In this document: piece after piece, positions 1 through 64,000 of the stretch
Layout: each line of letters starts with the position of its first letter
Numbering within the stretch: position 1 is the first letter of the stretch
Source: a virus
Virus record (IMG/VR): IMGVR_UViG_3300027749_000066
Span: 33,487-97,486 of that record
DNA length: 64,000 nt
Direction: 5' to 3' (one strand)
Notes under the pieces: generated by a model
Seen by the model: only the letters and a program-made list of their open reading frames with translations
The model's database searches: none
What the model was told of the DNA's origin: nothing
Made by a program: the position numbers and the translations under genes

Positions 1-2
1 TC

Positions 3-266
3 GTTTCATTTTTGAAGGATGTTACTTGGTCAGCAAAGGTAAAGCAAGGCGTTTGTGTTGGTATCTCAGTTCTTGTAGCTGTTGGTATTACTGCAATTGA
101 TAAGGGAGTGAATCTTTCAGATTGGAAAGTTCTTGTTTCTAATTTGTCAGTTGTTTTTACTGTAGCTCAGGTTTTTTATAACCAGTATTTTGGTGGTACT
201 TCTATCAATGCTAAACTTGAGAATGTAGGTGTTGGCGCTGGTAAGGCGGTGACTCCAAGTGCTTAA
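3..266 (+). CDS. holin-like membrane protein (5' truncated)
   Basis: Frame open to window start; two hydrophobic helices. Confidence 0.5.
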   Translation, partial: VSFLKDVTWSAKVKQGVCVGISVLVAVGITAIDKGVNLSDWKVLVSNLSVVFTVAQVFYNQYFGGTSINAKLENVGVGAGKAVTPSA

Positions 267-441
267 GTGTAAAAAATGTGGTGGATTTCTTTATGAAGAA
301 GAAGTTTATTATGATGAGGATGATAATAAAATAGTTCAAATAGGTTGTTATCAATGTTCACATAAAGCATATATAAAGGCAAAAGATTGGGCATTTTTTA
401 AAAAGAAAATAAATGATGCCATTAAAAAAAATAATGAGTGA
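259..441 (+). CDS. small zinc-ribbon protein
   Basis: CxxC...CxxC, coupled overlap with neighbours. Confidence 0.65.
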   Translation: MLKCKKCGGFLYEEEVYYDEDDNKIVQIGCYQCSHKAYIKAKDWAFFKKKINDAIKKNNE

Positions 442-895
442 ATCAAAATTTGTAAAAATTAAGGTTAATAAATTATATTTTTTGCCTAGTGGTGATGTTG
501 TGAGAGTGGTAAGAATAAACTGGATGCGTAATAGTGTCATAGTTCATAATTACCACTCTCATAGCAATGAGGTGGTGGAATACGAACTCGCCCCTGCTAT
601 ACTGTCTCCGGCCTACCGAATCGGGGAGGTCGCTAGGATGTTGGGCAAGCAACCTGCTACCTTGCGTAAGTATGAACAACTAGGTTTAATTCCTAAAGTT
701 CGTAAGATTTCTTTGAATTTTGGTGAAAAACGTTTCACTAGGGTGTATACTTCAAAAGATGTAGAAGAGATTGTAGAGTTTTTTGATAGGAGGAAGCCTG
801 TTGGTAGACCTTCTAGAACTAATACTTTCGGAATAAACAAAAATGAGATTAAGAGAATTCTTAATTCAAGATATATAAAGGAAGATAATGGCTAA
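434..895 (+). CDS. MerR-family HTH DNA-binding protein
   Basis: YRIGEVARMLGKQPATLRKYEQLGLIP...RVYT MerR signature. Confidence 0.85.
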   Translation: MSESKFVKIKVNKLYFLPSGDVVRVVRINWMRNSVIVHNYHSHSNEVVEYELAPAILSPAYRIGEVARMLGKQPATLRKYEQLGLIPKVRKISLNFGEKRFTRVYTSKDVEEIVEFFDRRKPVGRPSRTNTFGINKNEIKRILNSRYIKEDNG

Positions 896-1115
896 TTTAA
901 CGCCTGAGAAAGATAGTAATAACTCAATTTGGTGCTCAGTTGGTATCACGAAGAATCTTGGCAATTATGAGAGTCTCCGTATCGATGCTGGTGCTAGAAT
1001 TGACATTGAAGCTTTTTCTGATAAAGAAGAGGCTTGGAAGAATCTTTGGACAGAAGTTCAGGCTCAAATTGAAGAGCAACTTATCGAAGCTGATCGTGGC
1101 TTGGCCGAAGGCTGA
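888..1115 (+). CDS. hypothetical phage protein
   Basis: TKNLGNYESLRID motif seen in phage replication regions; coupled. Confidence 0.7.
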   Translation: MANLTPEKDSNNSIWCSVGITKNLGNYESLRIDAGARIDIEAFSDKEEAWKNLWTEVQAQIEEQLIEADRGLAEG

Positions 1116-1438
1116 TGTGTTGGCCAATGTCTAGTAATCTTAAAAAAGTGCATTGGACAAAGGACGCATTGTGTAAGTTTGATAAGAAGTTTACTTCGTT
1201 CCAAGTGGATGAGGTGAACGAAGCTAAATCTATTTGTGCTAATTGCACTGTTCAAGTAGAGTGCATTTTTGCTAATGCAGAAACAGATGGTACATTCATA
1301 TCCGCTGGTTTATCGAAATACGATAGACTGTTAATAGAATGGAAGAGGGTGAACAATACTGATGAAGGAAACTTCAGAGGAAGTTCTACTTATATTTCAG
1401 AAGTCGTGCGACGAGCACGCAAAACTATTCATTCCTGA
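1115..1438 (+). CDS. WhiB-like transcription factor (divergent)
   Basis: W..DALC...EAKSICANCTVQVEC 4-Cys pattern; GVWGG degenerate. Confidence 0.7.
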   Translation: MCWPMSSNLKKVHWTKDALCKFDKKFTSFQVDEVNEAKSICANCTVQVECIFANAETDGTFISAGLSKYDRLLIEWKRVNNTDEGNFRGSSTYISEVVRRARKTIHS

Positions 1439-1685
1439 GCCTCGTCAAGATCAAATTATTGAGAGTTTGCTCAACTACTATAATAAATACTATTCAATGA
1501 AAATCCTTGAAGAATGTATTCATGAGTTCGCTAGAAGTCATCAAGATCCTATCATAATTTATGAATTTGCTATGGACTCAAGTAAAATTCGTGAGAAGAT
1601 TCTTGAGCGGGAAAAGTCAAAAAAAGAATTCAGCACTTTAGTCAAGCAGACTGAAGAGAGGATGCGTTTGTACGATGAACTATGA
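1362..1685 (+). CDS. hypothetical protein
   Basis: ORF coupled to helicase. Confidence 0.6.
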   Translation: MKETSEEVLLIFQKSCDEHAKLFIPEPRQDQIIESLLNYYNKYYSMKILEECIHEFARSHQDPIIIYEFAMDSSKIREKILEREKSKKEFSTLVKQTEERMRLYDEL

Positions 1686-2901
1686 ATTAAATCTATTGAA
1701 TAGTATTCTCAAGACTGGTGATCTTGTTCCTTGCATTGAGCAGGGCGTTGATTATGTGTTTTCAGAGTATTCTGATGTATGGAATTTTATTGTTCAGTTT
1801 AATAACGAATATGGTCAATCTCCATCTAAAGATGTTATTAAAACAAACTTCAAGAGCTTTGAATTTTATAATGCAGAGTCTCCCATTCAATTTTATATTG
1901 ATGATGCTAAGAAGCAAAGCCTTAGTCGTGGTGTTAGAACAGCTTTATTTAAGGCTTCTGATGCCTTGAAGAGTGGTGATGATCCTGCGAAGATCCTTAC
2001 CCTTATGCAGAATGAGGCTGCACAGTTGATCCGTGATTCGGGAAGACTGAAGGACTCTAATATTGCTGATTACACTGAGCGTGCGACGATCCTTAAAGAT
2101 CGTATTGAAAATCCTGATCATCGCATTGTTGGTGTGACTAGTGGCATTAAGGTTATTGATGCTCATTTTGGTGGCTTTCAGCCCGGTGATTTTGTTGTTG
2201 TTATTGGATGGACTGGTGTAGGAAAGTCTGCACTGACTCGTCTTATGGCTGCTAATGCTTGGCGTGCCGGTTATGTTCCTTTAATCATCTCCCTTGAGAT
2301 GGATCGTCTTCAGGAAGAATTCCGCATGGATACTATTCTGAATGCTGGTGAGGTATTCACCAATACTCAACTTACAAATGGTAAGGGCATTGGTATTAAT
2401 GACTATGAGGGTTGGGCTAAAGAGATGTTTGATGGCAAGCCTCCTATCCATCTAGTTACATCTGATGGGATTGAAACTGCTGATCAGCACTTTGTTCAGG
2501 CAAAGATTGAGCAGTATAAGCCAGATCTTGTAATCCTTGATTATCATACTTTGTTTGATGATGCAAACAAGGGTGGATCAGAGACTGAGCGTGCAAAGAA
2601 TCTATCAAAAGCTTTCAAGCGTATTGCTGTTCGTAATCGTGTACCTGTAATTGATGTTTCAGGTGTCACGATGGATGATGGTCATGATGAGCGTCCTCCG
2701 GAACTTAGCGAGATTGCTTGGAGTAAGCAGTTGTCTTATGATGCGGATATGGTTCTCGCTGTTCATAGATCTATGGGTAGTGACATTTTTCAAGTAGTAA
2801 CTCGAAAGACTAGACGGTGTGCGCCGTTTGCGTTTTATCTTAAGTGGAATCTAGACTCAGGTGAATGGAAGGAAATTTATGAGCACGAAGCGATGGACTA
2901 A
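1675..2901 (+). CDS. dnaB: DnaB-like replicative helicase
   Basis: Walker A GWTGVGKS, SLEM, LVILDY, YDADMVL. Confidence 0.92.
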   Translation: MNYELNLLNSILKTGDLVPCIEQGVDYVFSEYSDVWNFIVQFNNEYGQSPSKDVIKTNFKSFEFYNAESPIQFYIDDAKKQSLSRGVRTALFKASDALKSGDDPAKILTLMQNEAAQLIRDSGRLKDSNIADYTERATILKDRIENPDHRIVGVTSGIKVIDAHFGGFQPGDFVVVIGWTGVGKSALTRLMAANAWRAGYVPLIISLEMDRLQEEFRMDTILNAGEVFTNTQLTNGKGIGINDYEGWAKEMFDGKPPIHLVTSDGIETADQHFVQAKIEQYKPDLVILDYHTLFDDANKGGSETERAKNLSKAFKRIAVRNRVPVIDVSGVTMDDGHDERPPELSEIAWSKQLSYDADMVLAVHRSMGSDIFQVVTRKTRRCAPFAFYLKWNLDSGEWKEIYEHEAMD

Positions 2902-3079
2902 GAGGCCGTTCTATTTTATTGAGGGAGAGGCGATTGATCAGGAAGCTATCATTCGTGTTCGTCCTCAGATTGAAAAGTATGTTCGATATGATTTGAAGAA
3001 GAATTTCAAGAAGACAAATGTCACTTGGGATATGAATGATAAAGGTAACTTCAACTTTAAGATTGAGTTTTATGGTTGA
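2879..3079 (+). CDS. hypothetical protein
   Basis: ORF between helicase and primase. Confidence 0.6.
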   Translation: MSTKRWTKRPFYFIEGEAIDQEAIIRVRPQIEKYVRYDLKKNFKKTNVTWDMNDKGNFNFKIEFYG

Positions 3080-3998
3080 TATTCTTGACTATATTGAGTC
3101 TAAGGGTATGCAGGTTATGCGTGATGATGGTTCCGAATTAGCCTGTTATTGTCCTTTCCATTCTAATATGGATACTCCAGCTTTTTATATTAATAAAAGA
3201 ACTGGCCTTTGGATTTGTTTTAATCCTTCCTGCGGAAAGACTGGATCGCTTCGTGATCTTATGACTTTTTTTGGTGATAAAGGCAATATAGTCAAGGATT
3301 ATTCCTTTGATCAAATTACTGATAATCTTCGTGAACATCAAGAGGTTATAGACTCGTCGTGGGATGAAACTCTTGATCTGTTAAGAGTTGACTATGAGAC
3401 TGAATCTCATAAGTTAAAATATTTAATGGATCGTGGTTTTGTTATTGATACTCTTGAGTATTTTGATGTTTGTTTTTCTGATGTCAAAAAACGTATAGTT
3501 ATCCCTGCTAGGGATGAAAAATATAAAGTCATTGGTTTTATTGGCAGGACTATTTTGCAGGATGTTCAACCAAAATATCTTTATTCAAAAGGTTTCCCTA
3601 GAAAAAATATTTTGTTTAATTTAAACAATGCAAAGCGCTATGATTCATGTATAGTTGTTGAGGGTAGTTTGGATGCAATGAAAATTCATCAAGCTGGTTT
3701 TCCAAATGTCGTCTCCTCATTAGGAGCAACAATTACTAAGGAACATATTGGGAAATTAGCATCATACTTTGACAATATCATTATATTCTCAGATAACGAT
3801 AGTGCTGGAGATGCTATGAGATCAGAGATTATAAAGAATCTTTATGACAAAAATCTTAAGATTGTTCAGTTTGAAAATCCTGATATCAAAGATCCCGGCG
3901 ATATGAACGAAGAGCAAATTGTTTCACATATTAATAATGCAATAGACTATTTTACTTGGAGTTTTAATCATGTATTTTCGGCTTACACATCTGACTGA
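3072..3998 (+). CDS. dnaG: DNA primase (CHC2 zinc finger + Toprim)
   Basis: CPFH...C..C, VVEGSLDAM, DND.AG, KDPGD. Confidence 0.93.
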   Translation: MVDILDYIESKGMQVMRDDGSELACYCPFHSNMDTPAFYINKRTGLWICFNPSCGKTGSLRDLMTFFGDKGNIVKDYSFDQITDNLREHQEVIDSSWDETLDLLRVDYETESHKLKYLMDRGFVIDTLEYFDVCFSDVKKRIVIPARDEKYKVIGFIGRTILQDVQPKYLYSKGFPRKNILFNLNNAKRYDSCIVVEGSLDAMKIHQAGFPNVVSSLGATITKEHIGKLASYFDNIIIFSDNDSAGDAMRSEIIKNLYDKNLKIVQFENPDIKDPGDMNEEQIVSHINNAIDYFTWSFNHVFSAYTSD

Positions 3999-4146
3999 AG
4001 ATGTATTCCAACTTGACTTCATGGATGGTTCCATGAGTAACACTGTCCTACTCAGTGCTAAGGAGATTTCCTTGCTGGAGGAGGTTCTGGAGGTCTTCCC
4101 GACGCTTGAGGTGTCAGAGCAGATCGATAGATGGTATAATGGTTAG
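3970..4146 (+). CDS. hypothetical protein (58 aa, below ORF-track cutoff)
   Basis: ATG..TAG open frame MYFRLTHL...RWYNG filling the gap. Confidence 0.5.
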   Translation: MYFRLTHLTEDVFQLDFMDGSMSNTVLLSAKEISLLEEVLEVFPTLEVSEQIDRWYNG

Positions 4147-4214
4147 ACGCCTGAGTGCGTTTGATTAAATCAAAGATAGACGTTTATTAACGTAGAAAGA
4201 TAAAGGTAATTAAA

Positions 4215-4880
4215 ATGAGTATGTTCAAAACACTTAGTGATCTTAAGAAGAACACAATCGAAAACAAGGGCAGTGGCCCTATGGGAGATGGCGAGCGTAT
4301 TCCTCGCTTCTTCTCCGTGAAGTCCGGCGAATCATACCTGATTCGCTTCCGTCAGGAACTCACCGAGGATTCAGCGAATTTCTCTGATGCCGCTGGGGTT
4401 GCTCATGTTGTTTCAGTTCACACTAATCCAAATGATTACAAGAAGAGTGCGATTTGCACTGGTGATAATGAGGATTATGGTTATCGCTGTTTTGGTTGTG
4501 AGCAGGTTGTCCATGATCGTGGTTGGAAGGCAAAGCAGCATCTTCTTCTGAATGTTGCAGTTTTTAGTGCTGATGACGAAACTTGGGAGCCTCGCATCCT
4601 TGATCAGAAGTTCACTGGCGCTCACGTTGCAGAAACTATTGTTACTTATGCAAGTGAGTATGGTACGATTATGGATCGTGATTTCAAGATCTCTCGTACT
4701 GGTCAGAAGCAGCAGACTAAGTATAATCTGATCCCCCTTGCTCCAAAGGATGCAAATGCTTCAATTGCAGAACTTCCTATGCATGATTTGACTAAGACTT
4801 ATAAGCTCATGAGTCCTGCAGAACAGGCTGGTTATTATATTTCTGAAGAAGACAACTCTGGCTCTAGCGGTTGGGCTTGA
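4215..4880 (+). CDS. single-stranded DNA-binding protein (gp32-like)
   Basis: Zn motif H..C..C..C, FKISRTG..TKY, acidic tail, strong RBS. Confidence 0.75.
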   Translation: MSMFKTLSDLKKNTIENKGSGPMGDGERIPRFFSVKSGESYLIRFRQELTEDSANFSDAAGVAHVVSVHTNPNDYKKSAICTGDNEDYGYRCFGCEQVVHDRGWKAKQHLLLNVAVFSADDETWEPRILDQKFTGAHVAETIVTYASEYGTIMDRDFKISRTGQKQQTKYNLIPLAPKDANASIAELPMHDLTKTYKLMSPAEQAGYYISEEDNSGSSGWA

Positions 4881-4887
4881 GTTATTT

Positions 4888-4916
4888 GCTGGGGGACTTC
4901 GGTCCCCCAGCATTTT
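4888..4916 (+). terminator. rho-independent terminator
   Basis: GCTGGGGGAC-TTCG-GTCCCCCAGC then T-run. Confidence 0.85.
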
Positions 4917-4941
4917 CTTCTGAAAGGTATATGACTAAATT

Positions 4942-5481
4942 ATGATTGTTCTTGATATTGATGGGGTTGTGGCTAATCCCTTTGATGAAGTAAACTATTT
5001 CTTAGGAAATCTTGGATATGAAACTAAACCTTGGACTTCTTGGGAAAGTGATAGTTGGTCAGAAGTATATAATTATGTAAATTCATCAACAATGATTGAT
5101 TGCGTTAATAATAAACTTATTTATAAAAACGCTATTTCATTTGAAGAAGCTTGGTATTGGACTAATCATTATAGTTCAACATATGACATCATGTATCTTA
5201 CTGCTAGACCAGAAACTATGTCTCAATTAACTTGGGATTGGTTTATGGATTGGGATATCCCAGCAGACTTTATTGTTTTTCAAAAAAATAAAGTTGACTT
5301 TCTTCAGCAATTATATATTGATATTTATGTTGATGATAATCCTCAAATAGTTATTGATGCTTTTGAGAAGGGTGTGCCAGCAAGATTGCTTAACCGTCCT
5401 TATAATTTAACCGCAGATATTGATCCAAAACTTAGGATTAATTCTTTATGGGATATTGATTTTAATGAAAATATTATTTGA
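4942..5481 (+). CDS. HAD-family 5'(3')-nucleotidase
   Basis: DIDGV, LTAR, YVDD, RPYN. Confidence 0.8.
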   Translation: MIVLDIDGVVANPFDEVNYFLGNLGYETKPWTSWESDSWSEVYNYVNSSTMIDCVNNKLIYKNAISFEEAWYWTNHYSSTYDIMYLTARPETMSQLTWDWFMDWDIPADFIVFQKNKVDFLQQLYIDIYVDDNPQIVIDAFEKGVPARLLNRPYNLTADIDPKLRINSLWDIDFNENII

Positions 5482-5824
5482 TGGTTCTATTAAAACATCT
5501 ATAAATAAAATTGTTATTGATACTTTTTTAAATGGTGTATATAAACAATATGGCAAAAAACTTTACATTATTTATACCGGAGTGGGTAAAACATCTGACA
5601 TTATAGATGATTGGGCAATCAAGAATTTCCCTAATGATGGTACAAGAAATTGTTTTAATGCAATTTGGTATGATCATTATAAAAAAGAAGACGAATTATT
5701 TAATTATGAACTTATGAATGAGACTAAACCAGATTTAGTTTTTATTTTTGGTGATGATTCTCATGATTTTTCAAAAGTTGCAAAACAAATGGGTGTACCA
5801 GTTTATAAAGTAGAAAAAATATAA
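5465..5824 (+). CDS. hypothetical, possibly degenerate SLOG/DUF2493 protein
   Basis: KPDLVFIF...AKQMGVPVY C-terminus. Confidence 0.45.
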   Translation: MKILFDGSIKTSINKIVIDTFLNGVYKQYGKKLYIIYTGVGKTSDIIDDWAIKNFPNDGTRNCFNAIWYDHYKKEDELFNYELMNETKPDLVFIFGDDSHDFSKVAKQMGVPVYKVEKI

Positions 5825-6303
5825 TGGATGATTTAAACAGACCATCTTGGGAAGAGTATTTTTTAAACATTGCGTTGGCAACTGCTGAGCGATCTACTTG
5901 TCCAAGTAGAAAAGTTGGAAGTGTTATTGTCAATCCTGCAACTCAACAAGTAATCTCTATGGGCTATAATGGTGCTGCTAGAGGTGCTCCTCATTGCACA
6001 GATCAATGCTTGTCTAGAGAAAAAGGGAGCGACTGGGATAAGTGCAATGCTATCCATGCAGAATTAAATGCAATAATAGCTGCTGCTATGAATGGAGTTA
6101 GTACTAATGGTGCTACTATGTATCTCACTACCACTCCGTGCTTGTTCTGTGCAAGGACATTGATTAATGCTGGTATAAAGAAAGTAATTTCTCTTACTTT
6201 ATATTCTCATACACAAGGACTCGAGCTTCTACAAGAAAGCGGAGTAGAAGTGATTATTGCAAATATTTATATGAAAGGAAAAAATGAAGACAGTTTTGTT
6301 TGA
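5824..6303 (+). CDS. dCMP deaminase
   Basis: RSTC..RKVG, GYNG, HAELNAI, PCLFC. Confidence 0.93.
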   Translation: MDDLNRPSWEEYFLNIALATAERSTCPSRKVGSVIVNPATQQVISMGYNGAARGAPHCTDQCLSREKGSDWDKCNAIHAELNAIIAAAMNGVSTNGATMYLTTTPCLFCARTLINAGIKKVISLTLYSHTQGLELLQESGVEVIIANIYMKGKNEDSFV

Positions 6304-6487
6304 AAGAGTGCAGATTTGTGAAGTTGTTTATTCTGACAAAGATGTAGAGAATTTTCTAGCAGAGAACCCTGATTCTGTTGAACATGATTATTATAATTAT
6401 GTAATGGAATTGATTAAAGATCAGGATGAGTCTTGGACTTCTGCTGAAGTTTTTATTATTGGACATATTGAAGGTATTAAGGAATAA
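6284..6487 (+). CDS. hypothetical protein
   Basis: RBS AAAGGA, coupled. Confidence 0.6.
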   Translation: MKTVLFERVQICEVVYSDKDVENFLAENPDSVEHDYYNYVMELIKDQDESWTSAEVFIIGHIEGIKE

Positions 6488-6489
6488 TT

Positions 6490-9400
6490 TTGCCTGAGTT
6501 TACACATCTACATAATCATAGCGAATACTCACTTCTTGATGGTCTGACTACTCCGGAAGAGATGGCTCAGATCGCAAGTACTAATGGTCAGATTGCTTCT
6601 GCAATTACTGATCATGGAACTATGGGTGGGTTTATTAGATTCCAGAAGGCTTGTAAGGATCAAAATGTTAAGCCAATCTTTGGTGTTGAAGCATATTTTG
6701 TTGATGATGTAGCGACGGATGATGAGGATAACAAGGCTGAAAGATTCCATCTTATTCTTCTTGCTAAGAATGATAAGGGGCTTGAAAATCTTTTCAGACT
6801 TAATAATGTCGCTTGGACTGAGCAGTTCTACTACAAACCTAGAATTGACTTCTCTAATTTGGAGCAATTTGGTGAGGGATTAATTTGTCTTTCGGGATGT
6901 ATGGGTAGTGCATTGTCTAAAGCAATTCTTGCCGGTGATGAAAAGCGATCAGAGCTATTGCTGAATAGGTTTCAAAGAATCTTCAAGGATGATTATTATC
7001 TTGAAGTACAGCCCCATAATCCACCGGAGCTTAATGCAAAACTTATTGACTATGGGGACTCTTATGATATTCCTATTGTCGGTACTCTTGATTGTCATTT
7101 CCCAACAGCAAATGATTGGGGCGTTGAGGAAGTGCTTTTGGCTGTTGGTCAGAGTTCATCTATGAATGCTGCTCAGAAGCGTCATGCTAAGGATAATTAT
7201 GATAAAGCTTGTAATGTTCATAATCTAATTGATAAGATGGATTTGCTTTATCCTGATCGCAGGCTTTCCTTCAAAGATCTTCCTCTTTATATGATGGACG
7301 CTAATGAAGCATTACGTCACTTTGAAGATGCTGGTATTACAAGAACGGATATTCTTGAAAATACTATGGAGATCGCTGATAAGTGTAATACAGAGATTAA
7401 GATGAATAATATGTTCTTACCTTCTTATACTAAGAATATCAAGATCAATATGACTTCTAATGAATATCTTCGTGACATTTCGTTTTTTCTTCTTGAGCAG
7501 AAGGGTCTTTCTTCTGATCCTGTTTATATTGATCGTCTTAATGAGGAGTTGGAAGTAATTGCAGGGAAGAACTTTTCGGACTATTTTTTGGTCTTGTGGG
7601 ATCTTATTAGTTGGGCTGACAGTGACGGCATTGCCCGTGGGCCTGCCCGTGGTAGCGCTGGTGGATCTCTATTGTCTTATGTTCTTGGTATTACGAATAT
7701 CGATCCGGTCAAGCATGGACTTCTCTTTTTTCGGTTTATCAATCCTGAGAGAAACGATTTCCCGGATATCGATTTGGACTTCGAAGATCGTCGCCGTGAT
7801 GAGGCGAAAGAATATCTGAGGAATCGGTGGGGTCCAGAGAATGTCGCTGGTATTTCTGCTTATGGCACATTCCAGCCTAAGGGTTCCATCAAGGCTATTG
7901 CTAGCGCTTTTGCTGTGCCTTATACTGAGGCTAATGCTATATCTCCTCTCTTTGAGACTTTTGAGGAATATAAAACTAAAGATAAACTTGCTAAATTCAG
8001 GAATAAGAACCCAGACATCATTAAGGTCGCTGAGAGGCTTGTGGGACGATATAAGAACGCATCAGCGCACGCTGCTGGCGTCGTCGTATCTAATGTTCCC
8101 CTAAATACTATCGTTCCCATTGAAGTTCGTGAAGAGGCAGGAACCAAGCGCAAGATCAATGTGATTGCTTATGACAAGGATGAGACTGGCGAATTTGGAC
8201 TCATTAAATTTGATGCTCTTGGAGTGCGTGCGATCACAGTCATCAAAGATTGCATTAATGCCATTAAGGAACGAAAAGGAATTGATGTCTCAAAAGACAG
8301 CATCGATATTGACAACCCAGATTCAAGAGTCTTTGCAGAATTCACAGCAGGCAATGTTGTTGGAATCTTCCAAGCGGAAGGTGCTGGTTATGCTTCTCTT
8401 ATTACTGAGATGGGTATTTCTAACTTCAACGATTTAGCTGTTTCTAATGCCTTGGTACGTCCGGGATCGTATGTAACTCAGGGCAAGAAGTATCTTGCTC
8501 GTAGAGATGGCACTGAGCGTACTATTTATGATCACAAGATTCTTGAGAATATTCTTGGTGAGACTTATAACACCTTCATCTTTGAAGAGCAGGTTATGAA
8601 GATCGCTGTGGAACTTGCTGGCTTCAGTTGGGCTAAGGCTGACCGTCTTCGTAAGATCATCTCCAAGAAGAAGGATGCTGCTGAGTTTGATAAGTATCAG
8701 AAAGAATTTGTTGATGGTGCTTCAACTCATATCTCGGAGCATAAGGCGAGAAGTCTTTGGGCTGATATTGAGAAAGCTTCTCTTTATATGTTCAACAAGT
8801 CTCATGCGACTGCTTATTCGCTAGTATCGTATCAAACAATGTGGCTTAAGGTTAATTATCCTACTGAGTTCATTTGGGCTACTTTGTCTAATGAGACAGA
8901 GGGTGAGAAAGTTACTACATATTTGTTTGAGGCTCAACGACTTGGCATCGAAATCCTCGGTCCCGACGTAAATAGTTCTGAGTATAGTTTTTCTTTGGAT
9001 GGTGATGCGTTGCGGTTTGGTTTGTCTAATATTGCTGGTTGTGGTGCGAATACTGTTAATGAGATTTTGTTGAAGCGTCCTTTTCAGGATTATGATCATT
9101 TTGTTAATTCTGTGCAGAAGTCTAAGGTTAAGGTTAATAATCTTGAGGCTTTGCAGAAGGTGGGCGCTTTGGATAGTGTCGGTTATGATTCTCCGTATGA
9201 GTCTCGTCGGTATTTTGGGCCGTTGTTGAATTATCCGGTGACGATGAATGATAAGTCTCCGTTTGATTCGATTATTATGCCGTGTGCTGATGCTCAGGAT
9301 AATAAGGAGGATATTAATTTGTATATTGTTCGTGGTGTGGTTAAGTCTACGAAGCGGACTTCTCGTTATTTTCGTGCTGAGATTGAGGATGCGACTGGTG

Positions 9401-9951
9401 TTGTGTCGTCGTTTGCTGATTCTGATGCGGTGATCAATAAGCGTGATTATGTGATTGCTATTGTTGGTGACCAGACGATTCATCATGTTGCGGATTTTAA
9501 TGATATTGAGACTGGGAAGACTGATTCTAAGTTTTCGAGGTTTTTGCAGAGGCAGATGGCTGGTGATTCTTTGGATGAGTTTGATTTTCTGTATGATAAG
9601 GGTGTTAAGCGTAGTATTGTGCCTAATGGGAAGACGCCGCTTTTGGCGTATCTTATTAATACGGTGAATTTTAAGACTCGTAATGATAAGGATATGTGTT
9701 CGTCATATTTTTATATTCCTGATCATGGTTGGTTGAAGACAACTATTTTTGGGTCTAGTGTGGTGTCTCATCGTTCGGAGTTGAATAGTGTTTTTGAGTG
9801 GAAGATGTTGAAAATTACTTCAGGTAAAAATGGGCAATATTCGTTGGTGAATGTCATTTCTGCTGAGAAGTGGTGTAAGATGAATCTTATTGATGTTGAA
9901 CAGGAAAGAGGCAAGTATGGCAAAAAGTTTGATGCATCGATTTCTCTCTAA
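6490..9951 (+). CDS. dnaE: DNA polymerase III alpha subunit
   Basis: PHP HLHNHSEYSLLDG, RGSAGGS, FPDIDLDF, FNKSH. Confidence 0.97.
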   Translation: MPEFTHLHNHSEYSLLDGLTTPEEMAQIASTNGQIASAITDHGTMGGFIRFQKACKDQNVKPIFGVEAYFVDDVATDDEDNKAERFHLILLAKNDKGLENLFRLNNVAWTEQFYYKPRIDFSNLEQFGEGLICLSGCMGSALSKAILAGDEKRSELLLNRFQRIFKDDYYLEVQPHNPPELNAKLIDYGDSYDIPIVGTLDCHFPTANDWGVEEVLLAVGQSSSMNAAQKRHAKDNYDKACNVHNLIDKMDLLYPDRRLSFKDLPLYMMDANEALRHFEDAGITRTDILENTMEIADKCNTEIKMNNMFLPSYTKNIKINMTSNEYLRDISFFLLEQKGLSSDPVYIDRLNEELEVIAGKNFSDYFLVLWDLISWADSDGIARGPARGSAGGSLLSYVLGITNIDPVKHGLLFFRFINPERNDFPDIDLDFEDRRRDEAKEYLRNRWGPENVAGISAYGTFQPKGSIKAIASAFAVPYTEANAISPLFETFEEYKTKDKLAKFRNKNPDIIKVAERLVGRYKNASAHAAGVVVSNVPLNTIVPIEVREEAGTKRKINVIAYDKDETGEFGLIKFDALGVRAITVIKDCINAIKERKGIDVSKDSIDIDNPDSRVFAEFTAGNVVGIFQAEGAGYASLITEMGISNFNDLAVSNALVRPGSYVTQGKKYLARRDGTERTIYDHKILENILGETYNTFIFEEQVMKIAVELAGFSWAKADRLRKIISKKKDAAEFDKYQKEFVDGASTHISEHKARSLWADIEKASLYMFNKSHATAYSLVSYQTMWLKVNYPTEFIWATLSNETEGEKVTTYLFEAQRLGIEILGPDVNSSEYSFSLDGDALRFGLSNIAGCGANTVNEILLKRPFQDYDHFVNSVQKSKVKVNNLEALQKVGALDSVGYDSPYESRRYFGPLLNYPVTMNDKSPFDSIIMPCADAQDNKEDINLYIVRGVVKSTKRTSRYFRAEIEDATGVVSSFADSDAVINKRDYVIAIVGDQTIHHVADFNDIETGKTDSKFSRFLQRQMAGDSLDEFDFLYDKGVKRSIVPNGKTPLLAYLINTVNFKTRNDKDMCSSYFYIPDHGWLKTTIFGSSVVSHRSELNSVFEWKMLKITSGKNGQYSLVNVISAEKWCKMNLIDVEQERGKYGKKFDASISL

Positions 9952-10402
9952 AGTTGAAAAAACTGATTACTGCTGGGAGTGGATGGCAGCAAAAAATCCG
10001 TGTGGATATGGAGTAATGAGATATAGTACGCAAGTTAGTCTTAGGCAGGCGACACATGTTGCAGTTGAGCTTTTTAGACCTGATGACATTAGGCCTTCAA
10101 TAAATTATGGTATTATGCATTCTTGTGATAATCCGGGTTGCGTCAATCCTGATCATCTTAAATGGGGGACTCCAGCAGAGAATCAGTTAGATAAAGTTAT
10201 AAAAAATCGTCAAAGAAAAGGTGAAAGTCATCCTTTTGCTAAGTTATCCTTAGAGCAAGTAGAGCAAATTCGTTCACTTTGCAGTGAAGGCAAAACACAA
10301 AGAGAGGTAGGAGAATTGTTTAATGTAAGTAATCAGCAAGTTTCTCGCATTATTAATAATAAGCGATGGAAGAAAGAGGGTAACCAAAATTCTTGTAATT
10401 AA
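9917..10402 (+). CDS. HNH homing endonuclease with C-terminal HTH
   Basis: CWEW, HSCDNPGCVNPDHL, GESHPFAKL; more AT-rich than flanks; sits between dnaE and recA. Confidence 0.9.
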   Translation: MAKSLMHRFLSKVEKTDYCWEWMAAKNPCGYGVMRYSTQVSLRQATHVAVELFRPDDIRPSINYGIMHSCDNPGCVNPDHLKWGTPAENQLDKVIKNRQRKGESHPFAKLSLEQVEQIRSLCSEGKTQREVGELFNVSNQQVSRIINNKRWKKEGNQNSCN

Positions 10403-11345
10403 GGGTGGAGAGAAGATTCCGAAGCCGGATATCATTCCGACTCCTTCGTTTGGTTTGAATTATATTTTGGGTGGTGGTTTGTGGACCGGACGTTATCATA
10501 TTGTTTGGGGTAATCCTCAGGCTGGTAAGTCTACACTTTGTTTTCATGCTGCTGCTGAGGCTCAGAAGCTTGGTTATACTCCGGTGATTGTTGATGCTGA
10601 GGGTTCGTCTACTGATGAGTGGATGGAGCATTGTGGTATTGATATCAGCAATCGTATTGTGATTCGTTCTACTATTCTTGAGGATATTTTGAATGTGATC
10701 ATGCCAATGTTTCGGGAGAAGGATTCGAAGTATTTCTTTATTTTTGATTCGATCAATACGATTGTGATGGAGCAGTTCTATAAGAACGATGATGGTATGG
10801 GTGGTATTGGCATCTATGCTCGCTCTCAGGGTGTTCTGATCCAGAAGGTTGCTGATGAACTTATTTCGGGGGTGAATCATTGTGTGGTGTTTATTGCACA
10901 GCAGACGATTGCTGCGAAGGGTCAGTATTTTGTTACTCAGGGTAAGTATGGTAATGCTGCGTATCATTGGGCTACTAATATTGTTCGTCTTAATGCTGGT
11001 GATGCTTCTGCTGATGTGGACCGTGATAGCGATGAGCGTATTACCTCCCGCAAGGTGACTTGGCGTATTGATAAGTCTAAGCAGAAGTCTATTCAGGGTA
11101 CGAAGGGTGATTATTGGTTTTCTCCGGAGTCTGCTCATATTGATTTGAAGCGTGAGGCGTTCCATATTGCTGTGCGTCATGGTTTGATCAATAAAAAGGG
11201 CGCTTGGTTTGAGTGGAATGGTGAGAGTTATCATGGGGCTGAGAAGCTTGTGAATGCTTTGTCTGATGATGATATGAAGCTTATCTTGGGTCAGTTGAAT
11301 GAACTTACATTGAGTTTTGATAGCGAAGATATTGTTGATGACTGA
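10389..11345 (+). CDS. recA: RecA/UvsX-like recombinase (probable ATT start)
   Basis: IPTPSFGLNYILGGG, GNPQAGKS, DAEG, FDSI, KKGAWF; homology extends upstream of 10455 to ATT 10389 behind RBS GAGGGT. Confidence 0.9.
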   Translation: MLVIKGGEKIPKPDIIPTPSFGLNYILGGGLWTGRYHIVWGNPQAGKSTLCFHAAAEAQKLGYTPVIVDAEGSSTDEWMEHCGIDISNRIVIRSTILEDILNVIMPMFREKDSKYFFIFDSINTIVMEQFYKNDDGMGGIGIYARSQGVLIQKVADELISGVNHCVVFIAQQTIAAKGQYFVTQGKYGNAAYHWATNIVRLNAGDASADVDRDSDERITSRKVTWRIDKSKQKSIQGTKGDYWFSPESAHIDLKREAFHIAVRHGLINKKGAWFEWNGESYHGAEKLVNALSDDDMKLILGQLNELTLSFDSEDIVDD

Positions 11346-11625
11346 TTGGAATCGTAGGGAGAAGCGTTCTGCTCGTAAGGATGGGGCGACTGTTGTTGCT
11401 AACTCTGGGCGAGGTTTTCGTAAGGGTGATGCTGTTCTTGATGATTGGCTTGTTGATTATAAGCATAATGAGTTGACTTTTACTTTGAAGTCTTCTGCTT
11501 GGGCTAAGCATTCTAAGGATGCTTGGAATGAGGGTCAGAAGAAGCCGTTGATTAAAGTTATTTATGGTGATGGCCGTTCTGTTGCGATTATAGATTGGGA
11601 TGATTTTCTTGAGCTTAAAGGATAA
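11338..11625 (+). CDS. Hjc-like Holliday junction resolvase
   Basis: E..NSGRG..KGDA..DYK PD-(D/E)xK pattern. Confidence 0.7.
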   Translation: MTDWNRREKRSARKDGATVVANSGRGFRKGDAVLDDWLVDYKHNELTFTLKSSAWAKHSKDAWNEGQKKPLIKVIYGDGRSVAIIDWDDFLELKG

Positions 11626-11881
11626 TGTTCAAAGATTTATTGCAATCAAGGAAACTACTTGTGTTTATCAGGAGTATGAGGATGGAGATGAGTGTGGCAA
11701 TATTACTGTTAGAGCTTTAAATATGCCTTTTGAGGTTCCGCCGATGCCTTTGTGTTATGTTCATGCATATGAGTTTCGTGATTGGACCAATGATGATACG
11801 GTTAGAGAGTTTGTTGCTATAATGACAGAGGACGATGTTTTGAAAGATTTTTTGGAGAAATTTAATGACGATAGCAAGTAG
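11600..11881 (+). CDS. hypothetical protein
   Basis: ORF in operon. Confidence 0.5.
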   Translation: MIFLSLKDNVQRFIAIKETTCVYQEYEDGDECGNITVRALNMPFEVPPMPLCYVHAYEFRDWTNDDTVREFVAIMTEDDVLKDFLEKFNDDSK

Positions 11882-12227
11882 TAGAGCAATGAGTGAAGGT
11901 AATGTTGAGGTTGATCTTGATGAGATCGCCGGGGCTTTGAGTGCGGAAGAGTTCGCTGAGTTCTCTATTTGTATGGAGATTGTCCAGCGTATTCTTGATC
12001 GTCCTCAGGCTATGATGGGTTCTGAGGCTCTTGTGGCTGCAGCGAAGCTGGCTGCTTTGAGAACTAAACTTGGTGCAAGAGCGCAGTATTATAAGACTAG
12101 TGATAAGTCTATTATTCAACGTCGTCGCAAGGATCTTCTTATGCTTATGTTTACTGCTCTTGAGGAGAATATTAATACTCTCAAGTTACTTGGTAAGATT
12201 GAGGGTTCGATGAGTGGTGTTCGATGA
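11865..12227 (+). CDS. hypothetical helical protein (possible recombination mediator)
   Basis: Helical, between Hjc and Cas4. Confidence 0.55.
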   Translation: MTIASSRAMSEGNVEVDLDEIAGALSAEEFAEFSICMEIVQRILDRPQAMMGSEALVAAAKLAALRTKLGARAQYYKTSDKSIIQRRRKDLLMLMFTALEENINTLKLLGKIEGSMSGVR

Positions 12228-13006
12228 AGAATCTTGTTGGTAAGTTGAAGGTTCAGCAACCTGAGAAGAAGGTTGTCAAGAAGACTGAGGGTACTGTTAC
12301 TCCTGCTGATGTTCTTGATCTTGAGAAGTCTTTGGTTGATGCTATTGATGCGAAACTTGAAGCTTCTAATGGGGTTCATTGGAAGCAAAGCGAGAGTTTT
12401 GCTCCTTCTAATACGAATCCTTGTTCCCGGTTTGCTGTTTACCGTATGAGGGGTTATCAGCAGGAGACTACTATTCTTGGCCAGACTAGACGTATCTTTG
12501 ATCTTGGTAATCGTGTTGAGGATGCTGTGGGAGATATGTTGAAGGATATTGGTGTCCTTATTGATTCTCAACTTCCTTTGGAGATTACTGATCCTGTCCC
12601 AATTAAGGGTTATATTGACTTTCTGATTGACTGGGATGGCCCCAAGGTTGTTGAGTGTAAGTCAATTAATGAGGCAGGTTTTGCTTTTAGGAGTGCTTAT
12701 CATAAGCCCAAGGATGAGCATTTTCGTCAGTTGCAGTTCTATATGTATGGTATGAATCATGATTCTGGTTTTCTTTTTTATTATTCCAAGAATAACTCTG
12801 CCATTCTTCCTTTGTTAGTTAAGAGAGATAATGAATTTATTGAGTCCACGTTTAATAAATATAAGAAGATCTATGAAGTATTCAAAAATGGAGATCTTCC
12901 TGCTAGACCATATAAGCAGACTTCCCAGAATTGTCAACGCTGCGATGCTTCTGCTCATTGCTGGTCTGATAAAGAAGAAGGTGTAGCAGTTAATCTTAAG
13001 AAATAG
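12224..13006 (+). CDS. Cas4-like PD-(D/E)xK exonuclease
   Basis: C..; GYID..ECKS; QLQFY; CQRC....HC Fe-S cysteines. Confidence 0.88.
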   Translation: MKNLVGKLKVQQPEKKVVKKTEGTVTPADVLDLEKSLVDAIDAKLEASNGVHWKQSESFAPSNTNPCSRFAVYRMRGYQQETTILGQTRRIFDLGNRVEDAVGDMLKDIGVLIDSQLPLEITDPVPIKGYIDFLIDWDGPKVVECKSINEAGFAFRSAYHKPKDEHFRQLQFYMYGMNHDSGFLFYYSKNNSAILPLLVKRDNEFIESTFNKYKKIYEVFKNGDLPARPYKQTSQNCQRCDASAHCWSDKEEGVAVNLKK

Positions 13007-13030
13007 ATATTATATGATATACTATATAAT

Positions 13031-13345
13031 ATGATTCTTGAGCCTAAAATATGTGCTAATCCTGATTGTACTGAACTCTTTGAGCCTCAAGTTCATAATG
13101 CTATTTATTGTAGTGTTGAATGTCGTAAAGTTATTACTAATAAAAATGTTTTAGATCGTTATTATGAAAATAAAGAACGAAAAGCAAATAAAAAAAGAAT
13201 TTGTAAAAACAAAGATTGTTTTACAATTTTATCTACTTATAACATAGAAACTATATGTGAAGCCTGCAAGACTGAACGTCTAATAAAAAGATTATCTTCT
13301 TGGGGTTGGGATGAAGAGAAGTTAAGAGAGGACTGGAGCTTTTAA
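13031..13345 (+). CDS. Cys-rich zinc-binding protein
   Basis: Multiple CxxxC/CxxC. Confidence 0.7.
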   Translation: MILEPKICANPDCTELFEPQVHNAIYCSVECRKVITNKNVLDRYYENKERKANKKRICKNKDCFTILSTYNIETICEACKTERLIKRLSSWGWDEEKLREDWSF

Positions 13346-13944
13346 TGAGCCTAGTCAGAACTTTAAAAATTAAACATCTTAAGTCAACTACTGTAGTTGG
13401 TATTGATGCTTCGTCTACAGTTATTGCTTTTGCTATTATTGAACAACGTCCAGATAAAGTTAATCTTATTAAGACAAGTAAAATTAATCTTGGCAATTTT
13501 TCAATGAATCAAAAACTAAAGATTATCTCTTCATCTGTTTCTAAAATTTTTGGTATCTATGCTATAGATCATGTTTTTGTTGAGCAACCTATTTATATAC
13601 AAAATCCTGCTACTAGTAGAATTCTTTCTCAAGTTTCAGGTCATCTGCTGGGAGAATGCCTTAAAGAATGTGATAGTGTCTCAGAGGTAACTATTGCTAA
13701 TTGGAAAAGTTATATAGGATATAAGAATGTTAGTAAAGCTGAGAAAGATTCTTGGACAAAGCAATTTGGCGAAAAAGAATCAAAAAAGATGGCGGCGTTT
13801 GAAAGAAAACAAAGAACTATTAATATCATCCATAGAAAAATTCCAGATATAAATTATCTTAATGATAATGATATTTGTGATGCAATTGGTATTGCTCTTT
13901 ATGGACTTGATAAAGTAAATAAAGGAGAACTAGATGCCTCTTGA
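13345..13944 (+). CDS. RuvC-like resolvase
   Basis: VGIDAS, FVEQP, DICDAIGIA. Confidence 0.85.
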   Translation: MSLVRTLKIKHLKSTTVVGIDASSTVIAFAIIEQRPDKVNLIKTSKINLGNFSMNQKLKIISSSVSKIFGIYAIDHVFVEQPIYIQNPATSRILSQVSGHLLGECLKECDSVSEVTIANWKSYIGYKNVSKAEKDSWTKQFGEKESKKMAAFERKQRTINIIHRKIPDINYLNDNDICDAIGIALYGLDKVNKGELDAS

Positions 13945-14230
13945 ACCGTATAAACAAAAAGATTGGTTATATTATCATTATGTTCAAAAAAGAATGAACC
14001 TTAAAGATATGGTTGTTCTTCTTGAACAAAAGTATAATATTAAAATTAGTCATCAGGCTATTTATAACTGGCTAGTTAAATATGATCTTTTGAAATATAG
14101 AGGTAAGGGTAGGAAAATTGGCGCAAATCTTCAGGGCAAGAAAAAATCCAGCGCAATGGGGAAACGTCCTGATAGGATTCGTGAGGAGCGAATGAGAGCC
14201 TTAGCGAGAGCTAAGAAGAAAAAAAGATAG
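13934..14230 (+). CDS. HTH DNA-binding protein
   Basis: YKQKDWLYYHYV...SHQAIYNWLVKY. Confidence 0.7.
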   Translation: MPLEPYKQKDWLYYHYVQKRMNLKDMVVLLEQKYNIKISHQAIYNWLVKYDLLKYRGKGRKIGANLQGKKKSSAMGKRPDRIREERMRALARAKKKKR

Positions 14231-14242
14231 ACTTATATTCTG

Positions 14243-14620
14243 ATGGATGAAGAATATTTATTTTTTGAAGAAGATGACAGAGTACGAGATTTAGTTGTTC
14301 CTCCGTATTCTGAAGTACAAAAAATTCTTTTTGGTATATCATATTTTTTTGCAAATATTTGGAATAACACTATGTTAGATATTGCTAATCATGGTTATAC
14401 TATAGTTGATAAAGAATTGACACCCATGATGATGTTCGATGCCATTGATGCTGGTATAATAATGCCTATCTATGTGCAAAGTCCGGAAAATGCTGATAGA
14501 ATGATTTTCAAGTTCTGGAATCCATTGGAACAAATTTATTGTGATATTGATGAAATGGACTTGGAAGACTTTTATTGGTTTACTGTAATATTAAATAATG
14601 GAATTTGGAGTTATAACTAA
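14243..14620 (+). CDS. hypothetical protein
   Basis: ORF in operon. Confidence 0.6.
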   Translation: MDEEYLFFEEDDRVRDLVVPPYSEVQKILFGISYFFANIWNNTMLDIANHGYTIVDKELTPMMMFDAIDAGIIMPIYVQSPENADRMIFKFWNPLEQIYCDIDEMDLEDFYWFTVILNNGIWSYN

Positions 14621-14943
14621 TGTCTAATACGACTAAAGATGCGTTCAGAATTGTAGAGAAAGAGTTAAGTAAGTTTTGCTCTTATGATAATGTTAAATCT
14701 GTCTTGTCTAAATATATGATTGGGAAATATGATCCCGAACTTGTTGAGAAGCTTCTTGTAATTCTTGGTACAGAATTTCGTCATAATCTTGAAAGACTTA
14801 CGTCGAATCTTCCTGATGATAATGTTGAGGCTGCTGCTGTTGTAAGCAGAAAAGCAGCGAATAAGCGTGGACGCCCTAGGAAGAATGACTTACAGATTGA
14901 AGCTGCTGATGATTTTGATTTTGATGATGTCAAAGAAGACTAA
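14620..14943 (+). CDS. hypothetical protein with AT-hook
   Basis: KRGRPRK and acidic tail. Confidence 0.6.
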   Translation: MSNTTKDAFRIVEKELSKFCSYDNVKSVLSKYMIGKYDPELVEKLLVILGTEFRHNLERLTSNLPDDNVEAAAVVSRKAANKRGRPRKNDLQIEAADDFDFDDVKED

Positions 14944-14966
14944 TCATATATGGTATAATTGTTACT

Positions 14967-15566
14967 ATGGCCAATAAATTAGAGAAATCAGATAATATAT
15001 TTGACAAAGCAAAAAAGGTTGAGCAAGTTGGTTTGCTTAATCTTAAAGGCTATTCTAATTCGGATATTGCTGAACTTGAAAATATTTCTGTTCAGACTGT
15101 TAGGGAGTACGTTTCTCAGTATAAAATTTATCTTGAGAGTACTGCCGAGAATGACCCTTATTTCTTAGAAAAAGTTCAGTATAATACTGTCAAGGCTTTG
15201 GCTGAATTTGATGAGATTTCTAAGGAAGCTTGGGAGACTGTTGAAATTGCCACTAGAGAGGGAATGGTTTCTGGTAGAAATCAAGCCCTCAAACTTTGTT
15301 TAGATATTGCTACTAAAAAAGCACAACTTCATCAACTCATGGGTGGTACTAAAACAGATGGCGAATATATTGCAAGAATGCAAAAAGCCGAAACTGTTAA
15401 TCAAATTATCTCTAAGGTTATTAGAGATGTTATTGCTAATTGCGATGACTGCAAAGCGAAGGCTTCGCCTATGCTTCGTGAGGCTTTCTCTATGATGGAT
15501 TCAGAGTCTGCTGACGATACCGAAGATATTGTTGAGGTATATGAAGATGCAGAAATTATTGATTAG
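14967..15566 (+). CDS. HTH protein, candidate terminase small subunit
   Basis: GYSNSDIAELENISVQTV HTH, helical; upstream of TerL. Confidence 0.55.
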   Translation: MANKLEKSDNIFDKAKKVEQVGLLNLKGYSNSDIAELENISVQTVREYVSQYKIYLESTAENDPYFLEKVQYNTVKALAEFDEISKEAWETVEIATREGMVSGRNQALKLCLDIATKKAQLHQLMGGTKTDGEYIARMQKAETVNQIISKVIRDVIANCDDCKAKASPMLREAFSMMDSESADDTEDIVEVYEDAEIID

Positions 15567-15864
15567 AAAGTTTCCCGAAAAATCCACAGCGGCATGGTGT
15601 TTTATTGGATTTTTTATTTTAATTTATGATGTTATTGCATTGCTTTTAAATGATTCTTCCAAAGAGAAGAAAGATTTTTATGAAACACTTTCTGATGGTT
15701 GTTGGCGTGGTATTGAACATTCAATTTTTCGATGGCCAATTTGGTTATTTATCTTTACAATTGCTAAACATTTAGCTGCTCCAGATTTTTTTCGTAAATA
15801 TGATCCAATAAAAATTGTTGGAATATTTGTAAGATATTTAAAGAAAAGTGTTAATAATGGGTGA
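15529..15864 (+). CDS. membrane protein
   Basis: Hydrophobic segments. Confidence 0.55.
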   Translation: MLRYMKMQKLLIRKFPEKSTAAWCFIGFFILIYDVIALLLNDSSKEKKDFYETLSDGCWRGIEHSIFRWPIWLFIFTIAKHLAAPDFFRKYDPIKIVGIFVRYLKKSVNNG

Positions 15865-17641
15865 TGATTTTTTTGGAACAAATTTAGATCTTAATGATTT
15901 TGAAAAACTTCTTAAGAATGAAGATCTTCTTGAGGAGCCTGTATCATTAGAGAAGTTTGTTACTGATAAACATTATCTCGGTCTTCCTCCTTTAAGTGAG
16001 ATTCAACTTGAGATTGGCAAAAGAATTACTCAAATTTTTAAACCAGAAACTCTTGTTCAACTTATGGGTGAAGAGCAAGGGTTGGAATATTATCACAACT
16101 ACACTGTCAATGAAGTTATTTGTCAGTTAGGAAAAGGTTCAGGTAAAGATCACGTTTCACGCGTGTCTCTTGCTTATATTGCCTATCTGCTTCATTGTCT
16201 TAGAGATCCTCTTGATTACTTTGGCAAAGCTGCTGGTGTTTATATTGATCTTGTCAACCTTGCTGTTAACGCAAAACAGGCGCAACAGGTTTTCTTTGAT
16301 CCTTTAAAGAATCTTCTCTTAGCTTCTCCGTGGGCTAATGAGGTTGGTTTTGAACCTAGAGTTCAGGAGATCTTTTGGTTTAGTCGTCCTGTTCGAATGT
16401 TCTCCGGTCACTCTGAGGCTGAAGGCTGGGAGGGCTATGAAGTTCTTATTGTTGTTCTTGATGAGATCTCAGCATTCAAAACTGATAATGAACTTAAGGG
16501 CCAACTTCGCAATAAGGGTTCTGCTTCAGAAATTTATGACATGGCTCGAGCTTCTATTACTTCTCGCTTTCCAAGTGTTGGAAAAGTTGTTCTTCTTTCT
16601 TTCCCTAGATTCAAAGGAGACTTTATTCAGCAAAGATATAAGTCAGTTATTGACGATTTAATTGAGCATGGTGGAGTTATGCTTGATGAGAAAGTGGGGA
16701 ACCGTGGAGGCTATAGAGAGGCCACTTCGTGGTGCTTAAAAGCTGCAACGTGGGAAGTAAATCCCACTCGTCACCGTGAAGAGTTTGAGAATGAGTTTCG
16801 GCGTGATCCTATTATGGCTCGCGCTCGTTTTGCTTGTGAGCCTCCTGAAATGGTTGATGCTTATTTTCGTGATCCCGAGTCTGTTCGTAATGCATTTAGA
16901 TTTAAAGAAGATCCTCTTGATAATGAAGGACATTACAAAGAGTGGTTTCTAGGCAAAGATCCTCATCCTAGGTACATTCATATCGATCTTGGTCTTAAAC
17001 GAGATCGTGCTGCTCTTTGTATGGTTCACTCTCCGGGTCTTAAGAAGATTAAGACTATGGGTGGTGTTGAAAATCTTCCTATTATTGAGATGGATTATTT
17101 GCAAAGTTGGAAGGCCGAAGATAACTCTGAGATTCCTTTTTCAGAGATTCGTTCTACTATTACAGATCTTACAAAAAGGTTTACTGTTGTATCTGTGACG
17201 TTTGATCAATGGAACTCTGCTGATATGATTCAATCATTGAGAGCTATTGGAGTTAATGCTGATCTGCATACTGTTGCTAAAAAAGATTATGATACTCTTT
17301 CTACCACAATTTACGATGGACGTTTCCGTGGTTATTGGAATAATATTGTTGTTGAGGATGAGCTTTTGAAATTAAAACTTATCAATAATACTAAGGTTGA
17401 TCATCCTTCATCGGGGTCTAAAGATTTAGCTGACTCTGTTGCTGGCGCTACTTTTATGTGTATGACTAATCTTAGTACAGAATTTGAGTTTGATATAGAG
17501 ATATTAGATGAGACTAATTATACATTACTAGAGTCTGAAAATGATACTCATATTGTCGATATGATTTCCAGAAATTTTAAAGAAAATGGGAAGCCAAAGC
17601 AATTGCCAGAAGATATTTCTGATTGGCTTGAGATAATATAA
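15857..17641 (+). CDS. terL: terminase large subunit
   Basis: GKGSGKD Walker A, VVLDE Walker B, HIDLG, FDQW, DHPSSGSKDLAD. Confidence 0.92.
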   Translation: MGDDFFGTNLDLNDFEKLLKNEDLLEEPVSLEKFVTDKHYLGLPPLSEIQLEIGKRITQIFKPETLVQLMGEEQGLEYYHNYTVNEVICQLGKGSGKDHVSRVSLAYIAYLLHCLRDPLDYFGKAAGVYIDLVNLAVNAKQAQQVFFDPLKNLLLASPWANEVGFEPRVQEIFWFSRPVRMFSGHSEAEGWEGYEVLIVVLDEISAFKTDNELKGQLRNKGSASEIYDMARASITSRFPSVGKVVLLSFPRFKGDFIQQRYKSVIDDLIEHGGVMLDEKVGNRGGYREATSWCLKAATWEVNPTRHREEFENEFRRDPIMARARFACEPPEMVDAYFRDPESVRNAFRFKEDPLDNEGHYKEWFLGKDPHPRYIHIDLGLKRDRAALCMVHSPGLKKIKTMGGVENLPIIEMDYLQSWKAEDNSEIPFSEIRSTITDLTKRFTVVSVTFDQWNSADMIQSLRAIGVNADLHTVAKKDYDTLSTTIYDGRFRGYWNNIVVEDELLKLKLINNTKVDHPSSGSKDLADSVAGATFMCMTNLSTEFEFDIEILDETNYTLLESENDTHIVDMISRNFKENGKPKQLPEDISDWLEII

Positions 17642-17651
17642 AAAGGAAAAA

Positions 17652-17921
17652 ATGAAAGATAAAGACTTGCTGCTTGCAAAGTGTAGAATTAATGCTGTAC
17701 CAACTTCAATGTTTTTTGAAGATTTTGAAACTCTTTCTCTTAAAGATAAGAAAGAAGTTTTATCTTTGTGTAAAGATTGTGTAGTAAAAGATAAGTGTCT
17801 TGAAGACGCTTTATCTCACAAGAATACTTATGGAGTTTGGGGTGGACAGTTCTTCAAGAAGGGTCGCCCTATGCGTGTCAGTATGACTGCGAAAAAGAAG
17901 GCGTCAAAGGCTCTCGCATAG
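17652..17921 (+). CDS. whiB: WhiB-family transcription factor
   Basis: C...C..C.....C, YGVWGG, basic tail. Confidence 0.88.
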   Translation: MKDKDLLLAKCRINAVPTSMFFEDFETLSLKDKKEVLSLCKDCVVKDKCLEDALSHKNTYGVWGGQFFKKGRPMRVSMTAKKKASKALA

Positions 17922-18051
17922 TATTGCAACTTTTTGTTGCCACCAAAAAAAATTTTGGTGTTGAGGTAGGTTTCCGATCAGGTGGCGATATACTGTTCCC
18001 TAGTGGTCAGGCACCCTGATCGCTACTTATCCATAACAATAAGGAGTAGTA

Positions 18052-18384
18052 ATGCTTAACATTGAAAAGACAGATGAACTTCCGCAGGTTCGTCGTGGCG
18101 GTGGCCGTCCTTCAGCAGAACGCAAGCAGATTCAAGATGCTTTAAATACTCTTGAGACTCAGGTTATTCGTGATGTTGAGGCGGGTAACAAGTACAATGC
18201 TCTTCAGCAACGTATCCGCCAGACTGCTGCTAGTTTGAACCTTAAGGTCAAGATTGTTTATCGTAAGCATGAAGATAGCGAAACTGTCGGAGATCTTTAT
18301 TTCGTCGGTTTTAATGATGATGATGTTGAGAAGAGCAAGTCGAACACAATTCGTCGTAGTATGAAGGCTAAGGCTGAAGTTTGA
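18052..18384 (+). CDS. small basic DNA-binding-like protein
   Basis: RBS TAAGGAG; RRGGGRP; own promoter and terminator. Confidence 0.65.
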   Translation: MLNIEKTDELPQVRRGGGRPSAERKQIQDALNTLETQVIRDVEAGNKYNALQQRIRQTAASLNLKVKIVYRKHEDSETVGDLYFVGFNDDDVEKSKSNTIRRSMKAKAEV

Positions 18385-18389
18385 CATCT

Positions 18390-18554
18390 GTGAAAGAAAG
18401 TGTCAATAATCTCCCCGATAATTTCGGGGAGATTATTGATGTTATTGACAAATTTTTGTCTACAACTTCTGGTAGAAATCTAATAGATAGTAATGAAATT
18501 CAAGATTTTTGTTTGGACTTGAGAATCTTAATGACTCCTAAAGTTGATAATTAA
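18390..18554 (+). CDS. hypothetical protein (54 aa)
   Basis: GTG..TAA open frame overlapping a long palindrome at 18403-18439. Confidence 0.45.
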   Translation: MKESVNNLPDNFGEIIDVIDKFLSTTSGRNLIDSNEIQDFCLDLRILMTPKVDN

Positions 18555-18592
18555 GTCTATTTTTGATAAAATAGATGTACTGAGGTATTGAT

Positions 18593-18817
18593 ATGTTTCA
18601 GAATAAATATAAATATCTTAGTATTATTAAGTCTACAAAATTATTTGTAGAGTCAATGTTCCTTCACATAAATAGGATATATAAAGAATATATTCAAGTC
18701 GTTGATGATGACGGCATTTTTATGTATGCACAGATGGGCGACTGGCAAGAGTCAGGTATGTTAGATTATATTTTTATTTCTCATATAGCCATTTCCTGTG
18801 TAGAGCAAGGACTGTAG
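18593..18817 (+). CDS. hypothetical protein
   Basis: RBS GAGG. Confidence 0.55.
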   Translation: MFQNKYKYLSIIKSTKLFVESMFLHINRIYKEYIQVVDDDGIFMYAQMGDWQESGMLDYIFISHIAISCVEQGL

Positions 18818-19357
<540 letters not shown>

Positions 19358-19440
19358 AAATATTTAATGAGCTTTTCTAGGTTATGTCCGAAAGAGTTTG
19401 CAAAATATTTTTGCAGTTAGTAAAACTAAATACTTTTTTT

Positions 19441-19478
19441 AAAAAAATGGAGGCCCTATTTGGGTCTCCATTTTTTTT
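19441..19478. terminator. bidirectional terminator
   Basis: A7-TGGAGGCCC-TATTT-GGGTCTCCA-T8. Confidence 0.8.
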
Positions 19479-19635
19479 CATTAAATTTTAGTTAAATGTT
19501 AAGCCAAATGTCGTGGGCGCCAGAGTTTAGCTTTATATCTTCATTCAAGATCTCGAGCTAACAAATAATGACGATTTTTGTGATCGATCCAATACACAAG
19601 CAATTCGGGAACTTTGGTTTAACTAGGTGTAACAT

Positions 19636-19664
19636 TTGACTGAACCGGTTGAATACGATATGAT
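19636..19664 (+). promoter_or_regulatory. sigma70/HrdB-type promoter with AACCGGTT in spacer
   Basis: TTGACT-17-TATGAT. Confidence 0.7.
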
Positions 19665-19709
19665 GACATTTGTCAGAAGTTCACTCATTCATTATGAAAG
19701 AAGAAGTTA

Positions 19710-21098
19710 ATGAAATATATTCGCATTGCGAATAAAGCTGGCTTTGTTAATAGACTTTATCTTGAAAAGTTGGGACTTTCTACAAAAAGAGACGATGAGA
19801 ATACTATTGGCCAATTTGGTTCAGGTTCAAAGTTCGCTCCAATTGCCGCTTTGCGTAATGGTTGGCAGTGGATTAATGTTGGTGAAGATGAACTTGGCCA
19901 ATATAAAATGGAGTATGTTGTCAAGGAAGAATGTGATATTAATTCTATTTTTTATTATTACAACAATGAGTATCTGAAGCCCTCTTCTTTTGTTATTGAA
20001 GCTGGTGTTCTTTCTTGGGATAGTGAGTTTCAAATTTTTCGTGAAGCATTCTCTAATGCTCTTGATGAGTTTACTGCTAACGGAAATGAATATACCATTA
20101 CGTTTGTTGATGATATTGTCTTTGAGCCTGGTGTATTTGCAGTTTATTTAACTGCGTGTGATGAACTGATTGAGATTATCAACAACTTTGATAAGTATTT
20201 TTCGATCAAACGTAATAAGATCGCATCGATTAGTGACAAAGAAAAAATCTTTAATCCTTTTGATAAAGAAGTTAATTTTTATTACAAGGGTGTTCTTGTT
20301 CATAATGACAAGAATAGTTCTTCACCTATCTTCAATTATGAGATTCCTAGTATTACTTTGAATGAAGAACGTCGTGTGCGTAACACTTATGAACTTGGTT
20401 CTAAAGTGACGCAAATGTTTTACTATCTTAATAGTAATAATGATGGACATGATAGTATTGCTAAAACTCTTATTGCAAATGCTGGAAATGATTGTTGGGA
20501 ATGGACTATTCCTGTCCATCATGTTGAGACTTGGTTTTCTCTCAACTATCATAATTCCAATAATTCTTTCAAAAATGCTTGGGAGAGTATGTATGGTGAT
20601 ACTATTGCTGTAACACCTGAACTTATGCGCTTTAAGTCGCAGTTTGCTTTGCGTAATGTCAAGACTATTGAGATTAAAAGTGCATATTTGTATGCTATGC
20701 TTCAGCGCTCCGGTGTTCCTTGCGCTGATTCTATTCTTGGTGATGAGATTAATTATGAGTTTGTTAGTCTTGCTGAACGTCAACAAAATAGATTTGATAC
20801 AGCAGTTCGGGTCGTTAAGTCTTATATCAAAGATTTTGATAGTTATGTGAAAGATTTCAAGTTCTTTCTTCCTCAAGGTGAACAAGATCGTATTCTTGGT
20901 GTTGCTAATATGGATAAGAATACTGTCTATCTTTCAGTGTATGCTTTTGATAGTATGAATACTTTAGTTGGTACTATTGTTCATGAGTATGATCATCTTA
21001 GAACTGGTCTTGGTGATGATGATAATGCTTTTCGTAGTGCTGCTGATGATCATATTGGTAATCTTCTTCTTCAACTTCATGAAAGGAGTTCGTCATGA
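19710..21098 (+). CDS. GHKL-type ATPase fused to HExxH zincin-like domain
   Basis: GQFGSGSKF, REAFSNALDE, HEYDH. Confidence 0.7.
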   Translation: MKYIRIANKAGFVNRLYLEKLGLSTKRDDENTIGQFGSGSKFAPIAALRNGWQWINVGEDELGQYKMEYVVKEECDINSIFYYYNNEYLKPSSFVIEAGVLSWDSEFQIFREAFSNALDEFTANGNEYTITFVDDIVFEPGVFAVYLTACDELIEIINNFDKYFSIKRNKIASISDKEKIFNPFDKEVNFYYKGVLVHNDKNSSSPIFNYEIPSITLNEERRVRNTYELGSKVTQMFYYLNSNNDGHDSIAKTLIANAGNDCWEWTIPVHHVETWFSLNYHNSNNSFKNAWESMYGDTIAVTPELMRFKSQFALRNVKTIEIKSAYLYAMLQRSGVPCADSILGDEINYEFVSLAERQQNRFDTAVRVVKSYIKDFDSYVKDFKFFLPQGEQDRILGVANMDKNTVYLSVYAFDSMNTLVGTIVHEYDHLRTGLGDDDNAFRSAADDHIGNLLLQLHERSSS

Positions 21099-21132
21099 CA
21101 GTCCTACCATAAGGTAGTCTATCAGGAGGAAT

Positions 21133-21273
21133 ATGTCAGCAATATTTGATATTATTAGATTGCTAATCTCTGCTGCCTTAGCAGTTATCGCTGGGATAGC
21201 AATTCTTTTACTATCTATCTTTTTCATAGTAATACTAGTTGGTATGCCACTCGCTTTTATTGCGGGTCTATAG
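21133..21273 (+). CDS. small membrane protein (46 aa)
   Basis: RBS AGGAGG, fully hydrophobic. Confidence 0.55.
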   Translation: MSAIFDIIRLLISAALAVIAGIAILLLSIFFIVILVGMPLAFIAGL

Positions 21274-21285
21274 TGAGAGTGATTT

Positions 21286-21579
21286 ATGAGTAATGATAAT
21301 TATTTTGTAGTAGAGGCTAGATTGCCTGTTTATATTGAGGAAGCTCTTTCTCCAGAAGAAGCCGCAAGGAAAGCAGCAAGAATTATTGAGAATGAGTATG
21401 GTGTCAATATAAGTAACTGGTTTCTTAGAGTGTTCGAATATGGTGCTGGCGAAGAGTCTGGACCTATTGCTGAATATTTTTCGAATCCGGCAGGATCAAA
21501 GTTCCGTAAAATTGATCAGAATGTCAAAGAACACGATGACAAAATTCGTCAAGAAACAATAGAAAGCAATAGGGGATAA
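21286..21579 (+). CDS. hypothetical protein
   Basis: Tightly packed chain. Confidence 0.65.
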   Translation: MSNDNYFVVEARLPVYIEEALSPEEAARKAARIIENEYGVNISNWFLRVFEYGAGEESGPIAEYFSNPAGSKFRKIDQNVKEHDDKIRQETIESNRG

Positions 21580-21583
21580 CGCA

Positions 21584-22039
21584 ATGGGCTATTATATTAG
21601 TTTGATTGATAGTAACGCTAAGCTTTGCGCTGAAGATTTAGATGAGGCTTATCGTATTTTGTGTGAGTTGAATAATGACAACACTCAAAAAACTGGTGGA
21701 ACGATTCCTATTGATAGAAAAGATGGGCCTCATGAAAACATTTGGTTTTCTTGGATGCCTTGGAATTATCCTGATCTTCTCAAAAGTGCTGCAGAAATTT
21801 TTGAGTATCTTGGTTTTTCTATGATCTGTCATGAAAATGGTGATCTTTTGCTTACCGGATATGATGATAAGATGGGCGCTGAAGATGTGTTTTTGGATAG
21901 TCTTAGTCATCTTTGGAATTCTGTAGATGAAGTAGAAAATCCATATTTCGCTTGGCGTGGTGAAGAGGGTGATATGTGGAGAACCATTTACGTTGGTGGT
22001 AAAGTTATAAATCAGACAGCTAAAATTGAATGGGGTTGA
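21584..22039 (+). CDS. hypothetical phage protein
   Basis: MGY...WRGEEGDMWR family pattern. Confidence 0.7.
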   Translation: MGYYISLIDSNAKLCAEDLDEAYRILCELNNDNTQKTGGTIPIDRKDGPHENIWFSWMPWNYPDLLKSAAEIFEYLGFSMICHENGDLLLTGYDDKMGAEDVFLDSLSHLWNSVDEVENPYFAWRGEEGDMWRTIYVGGKVINQTAKIEWG

Positions 22040-22049
22040 AGTAATACAA

Positions 22050-22310
22050 ATGGTTACTGAATACAAAACTACTGTTAGTTTTCTTCATTCTCCTTTTCCT
22101 TATGAGAATGAGCAGAAGAAGAAGTATAAGCCTTCTATTTTCAATGGTTGGTTTACTATTGATGAGTTGCGTAAGATGAATCCTGCTTTTAAGAACAAAG
22201 ATGTTAATTGGGTTCCGAATGTCGATTTGCCTTATCCTGATGAAGTTACATTGTTTCATCCTTACAATGGTTATTATGTTCTTATTTCCGAATCAAGAAT
22301 TAGGAGTTAG
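22050..22310 (+). CDS. hypothetical protein
   Basis: Tightly packed chain. Confidence 0.55.
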   Translation: MVTEYKTTVSFLHSPFPYENEQKKKYKPSIFNGWFTIDELRKMNPAFKNKDVNWVPNVDLPYPDEVTLFHPYNGYYVLISESRIRS

Positions 22311-22312
22311 AA

Positions 22313-22708
22313 ATGTCTGTTACTGATACATCCCTTGAAGTTGTTGGAAGTATTAAGGTTAATTATCCATTGACTCGTCAGTTTGTTGACGATCTTCTTG
22401 TCACTGCTTTTGAAGGTGGCATTAATTATTGGTGTAGCAAAGCTTATCCTGTTGATAATATTTTCCCTGAAGGCGCAGTTTATACTTCTGATTGTTTGTC
22501 TCGGGGTAGAGATATTGTTATTGTTGAAGAATCAGATGAAGATGGAGATCAAGGTAAGAATCATATTCTTACTCTTGATAATCTTATCTTTGGCATCAAG
22601 TGTTTTATGAATATGCCTAATGCCAATAATATCTTCGATGATTATGATGCTTTTGATGCTGATGTTATTATTCAATTTGCAATTTTCAATGATGTTGTAT
22701 ACGGATAA
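22313..22708 (+). CDS. hypothetical phage protein
   Basis: TAFEGGINYW...DADVIIQFAIFNDVVYG family pattern. Confidence 0.7.
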   Translation: MSVTDTSLEVVGSIKVNYPLTRQFVDDLLVTAFEGGINYWCSKAYPVDNIFPEGAVYTSDCLSRGRDIVIVEESDEDGDQGKNHILTLDNLIFGIKCFMNMPNANNIFDDYDAFDADVIIQFAIFNDVVYG

Positions 22709-22721
22709 GGGAGATATTTTA

Positions 22722-22934
22722 ATGGGTGATAATATTTACACTGTTAGTATTAGTAACACTTTCAATGCTGATTCTGCTAATGATGCTGTTATGCAAATGA
22801 TTTGTTGGCTTCAAGAGTCTGCTCATTCTGCTGATTATCTTGTTGAGTGGGAAGCTATCGTTGCTGATATGTTTCGCAATTGTTCTGTGTTTATTGACTC
22901 AGGACAAATGATTCGTGAAAAAATTGAGTATTGA
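22722..22934 (+). CDS. hypothetical protein
   Basis: RBS GGGAG. Confidence 0.55.
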   Translation: MGDNIYTVSISNTFNADSANDAVMQMICWLQESAHSADYLVEWEAIVADMFRNCSVFIDSGQMIREKIEY

Positions 22935-23059
22935 TATGGGTAAGAAACTTCGTGAAAAAGATTATCGTACTGGTTATGAGCAAGGTTATCGTGATGCTTT
23001 GAAGCAAGCAATGTCTATTGTTCATATGGAATGGGATCGACATAACAAGGAGATTAAAG

Positions 23060-23242
23060 TTGTTAAAGAGTACGGCAGTATCTCTGTTTGAGAATATGAT
23101 ATTACCCGGTGTAATTGCTGCTTATAGTGAATCTGATAAAGTTGCGATTAGAACTGCTTGGAATGATTGGACTGACGGTTTGTGTAAGTCTGGAGAGATT
23201 ACACAAAAACAATATGAAAGTTGGTTGAACCCCTTTGAGTGA
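23060..23242 (+). CDS. hypothetical protein
   Basis: RBS AAGGAG; AWNDWTDGLCKSGEIT..QY motif. Confidence 0.6.
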   Translation: MLKSTAVSLFENMILPGVIAAYSESDKVAIRTAWNDWTDGLCKSGEITQKQYESWLNPFE

Positions 23243-23417
23243 TGGAATTCTTTTGAAGAATGACCCTGAGGTTGAGGATCTTATTGTTTCTATTATTCTT
23301 GGTATTGAGAAGTATAATGAGTATGCTAAGAATACTAATAAAGATTCATCAGGTACTAAGCTTATTATTAAACACAAGCTCAAAGAGCTTGACGACTTTG
23401 TTTGGAGTGTGATTTAA
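23235..23417 (+). CDS. hypothetical protein
   Basis: Coupled. Confidence 0.5.
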   Translation: MSDGILLKNDPEVEDLIVSIILGIEKYNEYAKNTNKDSSGTKLIIKHKLKELDDFVWSVI

Positions 23418-23611
23418 TGTCTGGTATTACTATTGGGAAAAATCATGAAGGTGCGTGGGTTCTTGATGCTATGTGCTTTGATGGTTATGAGACTTTTCTT
23501 CATACTATGAGATTTTATGACTATACTAAAGCTGAAGCTATCAAGTTGTTTAAGTCTCATTGCTTAGAAGAAGGGTTGAAAATTTTAACTTCGGAGGATG
23601 AATATGTCTAA
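23417..23611 (+). CDS. hypothetical protein
   Basis: Coupled, RBS GGAG. Confidence 0.6.
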   Translation: MSGITIGKNHEGAWVLDAMCFDGYETFLHTMRFYDYTKAEAIKLFKSHCLEEGLKILTSEDEYV

Positions 23612-23774
23612 AGGTATGTTTCGTCAGCAAGTTACTTTAACTGTAACTTATGATCTTGAAGAGTACGATCACCCTATGTATTGGGATTGGACTGAACTTT
23701 GTGGTAGTTTTTGTCGTGTCGTGGATAGTAGTGAAGTAAATCTTGTTATTGTCGATGATGGTTCTGATTTCTAG
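23604..23774 (+). CDS. hypothetical protein (56 aa)
   Basis: RBS GGAGG, coupled. Confidence 0.55.
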   Translation: MSKGMFRQQVTLTVTYDLEEYDHPMYWDWTELCGSFCRVVDSSEVNLVIVDDGSDF

Positions 23775-23840
23775 AGCAGAACTCAAGTGTGAATGATATA
23801 ATCTTGATATATCGTTTATACGATCAGACTAAATGGAGAA

Positions 23841-24077
23841 ATGACTATTATGAGTAAGTATCTGCACACTGTTGTAGATTTTTATCTTGAGGGAGATTCT
23901 GTCCCCAAAACTGGATATGTTGTTAGTGAACTTGATAATATTGCTAAGATTCGTGTTGAGCATGGGCCTAATCATGGCCTTTTGTTTGACGTTGAGTTTG
24001 ATAATATTATCGATGATTCTTTTGAAAGTTTTGAGTTAGAAGATCAAAAACTTTACTCTTGGTATGATGGTGAATAG
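23841..24077 (+). CDS. hypothetical protein
   Basis: RBS GGAG. Confidence 0.6.
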   Translation: MTIMSKYLHTVVDFYLEGDSVPKTGYVVSELDNIAKIRVEHGPNHGLLFDVEFDNIIDDSFESFELEDQKLYSWYDGE

Positions 24078-24211
24078 TAGCCATATTAAATTCTCCCAAT
24101 ATTTAGATTCATGTTGTGCGGCCGCAACATTAAGCTTTAGGTTGCGATAAACATTCACTGGCACACAATCTCGAGCTCATTCCGTGACTTTTATAAAACT
24201 AGGTACAACTT

Positions 24212-24241
24212 TTGACAGCAACTGGTTCAATCGACTAAGGT
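24212..24241 (+). promoter_or_regulatory. promoter with AACTGGTT in spacer
   Basis: TTGACA-18-TAAGGT; upstream AACTAGGT shared with the 19636 promoter. Confidence 0.6.
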
Positions 24242-24289
24242 ATGTAACACAAAGCGTTACTCCATTACCTACAGAAAGAAGTTGATCTT

Positions 24290-24529
24290 GTGAGAAATGT
24301 TGGGGTTGAGAATGTGATTAAAAGTTCAGATAACATTGAACTTTCGTATAATCATGAGACTCGTGATTTCGATTATCTTATTGGTAAAATTCTCCGTGAA
24401 CGTAATCTTGTTCGTATTGGAGTAATCATTGCTATTGATTATTTTCATGATGGTTATCATCATGATAATGCAGTAGCAGTTCTTGACAATGGTAAGCGTA
24501 TCAATTGTAGAAAGCTGGTTAAGCGATGA
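24290..24529 (+). CDS. hypothetical protein
   Basis: First ORF after promoter. Confidence 0.6.
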   Translation: MRNVGVENVIKSSDNIELSYNHETRDFDYLIGKILRERNLVRIGVIIAIDYFHDGYHHDNAVAVLDNGKRINCRKLVKR

Positions 24530-24726
24530 GTAATCACATTTGTTCCGAGATTCAGTATAGCCATGTTCATTCAGATTTGTGTGGAATTGATCTTCACGAT
24601 CAAGATTGGCGTAATCTTTTGCACCAGGCTTTGGATGAGTGGTTGGATAAGAGTAATGGTGACGGTTGTTTCTACGTTGGTGATGTTGCTTCTTATGCTA
24701 ACTCTGAGCATGAGGAGATGAACTAA
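24526..24726 (+). CDS. hypothetical protein
   Basis: ATGA coupling. Confidence 0.6.
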   Translation: MSNHICSEIQYSHVHSDLCGIDLHDQDWRNLLHQALDEWLDKSNGDGCFYVGDVASYANSEHEEMN

Positions 24727-25040
24727 TGGGAAAGATTACAATTCCTACTGATCCCGAGTTTTCTGATGTTGTTTATGAGTGTGATACTTGCGATAAAGCT
24801 TACACTTATGAACCAAAAGATTCTTTTCAGACTTACAATGCACAATGGTTTTGTTCGGAAGAATGCGGAAAGAATGGTGGTTGGTAATGCCTGACTCTAT
24901 GGATTGGGTAAAAAGTAATGTCAGAAGTTGTGATGAATGTGGCCGAGAAACTGATGCTGGCGAGTGGCCGGATTGGATAAACGGTATTTGTGAAGACTGC
25001 GATCCAAGCATTCTTTTTGATTACGATGAGGAGATTAGTA

Positions 25041-25250
25041 ATGTCTAGTTTCGAGAAGTTCTTGGAAGATGTTGATCTTTGCCTTATGAGTAAGCTTGGA
25101 CTTACTTCTAATTCTATTGGTGATGCTCCTTGGCATGATTATTTCGAAGATGAATTAGAAACAGAAGCTGCTTGTGCTTATGCTTTACATGATTATAATG
25201 ACGTTGACTTTAGCGTTCTTGAAACTATCGGATTGGCGGATTACATCTAA
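25041..25250 (+). CDS. small acidic protein
   Basis: RBS GAGGAG. Confidence 0.6.
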   Translation: MSSFEKFLEDVDLCLMSKLGLTSNSIGDAPWHDYFEDELETEAACAYALHDYNDVDFSVLETIGLADYI

Positions 25251-25645
25251 TGAATGATGATAGAGTTGCTATTCTTATCAAAGAAGCTTTTCCTTCTATT
25301 GATTGGAATAAAGTTAATGAAGCTGATCGTGCTCTAAACTTTGAGCTTCACTTTGGTCCTTTGCCTTCTGACTATTGGAGTGAGTGTGAGCCACTCCATT
25401 ATTATGAATGGAAGGGTTGGGAGAAAGCTTGTCATGATCTTTCAGAAATGCTTTCTGATCTTCCAGTTAAGATCTTTTATTCCGAAGATGCTGAATGTAT
25501 TAGCATTAGCCATCCTGAAGATGATCCAGAAAATTGGACTAAGTATGAAGATAGTGATGAGTATTACTGGAGTGGATTTGATTATTGGGAATTGAATCCT
25601 TTGAAGTATGTGTTGCACAAAGAGTCCTATATGCAGATTTATTGA
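25250..25645 (+). CDS. acidic hypothetical protein
   Basis: TAATG coupling. Confidence 0.65.
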   Translation: MNDDRVAILIKEAFPSIDWNKVNEADRALNFELHFGPLPSDYWSECEPLHYYEWKGWEKACHDLSEMLSDLPVKIFYSEDAECISISHPEDDPENWTKYEDSDEYYWSGFDYWELNPLKYVLHKESYMQIY

Positions 25646-25653
25646 TTGGAGTT

Positions 25654-25866
25654 ATGATGAGTAAAGCTAAGAGTCATATTGTTCAGGTTCCAATTTATCT
25701 TTATGTTGATGTGACTGATAAGGAACTTCATGAAGATAACATTGATTTTCTTGTTGAAGAGAAAGTGATTGCTAAGTATAAGAATTCTGATGGTGAGCTT
25801 CATCTTTCTACAAATCTTCTCATGTTTGATGACTGGGATATTTACGAAACAGAATACGAGGATTAA
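25654..25866 (+). CDS. acidic hypothetical protein
   Basis: RBS GGAG. Confidence 0.6.
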   Translation: MMSKAKSHIVQVPIYLYVDVTDKELHEDNIDFLVEEKVIAKYKNSDGELHLSTNLLMFDDWDIYETEYED

Positions 25867-25868
25867 TT

Positions 25869-26279
25869 ATGTCTGAGGTATTGATTGGTAGTATCGGTGT
25901 TGATTCGGGTCAGATGATGTTGTGTGATCCATGTTATATTGAATCATCTTGGAAGAAGGAAGATATTGACTTCAAAAATATTGATCAGTATGCCGGTAAG
26001 TTTAATTATGGTGGTGCCTGTCAAGCTACTCTTTCTGATAAGAGTGCAGGTATTCTTGAAGATGGTATTGGTGCTGTTTGTGCTACTGGTTTTGGTGATG
26101 GTAGTTACAATGTGTATGTTACTTACTCTGATGAAGGATCTTGGGGTAAACGTATTTCGGAAATGAGAATTGTTTTCATCGGTGATGAAGTCGAGGAAGA
26201 TAATGAAGATGATATTTGTTTTTATTGTTGTGGTGAATATTGTGATGGTGAATGTCAAAATGAGGATGAAGAAGAATGA
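25869..26279 (+). CDS. DUF4241-like protein
   Basis: GVDSGQMMLCDPCY, TGFGDGSYNVY. Confidence 0.7.
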   Translation: MSEVLIGSIGVDSGQMMLCDPCYIESSWKKEDIDFKNIDQYAGKFNYGGACQATLSDKSAGILEDGIGAVCATGFGDGSYNVYVTYSDEGSWGKRISEMRIVFIGDEVEEDNEDDICFYCCGEYCDGECQNEDEEE

Positions 26280-26488
26280 GTGTTATTGATTTGAATATTC
26301 CCCTTCAACATGAATATGATGTTGTTGAGGGAAGTTATTGTATTGAATGCTTTAGTCCTCCAGGTTGGAGGTATGCAAATTTCTTTAATGGTCATGGTCC
26401 TTTCTGTAATAAGAAATGCTTTGCAAAGTATATTGGTATTGACTATGGAAAGCTTCCTAAGTTGAATAGAATAGGAAAGATTAAGTGA
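26276..26488 (+). CDS. small zinc-binding protein
   Basis: CIEC..FCNKKC. Confidence 0.55.
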   Translation: MSVIDLNIPLQHEYDVVEGSYCIECFSPPGWRYANFFNGHGPFCNKKCFAKYIGIDYGKLPKLNRIGKIK

Positions 26489-26733
26489 TTACAACAAGAG
26501 TTGTTTGCGATAGGGTTTGTAAATTCTCTAATTCCTATAATATTGATTGTGTTGAGTATAATTATACTCTTCATATTCTAGTAGTTACTTTTAATACTGG
26601 GTCTACTTATCAGTATTACGATGTTCCAGTTGATGTATTTGGTAGTATTGTTACTGCACCGTCTATTGGTAAAGCTTTTAATCAGTATGTATCTCGTCGT
26701 GAGTTTCGTTATATCAAATTGGAGGATAAGTAA
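26485..26733 (+). CDS. KTSC domain protein
   Basis: S.NI..V.Y....LVVTFNTGSTYQYYDVP...APSIGKAFN. Confidence 0.85.
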   Translation: MITTRVVCDRVCKFSNSYNIDCVEYNYTLHILVVTFNTGSTYQYYDVPVDVFGSIVTAPSIGKAFNQYVSRREFRYIKLEDK

Positions 26734-26999
26734 TGACTGTCACAATTGATGTAAATGTTCCAATCACTCTTGATGATTGGATGTGTAATCTTACTCTTGC
26801 TGATTTTGAGAGTATGGAAGTTATTGATTCAGGTTGGACTTGTGATCTTTATGTTCATGATTTTAATCATGGCAATGGTCATAAGATTTGGCTCTCTAGA
26901 GTCGGTATTGATGGTGGTATGCCTTATGATAACGCTGTCATTATTGAGAAGTATATTGCAAATCGTTGGGTTGACGTTCTAATTTACGAAGCACTCTGA
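26733..26999 (+). CDS. hypothetical protein
   Basis: Coupled. Confidence 0.6.
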   Translation: MTVTIDVNVPITLDDWMCNLTLADFESMEVIDSGWTCDLYVHDFNHGNGHKIWLSRVGIDGGMPYDNAVIIEKYIANRWVDVLIYEAL

Positions 27000-27013
27000 A
27001 AGGTATAACTATT

Positions 27014-27430
27014 ATGTCGCTTAATTGGGATCTTACGAAGATTAAGAATTACGAAGAATTTTGCTGGTTGAAGAATGATGATGATGATACGGTAAAACTT
27101 AATACTGCAACTGAAGCTTTGATTTGGCTTTCGATGGGTATTGGTATGAATCGTATCACTGAGGCTAATGCTGCTGAATTTTATTCAAGAGTTTCTTTGT
27201 ATGAAAAGTTGAATGGTTCTATGCGTAGTGTTTGGTATGATGATGATAGAGGTCATCAGCGTATCTTTACTTCAGAAGAAGATGTATATAATCACATTGG
27301 CTTGGGTACTAATGCAACTCCTTATACTGACGCTAAGTTTCGTAAGTTGATGTTTGACTGTGCAAATAGAGATGCTTCTCGAGCTTTCCGTGAGTATGTC
27401 AAGGAATTGAATAAGGAAGAGGTTGCATGA
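27014..27430 (+). CDS. hypothetical phage protein
   Basis: MSLNW...HIGLGTNA pattern. Confidence 0.65.
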   Translation: MSLNWDLTKIKNYEEFCWLKNDDDDTVKLNTATEALIWLSMGIGMNRITEANAAEFYSRVSLYEKLNGSMRSVWYDDDRGHQRIFTSEEDVYNHIGLGTNATPYTDAKFRKLMFDCANRDASRAFREYVKELNKEEVA

Positions 27431-27651
27431 GTTATATTGAGATTAGTGAAGATAATAGTAGTATCCCGGTATCAGTAACGATTGACACTGATATTGCTGG
27501 TATCGTTATTCTTGCAAGACTTTGTTTGTTTGCAAATGATATTGATATGGGTGAGGGTTATGATATGAATGATATCTATTCTCAACTTGTATCTAATCTT
27601 GAGCAGTATGGAAATATTATCGCTTCTGAACCTATTGAATTTGAGGAGTAG
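27427..27651 (+). CDS. acidic hypothetical protein
   Basis: ATGA coupling. Confidence 0.6.
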   Translation: MSYIEISEDNSSIPVSVTIDTDIAGIVILARLCLFANDIDMGEGYDMNDIYSQLVSNLEQYGNIIASEPIEFEE

Positions 27652-27656
27652 TTAAA

Positions 27657-28415
27657 ATGTCCGAGTACGTTGATCTTGCGAAGCAATCTTTAAAGCATCC
27701 TAGTGATTTTGGTTGGTATGGTTTCGAAGAGATGTTTGTTACTTGGGGTTTTGCTGGCATCAATAAAGATGCACGGGATGTTATTGCTGACGTTTCTAAT
27801 TGGTATTGTACTATTGCCGAAATGAAGCGTTTGTTCCCTGATACTTATGATGAGTGTTTTTCTGAGGTTGGTCTAAGGCATTGGCTTGTTGGTCATGCTG
27901 ATCAACTTTGTGTTAAGGTTTTGAGATCAGAAGTTCCTCATCATTTGATTACTGATGAAGATATTACTGATGAGTTCAAAGCTGTTGTGGATATTGCAAC
28001 TTATCTTTCTAATGAGTATCCCATTCTTGATGAAGAAGATTATTCTGATCGTCAATGGAAAGCAGGTGCTGATAATATTGAGTGGTGTATTGACAATAAT
28101 GTTTTCGATTGGTGTCAGTATGTTGACAATTATGTCGGTATTGGTGGTGAAGTTCAGTCTTGGCTTGCTAGCAATGATTATGATTGTGATAATTATGATG
28201 ATCAGGGTGTTCCTATTTATAACGAGGAAGAGATTCTAGAAGCTGTTTATTATCTAGGTCTTGATATTCGTTTGAATGATGATGATGCTGACATTCATAG
28301 TTTGGATGATGCTACATCTTTTTGGCTTTCTTATGAGAGAAGTAATCCTTCGATTGCTGCTAATCGTAAGAATCGACGTTGGGAAGAAGCTGGACAATTG
28401 AAGTTGGAGGTTTGA
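27657..28415 (+). CDS. acidic hypothetical phage protein
   Basis: HWLVGH, YPILDEEDYS motifs. Confidence 0.7.
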   Translation: MSEYVDLAKQSLKHPSDFGWYGFEEMFVTWGFAGINKDARDVIADVSNWYCTIAEMKRLFPDTYDECFSEVGLRHWLVGHADQLCVKVLRSEVPHHLITDEDITDEFKAVVDIATYLSNEYPILDEEDYSDRQWKAGADNIEWCIDNNVFDWCQYVDNYVGIGGEVQSWLASNDYDCDNYDDQGVPIYNEEEILEAVYYLGLDIRLNDDDADIHSLDDATSFWLSYERSNPSIAANRKNRRWEEAGQLKLEV

Positions 28416-28416
28416 T

Positions 28417-28668
28417 ATGTCAACTATTGTGCTAGATCCTATTTTGGATATCATTGAAGATGTGACTGAGGAACTTGAATTTGAAGAGCCTACTGTTTCT
28501 CATCTTATTACCAAAGAAGATGCCATGAATGGTTATATTAATGGTGTAGCTATTACTGCACTTTGTGGCCATGTATTTGTTCCTACTAGAGATCCTAATA
28601 AGTTTCCTCTTTGTCAAAAATGTATTGAGGTTGCCAAGAATGGCTTTAACAATGGAGATGGCGAGTGA
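28417..28668 (+). CDS. DUF3039 family protein
   Basis: SH...G..ITALCGHVFVPTRDPNKFPLCQKC. Confidence 0.85.
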   Translation: MSTIVLDPILDIIEDVTEELEFEEPTVSHLITKEDAMNGYINGVAITALCGHVFVPTRDPNKFPLCQKCIEVAKNGFNNGDGE

Positions 28669-29069
28669 ATTCAAAAGATTATTTTGAAGATATCAAGTCT
28701 TTTATTGAGGCTGGTAGGAGTAATGATTTCCGAAAACTTTCTCATGAGACTTGGTATGTGAAAACCACTGATGCTTTTGACAATACTGTTTATGGTATTC
28801 AGTATCATAATACTGTTATTGCTGGTATCAAGGAAGATGGAAGTTATTTTATTAATAATGGGGGTTGGTTTAGTGCAACGACTAAAAAGAGGATTAACGA
28901 GTTTCTTCGAAAGATTGGGTGGGATTCTGTTATTTCTCAGCGCAGTTACCAGTGGTATTTTGGTAGCGTTCATTTTAGTGGAGTTGCTTTATTTGATTGG
29001 ACGAATGTTCAATTAGATAGCTCGACTATTGATTGTTTTGCTTATCCGGTTAATACGATTGGAGTTTGA
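28665..29069 (+). CDS. hypothetical phage protein
   Basis: YHNTVIA...GGWFSATTKKRINEF pattern. Confidence 0.7.
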   Translation: MNSKDYFEDIKSFIEAGRSNDFRKLSHETWYVKTTDAFDNTVYGIQYHNTVIAGIKEDGSYFINNGGWFSATTKKRINEFLRKIGWDSVISQRSYQWYFGSVHFSGVALFDWTNVQLDSSTIDCFAYPVNTIGV

Positions 29070-29217
29070 TTATGGAATCGCATCCTGACTCTATTGAAGA
29101 GTGTGCTATCGGTTGTAGTAGTTGTATCTATACGACTGATGAAGATGGTAATGAGATCATTAATTATTGCAGGATTTGTTGTGAAACAATGTTGGATTGG
29201 GTTTGGTGAAAGGGGTT

Positions 29218-29418
29218 ATGATGGAATTTGCTGTTACTATCACTCAGACTATTTATCACACTGTTGTTATTGATGCTGATAATGCTGATGAAATTCGTCA
29301 GTTTGGTGTGAGTGATGTTTATGATCTTATTGCTGATGGTGATGTTTCTGCTTTTGAAGATCCTTATATTTGTCATATTTACAATAATGAAACTCATGAA
29401 GAATGGATGGTTAACTGA
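29218..29418 (+). CDS. small acidic protein
   Basis: RBS AAGGGG. Confidence 0.55.
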   Translation: MMEFAVTITQTIYHTVVIDADNADEIRQFGVSDVYDLIADGDVSAFEDPYICHIYNNETHEEWMVN

Positions 29419-29419
29419 T

Positions 29420-29602
29420 ATGGAAGAGCGTTACTATAAGATTGTGGTTGTCAGTGAAACTGTGACTACTTATGGTGGTTATTTTCGCAATATTGCACAA
29501 GCTTTTGTTGATTTTCAAGATGATGATCTTGATGTTGAGACTATTCATATTGGTTTTGGTGATAGCCGTATTGTTTCTATTGAGGAGTCAACCAATGACT
29601 GA
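29420..29602 (+). CDS. small acidic protein
   Basis: Packed chain. Confidence 0.55.
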   Translation: MEERYYKIVVVSETVTTYGGYFRNIAQAFVDFQDDDLDVETIHIGFGDSRIVSIEESTND

Positions 29603-29849
29603 AGTAATTGTGCCTGCTTGGAATAATGAAACTGCCCGTACTTTAACTAATTTTTATGCTGAAGGTGGACAGTCTGCTGTTTTTGATTATGTTCACAGGA
29701 ATCATCGTGATTGGGATTGGATGTATTGTGAACCTTGTGAGTGCGAATCTCCTGTTTTTAAAGTTGAGGGAGAGAAGATTTGTGCAGTTTGCTTCACTGT
29801 ATTTGAGAAGTTTTATTTTCAGATAGGAGAGGATCTAATTGAAGTCTGA
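29595..29849 (+). CDS. zinc-ribbon protein
   Basis: CEPC..CAVC, RBS GAGGAG. Confidence 0.6.
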   Translation: MTEVIVPAWNNETARTLTNFYAEGGQSAVFDYVHRNHRDWDWMYCEPCECESPVFKVEGEKICAVCFTVFEKFYFQIGEDLIEV

Positions 29850-30228
29850 CGTTCTAACTTGTAGTGTTGCTAGTTATATGACTGATCAGCATGGTGTTGA
29901 TAAGTATTGGCAGTGTAATCAGGTTGCTATTGATGAATGTTGTGATGCTTATTATTGTGATGATTGCATCAAGCTTCATAGAGAGTATGATACTCATGAT
30001 TGTTTGTGATATGTTTAGTACTGCACAATATGCTTCAGATCCTTTTTGGCGTTGTGATATGCCTGCTGTTTATGAATGTTGTGATCGTCACTATTGTGAT
30101 ATTTGTTTTGATATGCACAAGAAGTTTGTGCGTCATGATTGTTATTGCTGTGAGAATACTGGAGTTGTTGTAAATAAGGTTGGTCTTATTAATATCGGTC
30201 AGGCTTGCGTTCTATGTGAAGGAGATGT

Positions 30229-30588
30229 GTGATGGGTGCAGAAAGTTTTTATTGTGAGTTTCAAGGTGAGACTTTGCAAGAAGCTTTTGATAATGCTGTC
30301 AAAGATGCTTATTACTGGCATGGTCATGCTGGCTATACAGGTACGATTTGCGAAAAAGATCAAGTTGTGGCTTTTCGTAATATTCCAAATCCAACTTCTG
30401 ATGAGGCACATAAGTTTTATGCTGCATTGGATATGAGTTGGCAGGAAACTTCTGAACTTCTTGTTGAGAAATTTGGTGAGGAAGTAGCTACCGAAATGTG
30501 TAACGCATACAATGATAAGTGGGGTCCAGCAGTTGCTTTTTATCTTGGTGATAACAATTGGTTTTTTTGTGGCATGGCGTCATCGTAA
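30229..30588 (+). CDS. hypothetical phage protein
   Basis: GH.GYTGTI.EK...DKWGPA...WFFCGMASS family pattern. Confidence 0.75.
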   Translation: MMGAESFYCEFQGETLQEAFDNAVKDAYYWHGHAGYTGTICEKDQVVAFRNIPNPTSDEAHKFYAALDMSWQETSELLVEKFGEEVATEMCNAYNDKWGPAVAFYLGDNNWFFCGMASS

Positions 30589-30625
30589 GTTTAATATCTA
30601 ATCAACTAACAGAAAGAAAAACAAA

Positions 30626-31051
30626 ATGACTGAAATCAGAGCAGATCTTATTTTTACTGGTACTGAGATTGCTGAGATTGTTGGTGAGCATCTAAATGAG
30701 AAGATGTATGATTATGCTTTTCGTACAGATATTGCTCAGGTTATTGCTTCTAGTGATGTTCTTTGTTCTGATGTTCTTGAGAACATGGATTATTCTTCCA
30801 TTGTTGAGGGTGTGACTGAAGACATTCGTTACAACCATATGGATGAAGTTGCTGAAGCAATGGTAGAAGACTTCACGAATAGTATTCTTGAGAATACAAT
30901 GTTCATGGAGTCGATGCATGAAAAGATTGAACAGTATCTTGATGAGACTATTATGAATAGGGTCAAGGAATTGTCTGATCGTTTGGCTATTGTTGAACTG
31001 AAGCTCGAGCGTTCTTCTTCTAAGAAGACTTTTTGGAAAGGTTGGTTCTGA
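30626..31051 (+). CDS. acidic helical protein
   Basis: RBS AGAAAG. Confidence 0.65.
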   Translation: MTEIRADLIFTGTEIAEIVGEHLNEKMYDYAFRTDIAQVIASSDVLCSDVLENMDYSSIVEGVTEDIRYNHMDEVAEAMVEDFTNSILENTMFMESMHEKIEQYLDETIMNRVKELSDRLAIVELKLERSSSKKTFWKGWF

Positions 31052-31275
31052 TGGATACTAATGAAAAGTGCTGGGTTATTTACAGTATGAAGTTGGATAG
31101 CAATAATACTTATTATCTCAATAAGAAACTTGAGTTGAGTATTGAAGATACTTTGGTTAAAGCTGTTAAGGATGATATTTATCCGGGTGCGCCAACAGTA
31201 ATTACTCTTTCTTATTCTGATGGTAGTGAAACTGTTCTTCGTCTTGTTGATGAAAGTCAAATTGTTACTAATTAA
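31051..31275 (+). CDS. hypothetical protein
   Basis: TGATG coupling. Confidence 0.55.
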   Translation: MDTNEKCWVIYSMKLDSNNTYYLNKKLELSIEDTLVKAVKDDIYPGAPTVITLSYSDGSETVLRLVDESQIVTN

Positions 31276-31326
31276 TTATCACGCTTTTACATATAATTAT
31301 CCTAAGAGAAAAGATAGGAATTTGTT

Positions 31327-31710
31327 ATGATTACAGCACAACAGGTAGTTGAGATTATGATGGATTTGCCTGATGATAAGGTTAATCCTATGGAGTATTC
31401 GACTTGTGTATATACTAACCCTTATGATGAGAATCATCATTGTATTGCGGGGGAGGTTATTAGTAGATTAGGTTATCGTCTTCCAGATGTTGATGATCGT
31501 CTAAATGAAGATTCTATTATCGCTTTGCTTGATAATCCTAGGTATACTCTTTCAAAAGATGATTTTGAACCTCTTGCTATTGAGATTCTTTGGGCTGCAC
31601 AAGTTACTGCTGATAATAGTGATGGTGATACTGGTGAGCAGAGAACTTGGGATGAAGCTAAGGATTCGGCTTTCAAGACTTATATTGACGGGATGAAGCA
31701 AGATGACTAA
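31327..31710 (+). CDS. hypothetical protein
   Basis: CVY...CIAG...AQ..AD...TW pattern. Confidence 0.65.
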   Translation: MITAQQVVEIMMDLPDDKVNPMEYSTCVYTNPYDENHHCIAGEVISRLGYRLPDVDDRLNEDSIIALLDNPRYTLSKDDFEPLAIEILWAAQVTADNSDGDTGEQRTWDEAKDSAFKTYIDGMKQDD

Positions 31711-31903
31711 GACTTATATTGTTCAGATTATTAGAAGTGATTCTTGCACTCTTTATATTGATTTTCCTGAAGGTGAGGAGCATTCTCGGGAAAAAGCTAT
31801 TGAAGAGGCTACAGACTTAAGTAATGCGGGTTTAATTAAGGATGATGAATGGGAACCAATTAAAGGTTATGAATACTATATTCTTGACTCATACGATGAT
31901 TAG
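31703..31903 (+). CDS. small acidic protein
   Basis: Coupled. Confidence 0.55.
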   Translation: MTKTYIVQIIRSDSCTLYIDFPEGEEHSREKAIEEATDLSNAGLIKDDEWEPIKGYEYYILDSYDD

Positions 31904-32117
31904 TACCATTTATAGCAAAAATTGCGGGGAATGGGCGTTAAACATCTTTCTCTCAGATATATCAAATAACATAAGTCATGATATAAGAGATATAACGTGA
32001 CATACCCCGTGGTTCTATCTAAATGATACCCCGTGGTTTACATTGTTTTACTATAGATTCAAGTTCAACGTTAACATCAATTGTTTTCTATTACCTTAGG
32101 AGTATAAGTGAAACCAT

Positions 32118-32339
32118 ATGGGTAACCAAATTTCGTCTAATAAGGAAATCATGAAGATTGTTAGAAAAGCTAGGAAGGAAGGGTGGTTGGTAGTTAAAAC
32201 CAAGAATAATCATATTCAGTTCTATCCCCCCAATAATGAAGAAGATATTATAGTTCTTCCTTCAACACCAGCTTTTTCTTCATCTAGAGCATTTAAGAAT
32301 AACATTATGAAACTCCGAGCAAAAGGATTAGACGTATGA
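32118..32339 (+). CDS. HicA-like protein
   Basis: ARKEGWLVVKTKNNHIQF..P...V.PSTP. Confidence 0.65.
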   Translation: MGNQISSNKEIMKIVRKARKEGWLVVKTKNNHIQFYPPNNEEDIIVLPSTPAFSSSRAFKNNIMKLRAKGLDV

Positions 32340-32605
32340 ACAAATACTACTATTATCATCTTATATATCAAGATGGTATAGAGTTAGAAGTAATTGTTGA
32401 AGAAACTAGCTGGGAAATCACTATTCATTCCCCCCACTTTACAGATACTGTTTATCATGTTCTTCATCGAAGAGATGAAGTTGCTAATAAGTGGGAGAAA
32501 GTGGATTGGGAGTTTATTGTTATTAATGATGAATGTATCTCCAAGAAGATATTGTTGGGATATAAACATTTCAGTGAGTTTCCCCCAGGTTATTATGAGT
32601 TGTAA
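32336..32605 (+). CDS. hypothetical protein
   Basis: ATGA coupling. Confidence 0.5.
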   Translation: MNKYYYYHLIYQDGIELEVIVEETSWEITIHSPHFTDTVYHVLHRRDEVANKWEKVDWEFIVINDECISKKILLGYKHFSEFPPGYYEL

Positions 32606-32606
32606 T

Positions 32607-32622
32607 TGTTTCATGTGAAACA
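32607..32622. promoter_or_regulatory. parS site
   Basis: TGTTTCATGTGAAACA, 1 mismatch to consensus TGTTTCACGTGAAACA, intergenic. Confidence 0.75.
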
Positions 32623-32649
32623 GTAAAACTTAATATTTGTAGTATTTTT

Positions 32650-32679
32650 AAAGGGAAGCCTTCGGGCTTCCCTTTTTTT
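32650..32679 (+). terminator. terminator ending rightward arm
   Basis: GGGAAGCC-TTCG-GGCTTCCC-T7. Confidence 0.9.
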
Positions 32680-32743
32680 GTCTCTCGAAAGAGTTTAGAG
32701 TTAGCGAAAGCGCTATGTTTTTTCAATTGTAAAGCTAAACAAA

Positions 32744-32759
32744 TAGAACATTTGTTCGA
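32744..32759. promoter_or_regulatory. LexA SOS box-like
   Basis: TAGAACATTTGTTCGA vs TCGAAC-N4-GTTCGA. Confidence 0.5.
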
Positions 32760-33086
32760 ATAAATGAATGAGAACTATACCCTCGAGCTAATAAAACAAC
32801 ACATTTTGCAAGAAAATGGGGCAGATATATAGGAACACAATTTGAAGCCCTTAGAAACGAAATTAGAGGGCAATGAAAGGACGCTAGAGTAGTGGTCCAC
32901 CCATACCCGCATGAAATGGAATACATTTTAGAAAAGGGTTAACGATATTTGTTTTGAAATACAATTTTGTAATAAACATTAGCATAAAGTAAAGCTATAG
33001 GTTGCGGGCGTGCTATCACACAGTAAGCGATAGCGGCACGCCCGCAGTTTAGCTTTACATTAATCTAAACATTTGAGCGAATAGAT

Positions 33087-33116
33087 AAAAAAAGGGAGGC
33101 CCGAAGGCCTCCCTTT
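33087..33116 (-). terminator. terminator ending leftward unit
   Basis: A7-GGGAGGCC-CGAA-GGCCTCCC. Confidence 0.88.
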
Positions 33117-33134
33117 ATCTCATCCCCATGAGAA

Positions 33135-33692
33135 CTATTCAATATGCATCAAACCTTTGAGAACTACTTGTGCTTCCCCCATCAAAGAATCATGCAACTG
33201 ATAAAGCTTCTCATGATATTCAGAAGAATCATATTCATATTCCTCTGACCATACAGGCCAATCTTCATTCTTTGAATCTTTCTGGAAAAGAATATGGCCA
33301 TTATGATAAATAGCTACACCTGCAAAACACATACCATCTTCTTGCCAGTAATGAAGAAAGAAGAGGGTAGGATAAATCTTTGAGATTTTCTGGTAACCCA
33401 GAATCGGTGGTCCCCACGGTGACTCAAAAGTAAATGTCGAAGAATAATCGTCAATACTTTCGATAGTGAAATCACTTTCAGGCCACTTAGTACCCCAGTT
33501 ATCATAACACCATCCATATCCACCATCATTGAAGCCTTCCATTGTCTTATGATAATCAGACATTGGAACGTAAATCTGAAGGGGAGTTGGTTCTGGTTTA
33601 TCCAAGTCTATTGGAGAAAAGAAATCTTTCCTCGAATAGCCTTCTTCATCTCCACCAAGAACTTCTAAATGATTGTAGCACCAGTTAGGCAT
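33135..33692 (-). CDS. DUF1281/YubB ferredoxin-like protein
   Basis: MPNWCYN...WCYDNWGTKW...FESPWGPP. Confidence 0.8.
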   Translation of the reverse strand: MPNWCYNHLEVLGGDEEGYSRKDFFSPIDLDKPEPTPLQIYVPMSDYHKTMEGFNDGGYGWCYDNWGTKWPESDFTIESIDDYSSTFTFESPWGPPILGYQKISKIYPTLFFLHYWQEDGMCFAGVAIYHNGHILFQKDSKNEDWPVWSEEYEYDSSEYHEKLYQLHDSLMGEAQVVLKGLMHIE

Positions 33693-33737
33693 TATCATGC
33701 ACCTTTCTCATCAAACAAAACGGGAGGGAAACAGTTA

Positions 33738-33956
33738 TCACAACTTCTCCTCCAAATCGATTAGAGTAGGAGCATCGACATTCCAATGCTCATCGAACTG
33801 AACGAACTTATTCCTCAGAATAAACAAACATTCTGTCTGAACTGTTTCCTCCAACTCCCGACGCTTAGAGGCAGGAATAGTGAGGAGGAGTTGACGAAAG
33901 TCATTCTCCAACCTTTCTCTTGCTGCAACTGACAACTTTGCGTATTCCTTACTCAT
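33738..33956 (-). CDS. hypothetical protein
   Basis: Coupled leftward ORF. Confidence 0.6.
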   Translation of the reverse strand: MSKEYAKLSVAARERLENDFRQLLLTIPASKRRELEETVQTECLFILRNKFVQFDEHWNVDAPTLIDLEEKL

Positions 33957-34156
33957 TTCATTTCTCCCATGATTAGTGCGTTGTTGTTGTCGATACGGTT
34001 TTGATCCATGATCATCTGAATCTTTTCACGATTCCTATTGTAAGAATCGTCCTCAGCTTTCATACAGAAAGCTGAGTAAACAAATGCGATAAGAATCAAC
34101 ACAATAACTGCGATGATTCCCTTCACAGTTTCTGTTGCTACCTTTGTTCTGAACAT
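33953..34156 (-). CDS. small membrane protein
   Basis: One TM helix, RBS AAAGGA. Confidence 0.65.
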   Translation of the reverse strand: MFRTKVATETVKGIIAVIVLILIAFVYSAFCMKAEDDSYNRNREKIQMIMDQNRIDNNNALIMGEMK

Positions 34157-34441
34157 AAATCGTTCCTTTTCTTGGGGATGGGACTTGCTGACAGATGTAC
34201 CCTATCATGTTTGACTGGTTGCGACAAATCCAAATCTCTGATGTCTCAAATAGATTTTGTGTCCAAAGAGTTTGTGAAAGCTTTTAGCATTAGATTTTCA
34301 CTAAAGTTTACCTTTATGTTTATTCCAACATTTGCGGGCGTTCTCATCGGCTTTTGCTTCTTGATGAGAACGCCCGCCGCTCGGGAACGCCAAGAAGCCC
34401 CACGGCATCGCCGTGGGGCTTCCTGAGGGGCTTGGGGGCCG

Positions 34442-34723
34442 TTAGCGCTTGCGCTTGGCCTTGCGAACCTCGATCTGCGGAATGCCGTTGGCATCGTAGG
34501 AGATCGACGGCTCATCGGCGCGTGCTGCTCGCCAATGCTTGCGGATCATGGCCGAGACTGCGGGCCGGTCCTCGCTTGCCACCTCACCAATGGTAGATGA
34601 CAGGCGCACGCCTTGCTTGTCCGTCACCTTTGCGAGAGTGGCGAGAAGGTCGGCGTTCCACTCGGTCTTCCGCCCTCGGGGGGACTTGACAAACTCCGAG
34701 GGGGAGATGAACTCATCAGACAT
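34442..34723 (-). CDS. 93-aa basic protein, paralog 1
   Basis: Clearly similar end to end to 35047 and 35701; PRGRK; RBS AGGAG. Confidence 0.85.
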   Translation of the reverse strand: MSDEFISPSEFVKSPRGRKTEWNADLLATLAKVTDKQGVRLSSTIGEVASEDRPAVSAMIRKHWRAARADEPSISYDANGIPQIEVRKAKRKR

Positions 34724-35046
34724 AACTACTCCTAAGTGAATCGGCTAGGGCCAGTCCCTAATCCGATGAGGTAAGTATGCCGGAAGGGTCTAGGATCTAC
34801 AACCAACGGAGCATAAACATCAGGTAAACATCAGGTGAACAGCTTCGCGGTTTGGATTTGGGATCATAGTGTTTATGAAAACGTTTTGCTATACATTTGC
34901 ATTAAAGTTTAGCTAAATGTTTATTCCAACATTTGCGGGCGTTCCTGTGGGGTTTTTGCTTCATCCACAGGAACGCCCGCCGCTCGGGAACGCCAAGAAG
35001 CCCCACGGCATCGCCGTGGGGCTTCCTGAGTGGCTCTAGCGGGCGT

Positions 35047-35328
35047 CTAACGCTTGCGCTTGGCTTTCTTGACTTCCACCTGCGGGATGCCCTCGTTTGA
35101 GAACGAGATCGACGGCTCGTCGTTGCGATCCCGACGCCAGTGCTTCCGGATCGACGCCGACACCGCGGCGCGGTCGTCCTTGTCCACGACGCCGATGCTA
35201 TCCCGAAGGACGACGCCCTGCTTGTCGGACACCTTCGCGAGAGTCGCGATCAGTGTCTCGTTCCATTCCGTCTTTCGGCCTCGGGCCGACTTGACGAAAC
35301 TTGCGGGGGAGACGAATTCGTCTGCCAT
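35047..35328 (-). CDS. 93-aa basic protein, paralog 2
   Basis: Paralog; RBS AAGGAG. Confidence 0.85.
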   Translation of the reverse strand: MADEFVSPASFVKSARGRKTEWNETLIATLAKVSDKQGVVLRDSIGVVDKDDRAAVSASIRKHWRRDRNDEPSISFSNEGIPQVEVKKAKRKR

Positions 35329-35700
35329 GATTGTTGCTCCTTGCGCTTGGGCTAGGGCCAGTCCCTAACCACAAGACGTACCTTAGTCTATGGGGTGAGT
35401 CAGAACCTAATCGAAAGGCTCTATGGCGATGGTCATATGTCACACCGTTATGGCTTGCGTCAGCCTGGCCGATGTGCTAGGCGACTTTCGGCCCTAGCAC
35501 AGCCGAAGCTCGAGTGCAAATCGGATTCGGGCGCATACTCAACTATGCATGATTATGCAATCACCTGCGACGGGCGTTCGTCGTCTGAGGAACGAAGACA
35601 CGACGAACGCCCGCAGGCTGACTGGCAGCCTGCGGGCGTCGGTTGTGGGGGGTGCTACTGCCCTCCCCCGAGGCGGGGCGGGGGAGGGCAGACCTTGGGG

Positions 35701-35982
35701 CTAGCGCTTGCCCTTGGTCTTTCTGACTTCCACCTGCGGGATGCCGTCGGCGCTGTAACTGATCGACGGTTCGTCGGTGCGATCACGGCGCCAGTGCTTC
35801 CGGATCATGGCGGAGGTTGCGGGACGCTCGTCCTGTGCGACGGCGCCAACGCTGTCTCGGAGGACGACACCCTTGGCGGGGGTCACCTTGGCGAGCGTGG
35901 CGATGAGTGTTTCGTTCCACTCAGTCTTGCGCCCTCGGGGTGAGCGAGCGAACTCACTCGGGGAGATGAACTCATCTGACAT
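35701..35982 (-). CDS. 93-aa basic protein, paralog 3
   Basis: Paralog; RBS GAAAGG. Confidence 0.85.
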   Translation of the reverse strand: MSDEFISPSEFARSPRGRKTEWNETLIATLAKVTPAKGVVLRDSVGAVAQDERPATSAMIRKHWRRDRTDEPSISYSADGIPQVEVRKTKGKR

Positions 35983-36285
35983 GGGGACTGCCTTTCACGT
36001 TTGCGGTTGAGCCACTCCCAACCGCTGAAGGTACCGTATCATAGGTGAGTTAGGGGATGCCACTCAGAATGGGGTTAGAACCAAGATTTCTCAGTGTGAC
36101 ATCTGACCATCAGAAATGACTTGCGCTGTACCCTCGAGCTATGGTAGGGCCATTTCGGTTCCTAGCACACATTCCACCCAAGACGCAAATCAGATCACCT
36201 GCGGCGGTCGTTCCTCTACGGTAGTGCGTGTAGAGGAACGACCGCAAAGCGCAAAGCCCCAGCCTTTCGGCTGGGGCTTTTCTTG

Positions 36286-36720
36286 TCAGGGCCGCTGTCC
36301 GGTTTCCTCTTCTATTCGCTTGAGAGTTTCGGGGAAGTAGGGTCCATCTCGCAAGATTTGATTCAGTTCATCATGATATCCTCGGAGGTAGAAGCTGAAG
36401 AGGTCATGATAGAGTTCTGAGATTTCATCGTAGTCGAAACCGTAGACGATGAGATCCAACATTTGCTCGTTGGTGATTTCTCTAAGGCTGAGATACTTGC
36501 GCCAGTTGCGAGGGTAGGCGACGATGGGAATGTTCTTGTCGTCAAAAGTGACTAGCACCGGCTGATTGTGTTCTAGTTCCCAATGCGCGGTGATCATGTC
36601 TCGCACAGCTGTTCGATTGGTCCATTCCACTGGTCCTACGGTACTGACTAGGCGTGCTGATTGGTGAAAGCTCACGCCGCGTAGTGTTTCTAGTAGTTGT
36701 TGGCTGTAGTTGGTTTCCAT
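36286..36720 (-). CDS. divergent 4th paralog with C-terminal extension, leaderless
   Basis: N-half aligns with 93-aa family (LL.TL..V....RL.ST.G.V....R.AV..MI..HW); TTGACA..TAGGGT 7 nt before ATG. Confidence 0.75.
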   Translation of the reverse strand: METNYSQQLLETLRGVSFHQSARLVSTVGPVEWTNRTAVRDMITAHWELEHNQPVLVTFDDKNIPIVAYPRNWRKYLSLREITNEQMLDLIVYGFDYDEISELYHDLFSFYLRGYHDELNQILRDGPYFPETLKRIEEETGQRP

Positions 36721-36944
36721 AGGGTGAACCCTAGACGATGGATCGGTGCCGTGTCAACTCCAAATGCACACTAAATCTCACTAGAGAAGATATCTATATT
36801 TGGCGGCCGTGCATCCGAGGAACGAGGATGGCACGCACGGCCGCCTGTGGATAACTCTGTGGATAACTGTTTCTCCGACAACGCAGAAGCGCCCTCGGGA
36901 AACTCCCGAGGGCGCTTTGCCGGTACCTCACCTCCCTTGTGAGA

Positions 36945-37448
36945 TCAGTCCATGTAGCCGTTGTTGACGAACCACAGGCGAGCGCCGTACACGCTTTCGG
37001 GGACCGTGGCGTCCTCTTGGCGGTAGAGGTCTTCCAGCGTGTCGAACTGTTCGGCCAGTTCGATTCCGGCATTCTCTCGCCCTTGGCGTTCGATCAGTTC
37101 CTGTTCGTTGGAATCGAAACCACCAGCGGAAGGGTTGGACCACAGTGAAAGAATGTCTAGCGGCATGGAAGTCGATCCGCCGTGGGGGTGATGAATGGTG
37201 AAGTCGATCAGTCGCGTTGTTATCGAAGTGTGGAATGTTGTTGTGATGGTTGTGAACCCATTCCCATACGACTGGACGAACTGAATGAACTCTGTGCATG
37301 ATCCGTTGTCGTGCATCGTGATCGTGCTCACGGGTGCGTCAACCCTGTAGCCCATGCGCATCATGCGCCAGCACAGGGTTCGGGGGATTGGGGAGAGCGA
37401 CGCAATCTGCGCCACGGAAAGATTCGTCTCCATCAGAATATCGGACAT
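36945..37448 (-). CDS. hypothetical cassette protein
   Basis: RBS GGAGG; followed by hairpin 36886-36919. Confidence 0.65.
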   Translation of the reverse strand: MSDILMETNLSVAQIASLSPIPRTLCWRMMRMGYRVDAPVSTITMHDNGSCTEFIQFVQSYGNGFTTITTTFHTSITTRLIDFTIHHPHGGSTSMPLDILSLWSNPSAGGFDSNEQELIERQGRENAGIELAEQFDTLEDLYRQEDATVPESVYGARLWFVNNGYMD

Positions 37449-37687
37449 GACAACCTCCAGTCGTACCGGCACCCGTTGTGCCGATGGCAAACGATACCAT
37501 AGTTCCAACAGTGCGTGTAGTGTTTTCCCACGTATTCCAGGTATTGTTTACCTAATGTTCATGTTCGGCGGGCGCACTCTTCCGCAGGAAAAGATAGCGG
37601 GGCGCCCGCGCCGCGAAAAAGTTATCCACAGGTTTGTCCACAGGCTGGGTGCTGCTGGCCCCCGCCCGAAGGCGGGGGCCGAGTGGA

Positions 37688-38110
37688 TCATTCGTAATAG
37701 CTGTTGTCATCATCGTGATCCGGCCCGCAGTTGCCACGGATGATGCGAACGCTGAAATAGCCTTCCGGCTCTTGGGTGAGCGTGGGGAACACGCGAGGGT
37801 TGCCATCTTCGAATCGTTCGATCCATTCGAACGCCTTGTCCAGACTCGGAACCTGACGAGAGGCGACACGCTTGCGCGTGGTGAACCACCAACCACCCTC
37901 CTCGGGTCCGCCGTACTCAGAGCAGACATCGTACACTGAGATCCACCACACGCCGTCACCGGCCGAGTCGCGGTCGATCTCGCCGGATGTCGCGCAGTAG
38001 GCGCCGTGATCAGTCATCATCTGCGCGTACTCCGGCCCGCGATCGGGAGTCCAGATTTCGGCAATCTGGCCGCAGATGTTGCAAGTGGCGGGGGAAGTGA
38101 CTTCGGACAT
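37688..38110 (-). CDS. hypothetical cassette protein
   Basis: YGGPEEGGWW motif; RBS GGAGG; stop in hairpin A. Confidence 0.75.
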   Translation of the reverse strand: MSEVTSPATCNICGQIAEIWTPDRGPEYAQMMTDHGAYCATSGEIDRDSAGDGVWWISVYDVCSEYGGPEEGGWWFTTRKRVASRQVPSLDKAFEWIERFEDGNPRVFPTLTQEPEGYFSVRIIRGNCGPDHDDDNSYYE

Positions 38111-38353
38111 GGGAACCTCCGGTTCGTGCGTGACACCATGCCACGCACAAGGAATGGTAGTCGATTCAAGTTGTCAGTGCAAGTGTTTCCCATAGTGTTT
38201 CGATATGCACCAGGAATACACTCAAGAATGAATATTTATGCAACAATATTTGGCGGCCGTGCATTCTGAGGAACGAAGAATGCACGCACGGCCGCCTGTG
38301 GATAAACCTGTGGAAAACTGCTGGCCCCCGCCCGAAGGCGGGGGCCGAGTGGA

Positions 38354-38593
38354 TCAGAGATCTCGCTCAAGCGCCCAGAGGACGCCTTCGAGCCACATTT
38401 CGGCTCGAATGAGATCGTCGAACTCCTCGTAGTCTGCGGACTCGTAGCGGACTCCATCGTGCTTGAAGATGCGCACGACCCATGAGTCTGATCGCCAATT
38501 CTGATCGTGGACGATGGTTCCGAAGAACTCTCCATCGTCGGTGGATGTGCCTTGGGTGGGGGTGGGTACCCACTGTGTGGTGTATTTCTTCAC
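38354..38593 (-). CDS. hypothetical cassette protein, leaderless
   Basis: Stop in hairpin A; TTGCGC..GAGACT 6 nt before GTG. Confidence 0.7.
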   Translation of the reverse strand: MKKYTTQWVPTPTQGTSTDDGEFFGTIVHDQNWRSDSWVVRIFKHDGVRYESADYEEFDDLIRAEMWLEGVLWALERDL

Positions 38594-38792
38594 GACGAAA
38601 GTCTCCCACAGTTGGGGATTCGGCGCAAGTCAATCGGGAAGATTTGCGTGCTACCACGCACATTCTATTTCTCTGGAGAAGATATCTATATTTGGCGGCC
38701 GTGCATCCGAGGAACGAGGATGGCACGCACGGCCGCCGTCCACAGCCTGTGGAAAACTGCTGGCCCCCGCCCGAAGGCGGGGGCCGAGTGGA

Positions 38793-39176
38793 TCAGGCTA
38801 GATCGAAGAACCTGATGACATCCGAGTATGTCGGTTCGTCGATCTTGGTGGTTCGGCCATCGGTCCCCTTGATGGCAGCGTTGAGGATTTCCACTCCGGA
38901 GAATCCATCTTGTTCGGTGGCGTAGATTCCGATGTGCGCTCGCTCTACGCCACGGACCATCCACAGTGATGCAACGGTGCGAACCTCATCACTGTAGCGG
39001 ATCGAAGCTTCGGCCTCGTTACCGAAGACTGGCTTGGTGATACCGTTCGGGCCGGTCCATCCGTTGCGAAGCATCAGAGTGAAAAATCCGATGAGGTAGC
39101 GGGCGGATACCGGCTGGCTGATGTTGGTGTTGCGGGCTGGAGTGTCTACCAGCTTTTTGGTGTGGGTGGTTCCCAT
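38793..39176 (-). CDS. hypothetical cassette protein, leaderless
   Basis: TTGACA..TAAACT 7 nt before ATG; stop in hairpin A. Confidence 0.7.
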   Translation of the reverse strand: MGTTHTKKLVDTPARNTNISQPVSARYLIGFFTLMLRNGWTGPNGITKPVFGNEAEASIRYSDEVRTVASLWMVRGVERAHIGIYATEQDGFSGVEILNAAIKGTDGRTTKIDEPTYSDVIRFFDLA

Positions 39177-39390
39177 GAGGAGCAGTTTAGGGATGGCGAC
39201 AGTTGTTGTCAAGTGTTTTGCGTGCTACCACGCACATTCAAAGTTGTCTAGAAATGTTCTCTAGTTCGGCGGGCGCACTGATCCGTCGAAAAGCAAACGG
39301 AGCGCCCGCGCCGGGCAAAGGTTATCCACAGGCTGTGGATAACTCTGTGGAAAACTGCTGGCCCCCGCCCGAAGGCGGGGGCCGAGTGGG

Positions 39391-39729
39391 TCACTCTACT
39401 GTGATTCCGAAACCATCTTCGCGACGACTGTGGGTCTTGACTTCGATGAGGAGATCATCTTCGAAGTATGGAACGGGTGAGACGCATTCGTCTTCATCGC
39501 ACCATGTTCGCGTCTCATGATCGTAACAGTCATGCTCCATGCCAACAGTTGGGCGGGTGATAAAAATTGTTGCGATGAGGATTCCCCCAAGGAAGATCTC
39601 AACTCCTGCAGAGTCGTTCCACGTTACTGCGTTGAATGCTGTCACTTTCGGCATGATGCCGTTCAGCATGAGTTCGGATGGGGTTGCCGGAGTTTCCGGC
39701 TGGGATGAGGTACCGCTTGTGTTGTTCAC
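39391..39729 (-). CDS. hypothetical cassette protein, leaderless
   Basis: TACCAT 6 nt before GTG; stop in hairpin A. Confidence 0.7.
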   Translation of the reverse strand: MNNTSGTSSQPETPATPSELMLNGIMPKVTAFNAVTWNDSAGVEIFLGGILIATIFITRPTVGMEHDCYDHETRTWCDEDECVSPVPYFEDDLLIEVKTHSRREDGFGITVE

Positions 39730-40049
39730 GTTGTCATGGTACAGGAGCCAAGTGAACGCACAATGGTTTTTGGGTAAACAGAAGATGAATCTTTTTGTTC
39801 ACTTTCTGTTCATCGTTTCTTTATGTAGATGAACATTGGGTGAACTTTTTTGTTCATGTTCTGTTAGCTCAATGTTCACCATATATTCATCTTTTGTTCA
39901 TCTTCCGTTCATGTTCGGCGGGCGCATTCTCCCATCAGAAAAGACAATGGGGCGCCCGCCGCCCGGTTTTCCACAGGTTTGTCCACAGGCTGTGGATTGT
40001 TGTGGTGCCTGTGGACAACTCCGCTGGGGAGTTGTCCACAGGCTGGGGA

Positions 40050-40475
40050 TCAGACTGCCGAAATCCAGTGGCGGATGTCGATGATTGTTTCCGTGAGAGT
40101 GTCAGTCTCATCAAGGAACGATACAGTTCCGTCTGTGTAGACCCTTGCTTGTGTGCAACGGTCATCGACGCTGGAATCGTCGGTTCGGAAGACTGACATT
40201 ATCGCAACGCCGTTGTCCTCTATGACGGTCACAGAATGAATGAATCCGCCAACATTGGTGACATGTGTTGCAATGTGACGAACCGACTCACTGATGCCCA
40301 TACGAAGCAGAGCATCATAGGTGCGAACGGCGTTCATGCTAGATGCGCCGCTACAGTCAGACATATGGCCAAGAAACAGAACCCATGCGGGGACGGAGCC
40401 AAGGCGTGCGACTGCTGCCGTGGCGGGGACTGCCAGAACCTCTGGCGGGGTGAGGTACTTCTGTGTGTTGTTCAC
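40050..40475 (-). CDS. hypothetical cassette protein, leaderless (family with 40879, 43524)
   Basis: MNN...VPAWVLFLG; TAGGGT 6 nt before GTG. Confidence 0.7.
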   Translation of the reverse strand: MNNTQKYLTPPEVLAVPATAAVARLGSVPAWVLFLGHMSDCSGASSMNAVRTYDALLRMGISESVRHIATHVTNVGGFIHSVTVIEDNGVAIMSVFRTDDSSVDDRCTQARVYTDGTVSFLDETDTLTETIIDIRHWISAV

Positions 40476-40878
40476 AGAATCACCCTAGTGCCGATTGCGT
40501 CCGGATTGCAAGCCAGAAGGCCGATTTTCACCAGGTTTTTGTGGTCATATGTCACACTGTTTGGACTTGACAATGGTTGGTGAGATGAGCTAGACTCTCA
40601 AATCCCACAAGATTGGTGGGGTTTGCATTCCCCACAAAGTTGGTGGGAATGAGCTAGCACATCAAAGTGAACTTTGAATGAATGGAAGGTAAACAGAAGA
40701 TGAATTCTTTTGTTCATCATATGTTCATCTTTTGTTCATCTTCCGTTCATGTTCGGCGGGCGCATTCTCCCATTGGAAAAGAATATGGGGCGCCCGTCGT
40801 CGGGCAATGTTTTCCACAGGCTTGTCCACAGGCTGTTGGGAACTGCTGGCCCCCACCCGAAGGTGGGGGCCGAGTGGA

Positions 40879-41289
40879 TCACTCTCCGGTGATGTACTTC
40901 CGGATGATTCGGAGAGCCGAGAGGAGCGTATCGTCGTGCTCGTTCCAGTAGTCCAGCGTTCTACTCATCCAGATCCCATCGGGATGGATGGTCATCTCGG
41001 CATGGTTGTATCCGTGGCCGATGTCGATTGTCACGTTGCCACCATGCACCCATGTGGACTGAATGCGGCCACCGAGTGAATCGACAGTGTGGGCGATCTT
41101 GATGATCGAACACCCAAAGTGATTCGCGCTTGTGGGTGCGATTGTGTTCAGCGCAACGAGAGCCGTCTGGAGAGTTGTTCCAGAGAAGTTATCCACGGTG
41201 ATTTCACCGAGGAGCATGGCCCAAGTTGGGACGGTGGATGGGACTGACAGAGCCTCTGTCGGGGTGAGGTGCTGCTGTGCGTTGTTCAC
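40879..41289 (-). CDS. hypothetical cassette protein, leaderless
   Basis: MNN...VPTWAMLLG; TACCCT 6 nt before GTG; stop in hairpin A. Confidence 0.72.
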   Translation of the reverse strand: MNNAQQHLTPTEALSVPSTVPTWAMLLGEITVDNFSGTTLQTALVALNTIAPTSANHFGCSIIKIAHTVDSLGGRIQSTWVHGGNVTIDIGHGYNHAEMTIHPDGIWMSRTLDYWNEHDDTLLSALRIIRKYITGE

Positions 41290-41593
41290 GTTGTCAGGGT
41301 ACCAGCTCCAAGTGAACGCAAGGTGAACGGACGGTGGAATCGGGGTGAATGTTGAAGATTCACCTGCTGTTCACCTTCCCTTTATGTGAATGAATTTTGA
41401 ATGAACAGAAGATGAACAAAAGGTGAAATGTTTTATTCACCATGTGTTAACCTAAAGTTCACCGAATGTTCATGTTGGGCGGGTGCATTCTTCCGCAGAA
41501 AAAGAAAGCGGAGCACCCGCCGCCGACTTTTCCACAGGTTTGTCCACAGGCTGGGTGCTGCTGGCCCCCGCCCGAAGGCGGGGGCCGAGTGGA

Positions 41594-42214
41594 TCAGGCT
41601 CCGATGCTCATCATCTTCCGGAAGATTGCGAGGGTGATCTCGGCGTCAACCTCGGCACGATGGCTGAACGGAACGTGAATCCCGAACCGCTCGGCAGTGG
41701 CCTTCAGGTTGTGACGACCCTCGGTGAACATGAGTCGGGACATTCCGAGAGTGCAGAACGTGCCAACCTTGGGAGCCTTGACTCCGGCTCGGTGCAATTC
41801 CACCACGATGAACGAATGATCGAACGATGCGTTGTGCGCCACGAATGTTGCGTTCCGCATCATCTCCCGAACCTTGGGGGCGATGTCTGCGAACGTCGGA
41901 GCGTGCATCACCATCGCATCAGTGATGCCGTGAATCTCGGTGGCACCAGTGTCGCGGTTCGGGTTCACCAGTGACACGAACCGACGAACCTCGCGACCCT
42001 TGGCGTCGATGCGGATCATTGCGATTTCGATGATCCGTTCCGAATGGGCATCCAAGCCAGTGGTCTCAACATCGACAACCACGCGATCGCCCGAGCGCAG
42101 AAGATCGCGAACGATGTTGTAGGTGCAATGGGCGAGAGTGAGAAACGCTCCCACGATGCATGATGCGATGACGAACCCGACAGGCTCGGAGACTGCGGAG
42201 TAGACAGTGTTCAT
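41594..42214 (-). CDS. DEDDh 3'-5' exonuclease (DnaQ-like) with N-terminal hydrophobic helix
   Basis: DVETTG, HGIT, VAHNASFD, HRAEVDA; RBS AAGGAG; stop in hairpin A. Confidence 0.9.
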   Translation of the reverse strand: MNTVYSAVSEPVGFVIASCIVGAFLTLAHCTYNIVRDLLRSGDRVVVDVETTGLDAHSERIIEIAMIRIDAKGREVRRFVSLVNPNRDTGATEIHGITDAMVMHAPTFADIAPKVREMMRNATFVAHNASFDHSFIVVELHRAGVKAPKVGTFCTLGMSRLMFTEGRHNLKATAERFGIHVPFSHRAEVDAEITLAIFRKMMSIGA

Positions 42215-42384
42215 GATTTCTCCTTGCTAGGTGCCGGTGGACTCTCCCCCGACAAAGACAAGTATTGCAGGCCCAAGTGAACATAGGATTGTGGGAAGGT
42301 GAACAGAAGGTGAATTCATTTGTTCATCAAAAATTCATCTGTTTTTTATGAAGATGAATTCTTGGTGAATTTTGAGCTAAATTT

Positions 42385-42759
42385 TTGTCCACAGGGTTAT
42401 CCACAGGCGGCGGCCGTGCATCCGAGGAACGAGGATGGCACGCACGGCCGCCATCCACAGGTTTTTCCACAGGCTGTGGATAACTTTCGGTTGTCCACAG
42501 GTTTTTCCACAGGCGGGGAGAAGTTGTCCACAGGTGAGGGGAGTTCTCCACAGGGTTGTCCACAGGTTGCCTGTGGATGAGGGTGTGGAAAACTGTTGTC
42601 CACATGGTTGTCCACAGAGGCTGAGTGGTTGTCCACAGTTTCCACAGGTTTGTCCACAGGTTTGTCCACAGGCGCAGATCCTGGAGGCAGTGGTTGTCCA
42701 CAGGGCTGGGGAAAACCCTGTGGACAACGAGCCTGGGCCTGTGGAGTGAGTTTTCCACA
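42385..42759. repeat. oriC-like cluster of >20 DnaA boxes
   Basis: TTGTCCACA/TTATCCACA/TTTTCCACA and reverse, many at 12-bp spacing, next to AT-rich 42300-42385. Confidence 0.88.
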
Positions 42760-42774
42760 GGCCCAGCCGTCGGG

Positions 42775-43020
42775 TCAGAGCCAGTCGCCGGGATTCAGGA
42801 ATGCATCGGAACACTCTCGGCAGATGAGATCTCCCGAATCCATGTTCTGATATGTCGGATGCCATCCAGTGATCTCCCCATCCGTGACGATGGCGCCGAT
42901 GGGTTCACTGGCACAGTAGTGGCAGTTGTCGGCCAATGGCATTCCGATGCGCTCGGATGTTTCGATGAGAAACTCATCGGCGATGTGGCAGATGTTCGCG
43001 GTGTTCGGGTTGATGGTCAT
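42775..43020 (-). CDS. zinc-finger-like small protein
   Basis: CHYC..CREC; RBS GAAAGAG. Confidence 0.65.
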   Translation of the reverse strand: MTINPNTANICHIADEFLIETSERIGMPLADNCHYCASEPIGAIVTDGEITGWHPTYQNMDSGDLICRECSDAFLNPGDWL

Positions 43021-43077
43021 TGTGTTCTCTTTCGTGTGTTCTGGTTGGTGTTGGGTTGGGATGGAAGGACAGCGTGG

Positions 43078-43526
43078 GTCCGGCACCGGAGTGCCGGACC
43101 CTGCCGGTCAGATCGACACTCGGCCAGTGTCTCGGGCGAGGTAGACAACCGGAATCAGATCATGGTGTGGGGACACCATCGTGTAGTAGTTTCCGTTGGT
43201 GTGGCCGTGGATGCCCCGACCGTTCTGATCGATGAATCCCGGAGCGCACACTGCCGATGAGAACGTGTAGCCGAGAGTGTTGAGGATGGTGATGGTGGTA
43301 TCAATCCGATCGGAGTGATGCATCATCGGGACGCTGTAATCCGCCTCGGTGAGTAGAGCCTCTACGACTGAGGCGATGGTCTCGGCCGAGAGTCGGATGG
43401 TGGTGGTGGTGGTGTTCGGGTTGGTGTTCATTGTGTATTCCTATCTGTTCTAGTTGGTTGGTTTGTTGGTGTGGAAGGACTACCGGAGCGGGTCCGGCAC
43501 CGGAGTGCCGGACCCTGCCGGTATCA
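43078..43526. repeat. hairpin-C pair GGTCCGGCAC-CGGA-GTGCCGGACC
   Basis: 43077-43110 and 43491-43526, each abutting an ORF stop; partial third copy at 44011. Confidence 0.75.
43108..43431 (-). CDS. hypothetical protein
   Basis: RBS AGGA; poly-Thr N-terminus. Confidence 0.65.
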   Translation of the reverse strand: MNTNPNTTTTTIRLSAETIASVVEALLTEADYSVPMMHHSDRIDTTITILNTLGYTFSSAVCAPGFIDQNGRGIHGHTNGNYYTMVSPHHDLIPVVYLARDTGRVSI

Positions 43527-43979
43527 CCAGCCGGAGCCGGTGGGGAAGTTGGAGCCGGTGAACCAGCGGAGGAGCGCAGCCGCTTCCGGCATCGTGACGG
43601 TACCGTGTTGGGTGATTTCGCAGCCACCATCGAACGTGGTGGTTTGAACCTTCACGCGGCCCGCCTCGTAGATGGTGGCAGTGAGGCTAGCGCCGGTAGC
43701 GTTGTGAGCGGTTACTTCGACGTAGTTGTTGAACACATCAGTGCAATACACCTCGGCATCGTTCTGACCGCAGTAGGCAATCCATCGGATGACTCCGTGG
43801 AGTCGGCTAGCCGGTGATGCCATGAGTGCGAGGTAGCCGCGGGCGTGGGCGTTGGCGTTGGGCGTGTAGCCGTGGCGCAGGTCGGCCATGCTTCCGGCGA
43901 ACATGACCCACGACTCTACGAGCGCCGGAATATCCGCCGGTCGGGGAGTGGTGGTGGTGGTGGTGGTTGCGTTGGTCAT
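43524..43979 (-). CDS. hypothetical protein (family with 40050/40879)
   Basis: VESWVMFAGSM similar to VPAWVLFLGHM; RBS GAAAGG. Confidence 0.65.
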   Translation of the reverse strand: MTNATTTTTTTPRPADIPALVESWVMFAGSMADLRHGYTPNANAHARGYLALMASPASRLHGVIRWIAYCGQNDAEVYCTDVFNNYVEVTAHNATGASLTATIYEAGRVKVQTTTFDGGCEITQHGTVTMPEAAALLRWFTGSNFPTGSGW

Positions 43980-44378
43980 GGCTGACCCTTTCGGTGAGTG
44001 GGTGCCGGTCGGTCCGGCACCTCGGTACTGCGTAGTCAGACTACACCCGCGGGGGGGGGGCCGCGCCAGTTTTGGGGCCGATTTCTGATCGGATTTGGTG
44101 GTCATATGTCACACCGATTTCGGCCACATCGTCGGCCGAACTGTGCTAGGGGAGCTCGAGGTCAATCTCCACCAGATCGGTGGGGATTGTACCCCACCAG
44201 TTTAGTGGGGAAGCCAGGATCTGGGATAGAGGGCAGCCTTGTCTGAGCGTGTGTTAAATTTTTGTCTTTTTTTGGTTTGACAAATAAAATTGCCCTTCAA
44301 GCTGGGGGTGTGCTTGAGGGGCGGGGGGTTGCTTTTTTTGTTTTTTTGTGTGTTGGGGCTAGATGTCCCAGTTGGGGG

Positions 44379-44489
44379 CTAGATGTCCCAATTTGGGGCT
44401 TCGTCGGGTTCGTCGTCCCATTGGATTTCGTCGGGATAGTCGGGGATGGGGATGGTTTCGGGTTCGATTTCGATGATTGTGGGGGTCAT
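44379..44489 (-). CDS. 36-aa acidic peptide
   Basis: MTPTIIEIEPETIPIPDYPDEIQWDDEPDEAPNWDI, TAATG-coupled. Confidence 0.45.
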   Translation of the reverse strand: MTPTIIEIEPETIPIPDYPDEIQWDDEPDEAPNWDI

Positions 44490-44695
44490 TATTCTTCTTC
44501 TTCGTAGTCGTATTCGTATTCGGCGTCTTTTTTGGCTTGTTGGAGGGCGATTGTGAGCATTCCGATGGTTTCGTAGGCTGCGAGTTCTTCGTCTGTGTCA
44601 ATTTCGATGCCGAGGTGTCCGTCTTCGTCTAGTACTTTGCTGATGATGATGGTGCCGAGTGTGATTCCGGTGTTTTGTTCGGTGTTTTCGTCCAT
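44489..44695 (-). CDS. small acidic protein, leaderless
   Basis: TGATACACT 6 nt before ATG. Confidence 0.65.
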   Translation of the reverse strand: MDENTEQNTGITLGTIIISKVLDEDGHLGIEIDTDEELAAYETIGMLTIALQQAKKDAEYEYDYEEEE

Positions 44696-44763
44696 GTGTT
44701 TAGTGTATCATGGTGGTGTTTTTGTGGCGATGGGGGTTTGGCCGGTTTTTTGTTGCGGTTGTG

Positions 44764-45378
44764 TTACTTTTTGTTGGCTTGGTGGATTGCTTTGGCGAAT
44801 CCGTTGGGTGTGACCGATCTTTTTTCGGCTCTGTCGGCGCTTGGTGGTAGGTTGTTGAGTTTGTTTTTGTTGGTTGGTTGTACATATTTTGTTTCTGGCA
44901 TGATGAAGCCGTTTCCGGTCCATAGGCAGGTGCGTTTGTAGTAGGCTTCTTCTTCTGGGTTGTCTAGGTAGCCTGCGTAGTCTGTTGGTTGGAAGATGTA
45001 GTCGGGTTTTCTCCAGTATGTTGAGATGGTTGATACTGGGTTTTCGATCATGTATGGTGCGTCGGACCATTCTGCGATTTTTACGCAGGCTTCTACGACT
45101 TGGAGGGCTTCGACTAGACCTGTGAGGCCTTTGTCGTGGAAGTATCGGGCGCCGGAGACTGCGACGTTTGTGCAGGGTGGAAATCCGAATACTATTTCGT
45201 ATTCTGTTCTTGGTGGAAGCCATTTGGTGATGTCAGCACCGATTGTGGTGAGATTTCCGGTTTTTTTGGTTCCTTTGGGGTGTTGTGTGTCTACGATCAT
45301 GCATTCGTAGCCTGCTTCCAGCCACGGTTGGACGATGTTCCCTGTTTTGTCACAAAGTGATAGTACTAGTTTTGTCAT
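44764..45378 (-). CDS. C5 cytosine DNA methyltransferase (short phage type)
   Basis: VLSLCD.TG, FPPCT, IENPV, YYKRTCLW, RSVTPNGFA. Confidence 0.85.
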   Translation of the reverse strand: MTKLVLSLCDKTGNIVQPWLEAGYECMIVDTQHPKGTKKTGNLTTIGADITKWLPPRTEYEIVFGFPPCTNVAVSGARYFHDKGLTGLVEALQVVEACVKIAEWSDAPYMIENPVSTISTYWRKPDYIFQPTDYAGYLDNPEEEAYYKRTCLWTGNGFIMPETKYVQPTNKNKLNNLPPSADRAEKRSVTPNGFAKAIHQANKK

Positions 45379-45407
45379 TTGTCAAGTTTATCATGTTTTG
45401 TATGGCA

Positions 45408-45433
45408 GAAAAGACCCCTTCGGGGGTCTTTTC
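45408..45433. terminator. bidirectional terminator
   Basis: GAAAAGACCCC-TTCG-GGGGTCTTTTC. Confidence 0.85.
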
Positions 45434-45475
45434 TTGTGCTGCTTAGGGTTTATCGCCCTCCGATTGATTATTTTA

Positions 45476-45694
45476 TCATAGAACGGGGTGATTGTCAGGG
45501 ATTTGTTTGTCATTAAATACGATTTCATGACCGTAGAGGCGAATTACTGGGACGCACGGGTCATCTCCATTATCCCACATTTCTATTTCTTTGTCACTCA
45601 TCGGTATTCCGTCGTGTGTGTCACATACCGGGTTTGAAATCCACCCTTTTGCGACACCGTATGTTAACCATTCGTTGTATTTTTCCCAACTCAT
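45476..45694 (-). CDS. hypothetical protein
   Basis: GW.S.PVC.THDG...GDDPC pattern. Confidence 0.7.
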   Translation of the reverse strand: MSWEKYNEWLTYGVAKGWISNPVCDTHDGIPMSDKEIEMWDNGDDPCVPVIRLYGHEIVFNDKQIPDNHPVL

Positions 45695-45915
45695 CTTTGA
45701 ACCTCTTCAATATTGGAGAATAATTGTTCTTCTGTTAGCTTTGATGATATTGATAAGATCTTTGGTGTTACTGGAGAAGTTGTTTTAACTTCGTGTGGTC
45801 CTATTGCACCACAAAACCAGCATTTTTGGGGGTTAAACTTATCAATACTCCAAGCACAACCACATTCACATAGGAAAGCTTTAACATATTTTGTAGAAGA
45901 ATCCATTGACTTCAT
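45691..45915 (-). CDS. zinc-ribbon protein
   Basis: CECG..CWFC. Confidence 0.55.
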   Translation of the reverse strand: MKSMDSSTKYVKAFLCECGCAWSIDKFNPQKCWFCGAIGPHEVKTTSPVTPKILSISSKLTEEQLFSNIEEVQR

Positions 45916-45936
45916 GATATCACAAAAAACGGGATA

Positions 45937-46245
45937 TTAGGATTTCTTCAGCTTATTATTCTTTAAATATAGATGAACCTTATATAGAACTAGATAGCCT
46001 ATAAGGTCGTCTATAACATCTTCATCTTCGTCTTCTTGTTGGTTTAGTACCCTTGATAGTTTATCGTCTATGCGAACTTTGAGTGCATCTCCTGTATCAC
46101 CTTTGTGGAAGATACTTACTGGTTCAAGGGCGGAGTTGCCGTATTTCCTATTTTTTGTGATAAGTAGTTCTTTGATTTCATCACATTTTTTTGCTATAAG
46201 TGTGGGTACGTCCATGTGTTCTCCTGTGCTCTGAGAGGTCATTAT
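45937..46245 (-). CDS. Nmad1/DUF1599-like all-alpha NTP-pyrophosphatase
   Basis: KNRKYGNSA, RIDDKLSR, DLIGYL. Confidence 0.8.
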   Translation of the reverse strand: MMTSQSTGEHMDVPTLIAKKCDEIKELLITKNRKYGNSALEPVSIFHKGDTGDALKVRIDDKLSRVLNQQEDEDEDVIDDLIGYLVLYKVHLYLKNNKLKKS

Positions 46246-46387
46246 ATTGCCTTCTAAGAGGTTTGAAATACGTTTTAAGGTATTCTTGCTGCTCTTCAAG
46301 TTTATCAAGGTTTATTGAGGTTTTTGGGGTTTGTTGGTTACTAGATACTAATCTGGCGACCGGACCGAGATTACATTATAACAACGA

Positions 46388-46681
46388 TTATCTAATTTTT
46401 TTCTTATCAAAATAGATTCGTTGCATCTCAAGTTGAGCATATGATTCATTAGATGAATAGTATACCTTGGCATATGCTTCTCTTGCTACATCATCAAAAG
46501 CATCGCATCGGGGATTCTGACAGATGTACAATGCTTTGTAATTCTCGGGTTGAGCTGTAACATGGATTGCATCAACAAGATCGCACTTCTTATTACAGTA
46601 GGTGCAGAACTTTTCGGGATATGGAAAGTTTGCTATCCTCTTACCTATAAGTTTTCCTCTGAAATATTCAGATAAGATCAT
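46388..46681 (-). CDS. zinc-binding hypothetical protein
   Basis: CTYC..CQNPRC. Confidence 0.65.
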   Translation of the reverse strand: MILSEYFRGKLIGKRIANFPYPEKFCTYCNKKCDLVDAIHVTAQPENYKALYICQNPRCDAFDDVAREAYAKVYYSSNESYAQLEMQRIYFDKKKIR

Positions 46682-46977
46682 TTATCAATTATATCAGATG
46701 AAGACATTGTTGGATGTGACTTTTCATGTTCTACTTGCCAAATTTGAACATTATCAAGTCTTTCATCAAGGCGATCAACTTTTGAATCTATCCCACCAAC
46801 TTGATTGCTGAGATGATTAAGCAATGTTTGATTTTGTTCGTTAATTTCTTTACCTTCTAGATGTTGTGCTGTATTTTCTTTGCGAAACCTTTGAACAAAA
46901 ACTGCTCCAAGTGTTGTAATAAAAGCTACTGAAATTGGTACAATGACAATCTGTGCAACATCTAAGAATGAACTCAT
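46678..46977 (-). CDS. membrane protein with coiled coil (DUF2746-like)
   Basis: N-terminal TM, KVDRLDERLD; RBS AGGAG. Confidence 0.65.
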   Translation of the reverse strand: MSSFLDVAQIVIVPISVAFITTLGAVFVQRFRKENTAQHLEGKEINEQNQTLLNHLSNQVGGIDSKVDRLDERLDNVQIWQVEHEKSHPTMSSSDIIDK

Positions 46978-47258
46978 TGTAAATAATTACTCCTAATATT
47001 TATGCATTCATTAGGAATGCTATTCAATAAGTTTAGCAAATTTCATTTTATGAAGCCACCTATGGAGCCTCTTGTATAATGCAAGTTCAAGAAAAGTTGC
47101 GTGATATGCGCGAGTTCCTGAAATCTTGTGGTATAGTCAATATTGACAACAGAAAAACCTGCTGTGATCACAATAAAGGGTACATTGATTAGGATTTCAT
47201 TAGCTTAATGCTAGAAATCCTCTTTGGCAACCCTTGATACAAAAGTGTTTTTTATTTT

Positions 47259-47312
47259 CCTTTAAAGCCTTTAAAGCCTTTAAAGCCTTTAAAGCCTTTA
47301 AAGCCTTTAAAA
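47259..47312. repeat. 9-bp tandem repeat (CCTTTAAAG)x6
   Basis: Five perfect units plus one variant in a divergent AT-rich intergenic region. Confidence 0.92.
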
Positions 47313-47539
47313 CTTTTTATTAAAAAATACACTGAATAAAGTAATTACTAATAATCTATTATTAAATTCTTTATCTTTCAGCTTTTAAAAACATTGGTAA
47401 CAAGGCTTGTAGCCTTAAAGCGCACATGGGGTGCGTCTTTTTGTTGTTTCAAAGTTCTTGGTGGAACCGGTTGCGATCCGTGATATGATGCTTGGATTCC
47501 CCTTGGAAGGCTTGGGGCGAACAGGCATAGGAGCCACCG

Positions 47540-47929
47540 TTGAACGATTACTTTAAATTTCTCATGTTTGAACTTCCTTCTATCACTGAAGAATTTGATA
47601 CTGATTCAGAACGTGTACATGAGATCTGCGTACTTCTTGCTGTAGATGGGAAAGATATTCCAGAGACTTTCTATCGTCTCTATGTCACCCCCATTGGTGT
47701 TGATCAAACTTTGATGAATAATGCGATGTCGTATTTTACGGGCGCAGGATTTCTTAATATCAAGTGTGATTGTGAAATTGATTCACAAAATTACTGTGAA
47801 CTTGCTTTGACTGATGATAATATCTTTTATGATATGGGCCAGCAGGATCGTGAGAACATGAGTGAGAATTATGTTAGAATCTATAAGGAGATCAAGACCC
47901 TTCATATGGAGTTGAGTGAATGCTGGTAA
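47540..47929 (+). CDS. hypothetical protein
   Basis: RBS AGGAG, TTG start. Confidence 0.65.
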   Translation: MNDYFKFLMFELPSITEEFDTDSERVHEICVLLAVDGKDIPETFYRLYVTPIGVDQTLMNNAMSYFTGAGFLNIKCDCEIDSQNYCELALTDDNIFYDMGQQDRENMSENYVRIYKEIKTLHMELSECW

Positions 47930-48441
47930 AATATCCAAATCCACTTCTCAATGAGAGATCTGTCGCAGCGTTTGGTAATCTTACTAATGATGAGATTTCA
48001 AAGATCATCAGTTTGATGAGATCTGAATGCTGGAAGGTTGGTGGATTTGCTATTTCAGCAATTCAAGTTGGAGATCCTTACACAATTCTTGGATATTTTT
48101 CTTTTAAAAAGAAAGAGTATCAATGGATTATTGATCCAGAAATTATTGATACTAGTGGTAGTAGTTCTCTGAATGAAGGATGTCTTTCAATTCCCGGATA
48201 CTTTTGGAATATTATAAGACCATCAAAAGTTACAATTTCATATAAAGATATTAACGGAATAGATAGAGTGAGAACTTTTACAGGTGTAATTGCTCGAGCT
48301 ATTCTTCATGAAATGGATCATTTTGATGGAATTCTTATTCCAGATTTTATGTCCGATGATGAAGCAAAAACTTTTAATAGTCATTATACACAAAATAGCC
48401 ACATTGAAGAATATGTAGCTCCAAGTCTTAACGCTATTTGA
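47920..48441 (+). CDS. def: peptide deformylase
   Basis: EGCLS, HEMDHFDG, motif-1 variant GGFAISAIQVG. Confidence 0.9.
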   Translation: MLVKYPNPLLNERSVAAFGNLTNDEISKIISLMRSECWKVGGFAISAIQVGDPYTILGYFSFKKKEYQWIIDPEIIDTSGSSSLNEGCLSIPGYFWNIIRPSKVTISYKDINGIDRVRTFTGVIARAILHEMDHFDGILIPDFMSDDEAKTFNSHYTQNSHIEEYVAPSLNAI

Positions 48442-48447
48442 TGGTTT

Positions 48448-48520
48448 GGACGTTTAACTCAGTTGGTAGAGTATCTCTTTTACAAAGAGAAGGTCAGGGG
48501 TTCAATTCCCTTAACGTCCA
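48448..48520 (+). tRNA. tRNA-Val(TAC)
   Basis: Cloverleaf GGACGTT/AACGTCC, loop TTTACAA, GGTTCAATTCC. Confidence 0.9.
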
Positions 48521-48522
48521 CT

Positions 48523-48720
48523 ATGAATAATATAGAAAAAGAATATACATTTTTACTTACTGAGATGGAAGCAGCTTATCTTAATGCTGCAGTAGTAGAT
48601 TTTTTTCATAAGATGAAAAATGCTGCTGAGGAAAAAACAGTTGTACTATTTAGAGATGATAGATATCGTATTGCCAAAGATCTTTGGATGAAAATAGAAA
48701 AACAAATCCCTTTGCTGTAA
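48523..48720 (+). CDS. hypothetical protein
   Basis: ORF after tRNA. Confidence 0.55.
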   Translation: MNNIEKEYTFLLTEMEAAYLNAAVVDFFHKMKNAAEEKTVVLFRDDRYRIAKDLWMKIEKQIPLL

Positions 48721-48734
48721 TGATATAATAGAGT

Positions 48735-49082
48735 ATGATATATCGTGAATACATTACGTCTGATGAGTGGAAGAAGCGTAGAGAAAACTACTTTGAGACT
48801 CATCTGCGACGATGTAGAGCTTGTGGCTCAGCGAAAAGGATTCATCTTCATCATAAAACTTACAGACGGCTAGGACAAGAGCGGGATGCAGATTTGGTTC
48901 CGCTTTGTCATTTGTGCCACTCAGCTTTACATCGTAGGCAGAGGCAGAGTGGCCAGAATCTCTGGATTGCCACTGAGGCATTCATTCGCAATAAAGAAAA
49001 AATGCGTAGTAAAAAAAAGAAAAAAAAGAAGCAAGTTGTGAAAAGAAAATCCCGACTTCACAAAAAAGAAACAAGATCATGA
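48735..49082 (+). CDS. HNH endonuclease
   Basis: CRACG..LHHKTY..LCHLCH. Confidence 0.85.
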   Translation: MIYREYITSDEWKKRRENYFETHLRRCRACGSAKRIHLHHKTYRRLGQERDADLVPLCHLCHSALHRRQRQSGQNLWIATEAFIRNKEKMRSKKKKKKKQVVKRKSRLHKKETRS

Positions 49083-49105
49083 TATAATCATGGCCAGAGG
49101 TAAAA

Positions 49106-49909
49106 ATGATCTATGCAAAAATAATAGCTGATAGTGTAAATGTGACTGGTGATAGACTTACTACAATGGAAGTTCAGTTTCACCGATTTATACTTCCTGA
49201 GTTTAATACTCACCGAGTTTTTTCTCGTAACTCTGCATCATCAAGAGCTATCCCAATTTCTAGGCAAATAGAAAAAATTTCAAAAAATCCTGCCTTCCCA
49301 GTTTTCTGGGGAGTCAATAAGCCCGGTATGCAAGCAGAAGAAGAGTTAGCATTCTGCGATTCAGTCAAAGCAAGCAAGACTTGGCTTAAGGCCTCCAAGA
49401 GTGCAGTGAAGCACGCAAAGAAACTTGAGAAGCTTGGAGTTCATAAGCAGACTACTAATAGACTTCTTGAGCCTTTTATGTGGCATAAGGTTATTGTCAG
49501 TTCAACTGAGTGGGATAGTTTTTTTGAGCAAAGATGCAGTCCACTTGCTCAACCTGAAATTCGTGAAGTCGCAGATTTAATGAAGACTGCCTATGAATCA
49601 AGTACTCCTGTTCTTTTGATTAAAGGAGAGTATCATTTGCCATATTTAACTTTCAAAGATTTAAATTTTAGTAGACAAGATAGAATCAAAATGTGTGTAG
49701 CTAGATGTGCAAGAGTATCTTATGATAATCATGATGGCTCTTTTAATCAACTCAAAGATCTACAATTATTTGACAGATTGGCAAACGCAGAACCTCCTCA
49801 CTGGAGCCCTATGGAGCATATTGCTACACCTTCTACAAAAAAATTAAATAATTCTGGAAATTTTATAGGATTTTCTCAAGTTAGGCATAACTTAGATCTG
49901 GTATTATAA
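49106..49909 (+). CDS. thyX: FAD-dependent thymidylate synthase
   Basis: EFNTHRVFSRNSASSRAIP, AQPEI, ARCARVSY, HWSPMEH. Confidence 0.9.
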   Translation: MIYAKIIADSVNVTGDRLTTMEVQFHRFILPEFNTHRVFSRNSASSRAIPISRQIEKISKNPAFPVFWGVNKPGMQAEEELAFCDSVKASKTWLKASKSAVKHAKKLEKLGVHKQTTNRLLEPFMWHKVIVSSTEWDSFFEQRCSPLAQPEIREVADLMKTAYESSTPVLLIKGEYHLPYLTFKDLNFSRQDRIKMCVARCARVSYDNHDGSFNQLKDLQLFDRLANAEPPHWSPMEHIATPSTKKLNNSGNFIGFSQVRHNLDLVL

Positions 49910-49913
49910 TACT

Positions 49914-50078
49914 ATGAGATTTAAGAGTATTTTATGTGAAAATAAAAATCATTATGAATGTCTAGAATATACTTGTGAATGTCCATGTCACCATCCAAAT
50001 TATTGCGATTGTTTTGCTTGTAGAGTAAAGACAATTGGATTTGGCCAAGTTCCGGGTGGATATAAATCAACGAACTAG
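49914..50078 (+). CDS. Cys-rich small protein (54 aa)
   Basis: CECPCH..CDCFAC open frame. Confidence 0.5.
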   Translation: MRFKSILCENKNHYECLEYTCECPCHHPNYCDCFACRVKTIGFGQVPGGYKSTN

Positions 50079-50137
50079 CTTAGTTGTAAAAACTTTTTAT
50101 CCATGATAAAATTACTGTATATACTTAGGAGATAATT

Positions 50138-51208
50138 ATGGATCTAGATGCAATTCCATTCATTCAAGCTAGAAATTTTACTTGGGGCCGTAAGGTTCAA
50201 CCTTCCTTGATTGTAATTCACGACATGGAGGCTGGAGAGTACTCTACGACAGCAGAATCATGTGCAAATTACTTCTCTGGTGGAAATGCGCCACAGGCCT
50301 CTGCTCATTATTGTTGCGATAACGATAGTATTGTTTGCTCTGTAAAGCCAGATGATACCGCTTGGCATACTGGTGAAAATAGCACAAATAATTGTGGCAT
50401 TGGCATTGAGCAGGCTGGATATGCTAATCAGGGCATTGGCTTTGGAACTGGATGGGCCGATCAGTATTCACAGGATATGATTATTAATCAGGTTGCCCCT
50501 CTGTGCGCTGCTCTTTGTGAGCGCTATGGTATTCCGGTACACTTCCTCACTGCCGATGATCTTCGTGCGGGTGATCGTGTTGGCATTACTTCTCATCGCG
50601 AGATTACTTATGCTTTCGTTCAGGGCGGTCATACTGATCCCGGTCCTGATTATCCTTGGGATCAGCTTCTTTCTGAGATTGCAAAAAATCTTGGGGGCCA
50701 ACCTCCTGCTCCACAGCCCCCTGAGACGCCTACTCCTAGTTCTGATGTATTCGGTCCCGGATCAACTGGTAATCAAGTTAAGTCCATTCAGGCTCTTGTA
50801 GGAGTTACTCAGGATGGTATTTATGGTTCTCAGACTCAAGCAGCAGTGGCTGTTTGGCAGAGAAATATTAATGTACCTGCTGATGGTATTTGGGGTCCGA
50901 GAACTCAGGAAGCTACTAATCAGTTTTTTGTTTGGATTTCTTCTCAGAATCATCATCCGGCCTCTGGCGAAGGTGATGCATTTCTTGCCGCTGTTGCAAG
51001 CGCAACTTCGCAGGTACTACAGAGTGGGTCAAGTGGCGGTGCTGTAAAAATTCTTCAAGGATCTTTGAATATTAGGGGATATGCTCTTGTTCAGGATGGT
51101 GTCTTTGGTCCTGCTACATCTAACGCTGTCCGCAGATTTCAATCTGACAACGGACTTGTCGTTGATGGTGTTGTTGGTCCCCAGACATGGACATATCTTC
51201 TCTCTTAA
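50138..51208 (+). CDS. endolysin: Amidase_2 + peptidoglycan-binding domains
   Basis: IVIHDME, ASAHY, AWH, GIE, HTDPG; DGIYG/DGVFGPAT repeats. Confidence 0.92.
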   Translation: MDLDAIPFIQARNFTWGRKVQPSLIVIHDMEAGEYSTTAESCANYFSGGNAPQASAHYCCDNDSIVCSVKPDDTAWHTGENSTNNCGIGIEQAGYANQGIGFGTGWADQYSQDMIINQVAPLCAALCERYGIPVHFLTADDLRAGDRVGITSHREITYAFVQGGHTDPGPDYPWDQLLSEIAKNLGGQPPAPQPPETPTPSSDVFGPGSTGNQVKSIQALVGVTQDGIYGSQTQAAVAVWQRNINVPADGIWGPRTQEATNQFFVWISSQNHHPASGEGDAFLAAVASATSQVLQSGSSGGAVKILQGSLNIRGYALVQDGVFGPATSNAVRRFQSDNGLVVDGVVGPQTWTYLLS

Positions 51209-51214
51209 AATAAG

Positions 51215-51895
51215 ATGGCTAGAGTTAGCGTTCTCCTCACTGTCTATAATAAACCTCAATGGTTAAATCAGTGCATTGACTCTGTAATTGACCAGACATA
51301 TGATAATTGGGAACTTATAATTCTTGATGACAATTCTCCTGATCCAATGGTTCAGGAGATTTTGTCTTCTTACAAAGATGAGAGAATTAAAATATATACA
51401 TCTAATGTTTCTGAGCAGGATAGATACAAAACGGCTAGATACGCTACTTTAATAAATCTGGGTGTCTATGAGATAGCAACTGGCGACTATATAACCTATC
51501 TTACTGATGATGACTTCTATTATCCAGATCGACTTGAGTCGATGGTTAAAAGATTGGAAGACGAAAGTATCAACATAGTTTATGGAAGTCAAAGATCAAT
51601 TCAACCTGATGGAACTACTATTGAAGTAAGAGACACTCAGGGCATATTAGATATTGCGTATAATATAGTTGATCATAATTCAGTTATGCACAGAACACAA
51701 TTGTTCTACGATGTTGGTGGGTGGCCGGATAGTCCAGAATATTGGGCGGGAGCCGATGCGTACTTCTGGAATAGAATAACTGACGCCGGACACAAGTTCT
51801 ATCCAGTAGAAGGTGGACCTTATGAAGCTAAGAGATATCATGGTGACAGTGTTCAGTATCTAGTTCATAATGGGAGGTTCTTTCCAAGTGAATGA
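51215..51895 (+). CDS. glycosyltransferase family 2
   Basis: VSVLLTVYN, LDDNS, YLTDDD. Confidence 0.88.
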   Translation: MARVSVLLTVYNKPQWLNQCIDSVIDQTYDNWELIILDDNSPDPMVQEILSSYKDERIKIYTSNVSEQDRYKTARYATLINLGVYEIATGDYITYLTDDDFYYPDRLESMVKRLEDESINIVYGSQRSIQPDGTTIEVRDTQGILDIAYNIVDHNSVMHRTQLFYDVGGWPDSPEYWAGADAYFWNRITDAGHKFYPVEGGPYEAKRYHGDSVQYLVHNGRFFPSE

Positions 51896-52562
51896 CAAAG
51901 TGTTGTTGGGTATTATTGATAATAAAAGACCAGATTGCTTAGATGCTACAATTCAATCTTTAGAGAATAATTTATTTTATGATTTTTTTAAAAAAGTAAT
52001 TATCAATGATTCTGGAGATAGTAAATATGCTAAGTATCTTGAAGAAAAATACTCAGATAGATATGAAATTTACTCTCATCCTGAAAATATGGGACTCTCT
52101 GGTTCAATAAGAACTTTATGGAGCATAGCAAATATTTATAATGTAGATTATGTTTGGCATCAAGAAGGCGATTTTATTTTTAATCAAAAAATTGATCTTA
52201 ATATACTCAAATATAAATTAAATAACAAAAAAACTCTTGCCCAAGTTGCTTTGAAAAGACAGGCTGTTAATGATCAAGAAATTTCTGTTGGTGGATTTAT
52301 GTATCAAGATCCAACTTCATATGAGCCATATATACATGATAATGTTAAGTGGTTAGAGCATAGAAAACTCTTTACTTTAAATCCATGTCTATACCCTAAA
52401 TGGGTAGTTGACTTAGGATGGCAAGTAGGCTGGGGAGAGAAAGAGTTTTCAGAACTTCTGTTTTCAGATCCATATGTCAAGTGTGCATATTTAGGACATA
52501 TGGAAGATCCTCCTTTGGTAGATCATATAGGACACTACAGAGGGGATGGCTGGCGTGTATGA
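51888..52562 (+). CDS. GT-A fold glycosyltransferase
   Basis: INDSG, HQEGDF, FTLNP, HIG. Confidence 0.78.
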   Translation: MNDKVLLGIIDNKRPDCLDATIQSLENNLFYDFFKKVIINDSGDSKYAKYLEEKYSDRYEIYSHPENMGLSGSIRTLWSIANIYNVDYVWHQEGDFIFNQKIDLNILKYKLNNKKTLAQVALKRQAVNDQEISVGGFMYQDPTSYEPYIHDNVKWLEHRKLFTLNPCLYPKWVVDLGWQVGWGEKEFSELLFSDPYVKCAYLGHMEDPPLVDHIGHYRGDGWRV

Positions 52563-53185
52563 ACGCATACAATGAAGATTTTTATAATCAAATACATGAT
52601 GGAGCCTTGTCATCTGCAAGAGCTATCGTACCCGAAGTAATAAGCATATTTAAACCAAAGTCTGTAGTTGACTTTGGCTGTGGAACGGGGGCTTGGCTAT
52701 CAGTATTTAAAGAGAATGGCATAGATGAAATAGCCGGAGTCGATGGATCTCCAGAGGGATATTCTCTTATACCCGAAGAAAATTTTATACTAAAAGATCT
52801 TTCTTCAGAGTTTTCTTTAGACAAAAAGTATGATTTAGCTGTATCACTTGAAGTTGCTGAGCATATTCCTCATAAATTTGCTGATCAATTTGTGACTAAT
52901 ATTTGCAATAGCTCAGACAATATACTCTGGTCAGCAGCCGTTCCGGGCCAAAAAGGCGTTGAACATATAAATGAACAGTGGCCAAGTTATTGGGTACCGA
53001 AGTTTCATCAAAAAGGCTATATATGTTCACCTATTTTTAGATTTAATTTTTGGAATAATGAAAATATTGAAAACTGGTATAGACAAAATATATTGATCTT
53101 TACAAAAAATCCAGTTCTATTTAAAAATATTAAAGTTGATCATCAAATCTTAGATGTTATACATTATAATAACTGGAGTGTCTAG
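52559..53185 (+). CDS. class I SAM methyltransferase
   Basis: VDFGCGTG, SLEVAEH, HINEQ. Confidence 0.9.
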   Translation: MNAYNEDFYNQIHDGALSSARAIVPEVISIFKPKSVVDFGCGTGAWLSVFKENGIDEIAGVDGSPEGYSLIPEENFILKDLSSEFSLDKKYDLAVSLEVAEHIPHKFADQFVTNICNSSDNILWSAAVPGQKGVEHINEQWPSYWVPKFHQKGYICSPIFRFNFWNNENIENWYRQNILIFTKNPVLFKNIKVDHQILDVIHYNNWSV

Positions 53186-53799
53186 TGAAAAATCTAGTTA
53201 TTATCGGAGCAGGTTCTCACGGTTCTGGTATAGAGACAATAGTCAGTGCTATAAACGATCAAATTCCGACTTGGAATTTACTTGGATATCTTGATGATGA
53301 TAAAAATAAGGCCGGAGTTATAGGGTCGGTTGATAAGCATATAGAAGGTGCTCATTATGTAGTTGGAGTAAATGAACCATATCTAAAAAGAAAAGTGTTT
53401 TCAAAAAAGAAGATATGGACGCCAGCGACACTTGTTCATCCATCAGCAATTATTGGGAAAAAAGTCTTTCTTAGTGATGGAGTAGTTATTTTTGCAGGAG
53501 TTATTGTAACTGGGAATGTTTGGATTGGACCAGAGTCCCATATTAATGTTGGATCAACAGTCAGTCAGGGAACAAGAATAGGGAAATTTTGTAGTATTGG
53601 TCCGGGAGTTAATATTGCAGGAGAGGTTAATATAGGAGATAGTGCTTTTATAGGAACTGGCGCTTCTATTATTAATTTAATAAATATTGCAAAAGATACA
53701 ACTATAGGTGCCGGAAGTGTTATAATACACAATATTGATAAATCTGGTACAACAGTTGCTGGTGTCCCAGCTAGGATGATAAGAGATTTAGATGAGTAA
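53185..53799 (+). CDS. NeuD/PglD-type sugar acetyltransferase
   Basis: IIGAGSHG, hexapeptide repeats, GVPAR. Confidence 0.88.
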   Translation: MKNLVIIGAGSHGSGIETIVSAINDQIPTWNLLGYLDDDKNKAGVIGSVDKHIEGAHYVVGVNEPYLKRKVFSKKKIWTPATLVHPSAIIGKKVFLSDGVVIFAGVIVTGNVWIGPESHINVGSTVSQGTRIGKFCSIGPGVNIAGEVNIGDSAFIGTGASIINLINIAKDTTIGAGSVIIHNIDKSGTTVAGVPARMIRDLDE

Positions 53800-54544
53800 A
53801 GTATTCGCAATAGCTATGGTTAAAGATGAAGAAGATATTATTAAATATACAATAGAACATCTTCTTTGTGAAGATATTGATAACTTTATTATACTAGATA
53901 ATATGTCATCTGACGGTACTAGGGATATATTGGAAGATTTAGCTAGAGAACATAAGAATATATTGATTGAAGATGATCTTGAAGTTGCATATTATCAATC
54001 ACTGAAAATGACAAATTTAGCTAATAAGGCAGTGTCAAATGGTGCTGACTGGATTATCCCATTCGATGCAGATGAAGTCTGGTACGCGACTTCCGGGGAA
54101 ACTCTTGGATCTGAGCTTAGATCTCTATCGAAGCCTATAGTTGTGGCTAAGGTATTTGATCACTTTCCAACCTCTGATGATCCAGTTGGAGATAATCCAA
54201 TCAAAACTATTCTACATAAAGAGCCGCTACCAGAGTTTTGGCCATGCGTAGCATTTAGGGCCGAAGATGATTTTGAAATCCTTCAGGGAAATCACAATGT
54301 TATAAGATCTGGAGAACGAAACTATAGTGCTGTAGAAATAAGACACTTCCAATATCGATCTTTTGAGCAGTTTAAAAGGAAGCTCCGAAACGGTAAAATT
54401 GCATACGACGCCACTAATCTCCCCGAGGGGGAGGGTGCTCATTGGAGACAAATGGGTGCTCTAGATGATGATTCGCTATTCCAACTATGGCAAGATTTTT
54501 TGTCAACAGATATGATTTTAGATCCAGCACCAACAAGATCTTAA
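53792..54544 (+). CDS. glycosyltransferase family 2-like
   Basis: MVKDEEDII, DNMSSDGT, FDADE, HFQYRS. Confidence 0.85.
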   Translation: MSKVFAIAMVKDEEDIIKYTIEHLLCEDIDNFIILDNMSSDGTRDILEDLAREHKNILIEDDLEVAYYQSLKMTNLANKAVSNGADWIIPFDADEVWYATSGETLGSELRSLSKPIVVAKVFDHFPTSDDPVGDNPIKTILHKEPLPEFWPCVAFRAEDDFEILQGNHNVIRSGERNYSAVEIRHFQYRSFEQFKRKLRNGKIAYDATNLPEGEGAHWRQMGALDDDSLFQLWQDFLSTDMILDPAPTRS

Positions 54545-54580
54545 AAAATATAGTATAATGATTTTGAACATTGGACGCTT

Positions 54581-55276
54581 ATGAGTGAAAATAAAATCCA
54601 TACTATAGTTGTAACTCCTTTTAAAAATGAAGTAGAGATGACTATCAAGTATATTAATCTTTTGAAGAATGAAAAATTTGATCAAGCTATTATGTACGAT
54701 AATGGGTCTAGGGAAGAAGTTATAAGAGATATCAGAAACTTTATTCCTGATGATCCTAGATTTACCATTGTAGACGCATCAGGATGGAAGCTCCATCAAA
54801 TGTGGAATCATGCATGGTCAGAGGCTGTATCTAAATTTGATATATTTAATATTGCTTTCTTTAATAATGATATTGAATGGTCTGAACCACTTGTAGAAAA
54901 GATGTCGGAACTCTTGAGATCTCAGGATCAAGTCGGCTGCGTCTATCCAGATCACGGATACTTCAACACTGATGCAAAATTTGTTTTAACTCCCACTACC
55001 GGAACTAAAAAAGATGGCGGGATGTGCGGATTCTGCTTTATGTTGAGGGGAGAACTCGCTCCAGATGAGATGCCATATGTAGATGAAAATCTTATCTGGT
55101 GGTTTGGTGATGATCACGTTGAGATGAATGTCCGAAAGGCCAACTATTATGTATGTCGCATTAATGGTCTTCATATCACACACATAGAAGAAGCAACTGC
55201 CGCAAATGGCGAAAACACTTGGGTAGAAGAGGCCAAGAGAAAAGATGCAGAGTACTGGTACTCTACATATCACTAA
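54581..55276 (+). CDS. glycosyltransferase family 2
   Basis: DNGS, NNDI, WWFGDD. Confidence 0.8.
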   Translation: MSENKIHTIVVTPFKNEVEMTIKYINLLKNEKFDQAIMYDNGSREEVIRDIRNFIPDDPRFTIVDASGWKLHQMWNHAWSEAVSKFDIFNIAFFNNDIEWSEPLVEKMSELLRSQDQVGCVYPDHGYFNTDAKFVLTPTTGTKKDGGMCGFCFMLRGELAPDEMPYVDENLIWWFGDDHVEMNVRKANYYVCRINGLHITHIEEATAANGENTWVEEAKRKDAEYWYSTYH

Positions 55277-55286
55277 CGGAGATCTT

Positions 55287-55847
55287 ATGGAATTTGCAGA
55301 TGTAACAGTTATTACCCCAACTTTAGTTCATAGACATGAGATGCTCGCTGACTGTATGGAGTCTGTTAGGAATCAGACAGTTCAACCCAAGGCTCATATT
55401 ATCGGGACTGACTACGAGCGTGTCGGAGCTAGTGCAATGTTCAATAAACTTATTGATGCAGCAACTACCGAGTGGGTTGCTCCTCTTTGCGATGACGATA
55501 TCTTATATCCCGACTATATCCAGCAGCTTGTTGATAATGCTGGTGATGCAGATATGATTTATCCTTGGTGTGAAGTAACAGGGACGAGAAATGGATGGAA
55601 TCCTAATTCTTATTATGACGAAGAAAGAATCCTTACTTCTAACTTCATACCAGCAACTGTGCTGCTTAGAAAGTCTGCTTGGGAGGCTGTAGGCGGGTAT
55701 CCGGCAGTTGTGTGCGAAGATCATGCTATGTGGGTTCAGCTTGTAACAAACGGTTTTAAGATCAAATGTCATCCTCAAATTCTTTGGCAGTATAGATTTC
55801 ATGGTAGAAACATTAGTGATGGTATTTATAATCCTTGGGAAGTTTGA
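55287..55847 (+). CDS. glycosyltransferase family 2
   Basis: VTVITPT, LCDDD, VGGY..EDH. Confidence 0.85.
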   Translation: MEFADVTVITPTLVHRHEMLADCMESVRNQTVQPKAHIIGTDYERVGASAMFNKLIDAATTEWVAPLCDDDILYPDYIQQLVDNAGDADMIYPWCEVTGTRNGWNPNSYYDEERILTSNFIPATVLLRKSAWEAVGGYPAVVCEDHAMWVQLVTNGFKIKCHPQILWQYRFHGRNISDGIYNPWEV

Positions 55848-56551
55848 TGAAAAAAGTTGGCGTAGTTATACCTATTTTAAATCAATTTGAACTAGCAATT
55901 AAAGCTATTGAGTCAATTCAAATTCCAGAAGGAATGGATTGGGAACTTTTTATTATAGATAACTGGTCTACTAATAATGGAGTTTCTGGTGCTTGGAATA
56001 TTGGCACAAAAAAAGCTATAGAAAAAAAATGTGACTATATTCTTATCATCAATGATGATATTATTTTATCTCCAACAACTATTGAGCATATGTGTAGTCT
56101 TATCGATTTAGATCATATTGGTGTTATAACAGCAACAGACTATAGAGATTCGATGACACCAGAGCAAGTGAAGATTTGCGAGAAGCCTGATCATCCTGTA
56201 GATATTATGCCTGCTCCAGACTTTGCTTGTTTTATGATTACGCCAGAAACTTATGATTATATTGGCGAATTCGATAACAATATATATCCTGCATACTTCG
56301 AAGACAATGACTATTGTTATAGAACCATTTTGGCGGGCCTTAGATGTGCTAGATCGCAGAATGCAGTATTTTACCACTACGGCTCAAGAACGCAGAATAG
56401 CGGAGAGCCTGTAGTTCCTTCTCAGTTGTTTGAGAAAAACCGAGACTACTTTAGAGACAAATGGGGCGGACTTCCCGGAGAAGAGGTCAATACTCATCCT
56501 TGGAATAATCAATCCTTGAACTGGACTGCAACAAGGCAGACTTCCTTCTAG
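55847..56551 (+). CDS. glycosyltransferase family 2
   Basis: IIDN, INDDI, YFEDNDY, HYGS. Confidence 0.85.
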   Translation: MKKVGVVIPILNQFELAIKAIESIQIPEGMDWELFIIDNWSTNNGVSGAWNIGTKKAIEKKCDYILIINDDIILSPTTIEHMCSLIDLDHIGVITATDYRDSMTPEQVKICEKPDHPVDIMPAPDFACFMITPETYDYIGEFDNNIYPAYFEDNDYCYRTILAGLRCARSQNAVFYHYGSRTQNSGEPVVPSQLFEKNRDYFRDKWGGLPGEEVNTHPWNNQSLNWTATRQTSF

Positions 56552-56552
56552 G

Positions 56553-56581
56553 TTGCGAACCTGCTGAAGCCGTGGTACGAT
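56553..56581 (+). promoter_or_regulatory. promoter for tRNA-Ile
   Basis: TTGCGA-17-TACGAT with TG extension. Confidence 0.6.
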
Positions 56582-56592
56582 GCTGGGAGCAA

Positions 56593-56665
56593 CCGGCAGT
56601 AACTCAGTGGTAAGAGGACGATTCTTATACAGTCGTAGTCGGTGGTTCGATCCCACCCTGCCGGA
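56593..56665 (+). tRNA. tRNA-Ile(TAT)
   Basis: CCGGCAG/CTGCCGG, anticodon loop CTTATAC, GGTTCGATCCC. Confidence 0.82.
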
Positions 56666-56704
56666 CTAGATGCTATGTCGTTAGATACTATGTGAGGAGA
56701 TAAT

Positions 56705-56863
56705 ATGTCAGCAAGCAGTCCAACTGAGGAAGAGATGCAAGATCTTGTCATTTTAATTCTTCCCCGTGTTATAGTTCAAGCCCTAGATAATCCAGATGGA
56801 GAATTTTATAGTGGTGAAATTATGGATGAAGCTATCAGAAAGGCTTTAAAACTTTATGATTGA
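56705..56863 (+). CDS. hypothetical protein (52 aa)
   Basis: RBS GAGGAG. Confidence 0.5.
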   Translation: MSASSPTEEEMQDLVILILPRVIVQALDNPDGEFYSGEIMDEAIRKALKLYD

Positions 56864-57110
56864 AAAAATTATTACTTACACTTTACCAGATCAACTTCGT
56901 GAAAGAGCCTGCCCTGCGGGCGAACCTTGGACTGGAGATAGTCCAGAAGAAAATCATGGTCATACTGACTGCTGGCTCTTTCATCAAGCCGCAAGTGAAA
57001 TTGAAATTTTGCAAAAACAACTTAATGCAAGTAGACAAATTTGTGAATCGTATCGTATCCGTCTTATTAATTTTGTAAATGGAGAAACTAGTGCAAACAT
57101 TCCTTCCTAG
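56856..57110 (+). CDS. hypothetical protein
   Basis: Coupled. Confidence 0.6.
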   Translation: MIEKIITYTLPDQLRERACPAGEPWTGDSPEENHGHTDCWLFHQAASEIEILQKQLNASRQICESYRIRLINFVNGETSANIPS

Positions 57111-57513
57111 CGATGATTTCGCTCTCTGTGCAATGACACTTGATCGTCAACGTCTTGGCAAACAAAGAGTGGAAACATTGCAGATTATGCAAACTATTGC
57201 TGGCATGAGTAGGGGTAAAGGTTGGATTAATCATCCCGCTACAAAAATGTGGATCGGACATGAAGAATATCTGATGTTGTATCAAATTGCAATTGTCTCA
57301 GAATGGACAATGCGAGGTTATAAAGATACTTGTCTTGATAAAACTTATGAAGCTTTCAAGACAATTGATGCTGAGTTCTCGTATCCAGAGTGGATGGGAA
57401 GTGACGCATTTCACGCTTCACACCGTAGCAATCTGCTGCGGAAGGATGTAGAGTTCTACTCGCAGTTCGGTTGGACAGAGCCGTATGATTTGGAATATAT
57501 CTGGCCTGTTTGA
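57079..57513 (+). CDS. pyrimidine-dimer DNA glycosylase-like (MSMEG_6728 family)
   Basis: QTFLP, LDRQRLGKQRVE, HPATKMW, HASHRSNLLRKD, YIWP. Confidence 0.88.
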   Translation: MEKLVQTFLPSDDFALCAMTLDRQRLGKQRVETLQIMQTIAGMSRGKGWINHPATKMWIGHEEYLMLYQIAIVSEWTMRGYKDTCLDKTYEAFKTIDAEFSYPEWMGSDAFHASHRSNLLRKDVEFYSQFGWTEPYDLEYIWPV

Positions 57514-57519
57514 CAGTTA

Positions 57520-57590
57520 GCCCCTGTAATTCAATGGTAGAATAGTTGGCTTTTAACCAATCCATGAGGGTTCGATTCCCTCCGGGGGTA
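57520..57590 (+). tRNA. tRNA-Lys(TTT)
   Basis: Loop CTTTTAA, GGTTCGATTCC. Confidence 0.88.
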
Positions 57591-57612
57591 CTCACTATAA
57601 TAAGGAGAAATA

Positions 57613-57783
57613 ATGCCCAATGTAAGAATTTCTAGAGAGAAACTTCCTGATCCTAATATGACAGATATGGAGATTTATCCTGATGGTGATAAGTCTCGTC
57701 CCCGTATTGGTATTCTGAAGTTTGAGAAGGTTGGATCAAAGTTTATCCTTGATCCCGGATTCCTTCCCTATCAGAATTTCTAG
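57613..57783 (+). CDS. hypothetical protein (56 aa)
   Basis: RBS TAAGGAG. Confidence 0.6.
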   Translation: MPNVRISREKLPDPNMTDMEIYPDGDKSRPRIGILKFEKVGSKFILDPGFLPYQNF

Positions 57784-57799
57784 GTGATATAATTTAATT

Positions 57800-57889
57800 G
57801 TTGCGAACGTAGCGCATATAGTCCGAACGAAGCGCAAAGCCGTGTGAAGGCAGTGCTGCGGGGGAGAGAGAAATCTCTCCCCCGCAAAC
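57800..57889 (+). ncRNA. candidate structured RNA leader of tRNA-Leu
   Basis: After TGATATAAT; multiple stems and a 13-bp GAAA hairpin. Confidence 0.4.
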
Positions 57890-57894
57890 ATCTA

Positions 57895-57968
57895 GCGGGT
57901 ATATCCCAACTGGCAGAGGACGGCGGCTTAAAACCGCTTCAGTGTGGGTTCGAATCCCACTACCCGCA
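57895..57968 (+). tRNA. tRNA-Leu(TAA), short variable loop
   Basis: GCGGGTA/TACCCGC, loop CTTAAAA, GGTTCGAATCC. Confidence 0.87.
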
Positions 57969-58030
57969 CTTGGATAGTATGATAGCCATAAAGTATCTTA
58001 TGGATAGTATTATGATCAAAAGGAGAAAGT

Positions 58031-58276
58031 ATGAATACTGTGGATAGCATTATTGAAAAATGGGACGATGATATAGTTCGTACTCATTCAGCAGATTGTT
58101 GGCAGTGGCATCCTACTTGTGCTATTGCAATTCTTGCTGATGAGATTTATGATCTTCGTTCTCTTATTGAAGCATGGGCTGATGCAGATGATATTTATTC
58201 TGAGGGTTTGAGTGATAAACAGCATGACTCCCTTGAATCTGCTTATGATGCACTTCGTCAGGCGGTGGGGCGATGA
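58031..58276 (+). CDS. hypothetical protein
   Basis: RBS AGGAG; paralog of next. Confidence 0.65.
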   Translation: MNTVDSIIEKWDDDIVRTHSADCWQWHPTCAIAILADEIYDLRSLIEAWADADDIYSEGLSDKQHDSLESAYDALRQAVGR

Positions 58277-58518
58277 GTGACATCGTGGAACGACTGCGAG
58301 CAAATATGAACCCCTGCATACGTTCAGGACAGTTTGATGCTGGACTCTGCGTTGAATGTGAAGCTGCCGATGAGATTGAGCGATTGCGCTCCCTCATTAC
58401 CGAATGGGCCGATGCTGACGATGGTGATCTGCCATTCAATGAGAAGTATCATGAATGTACTTGCGATAAACGCTTCTGTGTGGCAGCACGATCACTCCGC
58501 AAAGCAGTTGGACGATAG
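58273..58518 (+). CDS. hypothetical protein
   Basis: MSDIVERLR...EAADEIERLR. Confidence 0.65.
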   Translation: MSDIVERLRANMNPCIRSGQFDAGLCVECEAADEIERLRSLITEWADADDGDLPFNEKYHECTCDKRFCVAARSLRKAVGR

Positions 58519-58671
58519 GCCCATATCATGAATTATCTATGCACCATAATATGAACTGTGTAGAAATTTCCTGATAAACGGTAGCGTAGTTATCCGATAA
58601 ATGGTAGTGTAGTGACGTATTTGTCACATAGTACTAAAATTTAATATAGTGACATATCTGTCACAAACTAC

Positions 58672-58741
58672 CCCCAATGTGCCGGATGCACAAACGATGC
58701 TTCTAACATTGTTGAGCTAGGTTCAACTCCTAGATTGGGGA
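58672..58741 (+). tRNA. tRNA-Arg(TCT), atypical D arm
   Basis: CCCCAAT/ATTGGGG, loop CTTCTAA, GGTTCAACTCC. Confidence 0.62.
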
Positions 58742-58774
58742 CGCTTATAAAGATAATCAATGATATACTATTAG

Positions 58775-59179
58775 ATGGCCGGAATTATTGTAGATATTGA
58801 TGGAACATTACTTAGTGGCAATAATGGTATTGATAAAACTATTGCTTGGGTAAATGAAAAATCAAAAACATATAAAATCTATATTTCAACTGGAAGACCA
58901 GAATCTGATAGAGCTTCTACTACAAAAGCACTCAAAAATGCTGGAGTGAAGTTCAATAGACTTTATATGAATAGTTTAGGTCATGGACATCAGTATACTT
59001 TGGAGTCTAAAAGAAATCATGCTCAAAGTTTACTTAAATCAGATAATATTACTTTAGCAATTGACAATGATGCTGATGCTAGAGAAGTATACTCTAAACT
59101 TGGTATTGCTACAAAAAATCCATCAAGTCTTCCAAAAACTCTTAGTAAAATTGAGGGTTTTTGGGAAGGTCTTTTCTGA
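58775..59179 (+). CDS. HAD phosphatase (PNKP C-terminal-like)
   Basis: DIDGTL, STGRPE, IDND. Confidence 0.82.
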   Translation: MAGIIVDIDGTLLSGNNGIDKTIAWVNEKSKTYKIYISTGRPESDRASTTKALKNAGVKFNRLYMNSLGHGHQYTLESKRNHAQSLLKSDNITLAIDNDADAREVYSKLGIATKNPSSLPKTLSKIEGFWEGLF

Positions 59180-59224
59180 TTTATGCTAGACTAGATATCT
59201 AGGAATAATAAAGAAAGATTTAAA

Positions 59225-60211
59225 ATGAATGAAATTGGGTGGTTTAGTCCTCCGGGATTAGGCGATGGAATTGGTTATGGCTATGCAGCTATTAAAACAA
59301 TAGAAGCACTTAAAAATAAACATATAAAAGTTTCTTTCGATAGTAGAGAAACAAAAACTCATATTTCTTTTATTCAGCCTGAATATTATAGAGGTGAGCC
59401 AGATCAGTATCGGATTGGATATACTCCTTGGGAGTCATCCGTTATTCCAGAATCTTGGCCTCACACTATGAATCAAATGAATGAAATTTGGACTACTTCA
59501 CAGTATTGTGTTGATGTATTTAATTCTTTTAATGTAAATAAAACTGTTCGGCTAGTTCCTCATGGAATTGATCAAGAATTATGGAAAATTGAAAATAGAT
59601 ATCTTCAAGAAAAATTTGTCTTTTTTCATGTTGGAGGGCCAACTGAAAGAAAAGGTGGGCAAAGAGTAGTTGACGCATTTATAGATTTATTTGATGGTAA
59701 TCCTAATGTTATTCTTGTACTTAAATCTAATGAAGTTACTGAATGTAGATTTTATGAAAATGGTGTAGATTTTAAAAGTGCTAAATTTCATCCTCAAATT
59801 TTATCTATTGATTATAAAGTATCTGTTGAAGATTTAGTTAAATTATATAATGCTGCTCATTGTCTTGTATATCCAACTAATGGAGAAGGATTTGGATTAA
59901 TCCCATTTCAGGGCATAGCTACAGGTCTACCTACAATTGTAACTAATGCAACGGCTTGTGCAGATTTTGCTGAAATGTCTGTACCATTGGATTCGCATCC
60001 AGCACGGGGCGAAGGGGTTCATCTTGGTGACTGGGTTGATCCAGACCTTGATGATCTTCGTGATAAAATGAGATATGTTTACGAAAATTACGAGCAAGTG
60101 AAGGAAAAGACACTTCACTCTGCTACTATGATTCACAACACACAAACGTGGGATCATGTAGCAGATTTGATTGTAAATATTCTTGGGGAAAAAATTTCTC
60201 AAAGAGTTTAA
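59225..60211 (+). CDS. glycosyltransferase family 4
   Basis: TPWES, VPHGID, RKGG, GEGFGLIP. Confidence 0.88.
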   Translation: MNEIGWFSPPGLGDGIGYGYAAIKTIEALKNKHIKVSFDSRETKTHISFIQPEYYRGEPDQYRIGYTPWESSVIPESWPHTMNQMNEIWTTSQYCVDVFNSFNVNKTVRLVPHGIDQELWKIENRYLQEKFVFFHVGGPTERKGGQRVVDAFIDLFDGNPNVILVLKSNEVTECRFYENGVDFKSAKFHPQILSIDYKVSVEDLVKLYNAAHCLVYPTNGEGFGLIPFQGIATGLPTIVTNATACADFAEMSVPLDSHPARGEGVHLGDWVDPDLDDLRDKMRYVYENYEQVKEKTLHSATMIHNTQTWDHVADLIVNILGEKISQRV

Positions 60212-60237
60212 AATAATATAATAATATAGGAGAAAAA

Positions 60238-62259
60238 GTGGGAAGTACAGACTTCTTGAGTTTCAAGTTGGCAGAAGATTTTATTATTTCTTATCAGGAG
60301 CGTAATGTTCCTTGGGGCTTCCCTATTGGTGGAGGCAACTCTCTTGGTGAGTTAACATTTCTTACAAAGTATTCTCGTCGCAAAAGCGATGGGACTAAAG
60401 AACGTTGGTTTGAGACTTGTCGAAGAGTTATTGAAGGAACTTTTACTATTCAGAAGGATTGGTGCAAGGAGAATCGTCTTCCTTGGAATGAGCGTAAGGC
60501 TCAGGCAACTGCCCAAGATGCATATGAGCGTTTGTTCGTTGGTAAGTGGACTCCTCCCGGTCGTGGCCTTTGGATGATGGGGACTGAGTTTGTTCATGCT
60601 AGCAAGAATTCTGCTGCCCTTCAGAACTGTTCTTTCCTTTCTACTGAAAGTATTTCTCCTCGTAGCGTACATGATGCAGTATGGCCTTTTGTTCGTTTAA
60701 TGGAAATGTCAATGCTTGGTGTTGGCGTTGGTTTTGATACTAAGGGCGCAGGGAAGCTCGAGATTCATCAGCCCAATTCTGATATCAAGACATTTGTTGT
60801 CCCTGACTCGCGTGAGGGCTGGTTTGAATCAGTCTCTATTCTGCTTGAGTCTTATTTCTTTGCTAATAGGAATACTGTTGAGTTTGACTATTCTGAGATT
60901 CGTCCTTCCGGTGAACCTATTAGGGGATTTGGCGGTGTTGCTGCTGGTCCGGGTCCATTGATTGATCTTCATTCTTCTCTCAAAAAGCAATTTGATAATC
61001 GTGGTGGAGATAAGATTACTGCCACTGATATTGTCGATATTCAAAATAAGATTGGCAAGTGTGTTGTATCTGGTAATGTTCGTCGTTCTGCTGAGATTGC
61101 GCTTGGAGACGCAAATGATCAGGAATTTCTTAATCTAAAGAATTGGGAAATTAATCCCGAGCGTATGGGAGCGAATGGTTGGGGACATACTTCTAACAAT
61201 TCTATTGTTGCAAATGTTGGTGATAATTTTGATCACATTGCAACTCTCATTGGTGACAATGGAGAGCCGGGGATTGTTTGGCTTGATCTTTGTCGTAAGT
61301 TTGGCCGTCTTGTTGATTCTGCCAATGATAAGGATTGGCGTGCTGCTGGAACTAATCCTTGTTCTGAGCAAACTCTTGAGTCCGGTGAGTGCTGCACTCT
61401 TGTGGAAAACTTTATTTCTCGTCATGATTCATTTGAGGATTTTAATAAGACTCTTAAGGTTTCATATCTTTATGCTAAGTCTGTAACTCTTCTTCCTACT
61501 CATTGGCCTGAGACTAATGCTATTATGCAACGTAATCGTCGTATTGGTTGCTCTGTATCTGGTCTTGCTCATTTTGCTGAGATGCATGGTTGGACTGAAC
61601 TTCGCACTTGGCTTGATACTGGATATCATAATATTCAAGTTTTGGACACTAAATACTCAGAGTGGCTTGGATGTCGCTCTTCTATTAAAACAACGTCTGT
61701 GAAGCCTTCTGGAACCGTCTCGTTGCTCTTTGGAGTCACCCCCGGTGTTCACTGGCCTACAGCAGATGTATATATTCGTCGTATGCGCTTTGCCACTAAT
61801 GATCCTTTGCTTGATGCTCTTGCAAAGGCGGGATATAAGGCAGAACCTGATGTTATGGACCCAACTCATAGCGTTGTTGTTGAACTTCCTACGGTTGGTC
61901 CTGAGGTTCGTACTGAACGTGAGGTTTCGATGTGGGAGAAAACATCTCTTGCTATTCTTGCTCAGCGTTATTGGGCAGATAATCAGGTATCAGTTACAGT
62001 GACATTCACTGATGATGAGAAGAGTCAGATTGGCGCTTTGCTTCGTTCGATTGATGGTCAGTTGAAGTCTGTTTCTATGCTTCCTATTCTTGAGGTTGGT
62101 GGAGCTTATGCTCAGATGCCTTATGAGAGGATTGACCTTGATACTTGGAATGGGTCAGTTAAAAAGATCAAGAGTATCAATTGGAATAGTCTATATGCTG
62201 GTAATTCTTTTGATGCAGAAGGTGAGAAGTACTGCAGCAACGATACTTGCGAAATTTAA
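60238..62259 (+). CDS. nrdJ: class II (B12-dependent) ribonucleotide reductase
   Basis: PPGRGLW, NC, RRSAEI, TNPCSEQ, KPSGTVS, C-terminal CSNDTC. Confidence 0.93.
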   Translation: MGSTDFLSFKLAEDFIISYQERNVPWGFPIGGGNSLGELTFLTKYSRRKSDGTKERWFETCRRVIEGTFTIQKDWCKENRLPWNERKAQATAQDAYERLFVGKWTPPGRGLWMMGTEFVHASKNSAALQNCSFLSTESISPRSVHDAVWPFVRLMEMSMLGVGVGFDTKGAGKLEIHQPNSDIKTFVVPDSREGWFESVSILLESYFFANRNTVEFDYSEIRPSGEPIRGFGGVAAGPGPLIDLHSSLKKQFDNRGGDKITATDIVDIQNKIGKCVVSGNVRRSAEIALGDANDQEFLNLKNWEINPERMGANGWGHTSNNSIVANVGDNFDHIATLIGDNGEPGIVWLDLCRKFGRLVDSANDKDWRAAGTNPCSEQTLESGECCTLVENFISRHDSFEDFNKTLKVSYLYAKSVTLLPTHWPETNAIMQRNRRIGCSVSGLAHFAEMHGWTELRTWLDTGYHNIQVLDTKYSEWLGCRSSIKTTSVKPSGTVSLLFGVTPGVHWPTADVYIRRMRFATNDPLLDALAKAGYKAEPDVMDPTHSVVVELPTVGPEVRTEREVSMWEKTSLAILAQRYWADNQVSVTVTFTDDEKSQIGALLRSIDGQLKSVSMLPILEVGGAYAQMPYERIDLDTWNGSVKKIKSINWNSLYAGNSFDAEGEKYCSNDTCEI

Positions 62260-62367
62260 CAAAAAAGTATCTTTTAATGGCAGAACTATACCAAAAATGG
62301 TATAGTTCTGCCATTTTTGCTTTGTTTTCTTGCTTGATAACACAATATCTGTGATAATATTATTGAT

Positions 62368-62703
62368 ATGGGAAAAATGCTTAAAAATGTACAAGTAGTT
62401 GTTGAAGATCTTCGTGGTGTTTGCCTTTGGGAAATGCCAGATGGTGCTTGCCTTGGCGATGATGAAGGAAGAATGCTTTCTATGGAAGGCAATATCAATG
62501 ATTTTATTATTGAAAAAAAAATGAGAGATGCTGCAAAATATTATATTGGCGTAGAGGCTCTTGATGGTCATCCTCGTTGGATGCCAGGAAGTCGTAAAAT
62601 TACTGATAATGAATCTGATGATCATATGGAAAGAATGCTGGATGGCGATATTCCAGATCCTGTTGATGCATTTAAACAGTTAAATAGAAAAGGTTTAGTA
62701 TGA
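62368..62703 (+). CDS. hypothetical protein upstream of portal
   Basis: Coupled to portal. Confidence 0.7.
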   Translation: MGKMLKNVQVVVEDLRGVCLWEMPDGACLGDDEGRMLSMEGNINDFIIEKKMRDAAKYYIGVEALDGHPRWMPGSRKITDNESDDHMERMLDGDIPDPVDAFKQLNRKGLV

Positions 62704-64000
62704 GAAGAATCGCAGCCTCAATGATAGAAGACAATAAAGAAATTATTGAGATTGATGATATTACTAGTACCTATACTAATGCTATTGATTTAATTAAAGT
62801 TGAAGATAAAGATATTTTTAAACTTCCTATTGATTTAGAAAAACAAACAAAAAAAGTAAAAACTACATATCAAAAATTAAATAAAAGATATCAAACTAGT
62901 GCTGATGGCACTGAGTCTAAATTTGTTGATCCAGAAATGGTCAATGGATATGGGATGTTTGATCTCGTCCAGCCTCCTTATAATCTTGAAATTTTGGCTT
63001 CTTTATTTGAGGAAAATTCAGTTCATCATGCCAGCATTCTAGCTCGAACTATGAATACTGTTGCTCTTGGTTATCGATGGGAAGATACAACAAAGACAAA
63101 AAAAAGAATAGAAAAAGCTTCTTCTAAAGAAGGCGATGGGTTGACAAGACTTCGTGATGAACTTCAAAAAGAAGAGGATAGACTTGATGAACTTTTTGAA
63201 GATTTTAATATTGATGAAGATTTTATTGAAACTTTAATTAAAGTTTGGGTTGATTATCTTACAACTGGTAACGGTTATATGGAAATTGGCCGTAATAGAA
63301 ATGGAACTATTGGATATGTTGGACATATTCCTTCCGTCTTTGTTCGCATAAGAAGAGCACGCGATGGATTTGTTCAGAGAGCAGCAGCAAGATTTATTTA
63401 TTTTAGAAATTTTCAGGATACTAAAACTCCAGATCCTATTGGTTCTGATAATAATCCTAATGAGATTATTCATTTTAGACAATATAGTCCTACTAATACA
63501 TATTACGGTGTTCCTTCAGCAGTTGCTGCTTTAAGTGCAATTATTGGAGATAAATTTGCTAAAGAATATAATATTGATTATTTTGAAAATAAAAGTATTC
63601 CTCGTTATGCAATTATTTTAAAGGGTGCAAATCTTTCTCAAAAATCAAAACAAGAAGTTGTTAATTATTTTAAAAATGAAATTAAAGGCAATAATCATGG
63701 AACATTATTTATTCCTCTTCCCGCTACTCTTGGTAGAGAAGTAGATATTAAATTTGAAAAACTTGAAAATACTGTTCAAGATAGTTCTTTTGATAAATAT
63801 CGTAAATCAAATAGAGATGAAATTACTGTAGCTAATAGAGTTCCTGCTCCAAAAATTGGTATTTATGATAATGCTAATCTTGCTGTTTCAAGAGATGCTG
63901 ATAAAACATTTAAAAATCAAGTTGTTGGACCTGATCAAAAAGTTCTTGAAAATAAACTCAATAGAATTGTAAAAGAATTTACAGACAAAAAACTTCTTAA
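62700..64000 (+). CDS. portal protein (3' truncated)
   Basis: Open frame to window end; PPYNL, TGNGYMEIGR, NEIIHF, YYGVP, YFENKSIP. Confidence 0.88.
   Translation, partial: MRRIAASMIEDNKEIIEIDDITSTYTNAIDLIKVEDKDIFKLPIDLEKQTKKVKTTYQKLNKRYQTSADGTESKFVDPEMVNGYGMFDLVQPPYNLEILASLFEENSVHHASILARTMNTVALGYRWEDTTKTKKRIEKASSKEGDGLTRLRDELQKEEDRLDELFEDFNIDEDFIETLIKVWVDYLTTGNGYMEIGRNRNGTIGYVGHIPSVFVRIRRARDGFVQRAAARFIYFRNFQDTKTPDPIGSDNNPNEIIHFRQYSPTNTYYGVPSAVAALSAIIGDKFAKEYNIDYFENKSIPRYAIILKGANLSQKSKQEVVNYFKNEIKGNNHGTLFIPLPATLGREVDIKFEKLENTVQDSSFDKYRKSNRDEITVANRVPAPKIGIYDNANLAVSRDADKTFKNQVVGPDQKVLENKLNRIVKEFTDKKLL

Follow-up and report, generated by a model that had tools for sequence, protein, structure and literature searches.

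Covarying hairpins in the intergenic linkers of a freshwater actinophage as candidate boundary elements of exchangeable ORFan cassettes

Introduction

In phages, the renewal of accessory genes is concentrated in a few hyperplastic regions. Detailed knowledge of the sequence features that guide this process is confined to the T4-like phages. The promoter-early stem-loops (PeSLs) of these phages have been defined and characterized as mobile regulatory cassettes (Arbiol et al. 2010, PMC2839356; Comeau et al. 2014, PMC4122927).

Several other systems comprise comparable hairpins. The attC sites, which are associated with the recombinase IntI and with R/L core sites, are structure-conserved hairpins with a conserved base and variable tops that are located between co-oriented, promoterless single-gene cassettes depending on a common promoter. 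REP/BIME elements with their RAYT and the subterminal hairpins of IS200/IS605 are short, GC-rich intergenic palindromes that occur in multiple copies downstream of genes, and intrinsic terminators are stable GC-rich stem-loops after genes. The Streptomyces phage phiC31 harbors conserved inverted-repeat operators in its early region, and T5 has an injection-stop region with DnaA boxes; both exhibit many inverted repeats in an early or terminal ORFan region near promoters and terminators, which are thought to be duplex protein-binding sites.

The locus investigated here belongs to record IMGVR_UViG_3300027749_000066 (97,486 nt, 94% complete), whose positions 33,487-97,486 represent the window, i.e., the whole stretch of 64,000 nt. 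It resembles the PeSL regions in its repeated composite intergenic modules of a stem-loop and a promoter (here promoter-like and predicted) that flank ORFans in a hyperplastic region and in the retention of these modules among related phages with differing intervening genes. Indels in the PeSL regions arise from exchange between repeats, with which the mosaic flanks and one deletion between identical terminators would be compatible here. The phage group is, however, distantly related to the Stanwilliamsviridae and not to the T4-like myoviruses, and the linkers are longer (150-400 nt) and also bear box arrays. Moreover, the PeSL stem-loop is a terminator, whereas here a separate terminator comes first and is followed by a hairpin without terminator features, whose foot is conserved and covaries across lineages. 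The same swapping logic in unrelated, uncultured freshwater actinophages, supplemented by an extra structure-constrained element that lacks terminator features, would provide a testable handle on ORFan cassette exchange, on the insulation between neighboring early transcription units and on the persistence of a host-like GC-rich island in an AT-rich phage.

Structural conservation of the hairpin family

The 14 related hairpins of 42-46 nt in the window are presented in Table 1. They had been described in an earlier note on this DNA, and all of them were recovered by a perfect-clamp hairpin scan and direct reading of the sequence, with the outer clamps and inner stems exactly as quoted there.

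Table 1 Features of the hairpin-bearing island (window positions; hairpins are designated in the text by their + strand starts)
Feature	Position	Strand	Remarks
Type I hairpin	33004..33047	.	low-GC DNA, left edge; 43 nt behind canonical terminator 33091-33116
GC-rich island	34300..44250	-	~55% GC vs 36% in backbone; single-gene units
Type I hairpin	34334..34377	.	15-bp perfect stem; after 93-aa gene 34442-34723 and terminator 34394-34422
Three 93-aa paralogs	34442-34723, 35047-35328, 35701-35982	-	basic, invariant RGR motif
Type I hairpin	34935..34980	.	16-bp perfect stem; CCACAGG box within stem
Type I hairpin	35570..35614	.	GAGGAACGA loop; scan and covariance model
Type I variant hairpin	36204..36245	.	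clamp GCGGTCGTTC; change compensated on both arms
Type II hairpin	36802..36845	.	identical to 38694 and 42409 copies
Type III hairpin	37567..37610	.	scan, direct reading, covariance model
Cassette terminator hairpin	37657..37680	-	10-bp GC stem, UUCG loop; stop codon TGA in shared flank
Type II variant hairpin	38252..38296	.	inner stem ATTCT/AGAAT
Type II hairpin	38694..38737	.	identical to 36802 and 42409 copies
Type III hairpin	39268..39310	.	scan and covariance model
Type III hairpin	39917..39960	.	left flank of 44 nt as in 40755 copy; right flank of 32 nt as in 41478 copy
Type III hairpin	40755..40798	.	one G-T pair in clamp
Type III variant hairpin	41478..41521	.	clamp GGCGGGTGC; change compensated on both arms
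Type II hairpin	42409..42452	.	within large TCCACAGG box cluster
Cluster of 18 TCCACAGG boxes	42453..42774	.	DnaA-box-like

The five type I copies have GCGGGCGTTC-like clamps and perfect stems of 14-17 bp without a bulge. The four type II copies, three of them identical, have the clamp GGCGGCCGTGC, a GAGGAACGA loop and, on the 3' side, a bulge of 5 nt; the five type III copies have the clamp GGCGGGCGC, a GAAAAG loop and, on the 5' side, a bulge of 5 nt. The bulges of the two latter types (4-5 nt) are accordingly located on opposite sides, and they are missing in type I and in the copies of phage record G003. A bulge and a purine-rich loop, previously ascribed to most copies, are a feature of nine of the 14 (types II and III). 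The loops comprise 8-14 nt (9-11 nt in types II and III), and an alternative pairing of the 3' arm of the 35570 hairpin with 35632-35647 is possible, which would result in a three-arm site. The start-to-start spacings are 1330, 601, 635, 634, 598, 765, 685, 442, 574, 649, 838, 723 and 931 nt. The roughly regular spacing that had been reported (442-931 nt from 34334 onwards) is a reflection of gene length; the spacing equals the cassette length and is no periodic signal.

A perfect 8-bp GCNGNNGN clamp was observed in 12 copies compared with none in 200 first-order Markov simulations of the island, the fold z-scores range from -2.8 to -8.5 relative to dinucleotide shuffles, and the covariance model R1 matched only these 14 copies in the whole 97,486-nt genome, with no match outside 33.0-42.5 kb. 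A chance origin is thus excluded. The same hairpin family is present in three other freshwater phage lineages, and our comparison was extended to 34 distinct copies from four phage records. Their 10-bp base has the consensus GCNGNYGYNC, in which the clamp positions C2, G4 and G7 are invariant and positions 3, 5, 6, 8 and 9 covary (position 3: GC 25, CG 5, UA 3, AU 1; position 8: UA 24, CG 10). Only eight of 272 cells at clamp positions 1-8 are non-Watson-Crick, six of them at the terminal pair. Twelve of the 16 stem positions have changed on both sides, and the covariation score of 0.481 is well above those of shuffles (0.175 +/- 0.018) and of slid partners (at most 0.124). Pairing is maintained across many double changes, and the proposal that structure is kept as sequence varies was hence borne out in the larger alignment.

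The covariation is nearly all Watson-Crick and alike on both strands. The G-T pairs at 37567 and 40755, from which a folding of the + strand had been deduced, do exist, but they do not reflect a strand preference: about three clamp wobble pairs are found on each strand of the 34-copy set, the mean fold energies of the two strands are -26.74 and -26.76 kcal/mol, and 15 copies favor one strand and 13 the other. It is very improbable that the hairpins represent a + strand small-RNA family whose members run antisense to the cassettes and carry the hairpin at the 5' end. Purine-rich loops on the + strand, the two + strand G-T pairs and -10-like hexamers (TATATT, CATAAT) directly left of some copies are compatible with such RNAs, yet transcription from these hexamers would begin within the 5' arm, the 34-copy set is devoid of strand bias and there is no + strand terminator downstream. 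The small-RNA idea of the earlier note is further weakened because a + strand promoter scan yielded nine sites versus 8.8 expected, none of them consistently preceding the hairpins. An Rfam covariance-model search did not provide a match either; its best scores are far below the gathering threshold and are not located on the hairpins as a family.

Anatomy of the linkers

A minus-strand ORFan stop codon precedes each of the 14 hairpins by 40-99 nt (by 322 nt at one box cluster), and the next gene starts 77-279 nt further on. The order on the minus strand is stop codon, terminator hairpin, zero to a few operator-like boxes, family hairpin, AT-rich stretch and next gene. The AT-rich stretch contains 11-bp phased GTTCAY repeats in some linkers, a predicted promoter-like sequence (-35/-10-like) is found close to the cassette start in at least four, and some of the next genes are apparently leaderless.

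Every family hairpin comes second, after a separate hairpin of the terminator type whose tetraloop, read on the gene strand, is UUCG, UCCG or GAAA. The terminator at 37657 has five further copies (38323, 38762, 39360, 40848 and 41563; six in all), and the upstream terminators fall into at least six unrelated sequences, in contrast to the constant foot of the hairpin family. The family hairpin itself is devoid of the features of an intrinsic terminator: it lacks a U-tract on either strand, and a terminator scan called no whole copy, so that the plain terminator family considered in the earlier note was not found. It is decidedly unlikely that these hairpins serve as backup terminators or 3'-end stabilizers of the actinobacterial "I-shaped" kind without U-tail, whose similarity would result only from duplication. 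Their stable GC-rich stems (-20 to -35 kcal/mol), placed after genes, and the single occurrence of same-clamp stems in many bacterial genomes, would fit this function. However, a terminator already precedes each copy, with a full U-tail in G003, where the family hairpin follows about 25 nt further on, and in G004, and the large loops and the bulges in nine of the 14 copies are atypical of terminators.

The genome harbors 33 TCCACAGG boxes, all within 33.0-44.3 kb, and nine linkers contain one to five of them between terminator and hairpin. The setting of the hairpins among dense arrays of operator-like boxes, and the lineage-specific box CTAACGTTAG within both arms of the G003 hairpins, are reminiscent of duplex-DNA palindromic operators of a dimeric regulator; the island also appears to correspond in location to the genome end and terminal repeat of the related cultured phage Wakanda, which would fit DNA-entry signals like those of T5. 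The locus shares with phiC31 and T5 the repeated inverted repeats in a phage ORFan region beside promoters and terminators. Nevertheless, either role is very improbable. Half-site recognition fails to explain the compensated single-copy changes (36204, 41478, G003 6546 and G004 15105) and the wholly different yet perfectly paired inner stems. Since these inner stems are wholly variable yet paired, intrastrand pairing is demanded here, unlike in the duplex sites of phiC31 and T5.

Proposed exchange of cassettes between conserved linkers

The related phage G001 has a syntenic backbone with the island at the same place, and it has kept the hairpins, boxes and 93-aa paralogs; its inner cassettes exhibit no homology to those of the phage studied here. 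Linkers are thus retained around unrelated genes. Within the window the flanks of the hairpins are mosaic. The left flank of the 39917 copy recurs at 40755 and the right one at 41478, and the identical hairpins 36802, 38694 and 42409 are embedded in differing flanks, which documents that left and right flanks re-assort independently. Among the population variants, one contig lacks the cassette 43108-43431, and the deletion joint lies inside 33 nt common to two identical terminators. In a strain of about 90% identity several contigs no longer match beyond points at most 10 nt from a hairpin end (39970, 40801 and a joint at 41520); this pattern may simply be due to a rapidly diverging hairpin interior, given the alignment threshold of 85%. 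Homologous exchange is directly seen only at the terminator repeat, and no junction maps inside a family hairpin.

Based on these sequence comparisons we tentatively regard the hairpins as DNA-level palindromic boundary elements that form the core of repeated linkers, with re-assortment of flanks and swapping of cassettes at these places, analogous to PeSL modules; this explanation is plausible, if somewhat short of probable. The hairpins would be homologous, and their setting, in an AT-rich freshwater actinophage, a hyperplastic island of ORFan cassettes. Folding would take place in DNA: the element would form a hairpin within single-stranded intermediates of replication or recombination, or else a cruciform, although extrusion of the latter from the duplex is unfavorable for types II and III on account of their bulges and 9-11 nt loops. 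The element would divide one transcription unit from the next and offer a short conserved homology or a pause site, where cassettes would be swapped by strand exchange or template switching according to the logic of the mobile regulatory cassettes of T4-like phages. Other points speak against this reading. The conserved loops and the invariant foot suggest a specific binding partner, which is needless for pure homology or an insulator, and quasi-palindrome correction during replication may keep perfect pairing without selection.

A closer resemblance to integrons would be given if the hairpins were attC-like sites, at which a structure-specific recombinase that is not yet known inserts and excises cassettes. 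The one-way array of single genes with intervening hairpins of conserved structure, in which the foot is constant and the top varies, the asymmetric bulges of types II and III and the clustering of homology breaks at the hairpin base conform to this scenario. Still, it is quite improbable. The 94%-complete genome contains no match to tyrosine recombinases (PF00589; all control genomes matched), serine recombinases or the Y1 HUH transposase (PF01797, RAYT), and GTTRRRY/RYYYAAC cores are absent from 13 of the 14 hairpins on either strand, the sole match being located outside the stem. In contrast to the promoterless attC cassettes, each cassette here has a terminator of its own, and promoter-like sequences are present in at least four. 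Extrahelical bases are missing from the type I and G003 copies, which are perfect palindromes, and there is no strand asymmetry. Other parts of the linkers are mosaic as well, as expected for general homologous exchange. Membership in the attC and REP families, both candidates of the earlier note, was rejected for lack of an integrase and core sites and of a RAYT, respectively. The copies also differ from REP/BIME and IS200/IS605 elements in their confinement to one 9.5 kb phage stretch instead of a dispersal over the chromosome.

The island and its RGR-motif proteins

The genes of the island are nearly all ORFans. The best matches of DnaE are Streptomyces phages of the Stanwilliamsviridae (39% identity), and judging from this similarity the host phage is a distant relative of this actinophage family and not T4-like. 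The paralogous 93-aa proteins stand out by their persistence, and their family could provide the binding partner of the hairpins. A recognition of the hairpin, as RNA or single-stranded DNA, by a dedicated protein such as one of the RGR-motif paralogs encoded at the island end would imply a regulatory role in processing, antitermination, priming or silencing control. We consider this unlikely. It would account for the invariance of the foot positions C2, G4 and G7, for the presence of at least three hairpin subtypes per genome and for two loop motifs that are kept across lineages, namely GAGGAACGA, which is retained under four different clamps in G000, G001 and G003, and GGAAAAG, retained in G000 and G001. 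The loops of type I and G003 are, by contrast, not conserved, the 93-aa protein has no recognizable family or fold (model pLDDT only 67.5), and G002 and G004 possess hairpins without a detected homolog, in records that are only 24-34% complete. A dedicated protein that binds or cuts the hairpins, should there be one, would represent a new tool-like system of DNA-hairpin recognition.

It is rather unlikely that hairpins and RGR-motif proteins jointly constitute a previously unknown structure-specific system that builds and polices arrays of self-expressed cassettes, an integron-like platform lacking an integrase, whose site of exchange or insulation would be a DNA hairpin with a 3-bp signature fixed at the foot. 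The distribution of the 93-aa family, with four copies in G000, three in G001 and three distant ones in G003, always falls within a hairpin-bearing island. The fourth copy in G000 has diverged and makes up the N-terminal part of 36286-36720, and the family stays while other island cassettes turn over.

Structural conservation of the hairpin family

The 14 hairpins of 42-46 nt that the earlier note had described were all recovered at its positions, both by a scan for perfect 8-bp clamps (the outer stems) and by direct reading, and can be classified into three types. The perfect GCNGNNGN clamp is found in 12 copies and in none of 200 Markov simulations, the fold z-scores of the hairpins range from -2.8 to -8.5, and a search of the whole genome (97,486 nt; record completeness rated at 94%) with a covariance model derived from these copies retrieved exactly these 14 and no others. 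Their spacing had been called roughly regular; intervals of 442-931 nt are indeed present, but they equal the lengths of the intervening genes. A mini-ORF that begins within the type II loop was dropped, because neither the other copies nor the related phage records G001 and G003 conserve it, and mimicry of CRISPR repeats is ruled out by stem length and spacing.

Types of family hairpins
Type	Copies	Clamp	Stem or bulge	Loop
I	5	GCGGGCGTTC-like	perfect stems, 14-17 bp	
II	4 (3 identical)	GGCGGCCGTGC	5-nt bulge, 3' side	GAGGAACGA
III	5	GGCGGGCGC	5-nt bulge, 5' side	GAAAAG

Covariation was analyzed in 34 distinct copies, for which 16 stem columns were scored. The outer stem, or foot, has the consensus GCNGNYGYNC with the invariant pairs C2-G, G4-C and G7-C. 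Of the 16 columns, 12 pairs show changes on both sides, in 116 cells, and the covariation score is 0.481, compared with 0.175 +/- 0.018 for shuffles and at most 0.124 for slid partners.

Base pairs at variable positions of the foot
Position	Pairs
3	GC 25, CG 5, UA 3, AU 1
5	GC 29, CG 3, UA 1, mismatch 1
6	CG 22, UA 11, UG 1
8	UA 24, CG 10
9	UA 16, GC 11, AU 2; plus bulged type III copies

Both arms are compensated in single-copy variants, namely, hairpins 36204 and 41478 (designated by their + strand start), 6546 of G003 and 15105 of the related record G004. The inner stems are wholly different among copies and still pair perfectly, and G001 harbors two copies with an identical top and different feet, each of which is self-complementary. 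These three observations document that the pairing of the hairpin is maintained, and the proposal that structure is kept over sequence is thus upheld. Recognition of half-sites by a dimeric protein cannot account for compensated arms in combination with variable paired stems.

The supposed preference for folding of the + strand did not persist in the larger set. The clamps contain about three wobble pairs per strand, the mean fold energy is -26.74 kcal/mol for one strand and -26.76 kcal/mol for the other, and copies that favour one or the other strand number 15 versus 13. Wobble intermediates are nearly absent, even where positions switch between G-C and A-U. This scarcity is unusual for RNA families, and we infer that it fits either a constraint on both strands or a templated correction from arm to arm. 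A small-RNA family, another candidate of the earlier note, is disfavoured by the missing match of the hairpins in Rfam, by the lack of a consistent + strand promoter (the promoter scan yielded 9 sites versus 8.8 expected) and by the absence of a strand bias. The terminator scan called none of the family hairpins, taken in full length, as a terminator.

Organization of the GC-rich island

The window covers bases 33,487-97,486 of the IMG/VR phage record. The hairpins are associated with the genome's sole GC-rich stretch, an island of about 55% G+C in a backbone of about 36%. All genes of the wider region are located on the minus strand, and those of the island are almost exclusively ORFans; the only one with a family match encodes an RNase T/DnaQ-type 3'-5' exonuclease (PF00929, E = 1e-33), and a Pfam search with ten more neighbouring small proteins returned nothing informative.

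Coordinates of features in the window and in related phages
Feature	Window	Related phage locus
Family hairpins	33004-42452	
GC-rich island	~34.3-44.2 kb	
Genes all on the minus strand	~32.7 to 47.9 kb	
93-aa family (four copies in the window)	34442-36720	L274 6192-8277
Three-arm site	35570-35647	L046 10901-10967
GGTCATATGTCACAC and CTAGCACA motifs	35432, 40545, 44108	L046
GTTCAY runs	39750-39916, 40690-40754, 41310-41477, 42290-42375	
RNase T/DnaQ-type exonuclease gene	41594-42214	
TCCACAGG boxes (33 of 33 genome copies)	33.0-44.3 kb	
TCCACAGG box cluster	42453-42774	
Cassette lost in run X3	43108-43431	
Identical terminators flanking this cassette	43076-43515	
Wakanda-like gene order	44764-62259	
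Five tRNA genes	48448-58742	

The linkers between the single-gene cassettes have a uniform order along the genes: stop codon, terminator-type hairpin, boxes in some linkers, family hairpin, AT-rich stretch and next gene. In six units the stop codon is a TGA inside the repeat shared with the terminator. On the gene strand, the terminator-type hairpin has a tetraloop of the sequence UUCG, UCCG or GAAA. There are at least six unrelated terminator sequences; the family hairpin keeps its foot. A distance of 40-99 nt separates it from the upstream stop codon (322 nt at the large box cluster), and the next start follows after 77-279 nt. At least four units look leaderless in sequence, because about 7 nt separate -35/-10-like elements from the start codon; other units possess a Shine-Dalgarno sequence.

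Nine linkers contain one to five TCCACAGG boxes between terminator and family hairpin. The boxes occur in the forms TTATCCACA, TTGTCCACA and TTTTCCACA, are DnaA-box-like, and many of them are 12 bp apart or arranged as head-to-head palindromes. The presence of a different operator-like box in G003, CTAACGTTAG, at the same positions suggests a lineage-specific box regulator rather than the DnaA of the host. In G003 the box is found within both hairpin arms in addition to next to them.

Some linkers moreover exhibit runs of GTTCAT/GTTCAC (GTTCAY) with an 11-bp phase, located past the hairpin and ahead of the next promoter. These runs are similar to direct-repeat sites of OmpR/PhoP-type regulators. 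The GGTCATATGTCACAC and CTAGCACA motifs recur 5' of several cassettes in the window and in L046, and in G004 the hairpin top also contains an inverted segment with CTAGCACA.

The codon usage of the island is also distinct. GC3 is 0.69 in its genes versus 0.285 in those of the backbone, and TTA, ATA, AAA, AGA and GTA, which are exactly the codons of the phage's five tRNAs, are nearly missing. The island seems adjusted to a high-GC host in the absence of phage tRNAs, either as a set of early genes or by a steady import of host-like genes.

Distribution in related phages

Nearly all matches of the clamp-pattern scans of IMG/VR were single chance GC-rich repeats, and the true relatives comprise four records only. 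Among the matches listed for bacterial genomes, the same scan revealed single hits across many phyla, mostly due to chance, with neither arrays nor a clue to the host. Neither the island nor the backbone had a match in cultured phages (megablast, blastn); the stretch is contained in contigs of freshwater metagenome DNA runs.

The backbones of G001 (29 kb) and the window are syntenic, with 50-80% amino-acid identity. At the same place, G001 also has a GC-rich island; it contains seven family hairpins along with the boxes and repeats of the window, and its far end encodes the 93-aa paralogs. The intervening cassettes have no protein similarity to those of the window. G003 (91 kb, 87% complete) begins with an 8.5-kb island of about 50% G+C, compared with 35% in its backbone. 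It harbors 13 hairpins of 39-46 nt at a spacing of roughly 500-870 nt, each about 25 nt past a canonical terminator with a full U-tail. G002 and G004 contain three copies in the same layout.

The DnaE polymerase shares 39% identity with its counterparts in Streptomyces phages of the Stanwilliamsviridae. We compared regions 1-9000 and 124800-126614 of one Streptomyces phage, Wakanda, whose first four genes are repeated at the right end in a terminal repeat of about 1.7 kb. The order of methylase, tRNAs, glycosyltransferase and ribonucleotide reductase to the right of the island is that of the left end of Wakanda, and the island thus sits at the place of Wakanda's physical genome end and short terminal repeat. 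A search of Wakanda with R1, the covariance model of the hairpins, found no family copy. The approximately twofold depth of the island relative to its flanks in run X10 was not taken as evidence of a terminal repeat; run X3 is flat.

Proposed exchange of cassettes at the linkers

Hairpin 39917 has 44 nt of its left flank in common with 40755 and 32 nt of its right flank with 41478. The identical hairpins 36802, 38694 and 42409 have different flanks, and the first two part exactly at the hairpin end. On sequence comparison, the flanks evidently re-assort at the family hairpin. Three alignments with an approximately 90% identical strain break within 10 nt of a hairpin end, which may alternatively be due to a fast divergence of the hairpin top. 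One cassette is flanked by two identical 26-nt terminator hairpins and is missing in a contig of run X3, which derives from another lake sample. The joint lies within 33 nt common to both terminators, which are connected without the cassette, thus documenting a natural deletion polymorphism.

The earlier note had considered attC- or REP-like substrates of recombination. The hairpins lack attC core sites, and family searches of the genome detected no tyrosine or serine recombinase, Y1 transposase, RecT or endonuclease VII. The first three absences, together with the lack of core sites, argue against attC, and that of the Y1 transposase against REP. From the original interpretation, the primacy of structure over sequence remains; the + strand claim and the attC, REP and small-RNA candidates do not.

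The best-supported reading is that the hairpin represents the conserved, structure-constrained core of a repeated regulatory linker. It would delimit the terminator side of one unit from the promoter side of the adjoining one, and would be the site where both sides recombine. The logic is that of the PeSL modules in T4-like phages, which lie next to ORFans of hyperplastic regions and bring about the shuffling of these genes (PMC2839356, PMC4122927). The hairpin family is nevertheless not a member of the PeSL family, because it belongs to another phage group and because the family hairpin is separate from the terminator.

The 93-aa protein family

Given the invariant foot and the conserved loops, a specific binding partner is conceivable, and a candidate is the RGR-motif family of the island. 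These basic proteins are roughly 90 aa long and share invariant RGR, IR and PQV motifs. They are encoded by three to four paralogs per island, always within it; G001 has three copies, and the three of G003 are distant. The protein has 18 relatives; the IMG/VR search with the family retrieved G001 only, and JGI metagenome contigs, Pfam and PHROG provided no match. The structural model (pLDDT 67.5) had no Foldseek hit at E <= 0.001, the best VIA-align Z of 5.3 is within noise, and a PDB profile search and the ESM Atlas led to unnamed viral clusters only.

A three-arm site, at which the 5' arm is present in two flanking copies and the 3' arm of the hairpin can pair with either, is located behind a 93-aa paralog. 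Its layout, which may be likened to an attenuator or a slipped cruciform, is kept in the window and in L046.

Follow-up and report, generated by a model that had tools for sequence, protein, structure and literature searches.

How a row of small leftward phage genes came to end on copies of one repeat, and whether the genes are exchanged at that repeat, was examined in a 64,000-nucleotide stretch (the window; positions 33,487 to 97,486 of IMG/VR record IMGVR_UViG_3300027749_000066) of an actinophage-like freshwater phage with a genome of ~97 kb (97.5-kb record, 94% complete, 36% GC). An earlier note had placed the array at 36780-42260, but composition profiles and the ORF list revealed that this was the central part of a GC-rich block reaching from ~34.3 to 44.2 kb (34300..44200, minus strand), in which ~15 small leftward genes occupied ~10 kb with 55-60% GC. 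The GC3 of the block genes was 0.69, compared with 0.28 in the genome backbone; their codon usage was host-like, and the five codons read by the phage's own tRNAs were avoided. The block ORFs are real genes, since they followed the pattern GC3>GC1>GC2 and their SNPs relative to a variant strain were mainly synonymous (21 synonymous, 12 nonsynonymous). The cassette proteins were ORFans, and paralogs were found within the array. At the right edge of the block was a DNA methyltransferase gene (44764..45378, minus strand; phrog_757, E 1.3e-62), which was common to the relative G001 and had 74% identity in L026; the genome also carried an Rpf gene. DnaE and TerL were ~40% identical to those of Streptomyces BE-cluster phages, and the gene order was common to phage Wakanda; together, DnaE, the terminase and the gene order link the phage distantly to the BE cluster.

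Six copies of the 39-nt repeat (hairpin A) were found, all on the minus strand and all inside the block, with none elsewhere in the 97.5-kb genome and none expected in shuffled sequence. As the earlier note had described, the first three bases of each copy were the in-frame stop of a different ORF (6/6). In the alignment, conservation started exactly at this TGA, and the preceding 13 nt were unconserved. In the repeat, a perfectly paired 10-bp stem carried a UUCG loop. Four of the six copies were identical, namely those at 41558-41596 (stop of the exonuclease ORF 41594-42214; -27 kcal/mol), 38757-38795 (ORF 38793-39212), 38318-38356 (ORF 38354-38593) and 37652-37690 (ORF 37688-38110). The copy at 39355-39393 (ORF 39391-39729) had TGAC in place of TGAT, and that at 40843-40881 (ORF 40879-41289; -30.1 kcal/mol) showed the paired change of GCC/GGC to ACC/GGT noticed before, with the stem intact. 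The seventh ORF (40050-40475) indeed ended in a remnant (40005..40052, minus strand), in which the ~35-nt hairpin part was missing and TGATCC ran directly into the DnaA-box segment, a hairpin of two inverted DnaA boxes (-33 kcal/mol). Predicted hairpin stabilities across the modules ranged from -27 to -36 kcal/mol. The statement that the repeat supplies the stop codons was true of the six hairpin A copies but overstates the case, because the register varied in the sister families (TGA plus 1 nt or a 1-nt overlap at hairpin C; TGA+AA or an overlapping TAA in the L007 family; a stop 5-8 nt upstream in the G001 family) and TGA was the usual stop of the block, being used also in 6 of the 9 genes other than the hairpin-A ORFs.

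BLASTP detected no pairwise similarity among the six hairpin-A ORFs, which had been called unrelated; this held among the six, but ORF 40879..41289 (136 aa, an ORFan) was a paralog of the seventh, ORF 40050..40475 (141 aa; E 1e-8), whose four X5 SNPs were all synonymous. The gene at 41594..42214 was predicted to encode a DEDDh (RNase T/DnaQ-type) 3'-5' exonuclease (Pfam PF00929, E 1.2e-33; phrog_192) with a hydrophobic N-terminus and a Shine-Dalgarno-type leader. The 140-aa protein of 37688..38110 belonged to a widespread small phage protein family (phrog_24642, E 3.8e-5), with 12 distant homologs in unrelated phage contigs. Genes 39391..39729 (112 aa) and 38354..38593 (79 aa) matched no family, and 38793..39212 was an ORFan of 127-139 aa. 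The GTG starts of 40879..41289 and 39391..39729 lay 6 nt after candidate -10 elements (TACCCT, of leaderless type, and TACCAT, respectively), whereas TTGACA, 17 nt and TAAACT preceded the ATG at 39176 in 38793..39212. Beyond the hairpin A genes, 36945..37508 (167-187 aa) had its own unique terminator-like element (36885-36945), followed by DnaA boxes and hairpin B2. Four paralogous genes at 34442..36720, three of 93 aa (34442-34723, 35047-35328, 35701-35982) and one of 144 aa (36286-36720), formed the only block family common to both relatives described below, and three more small genes (43524-44105, 43108-43431, 42775-43086) lay at 42775..44105. All of these genes were on the minus strand.

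The module order proposed earlier (hairpin A, DnaA boxes, hairpin B, AT-rich stretch, promoter) agreed with the alignment. Hairpin B, a second conserved stem-loop directly before the AT-rich and promoter region of the next gene, occurred on the minus strand in two forms, B1 (41479-41520, 40756-40797, 39918-39959, 39269-39309, 37568-37609) and B2 (42410-42451, 38695-38736, 38253-38295, 36803-36844). All 16 hairpin B copies from the window and L007 retained the outer stem, in which 3 of the 8 pairs showed compensatory changes. The sub-elements were combined variously, meeting at the DnaA boxes: A with B1 four times, A with B2 twice, the palindrome with B1, and the unique terminator with B2. DnaA-box-like 9-mers TTNTCCACA at 36846..41548 were arranged in pairs or triplets, 12 bp from start to start, always between hairpins A and B; 2-5 boxes per module had been claimed, but strict 9-mers numbered 1-3. 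The total was 36 DnaA-box-like 9-mers, of which ~20 formed one cluster (42385..42759, ~18-20 boxes) and the others lay behind each gene's terminator. After the cluster, upstream of the exonuclease gene, came hairpin B2 and a phased AT-rich array; a counterpart of the cluster was present in L007 (5690-6046). The AT-rich spacers (39757..42370, minus strand; ~42282-42370, 41317-41473, 40672-40750 and 39757-39912) ran into the promoters and contained [GA]TTCA[CT] hexamers at 18.9 per kb, compared with 3.06 per kb genome-wide. These hexamers were present in both orientations and phased at 11 bp, with 17 neighbour pairs at this distance in the spacing histogram. A scan of the E. coli promoter type gave no enrichment (10 found, 7.4 expected). 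Judged from sequence, the modules would act as terminators and promoters, and DnaA and a response regulator may bind at their sites.

The syntenic relatives L007 and G001 carried a block at the same site, between flanking genes of 54-82% amino-acid identity. The genes between these flanks were almost wholly different, with the 93-aa family as the exception, and each of the three phages had a homogenised hairpin family of its own. Inside the block, DNA homology between phages was restricted to the 93-aa genes and the modules of DnaA boxes and hairpin B. The comparison of relatives advised in the note revealed variable cassette content but placed no breakpoint in hairpin A; with their different repeat families, these phages have diverged too far for old breakpoints to be located. 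Among natural variants, a contig from X3 joined 43075 to 43490 and lacked a 414-nt unit, that is, gene 43108-43431 plus one copy of the 33-nt terminator repeat (hairpin C, -30.1 kcal/mol), whose two exact copies (43076-43108 and 43490-43522, minus strand) flank that gene; these 33 nt fitted both sides of the joint. This indel lay just outside 36780-42260. Two other variant breakpoints, at 42003 and 43861, were within genes and outside the repeats, and no joint inside hairpin A was seen in this search of assembled contigs. The notion of self-contained cassettes exchanged at the repeat is therefore upheld as to the cassette units and their turnover at repeated modules, in the relatives and in the one-gene variant, but no junction was found at hairpin A itself.

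Our results are best explained if the array is the core of a hyperplastic block, probably an early one of the 'host-takeover' type, whose modules resemble the promoter-early stem-loop (PeSL) cassettes of T4-type phages (Arbiol et al. 2010, PMC2839356; Comeau et al. 2014, PMC4122927) and have probably been shuffled by homologous recombination. Each small gene would be its own transcription unit, starting with an actinobacterial-style, often leaderless promoter and the ORF. The very stable GC hairpin abutting the stop codon (family A, family C or, in some units, a unique one) would be the terminator, and behind it lie two or three DnaA-box 9-mers, hairpin B, and the AT-rich spacer with 11-bp-phased hexamers leading to the next promoter. 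Such reiterated modules would insulate the genes and, because they are the sole homology between otherwise unrelated genes, would also be the sites of exchange, where homologous recombination (by the phage RecA-like protein or the host RecA) or copy-choice between repeats could add, delete, duplicate or replace whole genes. Gene conversion that homogenises the module as far as the first base constrained by coding would explain why the repeat begins at the stop codon. The earlier note had invoked phage RecA or an unseen recombinase, and a RecA-like gene was present (10455..11345, plus strand; PF00154, 56.7 bits) as the genome's only recombination protein found. The search across the rest of the genome, which the note had advised, detected no tyrosine, serine or HUH recombinase, integrase, resolvase or RecT in the whole 94%-complete record.

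That result bears directly on the integron-like reading put forward at first, in which an unseen or host-encoded site-specific recombinase captures and excises single genes with the 39-nt repeat as attC. In its favour, single and mostly unrelated genes follow one another in one orientation, as in an integron array, and each closes with a repeated palindromic element that starts at the stop codon (6/6); the genome is also only 94% complete. However, the perfect 10-bp stem with its tetraloop differs from the imperfect palindrome of attC type and has no attC core sites or extrahelical bases, no integrase or attI feature was found, promoter-like and terminator elements occur in every unit in place of a shared Pc, the repeats of the sister phages are unrelated in sequence, and the 33-nt ambiguity at the observed indel is that of homologous exchange. 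This reading is disfavoured and seems scarcely credible. Hardly better is the proposal that one ancestral unit of gene, stop and terminator was duplicated in tandem and its proteins then diverged very fast, mainly without foreign acquisition. The paralogs (the 93-aa family with its 144-aa member, and 40879 with 40050) and the MNN N-termini common to ORFs 39391, 40050 and 40879 agree with it, whereas the exonuclease (Pfam RNase_T) and the 140-aa PHROG-family protein are clearly of separate origin, the six hairpin-A ORFs lack mutual similarity, and the most similar modules are not adjacent; we consider it very improbable. Somewhat less remote, though still unlikely, is a solely regulatory role, with the repeats kept by selection as terminators or insulators and as DnaA and regulator sites, and turnover through unrelated illegitimate events. 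Selection on the structure of hairpin B, the breakpoints within genes and the lack of a hairpin A junction among the assembled contigs fit this role. Against it, the sequence of four copies is the same across all 39 nt even though a compensatory change is tolerated, which argues for recent exchange or conversion rather than selection alone; moreover, the sub-elements are mixed and matched, the only clean indel seen falls exactly between two repeats, and each homogenised family is private to its genome.

The block and its modules resemble several known systems. The PeSL analogy drawn in the earlier note fits: PeSLs too are reiterated composite intergenic modules, which by definition begin with the stop codon of the preceding gene and run to the next start, with a stem-loop terminator and a host-type promoter; they are concentrated in a hyperplastic, ORFan-rich region and mark indels and replacements between relatives. 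The present modules differ in phage lineage (actinophage-like siphovirus relatives) and are unrelated in sequence, longer (~180-330 nt) and built with two hairpins, DnaA-box pairs at the joint, 11-bp-phased repeat arrays and promoters actinobacterial or leaderless in style, in a block ~20 points GC-richer than the genome. Streptomyces cluster BE phages, the nearest relatives in DnaE and terminase, have long direct terminal repeats, which in BE1 comprise ~10.8 kb with 20-25 small ORFs of unknown function (Hughes et al. 2018, PMC5764925). The terminal repeat of Warpy was GC-richer than the rest of its genome, leftward-transcribed, with repeated hairpins between genes, and at the same map position, next to MTase/ThyX, glycosyltransferase, RNR and portal; it had no genes in common with the block except one weak match, and no DnaA boxes. 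The block is plausibly, on an even balance, the phage's own long direct terminal repeat, collapsed in assembly. The depth of the island contig was ~1.8-2x in X1 and ~1.2x in X3, and two strains sharing the island could be the source of the ~2x depth in X1. In the left terminal repeat of T5, DnaA-box pairs occur at the injection stop signal (Davison 2020, bioRxiv 10.1101/866236), likewise as consensus boxes paired 3 bp apart in inverted repeats of a pre-early terminal region; that site has 8 candidate boxes at one untranslated position, compared with 36 here, and was judged an unlikely origin (bioRxiv 10.1101/866236). SPO1 carries a host-takeover module in a 12.4-kb terminal region, where ~26 small early genes are served by strong promoters of their own (Stewart et al. 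1998, as cited in PMC6873191). SPO1 is a Bacillus myovirus with genes in operons rather than single-gene units, and of the two phages it is the one with early expression shown; the present block is probably early. Gene gain and loss at repeated terminator-promoter joints, as proposed here, is a principle already known from T4-type phages.

The repeat search returned six copies of the 39-nt repeat, termed hairpin A, all on the minus strand (41558-41596, 40843-40881, 39355-39393, 38757-38795, 38318-38356, and 37652-37690), whereas none was expected and none was found elsewhere in the 97,486-bp record. Four of the six copies were identical, one read TGAC, and one carried a paired stem change that preserved the helix. 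As the earlier note had claimed, each copy began with an in-frame TGA that ended a different ORF, and the alignment revealed that the similarity between copies began precisely at this TGA. Because TGA was already the common stop codon of the block (six of the nine other genes in the ORF list), a run of six TGAs would be expected by chance with p ~0.09. The seventh ORF, 40050-40475, ended with TGATCC and was followed directly by the DnaA-box segment, and it therefore had the same module without hairpin A.

The module order described previously was reproduced by an alignment of nine intergenic regions, in which the stop codon and a gene-proximal hairpin were followed by DnaA boxes, a second hairpin (hairpin B, of type B1 or B2), an AT-rich spacer, and the next promoter. 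The gene-proximal hairpin belonged to family A in six cases, and was a DnaA-box palindrome or a unique terminator in one case each. Each module contained one to three TTNTCCACA boxes with a start-to-start spacing of 12 bp. The sub-elements were combined as A+B1 (four modules), A+B2 (two), palindrome+B1 (one), and unique terminator+B2 (one); exchanges therefore took place in the interval that separates the hairpins, at the DnaA boxes. The folding energies of all module hairpins ranged from -27 to -36 kcal/mol, and none of the hairpins had a U-tail. All 16 hairpin B copies of the window and the syntenic relative L007 retained the outer stem, and three of its eight pairs showed compensatory changes. 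In the AT-rich spacers, [GA]TTCA[CT] hexamers were phased at 11 bp and reached 18.9 per kb, compared with 3.06 per kb genome-wide. Several cassette genes started with GTG or ATG 6-7 nt downstream of a TANNNT box, the leaderless style common among actinobacteria, and every unit appeared to have its own -10 element (often also a -35) near the initiation codon, with a strong hairpin past the stop. Scans for E. coli-type promoters and terminators showed no enrichment, as expected for actinobacterial signals when the consensus is of the E. coli type. At the gathering threshold, Rfam returned tRNAs only, and the hairpins matched no known ribozyme or RNA family. Exact scans of viral_contigs, metagenome_contigs, and genome_contigs yielded no copy of hairpin A.

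The cassette ORFs are genes. Their GC content followed the order GC3>GC1>GC2, and the SNPs in a variant strain (sequencing run X5) comprised 21 synonymous and 12 nonsynonymous changes. The six ORFs ending on hairpin A were mutually dissimilar, and the ORF at 40879 was a paralog of that at 40050. One cassette ORF was a DEDDh exonuclease (PF00929). The N-terminal ~35 residues of this exonuclease (41594-42214) were hydrophobic and resembled a membrane anchor, and the version in co-occurring strains diverged past codon ~70, as marked in three runs by a loose end at 42003. Another cassette ORF (140 aa) fell in a family of small phage proteins, whose homologs were embedded in ordinary phage sequence with no island like this one found around them, and the 136-aa and 127-aa proteins were ORFans among 5.8 billion proteins. 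A 93-aa family had four members at 34.4-36.7 kb. Its predicted model (pLDDT 73) had no significant match in the PDB and met only unnamed viral clusters, below 0.9, in the ESM Atlas; no member was confirmed in metagenome_contigs.

The integron-like interpretation in the earlier note was not borne out, because no integrase and no attC features were found and each unit had its own predicted promoter and terminator. The attC sites of integrons are imperfect palindromes that contain R/L core sites (GTTRRRY) as well as extrahelical bases. In hairpin A, by contrast, a UUCG loop closes a perfect GC stem of 10 bp, and no core-site motif is present. Integron cassettes are promoterless and read from a common Pc, whereas promoter-like elements were predicted here for each unit. 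The search of the rest of the genome for a tyrosine, serine, or HUH recombinase was also negative: PF00589 had no match in the whole 97.5-kb record, and no resolvase, Y1 HUH enzyme, or RecT was found there, while the controls responded. The proposal that recombination could use a phage RecA fared better, since a RecA-like gene was found in the genome. What remained of the overall interpretation was a shuffling system similar to the promoter-early stem-loop (PeSL) cassettes of T4-type phages. PeSLs as drawn by their discoverers also begin at the stop codon (PMC2839356, PMC4122927). Like them, the module appears to be a composite intergenic repeat that joins a stem-loop to a host-type promoter and runs from the stop codon to the next start, all copies lie in a hyperplastic, ORFan-rich region whose gene content is replaced in relatives, and an indel between close relatives has its joint in a repeat, although this was a single case (run X3, at a 33-nt repeat). 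Unlike them, it occurs in a Stanwilliamsviridae-like actinophage, whereas the PeSL family was defined in T4-type myoviruses. The system is therefore PeSL-like by its working but not a member by descent, and it is distinguished by the DnaA-box pairs at each joint, a cluster of ~20 boxes, the phased arrays, and host-like codon usage in an AT-rich phage.

The single indel was found in run X3, in which an assembled Logan contig joined 43075 to 43490, and 33 nt were compatible with both sides of the joint. The variant omitted 414 nt (43076-43489), comprising the gene 43108-43431 and one exact copy of the 33-nt sister repeat, hairpin C (43076-43108 and 43490-43522). The variation that the earlier note proposed to look for, with a breakpoint in a repeat, was thus found, but at the sister hairpin C, ~1 kb beyond the 36780-42260 array; no junction at hairpin A was seen in the variant contigs. 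The leaders behind both hairpin C copies (43432-43489 and 43055-43075) were alike, CA-rich and ending in ...ACACAATG, and the C-type unit therefore exceeds its 33-nt exact core. Two further variant breakpoints, 42003 and 43861, were within genes, and mosaicism is therefore only partly located at repeats. The loose ends of the variant contigs had no match in the record or its relatives. A joint in run X4 (44671>39118) was set aside since its sides were shorter than 30 nt.

Flanking genes were shared at 54-82% amino-acid identity between the window and its two syntenic relatives, the 29-kb contig L007 and the 96.7-kb G001. From the conserved right flank to the 93-aa genes, essentially no gene was shared between any two of the three. 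L007 had the same layout as the window: hairpin B was present, along with a DnaA-box cluster and at least 12 11-bp repeats leading into TTGACA. The gene-proximal hairpins of L007 were of another family, sharing no more than a short CACTC leader with those of the window, and its stop codons at the repeat were TGA+AA or an overlapping TAA. G001 contained ~20 copies of another hairpin-promoter module, in which the stop preceded the hairpin by 5-8 nt; a search of viral_contigs with this repeat matched G001 itself and one stray. Each genome thus has a private, homogenised repeat family, the signature of recombination-driven concerted evolution. At 13500-16000, G001 also carried 12-bp-phased AT-rich CTAAATAGGTAC-like arrays, compared with the 11-bp-phased GTTCAY repeats of the window, and this difference suggests another DNA-binding partner. 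The contigs of three further relatives stopped at the block edge, and the 93-aa family occurred mostly on short contigs. L021, L022, L023, and the L007 contig all ended at or inside the block, and the region is therefore systematically under-represented in public assemblies; the block assembled poorly, as is typical of repeated or strain-variable DNA.

The block was the sole GC-rich region (55-60%, ~34.3-44.2 kb, genes all leftward) of a 36% GC genome. An assembly chimera was rejected because a GC-rich block occupied the same position in L007 and G001 as in the record, making three independent assemblies, and because both edges were bridged by Logan contigs. The backbone encoded DnaB, DnaG, Pol III alpha, the RecA-like protein, RNR, ThyX, deformylase, amidase, Rpf, terminase, portal, and five tRNAs. 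DnaE and TerL were ~40% identical to those of Streptomyces BE-cluster phages, and the order of the MTase/ThyX, glycosyltransferase, RNR, and portal genes was the same in phage Wakanda. The replisome, terminase, and gene order point to Stanwilliamsviridae-like actinophages. Neither the block nor the backbone had a megablast match among 50,697 phage records, and the phage DNA was present in freshwater metagenomes. The Rpf-type transglycosylase domain at 18830-19357 (PF06737, E 1.4e-34), an actinobacterial hallmark, and the tRNAs for A-ending codons (Val-UAC, Ile-UAU, Lys-UUU, Leu-UAA, and Arg-UCU) point to an actinobacterial host of higher GC content than the phage. In the block, the codons read by these tRNAs were rare (TTA 0%, AGA 2%, ATA 3%, GTA 8%, and AAA 10%) compared with 12-44% in the backbone, and GC3 was 0.69 compared with 0.28, which suggests that translation of the block relies on host tRNAs alone. 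At 44200-45400, a third compositional zone (47-49% GC) had a coding strand extremely rich in A+C, with an AT skew down to -0.6; it spanned the gene for a DNA methyltransferase plus two tiny ORFs and was shared with G001.

Consensus DnaA-box 9-mers numbered 38 in the window, against an expectation of 3.6; the genome has 40, of which 36 lay in the block, many at 12 bp start to start, leaving 3-bp gaps. Paired DnaA boxes with 3-bp gaps occur in the terminal repeat of T5-like phages (Davison 2020, bioRxiv 10.1101/866236). G001 had only nine boxes, and the large cluster is therefore dispensable in the lineage. The tandem pair was found at 23 loci in viral_contigs, with the L007 contig as the sole relative. 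The other 22 (L033-L055) were unrelated IMG/VR contigs with the exact tandem pair, several with 7-14 boxes in 5-13 kb (e.g. L051 and L034); it may be that such clusters are more widespread in viral contigs than has been appreciated, or that some of the 22 derive from origin regions of hosts.

There is about an even chance that the block is the terminal repeat of the phage. In run X1, the depth of the block contigs (35001-43490) was 19-23 compared with 11-12 for the backbone, ~1.8x, and this excess could reflect either a collapsed terminal repeat or a block common to two strains. In run X3, the ratio was only ~1.2x, and co-occurring strains were present in the data. GC bias was rejected as the source of the doubled depth because the contig 43493-46369 had a depth of 11 despite containing 700 bp at 60% GC. 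The best tblastn matches of the terminase were BE-cluster Streptomyces phages (40% identity, with 98% of the protein covered). In BE1 phages, two-fold coverage revealed direct terminal repeats of ~10.8 kb that hold 20-25 small ORFs (PMC5764925). The terminal repeat of the BE1 Streptomyces phage Warpy (1-10800) was transcribed leftward, had 55-59% GC compared with 46-48% outside, and contained repeated GC hairpins and promoter-like motifs between small leftward genes. No DnaA boxes were found in it, and the Warpy genome announcement made no mention of the GC rise, the hairpins, or the promoter-like motifs. Small early genes within a terminal repeat are likewise found in SPO1, as described in PMC6873191, and in T5 (bioRxiv 10.1101/866236). 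A fuller version of the terminal-repeat reading is improbable in our view: the block would enter the cell first, its genes would be recoded to host codon usage because the phage tRNAs are not made yet, and host DnaA bound at the box pairs behind each terminator and at the cluster would insulate the units and set the recombination joints. Under this same reading, the bound DnaA may also arrest DNA entry, by analogy with the proposal for T5.

If this improbable reading were true, the block would be a recombinase-free cassette exchanger framed by a host factor in an actinophage. With these findings, PeSL-type modular shuffling reaches beyond T4-like coliphages into a freshwater lineage of uncultured actinophages, in which one natural indel the size of a gene was captured at a repeat. 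The genome shows an unusually clean split between an AT-rich backbone served by its own tRNAs and a GC-rich accessory block avoiding those codons, which provides a testable idea of how low-GC phages express their first genes in high-GC hosts. The DnaA-box pairs at the cassette joints and the 11-bp phased arrays at the promoters are handles on a possible phage recruitment of host DnaA and of a response regulator, and the block is a source of ~15 ORFan proteins that are probably directed at host processes.

Follow-up and report, generated by a model that had tools for sequence, protein, structure and literature searches.

DnaA-box clusters restrain the initiation of chromosome replication, as described for E. 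coli datA and, in B. subtilis, for the DBCs near oriC (PMC3245932), and DnaA is also titrated by the chromosome (PMC12371093). These non-origin clusters consist of high-affinity boxes, bind DnaA and act in a dose-dependent manner (PMC3245932; PMC12371093); they are chromosomal, hold ∼5-10 boxes and serve the cell's own cell-cycle control, and datA needs IHF and promotes ATP hydrolysis. A multicopy DBC plasmid did not restore initiation control in B. subtilis, though DnaA was bound (PMC3245932), and because of this failure to complement, titration by extra boxes is not guaranteed. Among phages, the closest precedent is the first-step-transfer/iss region of T5. Eight boxes, half of them non-consensus, lie there in the terminal repeat, as 3-bp-gapped pairs with inverted repeats in untranslated DNA among the pre-early takeover genes, and a function for them has merely been hypothesised (10.1101/866236). 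Apart from T5, phage DnaA-box arrays of the kind reported here were not found described in the literature searched.

Other known systems share single features with the locus. PeSL-type cassettes of T4-type phages and the host-takeover module of SPO1 contain many small orphan early genes with individual promoters and terminators, and the gene content of such early regions is hypervariable among relatives. To our knowledge, none of these regions carries host-initiator sites in each spacer, and all phage attacks on host replication initiation known to us act through proteins. Origins of the Streptomyces type, which are chromosomal and lie beside dnaA and dnaN, contain many boxes per few hundred bp, with a TTGTCCACA consensus and pairs 12 bp apart centre to centre, and most of their boxes are degenerate. 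In P1 oriR, ori-lambda and iteron plasmids, one to five boxes help an iteron-binding initiator encoded by the element itself. These mobile elements, the pR region at ori-lambda included, recruit host DnaA beside AT-rich DNA and repeats (PMC8203912).

The window analysed here is a 64,000-nucleotide stretch (bases 33487-97486) of a 97,486-bp linear IMG/VR virus record that originates from freshwater metagenomes, is 94% complete according to CheckV and has no end repeats in IMG/VR. The genome is ∼36% GC, and its plus strand carries nearly all genes. An earlier note on this DNA had credited the phage with its own replisome. DnaB, DnaG, SSB, a DnaE-type polymerase and a DnaQ-like exonuclease are indeed encoded, but searches of the phage detected no beta clamp, clamp loader or DnaA domain (neither domain III nor domain IV of DnaA was found in its proteins), so the replisome is a partial one. 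Further genes encode UvsX/RecA-like, Cas4-like and RuvC-like proteins, ThyX, a class II RNR, an amidase lysin, a portal and five tRNAs. Among cultured phages, the closest DnaE, at 39% identity, is that of Streptomyces phages (Stanwilliamsviridae), and the phage encodes an Rpf-type transglycosylase (PF06737, E 1.4e-34). Several genes of the cassettes described below start with GTG 6-7 nt after a -10-like TANNNT hexamer, which we take to suggest the leaderless pattern of actinobacterial transcripts. On the strength of these features, the host is predicted to be actinobacterial.

The locus under study is a cluster of 21 candidate DnaA boxes within 375 non-coding bp, situated in a GC-rich island. 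The features needed below are as follows.

34400..45400, minus strand: GC-rich island, 50-62% GC, with ∼15 small genes and 36 of the 40 boxes of the genome
36846..41548, no strand assigned: eight consecutive box-bearing gene spacers with one to six strict boxes each
Boxes of spacers 1-4: 36846/36858, 37622/37634, 38297/38309 and 38748
Boxes of spacers 5-8: 39322/39334/39346, 39967-40040, 40810/40822 and 41528/41540
41594..42214, minus strand: gene for a DnaQ-like DEDDh 3'-5' exonuclease (Pfam RNase_T, E 1.2e-33)
42278..42384, minus strand: AT-rich stretch, 27% GC, with about nine 11-bp-phased TGAAY/RTTCA units
42385..42759, no strand assigned: 21-box DnaA cluster, non-coding, 18 of its sites being strict TTNTCCACA
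Exact TTGTCCACA sites of the cluster: 42385, 42491, 42524, 42556, 42596, 42608, 42629, 42650, 42662, 42694 and 42719r
Weaker sites of the cluster: 42451 (CCATCCACA), 42572r (TCATCCACA) and 42638 (GTTTCCACA)
42406..42452, no strand assigned: GC-rich hairpin B, inside the cluster and also in the spacers at 36.8, 38.2 and 38.7 kb
42775..43086, minus strand: small Cys-rich orphan ORF, upstream of the cluster

The island spans 11 kb at ∼57% GC within a 36%-GC phage. Third-position GC assigns its genes to the minus strand, with a GC3 of 0.69 against 0.28 in the rest of the phage, and low-GC minus-strand genes lie on both of its flanks. Except for the DnaQ-like exonuclease and a DNA methyltransferase, the island proteins are orphans in Pfam and PHROGs, and no HTH or DnaA-like domain was found in any of them. 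The codons GTA, ATA, AAA, TTA and AGA, frequent elsewhere in the genome, are nearly missing from the island and are precisely those read by the five phage tRNAs; this codon use fits translation by the tRNA pool of a GC-rich host, before or without phage help. Together with the GC3 values, the avoidance of A-ending codons, the per-gene terminators and promoters and the orphan proteins point to an early, host-adapted region, probably one for host takeover. The RNA run covers just 43134-43427 and a repeat at 47260-47298, and has no bearing on the expression of the cluster. A LexA-box-like site at 32744 was considered and proved not to exceed chance.

The cluster itself is well defined. A DnaA-box-like 9-mer is present at each of the 21 coordinates that the earlier note had listed, and 11 of the 21 are exact TTGTCCACA. 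The TTNTCCACA orientation lies on the plus strand in 16 boxes and on the minus strand in five. Within the window, TTNTCCACA occurs 38 times, against 3.63 ± 1.88 in shuffled sequences (0 of 100 shuffles reach 38), and the whole 97-kb genome holds 40 copies. The remark that many boxes are 12 bp apart holds for 10 of the 20 successive spacings; most spacings are 12, 21 or 32 bp, and TRF reports a 12-bp period across 42595-42672. A search seeded with CCACA alone recovered a longer motif, G-TT[G/A/T]TCCACA-GG, from the island, and DNA elsewhere showed no bias of this kind. The AT-rich stretch beside the boxes is likewise real: 42300-42384 has 27% GC against 57% in the cluster and is the most AT-rich 85-bp window of the island, although 8% of whole-genome windows are equally AT-rich. 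The comparison of 3-bp-gapped TTGTCCACA pairs with actinobacterial oriC was also borne out, a scan of bacterial genomes returning mostly Actinomycetota, with dnaA signature motifs within 8 kb at 18 of 80 bacterial loci. A coding role for the cluster was rejected, as the ORFs overlapping it lack the third-position GC bias of genuine island genes. An Rfam search of the island gave nothing near threshold and no family matching the cluster, and megablast of 41.5-43.5 kb against 50,697 phage records gave no match.

The earlier note had viewed the cluster in isolation, which does not hold: it is one amplified unit of a spacer module repeated through the island. Between 36.7 and 42.8 kb, the spacers follow a common order of stop codon, terminator-like hairpin (A), boxes, second GC-rich hairpin (B) and lower-GC promoter region. 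The boxes of the eight spacers are mostly 12-bp pairs between hairpins A and B, and the 12-bp spacing occurs 15 times across the island, in pairs separated by 3 bp with both hairpins flanking. The AT-rich stretch at 42278-42384 lies directly upstream of the promoter and leader of the exonuclease gene, which is the first gene downstream of the cluster. Arrays of the same TGAAY type recur at 39.79-39.91, 40.67-40.75 and 41.31-41.47 kb, so that the upstream regions of four genes have one, and the three other spacers with such an array carry just two to six boxes each. Between the ORF at 42775-43086 and the boxes there is no terminator hairpin, unlike in the other cassettes. The 21-box cluster is apparently the same spacer module with its two-box unit amplified about tenfold and its first hairpin absent. 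Island boxes are both clustered and dispersed over 6 kb, face either way and are set in three kinds of spacer, and their orientation varies among the spacer families; what is kept appears to be the DnaA motif itself rather than one fixed architecture.

Set against the known systems, the locus would, on the reading favoured below, resemble datA and the DBCs in being a non-origin cluster of high-affinity sites. It differs in having 21 clustered and ∼18 dispersed boxes, and in belonging to a lytic-type phage, where it would presumably act against the host. With T5 it shares the 3-bp-gapped pairs, the inverted repeats and the untranslated setting among putative early takeover genes; the two lineages are unrelated, and the present phage has ∼40 boxes, nearly all consensus. 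The consensus, density and pair spacing are those of Streptomyces-type oriC, but almost all boxes match the consensus, the geometry of box and unwinding element is missing, and the neighbours are an orphan ORF and a DnaQ-like gene. Compared with plasmid and phage origins, there is no recognisable initiator gene, and the 11-bp units recur upstream of several genes. The promoter and terminator per gene and the variable gene content are as in PeSL- and SPO1-type early regions.

Conservation was compared with the only relative that covers the island, a near-complete, syntenic phage genome of 96.7 kb (G007) whose DnaE is 84% identical. Between the same flanking genes, its island holds different genes and a different repeated spacer. 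It has nine boxes, the largest group being of four, mostly as inverted pairs able to form hairpins right after stop codons, and a large box cluster is absent from the equivalent place. Box number is thus labile, which would suit an accessory, dose-dependent element. The Streptomyces BE/BK phages, the nearest cultured DnaE relatives, have only 6-9 scattered boxes. Two short contigs (P0002 and P0003) encode exonucleases 81% and 78% identical to that of the phage; the nearest named relatives of the enzyme are actinobacterial (41-45% identity), and other matches reach 47%. No box pair or cluster was found around relatives of the exonuclease, whether from IMG/VR (identity up to 41% across most of its length) or from metagenome contigs (up to 42%), and methyltransferase relatives (34-56%) were accompanied by neither arrays nor GC islands. 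A 93-aa island protein has no relatives in IMG/VR.

A misjoining of host oriC DNA to the phage contig would be a trivial explanation, and it is extremely improbable. The island lies 20 GC points above the rest of the genome, and repeats break up short-read contigs. Against such an artefact, neighbouring spacers contain further copies of the hairpin B and TGAAY array that the cluster has, and Logan contigs span the left junction (41571-42438, run X1) and, from an independent run (X3), the right junction (42423-43075). The low-GC minus-strand genes on both flanks and the GC-rich island between the same flanking genes in the relative argue in the same direction. Neither dnaA nor dnaN is present, and the misassembled host oriC flanked by these genes, which the earlier note had named as a possible refutation, is contradicted by the shared modules, the junction-spanning contigs and the island of the relative. 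The cluster is native phage DNA, and the number, quality, arrangement and context of its sites are observations on that DNA.

Similar arrays exist in other viruses. At least eight strict boxes per 500 bp were found at 14 of 80 viral TTGTCCACA-pair loci (8-22 boxes), versus 1 of 80 bacterial loci; by the same threshold, 3 of 80 viral TTATCCACA-pair loci had arrays. In four array-bearing viral contigs, the array sits beside terminase genes, at an early/late boundary or in a divergent gap, and none of the four has DnaA. Arrays as terminase (cosB/pac) sites were considered and rejected, the same host-type motif being found in unrelated phages with unrelated terminases. From these sequence comparisons, it is possible, though we would not wager on it, that DnaA-box arrays arose repeatedly in unrelated phages as a takeover device, a "DnaA sponge" acting at the level of DNA.

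The boxes are very probably sites for host DnaA. The earlier note had called them DnaA boxes outright; the exact motif, its flanks, the variation at degenerate positions and the lack of a phage DnaA all agree with that name, and binding is the part that we infer. The flanks are the flanking G's of R1 and R4 in E. coli oriC, as read directly from that origin. Variation falls on position 3 in this phage and on position 5 in another phage array, which has TTATGCACA copies. The DnaA consensus, TT(A/T)TNCACA, is degenerate at those positions 3 and 5 (10.1101/866236). Host DnaA is the expected binder because the motif is consensus including its flanks, the predicted host is actinobacterial and the phage has no DnaA domain; moreover, unrelated viral contigs with unrelated neighbouring genes carry the same motif, on which phage-specific regulators are unlikely to have converged. 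A phage-encoded protein, for instance an orphan island protein, might instead bind a motif that merely resembles a DnaA box. Some 15 island proteins are of unknown function, phages frequently have a regulator site in each spacer, and the conserved 12-mer G-TTNTCCACA-GG slightly exceeds the 9-mer box. This alternative is nevertheless improbable in view of the exact match to the DnaA consensus with its R1/R4 flanks, the arrays of unrelated phages that mix TTATCCACA, TTGTCCACA and TTATGCACA in line with TT(A/T)TNCACA, and an island without any HTH or DnaA-like domain.

Two roles had been proposed in the earlier note, a host-DnaA-driven origin and a datA-like sink, of which the sink fits better. 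At an origin, DnaA would oligomerise on the cluster, open DNA nearby and load phage or host DnaB for a first round of replication, with recombination supporting later rounds; we consider this doubtful, even if the 21 boxes adjoin the most AT-rich 85 bp of the island, a layout that also resembles an origin. The replication genes include no recognisable phage initiator or helicase loader, the UvsX/RecA-like, Cas4-like and RuvC-like genes would suit recombination-dependent later rounds, and the first downstream gene encodes a replication-type exonuclease. Box count and 12-bp spacing are reminiscent of Streptomyces-type oriC, and two dnaA-linked loci reach 16-19 boxes with two mismatches allowed. 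The orientation, however, is wrong: at 42385 the box TTGTCCACA has its TT end next to the AT-rich DNA, the reverse of the E. coli arrangement of DUE, 13 bp and TGTGGATAA, where the unwinding element, read directly from oriC, lies 13 bp from the TGTGG end of R1. On the presumed strand of the DnaA-trios, none of the boxes has (CTA)n/(TAG)n trios or AT-rich DNA on the side required, and the DNA 3' of the plus-strand boxes is GC-rich. The BUS order is a box (TTATCCACA), a spacer of up to 16 bp and then the trios (PMC8287927). The AT-rich stretch is a phased TGAAY array over a promoter, common to three spacers with far smaller box numbers (2-6). Consensus-grade sites make up nearly the whole cluster, whereas weak ones prevail in dnaA-linked loci: with at most one mismatch, the cluster has 18 boxes per 500 bp versus 3-6 in 16 dnaA-linked bacterial loci, and with two mismatches allowed, 21 versus 5-19 in the same 16 loci. 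The closest relative lacks the large cluster, and in the present phage GC skew does not change sign at the cluster. An alternative origin candidate is the conserved, far more AT-rich divergent gap at 47.26-47.40 kb, with six perfect 9-bp CCTTTAAAG repeats followed by 85 bp of 15% GC; this gap borders the minus-strand block on the right, and in 3 of 3 relatives examined it is both long and extremely AT-rich. As for an iteron-type origin, neither the island nor the replication module yielded a Rep/initiator family. Wrong box orientation, a non-unique AT-rich stretch, consensus-grade sites and a relative with nine boxes thus weaken the canonical oriC reading, and a DnaA trap is more likely than an oriC-like origin.

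The regular placing of a box pair in each spacer suggests a local role for every cassette, which a pure sink would not need. Between terminator hairpin and promoter, the boxes could be DnaA-dependent transcription elements, either a roadblock or insulator or an activator or repressor, by which early output would track the replication state of the host; the 21-box array would then be a reinforced form that protects the exonuclease gene. DnaA is well known as a transcription factor and activates transcription at ori-lambda (PMC8203912). The pair occupies the same place in eight consecutive spacers, always between hairpins A and B; the large cluster is in the only spacer without a hairpin-A terminator and could replace one; and the inverted pairs of the relative directly follow stop codons. 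This explanation is still unlikely, since box orientation differs across the spacer families while DnaA-mediated termination depends on orientation, three cassettes encoding 93-aa paralogues share the layout with zero boxes, and 21 sites far exceed any known DnaA-regulated promoter. A T5-like injection stop or membrane anchor, in which DnaA at the membrane would retain the early genome part that is injected first, recalls the T5 region by its pair spacing, hairpin association and early-gene context, and the arrays of the four other viral contigs lie beside terminase genes or at early/late boundaries. Yet the iss model of T5 is itself only a proposal, the phage is unrelated to T5, its physical genome ends are not derivable from contigs, and the terminase-like gene is 25 kb away from the cluster; such an anchor is highly improbable.

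A sink for host DnaA, with possible local effects on transcription, is the reading that we tentatively favour, although our confidence in it stays somewhat below even. Several consensus-grade boxes without origin geometry, as expected of a datA/DBC-type element, are what the locus has. A dose-dependent trap would also fit a box number that is labile, boxes that are spread over 6 kb irrespective of orientation, and their consensus quality throughout. Exact TTGTCCACA occurs 18 times in the phage and 10-29 times in each of five Actinomycetota genomes of 2.8-4.6 Mb, which are arbitrary picks and not the host; exact tandem TTGTCCACA pairs number 1-2 in each of the five. By these counts, one incoming phage genome would about double the perfect sites of a cell, and a replicating pool would outnumber them many-fold. 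On the other hand, an initiation block may take effect too late to benefit a lytic phage whose host grows slowly.

In the proposed mechanism for the sink, amplification of a two-box spacer module would have produced the 21-box array in non-coding DNA of the early-gene island. The ∼40 consensus boxes per genome would sequester host DnaA, whether ATP- or ADP-bound, starting at infection and to a far greater extent once phage DNA multiplies. DnaA would thereby be drawn off the host oriC and DnaA-regulated promoters, and new rounds of host chromosome replication would stop. Host parts that the phage lacks (clamp, clamp loader and dNTP supply) could then be freed for the phage DnaB/DnaG/DnaE/DnaQ machinery, and spacer-bound DnaA may in addition strengthen termination or modulate the promoters of the cassettes. 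Binding of DnaA to the boxes, its meaningful depletion and early expression of the island are the links of this chain that we infer.

As an origin, the cluster would be without precedent among large lytic-type actinophages in consisting of DnaA boxes alone, and dependence on the host initiator would persist in a phage that itself encodes helicase, primase and polymerase. If it is a sink, takeover devices would gain a new class, DnaA decoys made of DNA. As a sponge, non-coding DNA would serve as a phage weapon, built into the spacers of early genes and amplified tenfold at one site. The recurrent arrays of 8-22 boxes, together with the boxes placed in spacer after spacer, point to an unrecognised and widespread use of the host's DnaA by phages.

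The GC-rich island of the phage (window 34400-45400) is organized in cassettes, each comprising one gene with its own terminator hairpin, spacer and promoter. The features of the island and its surroundings discussed here are as follows, in window coordinates.

32607-32622: parS-like site TGTTTCATGTGAAACA, directly past the last plus-strand gene, on the left margin of the minus-strand block
34442-34723, 35047-35328 and 35701-35982: three 93-aa paralogues, 70-72% identical
36286-36720: distant fourth copy of the 93-aa paralogue
39786-39907, 40668-40745, 41313-41468 and 42278-42366: TGAAY/RTTCA arrays of 6-12 units, in the upstream regions of four island genes
47259-47400: tandem array of six perfect CCTTTAAAG copies, then 85 bp of 15% GC
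48448-58742: five phage tRNAs

The three 93-aa paralogues each end in a basic KRKR tail and occupy one cassette apiece, and each of these cassettes is free of DnaA boxes. No family match for them was found in Pfam or PHROGs. Cassette content varies naturally. A contig from an independent sequencing run (X3) connects position 43075 directly to 43490 and lacks the gene at 43108-43431, with 33 bases common at the joint; this junction marks a single cassette that was naturally gained or lost. Contigs from two further runs (X1 and X4) branch at a DnaA-box triplet (39315-39346) into different sequences that also carry TTATCCACA boxes, and these may represent variant cassettes or other box-bearing DNA of the same samples. 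In the near-complete, syntenic relative G007 (locus L117, 9646-9930), the GC-rich island codes for a Cys-rich protein resembling WhiB, along with three members of a paralogous family of 120-150 aa. The conserved spacer between these genes differs from that of the phage and carries TTGACA-type promoters.

Further candidate regulatory sites lie within and on either side of the island. The units of the four TGAAY/RTTCA arrays repeat with a period of exactly 11 bp, and the arrays resemble binding sites of a response regulator of the OmpR/PhoB type or of a regulator encoded by the phage. The parS-like site differs from the chromosomal parS consensus at one position, and by chance no match was expected; a LexA-box-like site near it, at 32744, was not above chance. 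The CCTTTAAAG repeats and the adjacent AT-rich 85 bp sit in a divergent gap, with the minus-strand block on one side and the next plus-strand genes on the other. This gap contains no DnaA boxes and is a candidate for an origin or for a region of divergent promoters. The corresponding gap in G007 and in a second relative, G008, is also long and very AT-rich, but lacks the CCTTTAAAG repeat.

Arrays of 8-22 DnaA boxes are also present on unrelated viral contigs, at L054 (G001, 5040-5900), L084 (G002), L093 (G003), L100 and L026 (both G004), as well as at L096, L029, L035, L056, L030 and L064. On G001-G004 the array adjoins terminase genes or occupies a divergent gap, and L054 additionally holds tandem TTATGCACA units. 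At a further locus, L180 (458-960), beside genes for sigma-54 and PP2C, 500 bp contain 22 strict boxes and 7 kb contain 34. Its contig (32% GC) is binned in a Vulcanimicrobiota MAG, and the locus could represent either a box cluster of an unusual kind on a chromosome or part of a mis-binned contig.

Under table 11, no ORF of at least 150 aa occurs across 5.6 kb (22039-27657). GC3 is 0.69 in the island, compared with 0.28 in the remainder of the phage, and island genes avoid GTA, ATA, AAA, TTA and AGA, the same set of codons that the five phage tRNAs decode. This pattern suggests a GC-rich host and two gene classes, one early and host-translated and the other later and tRNA-assisted.
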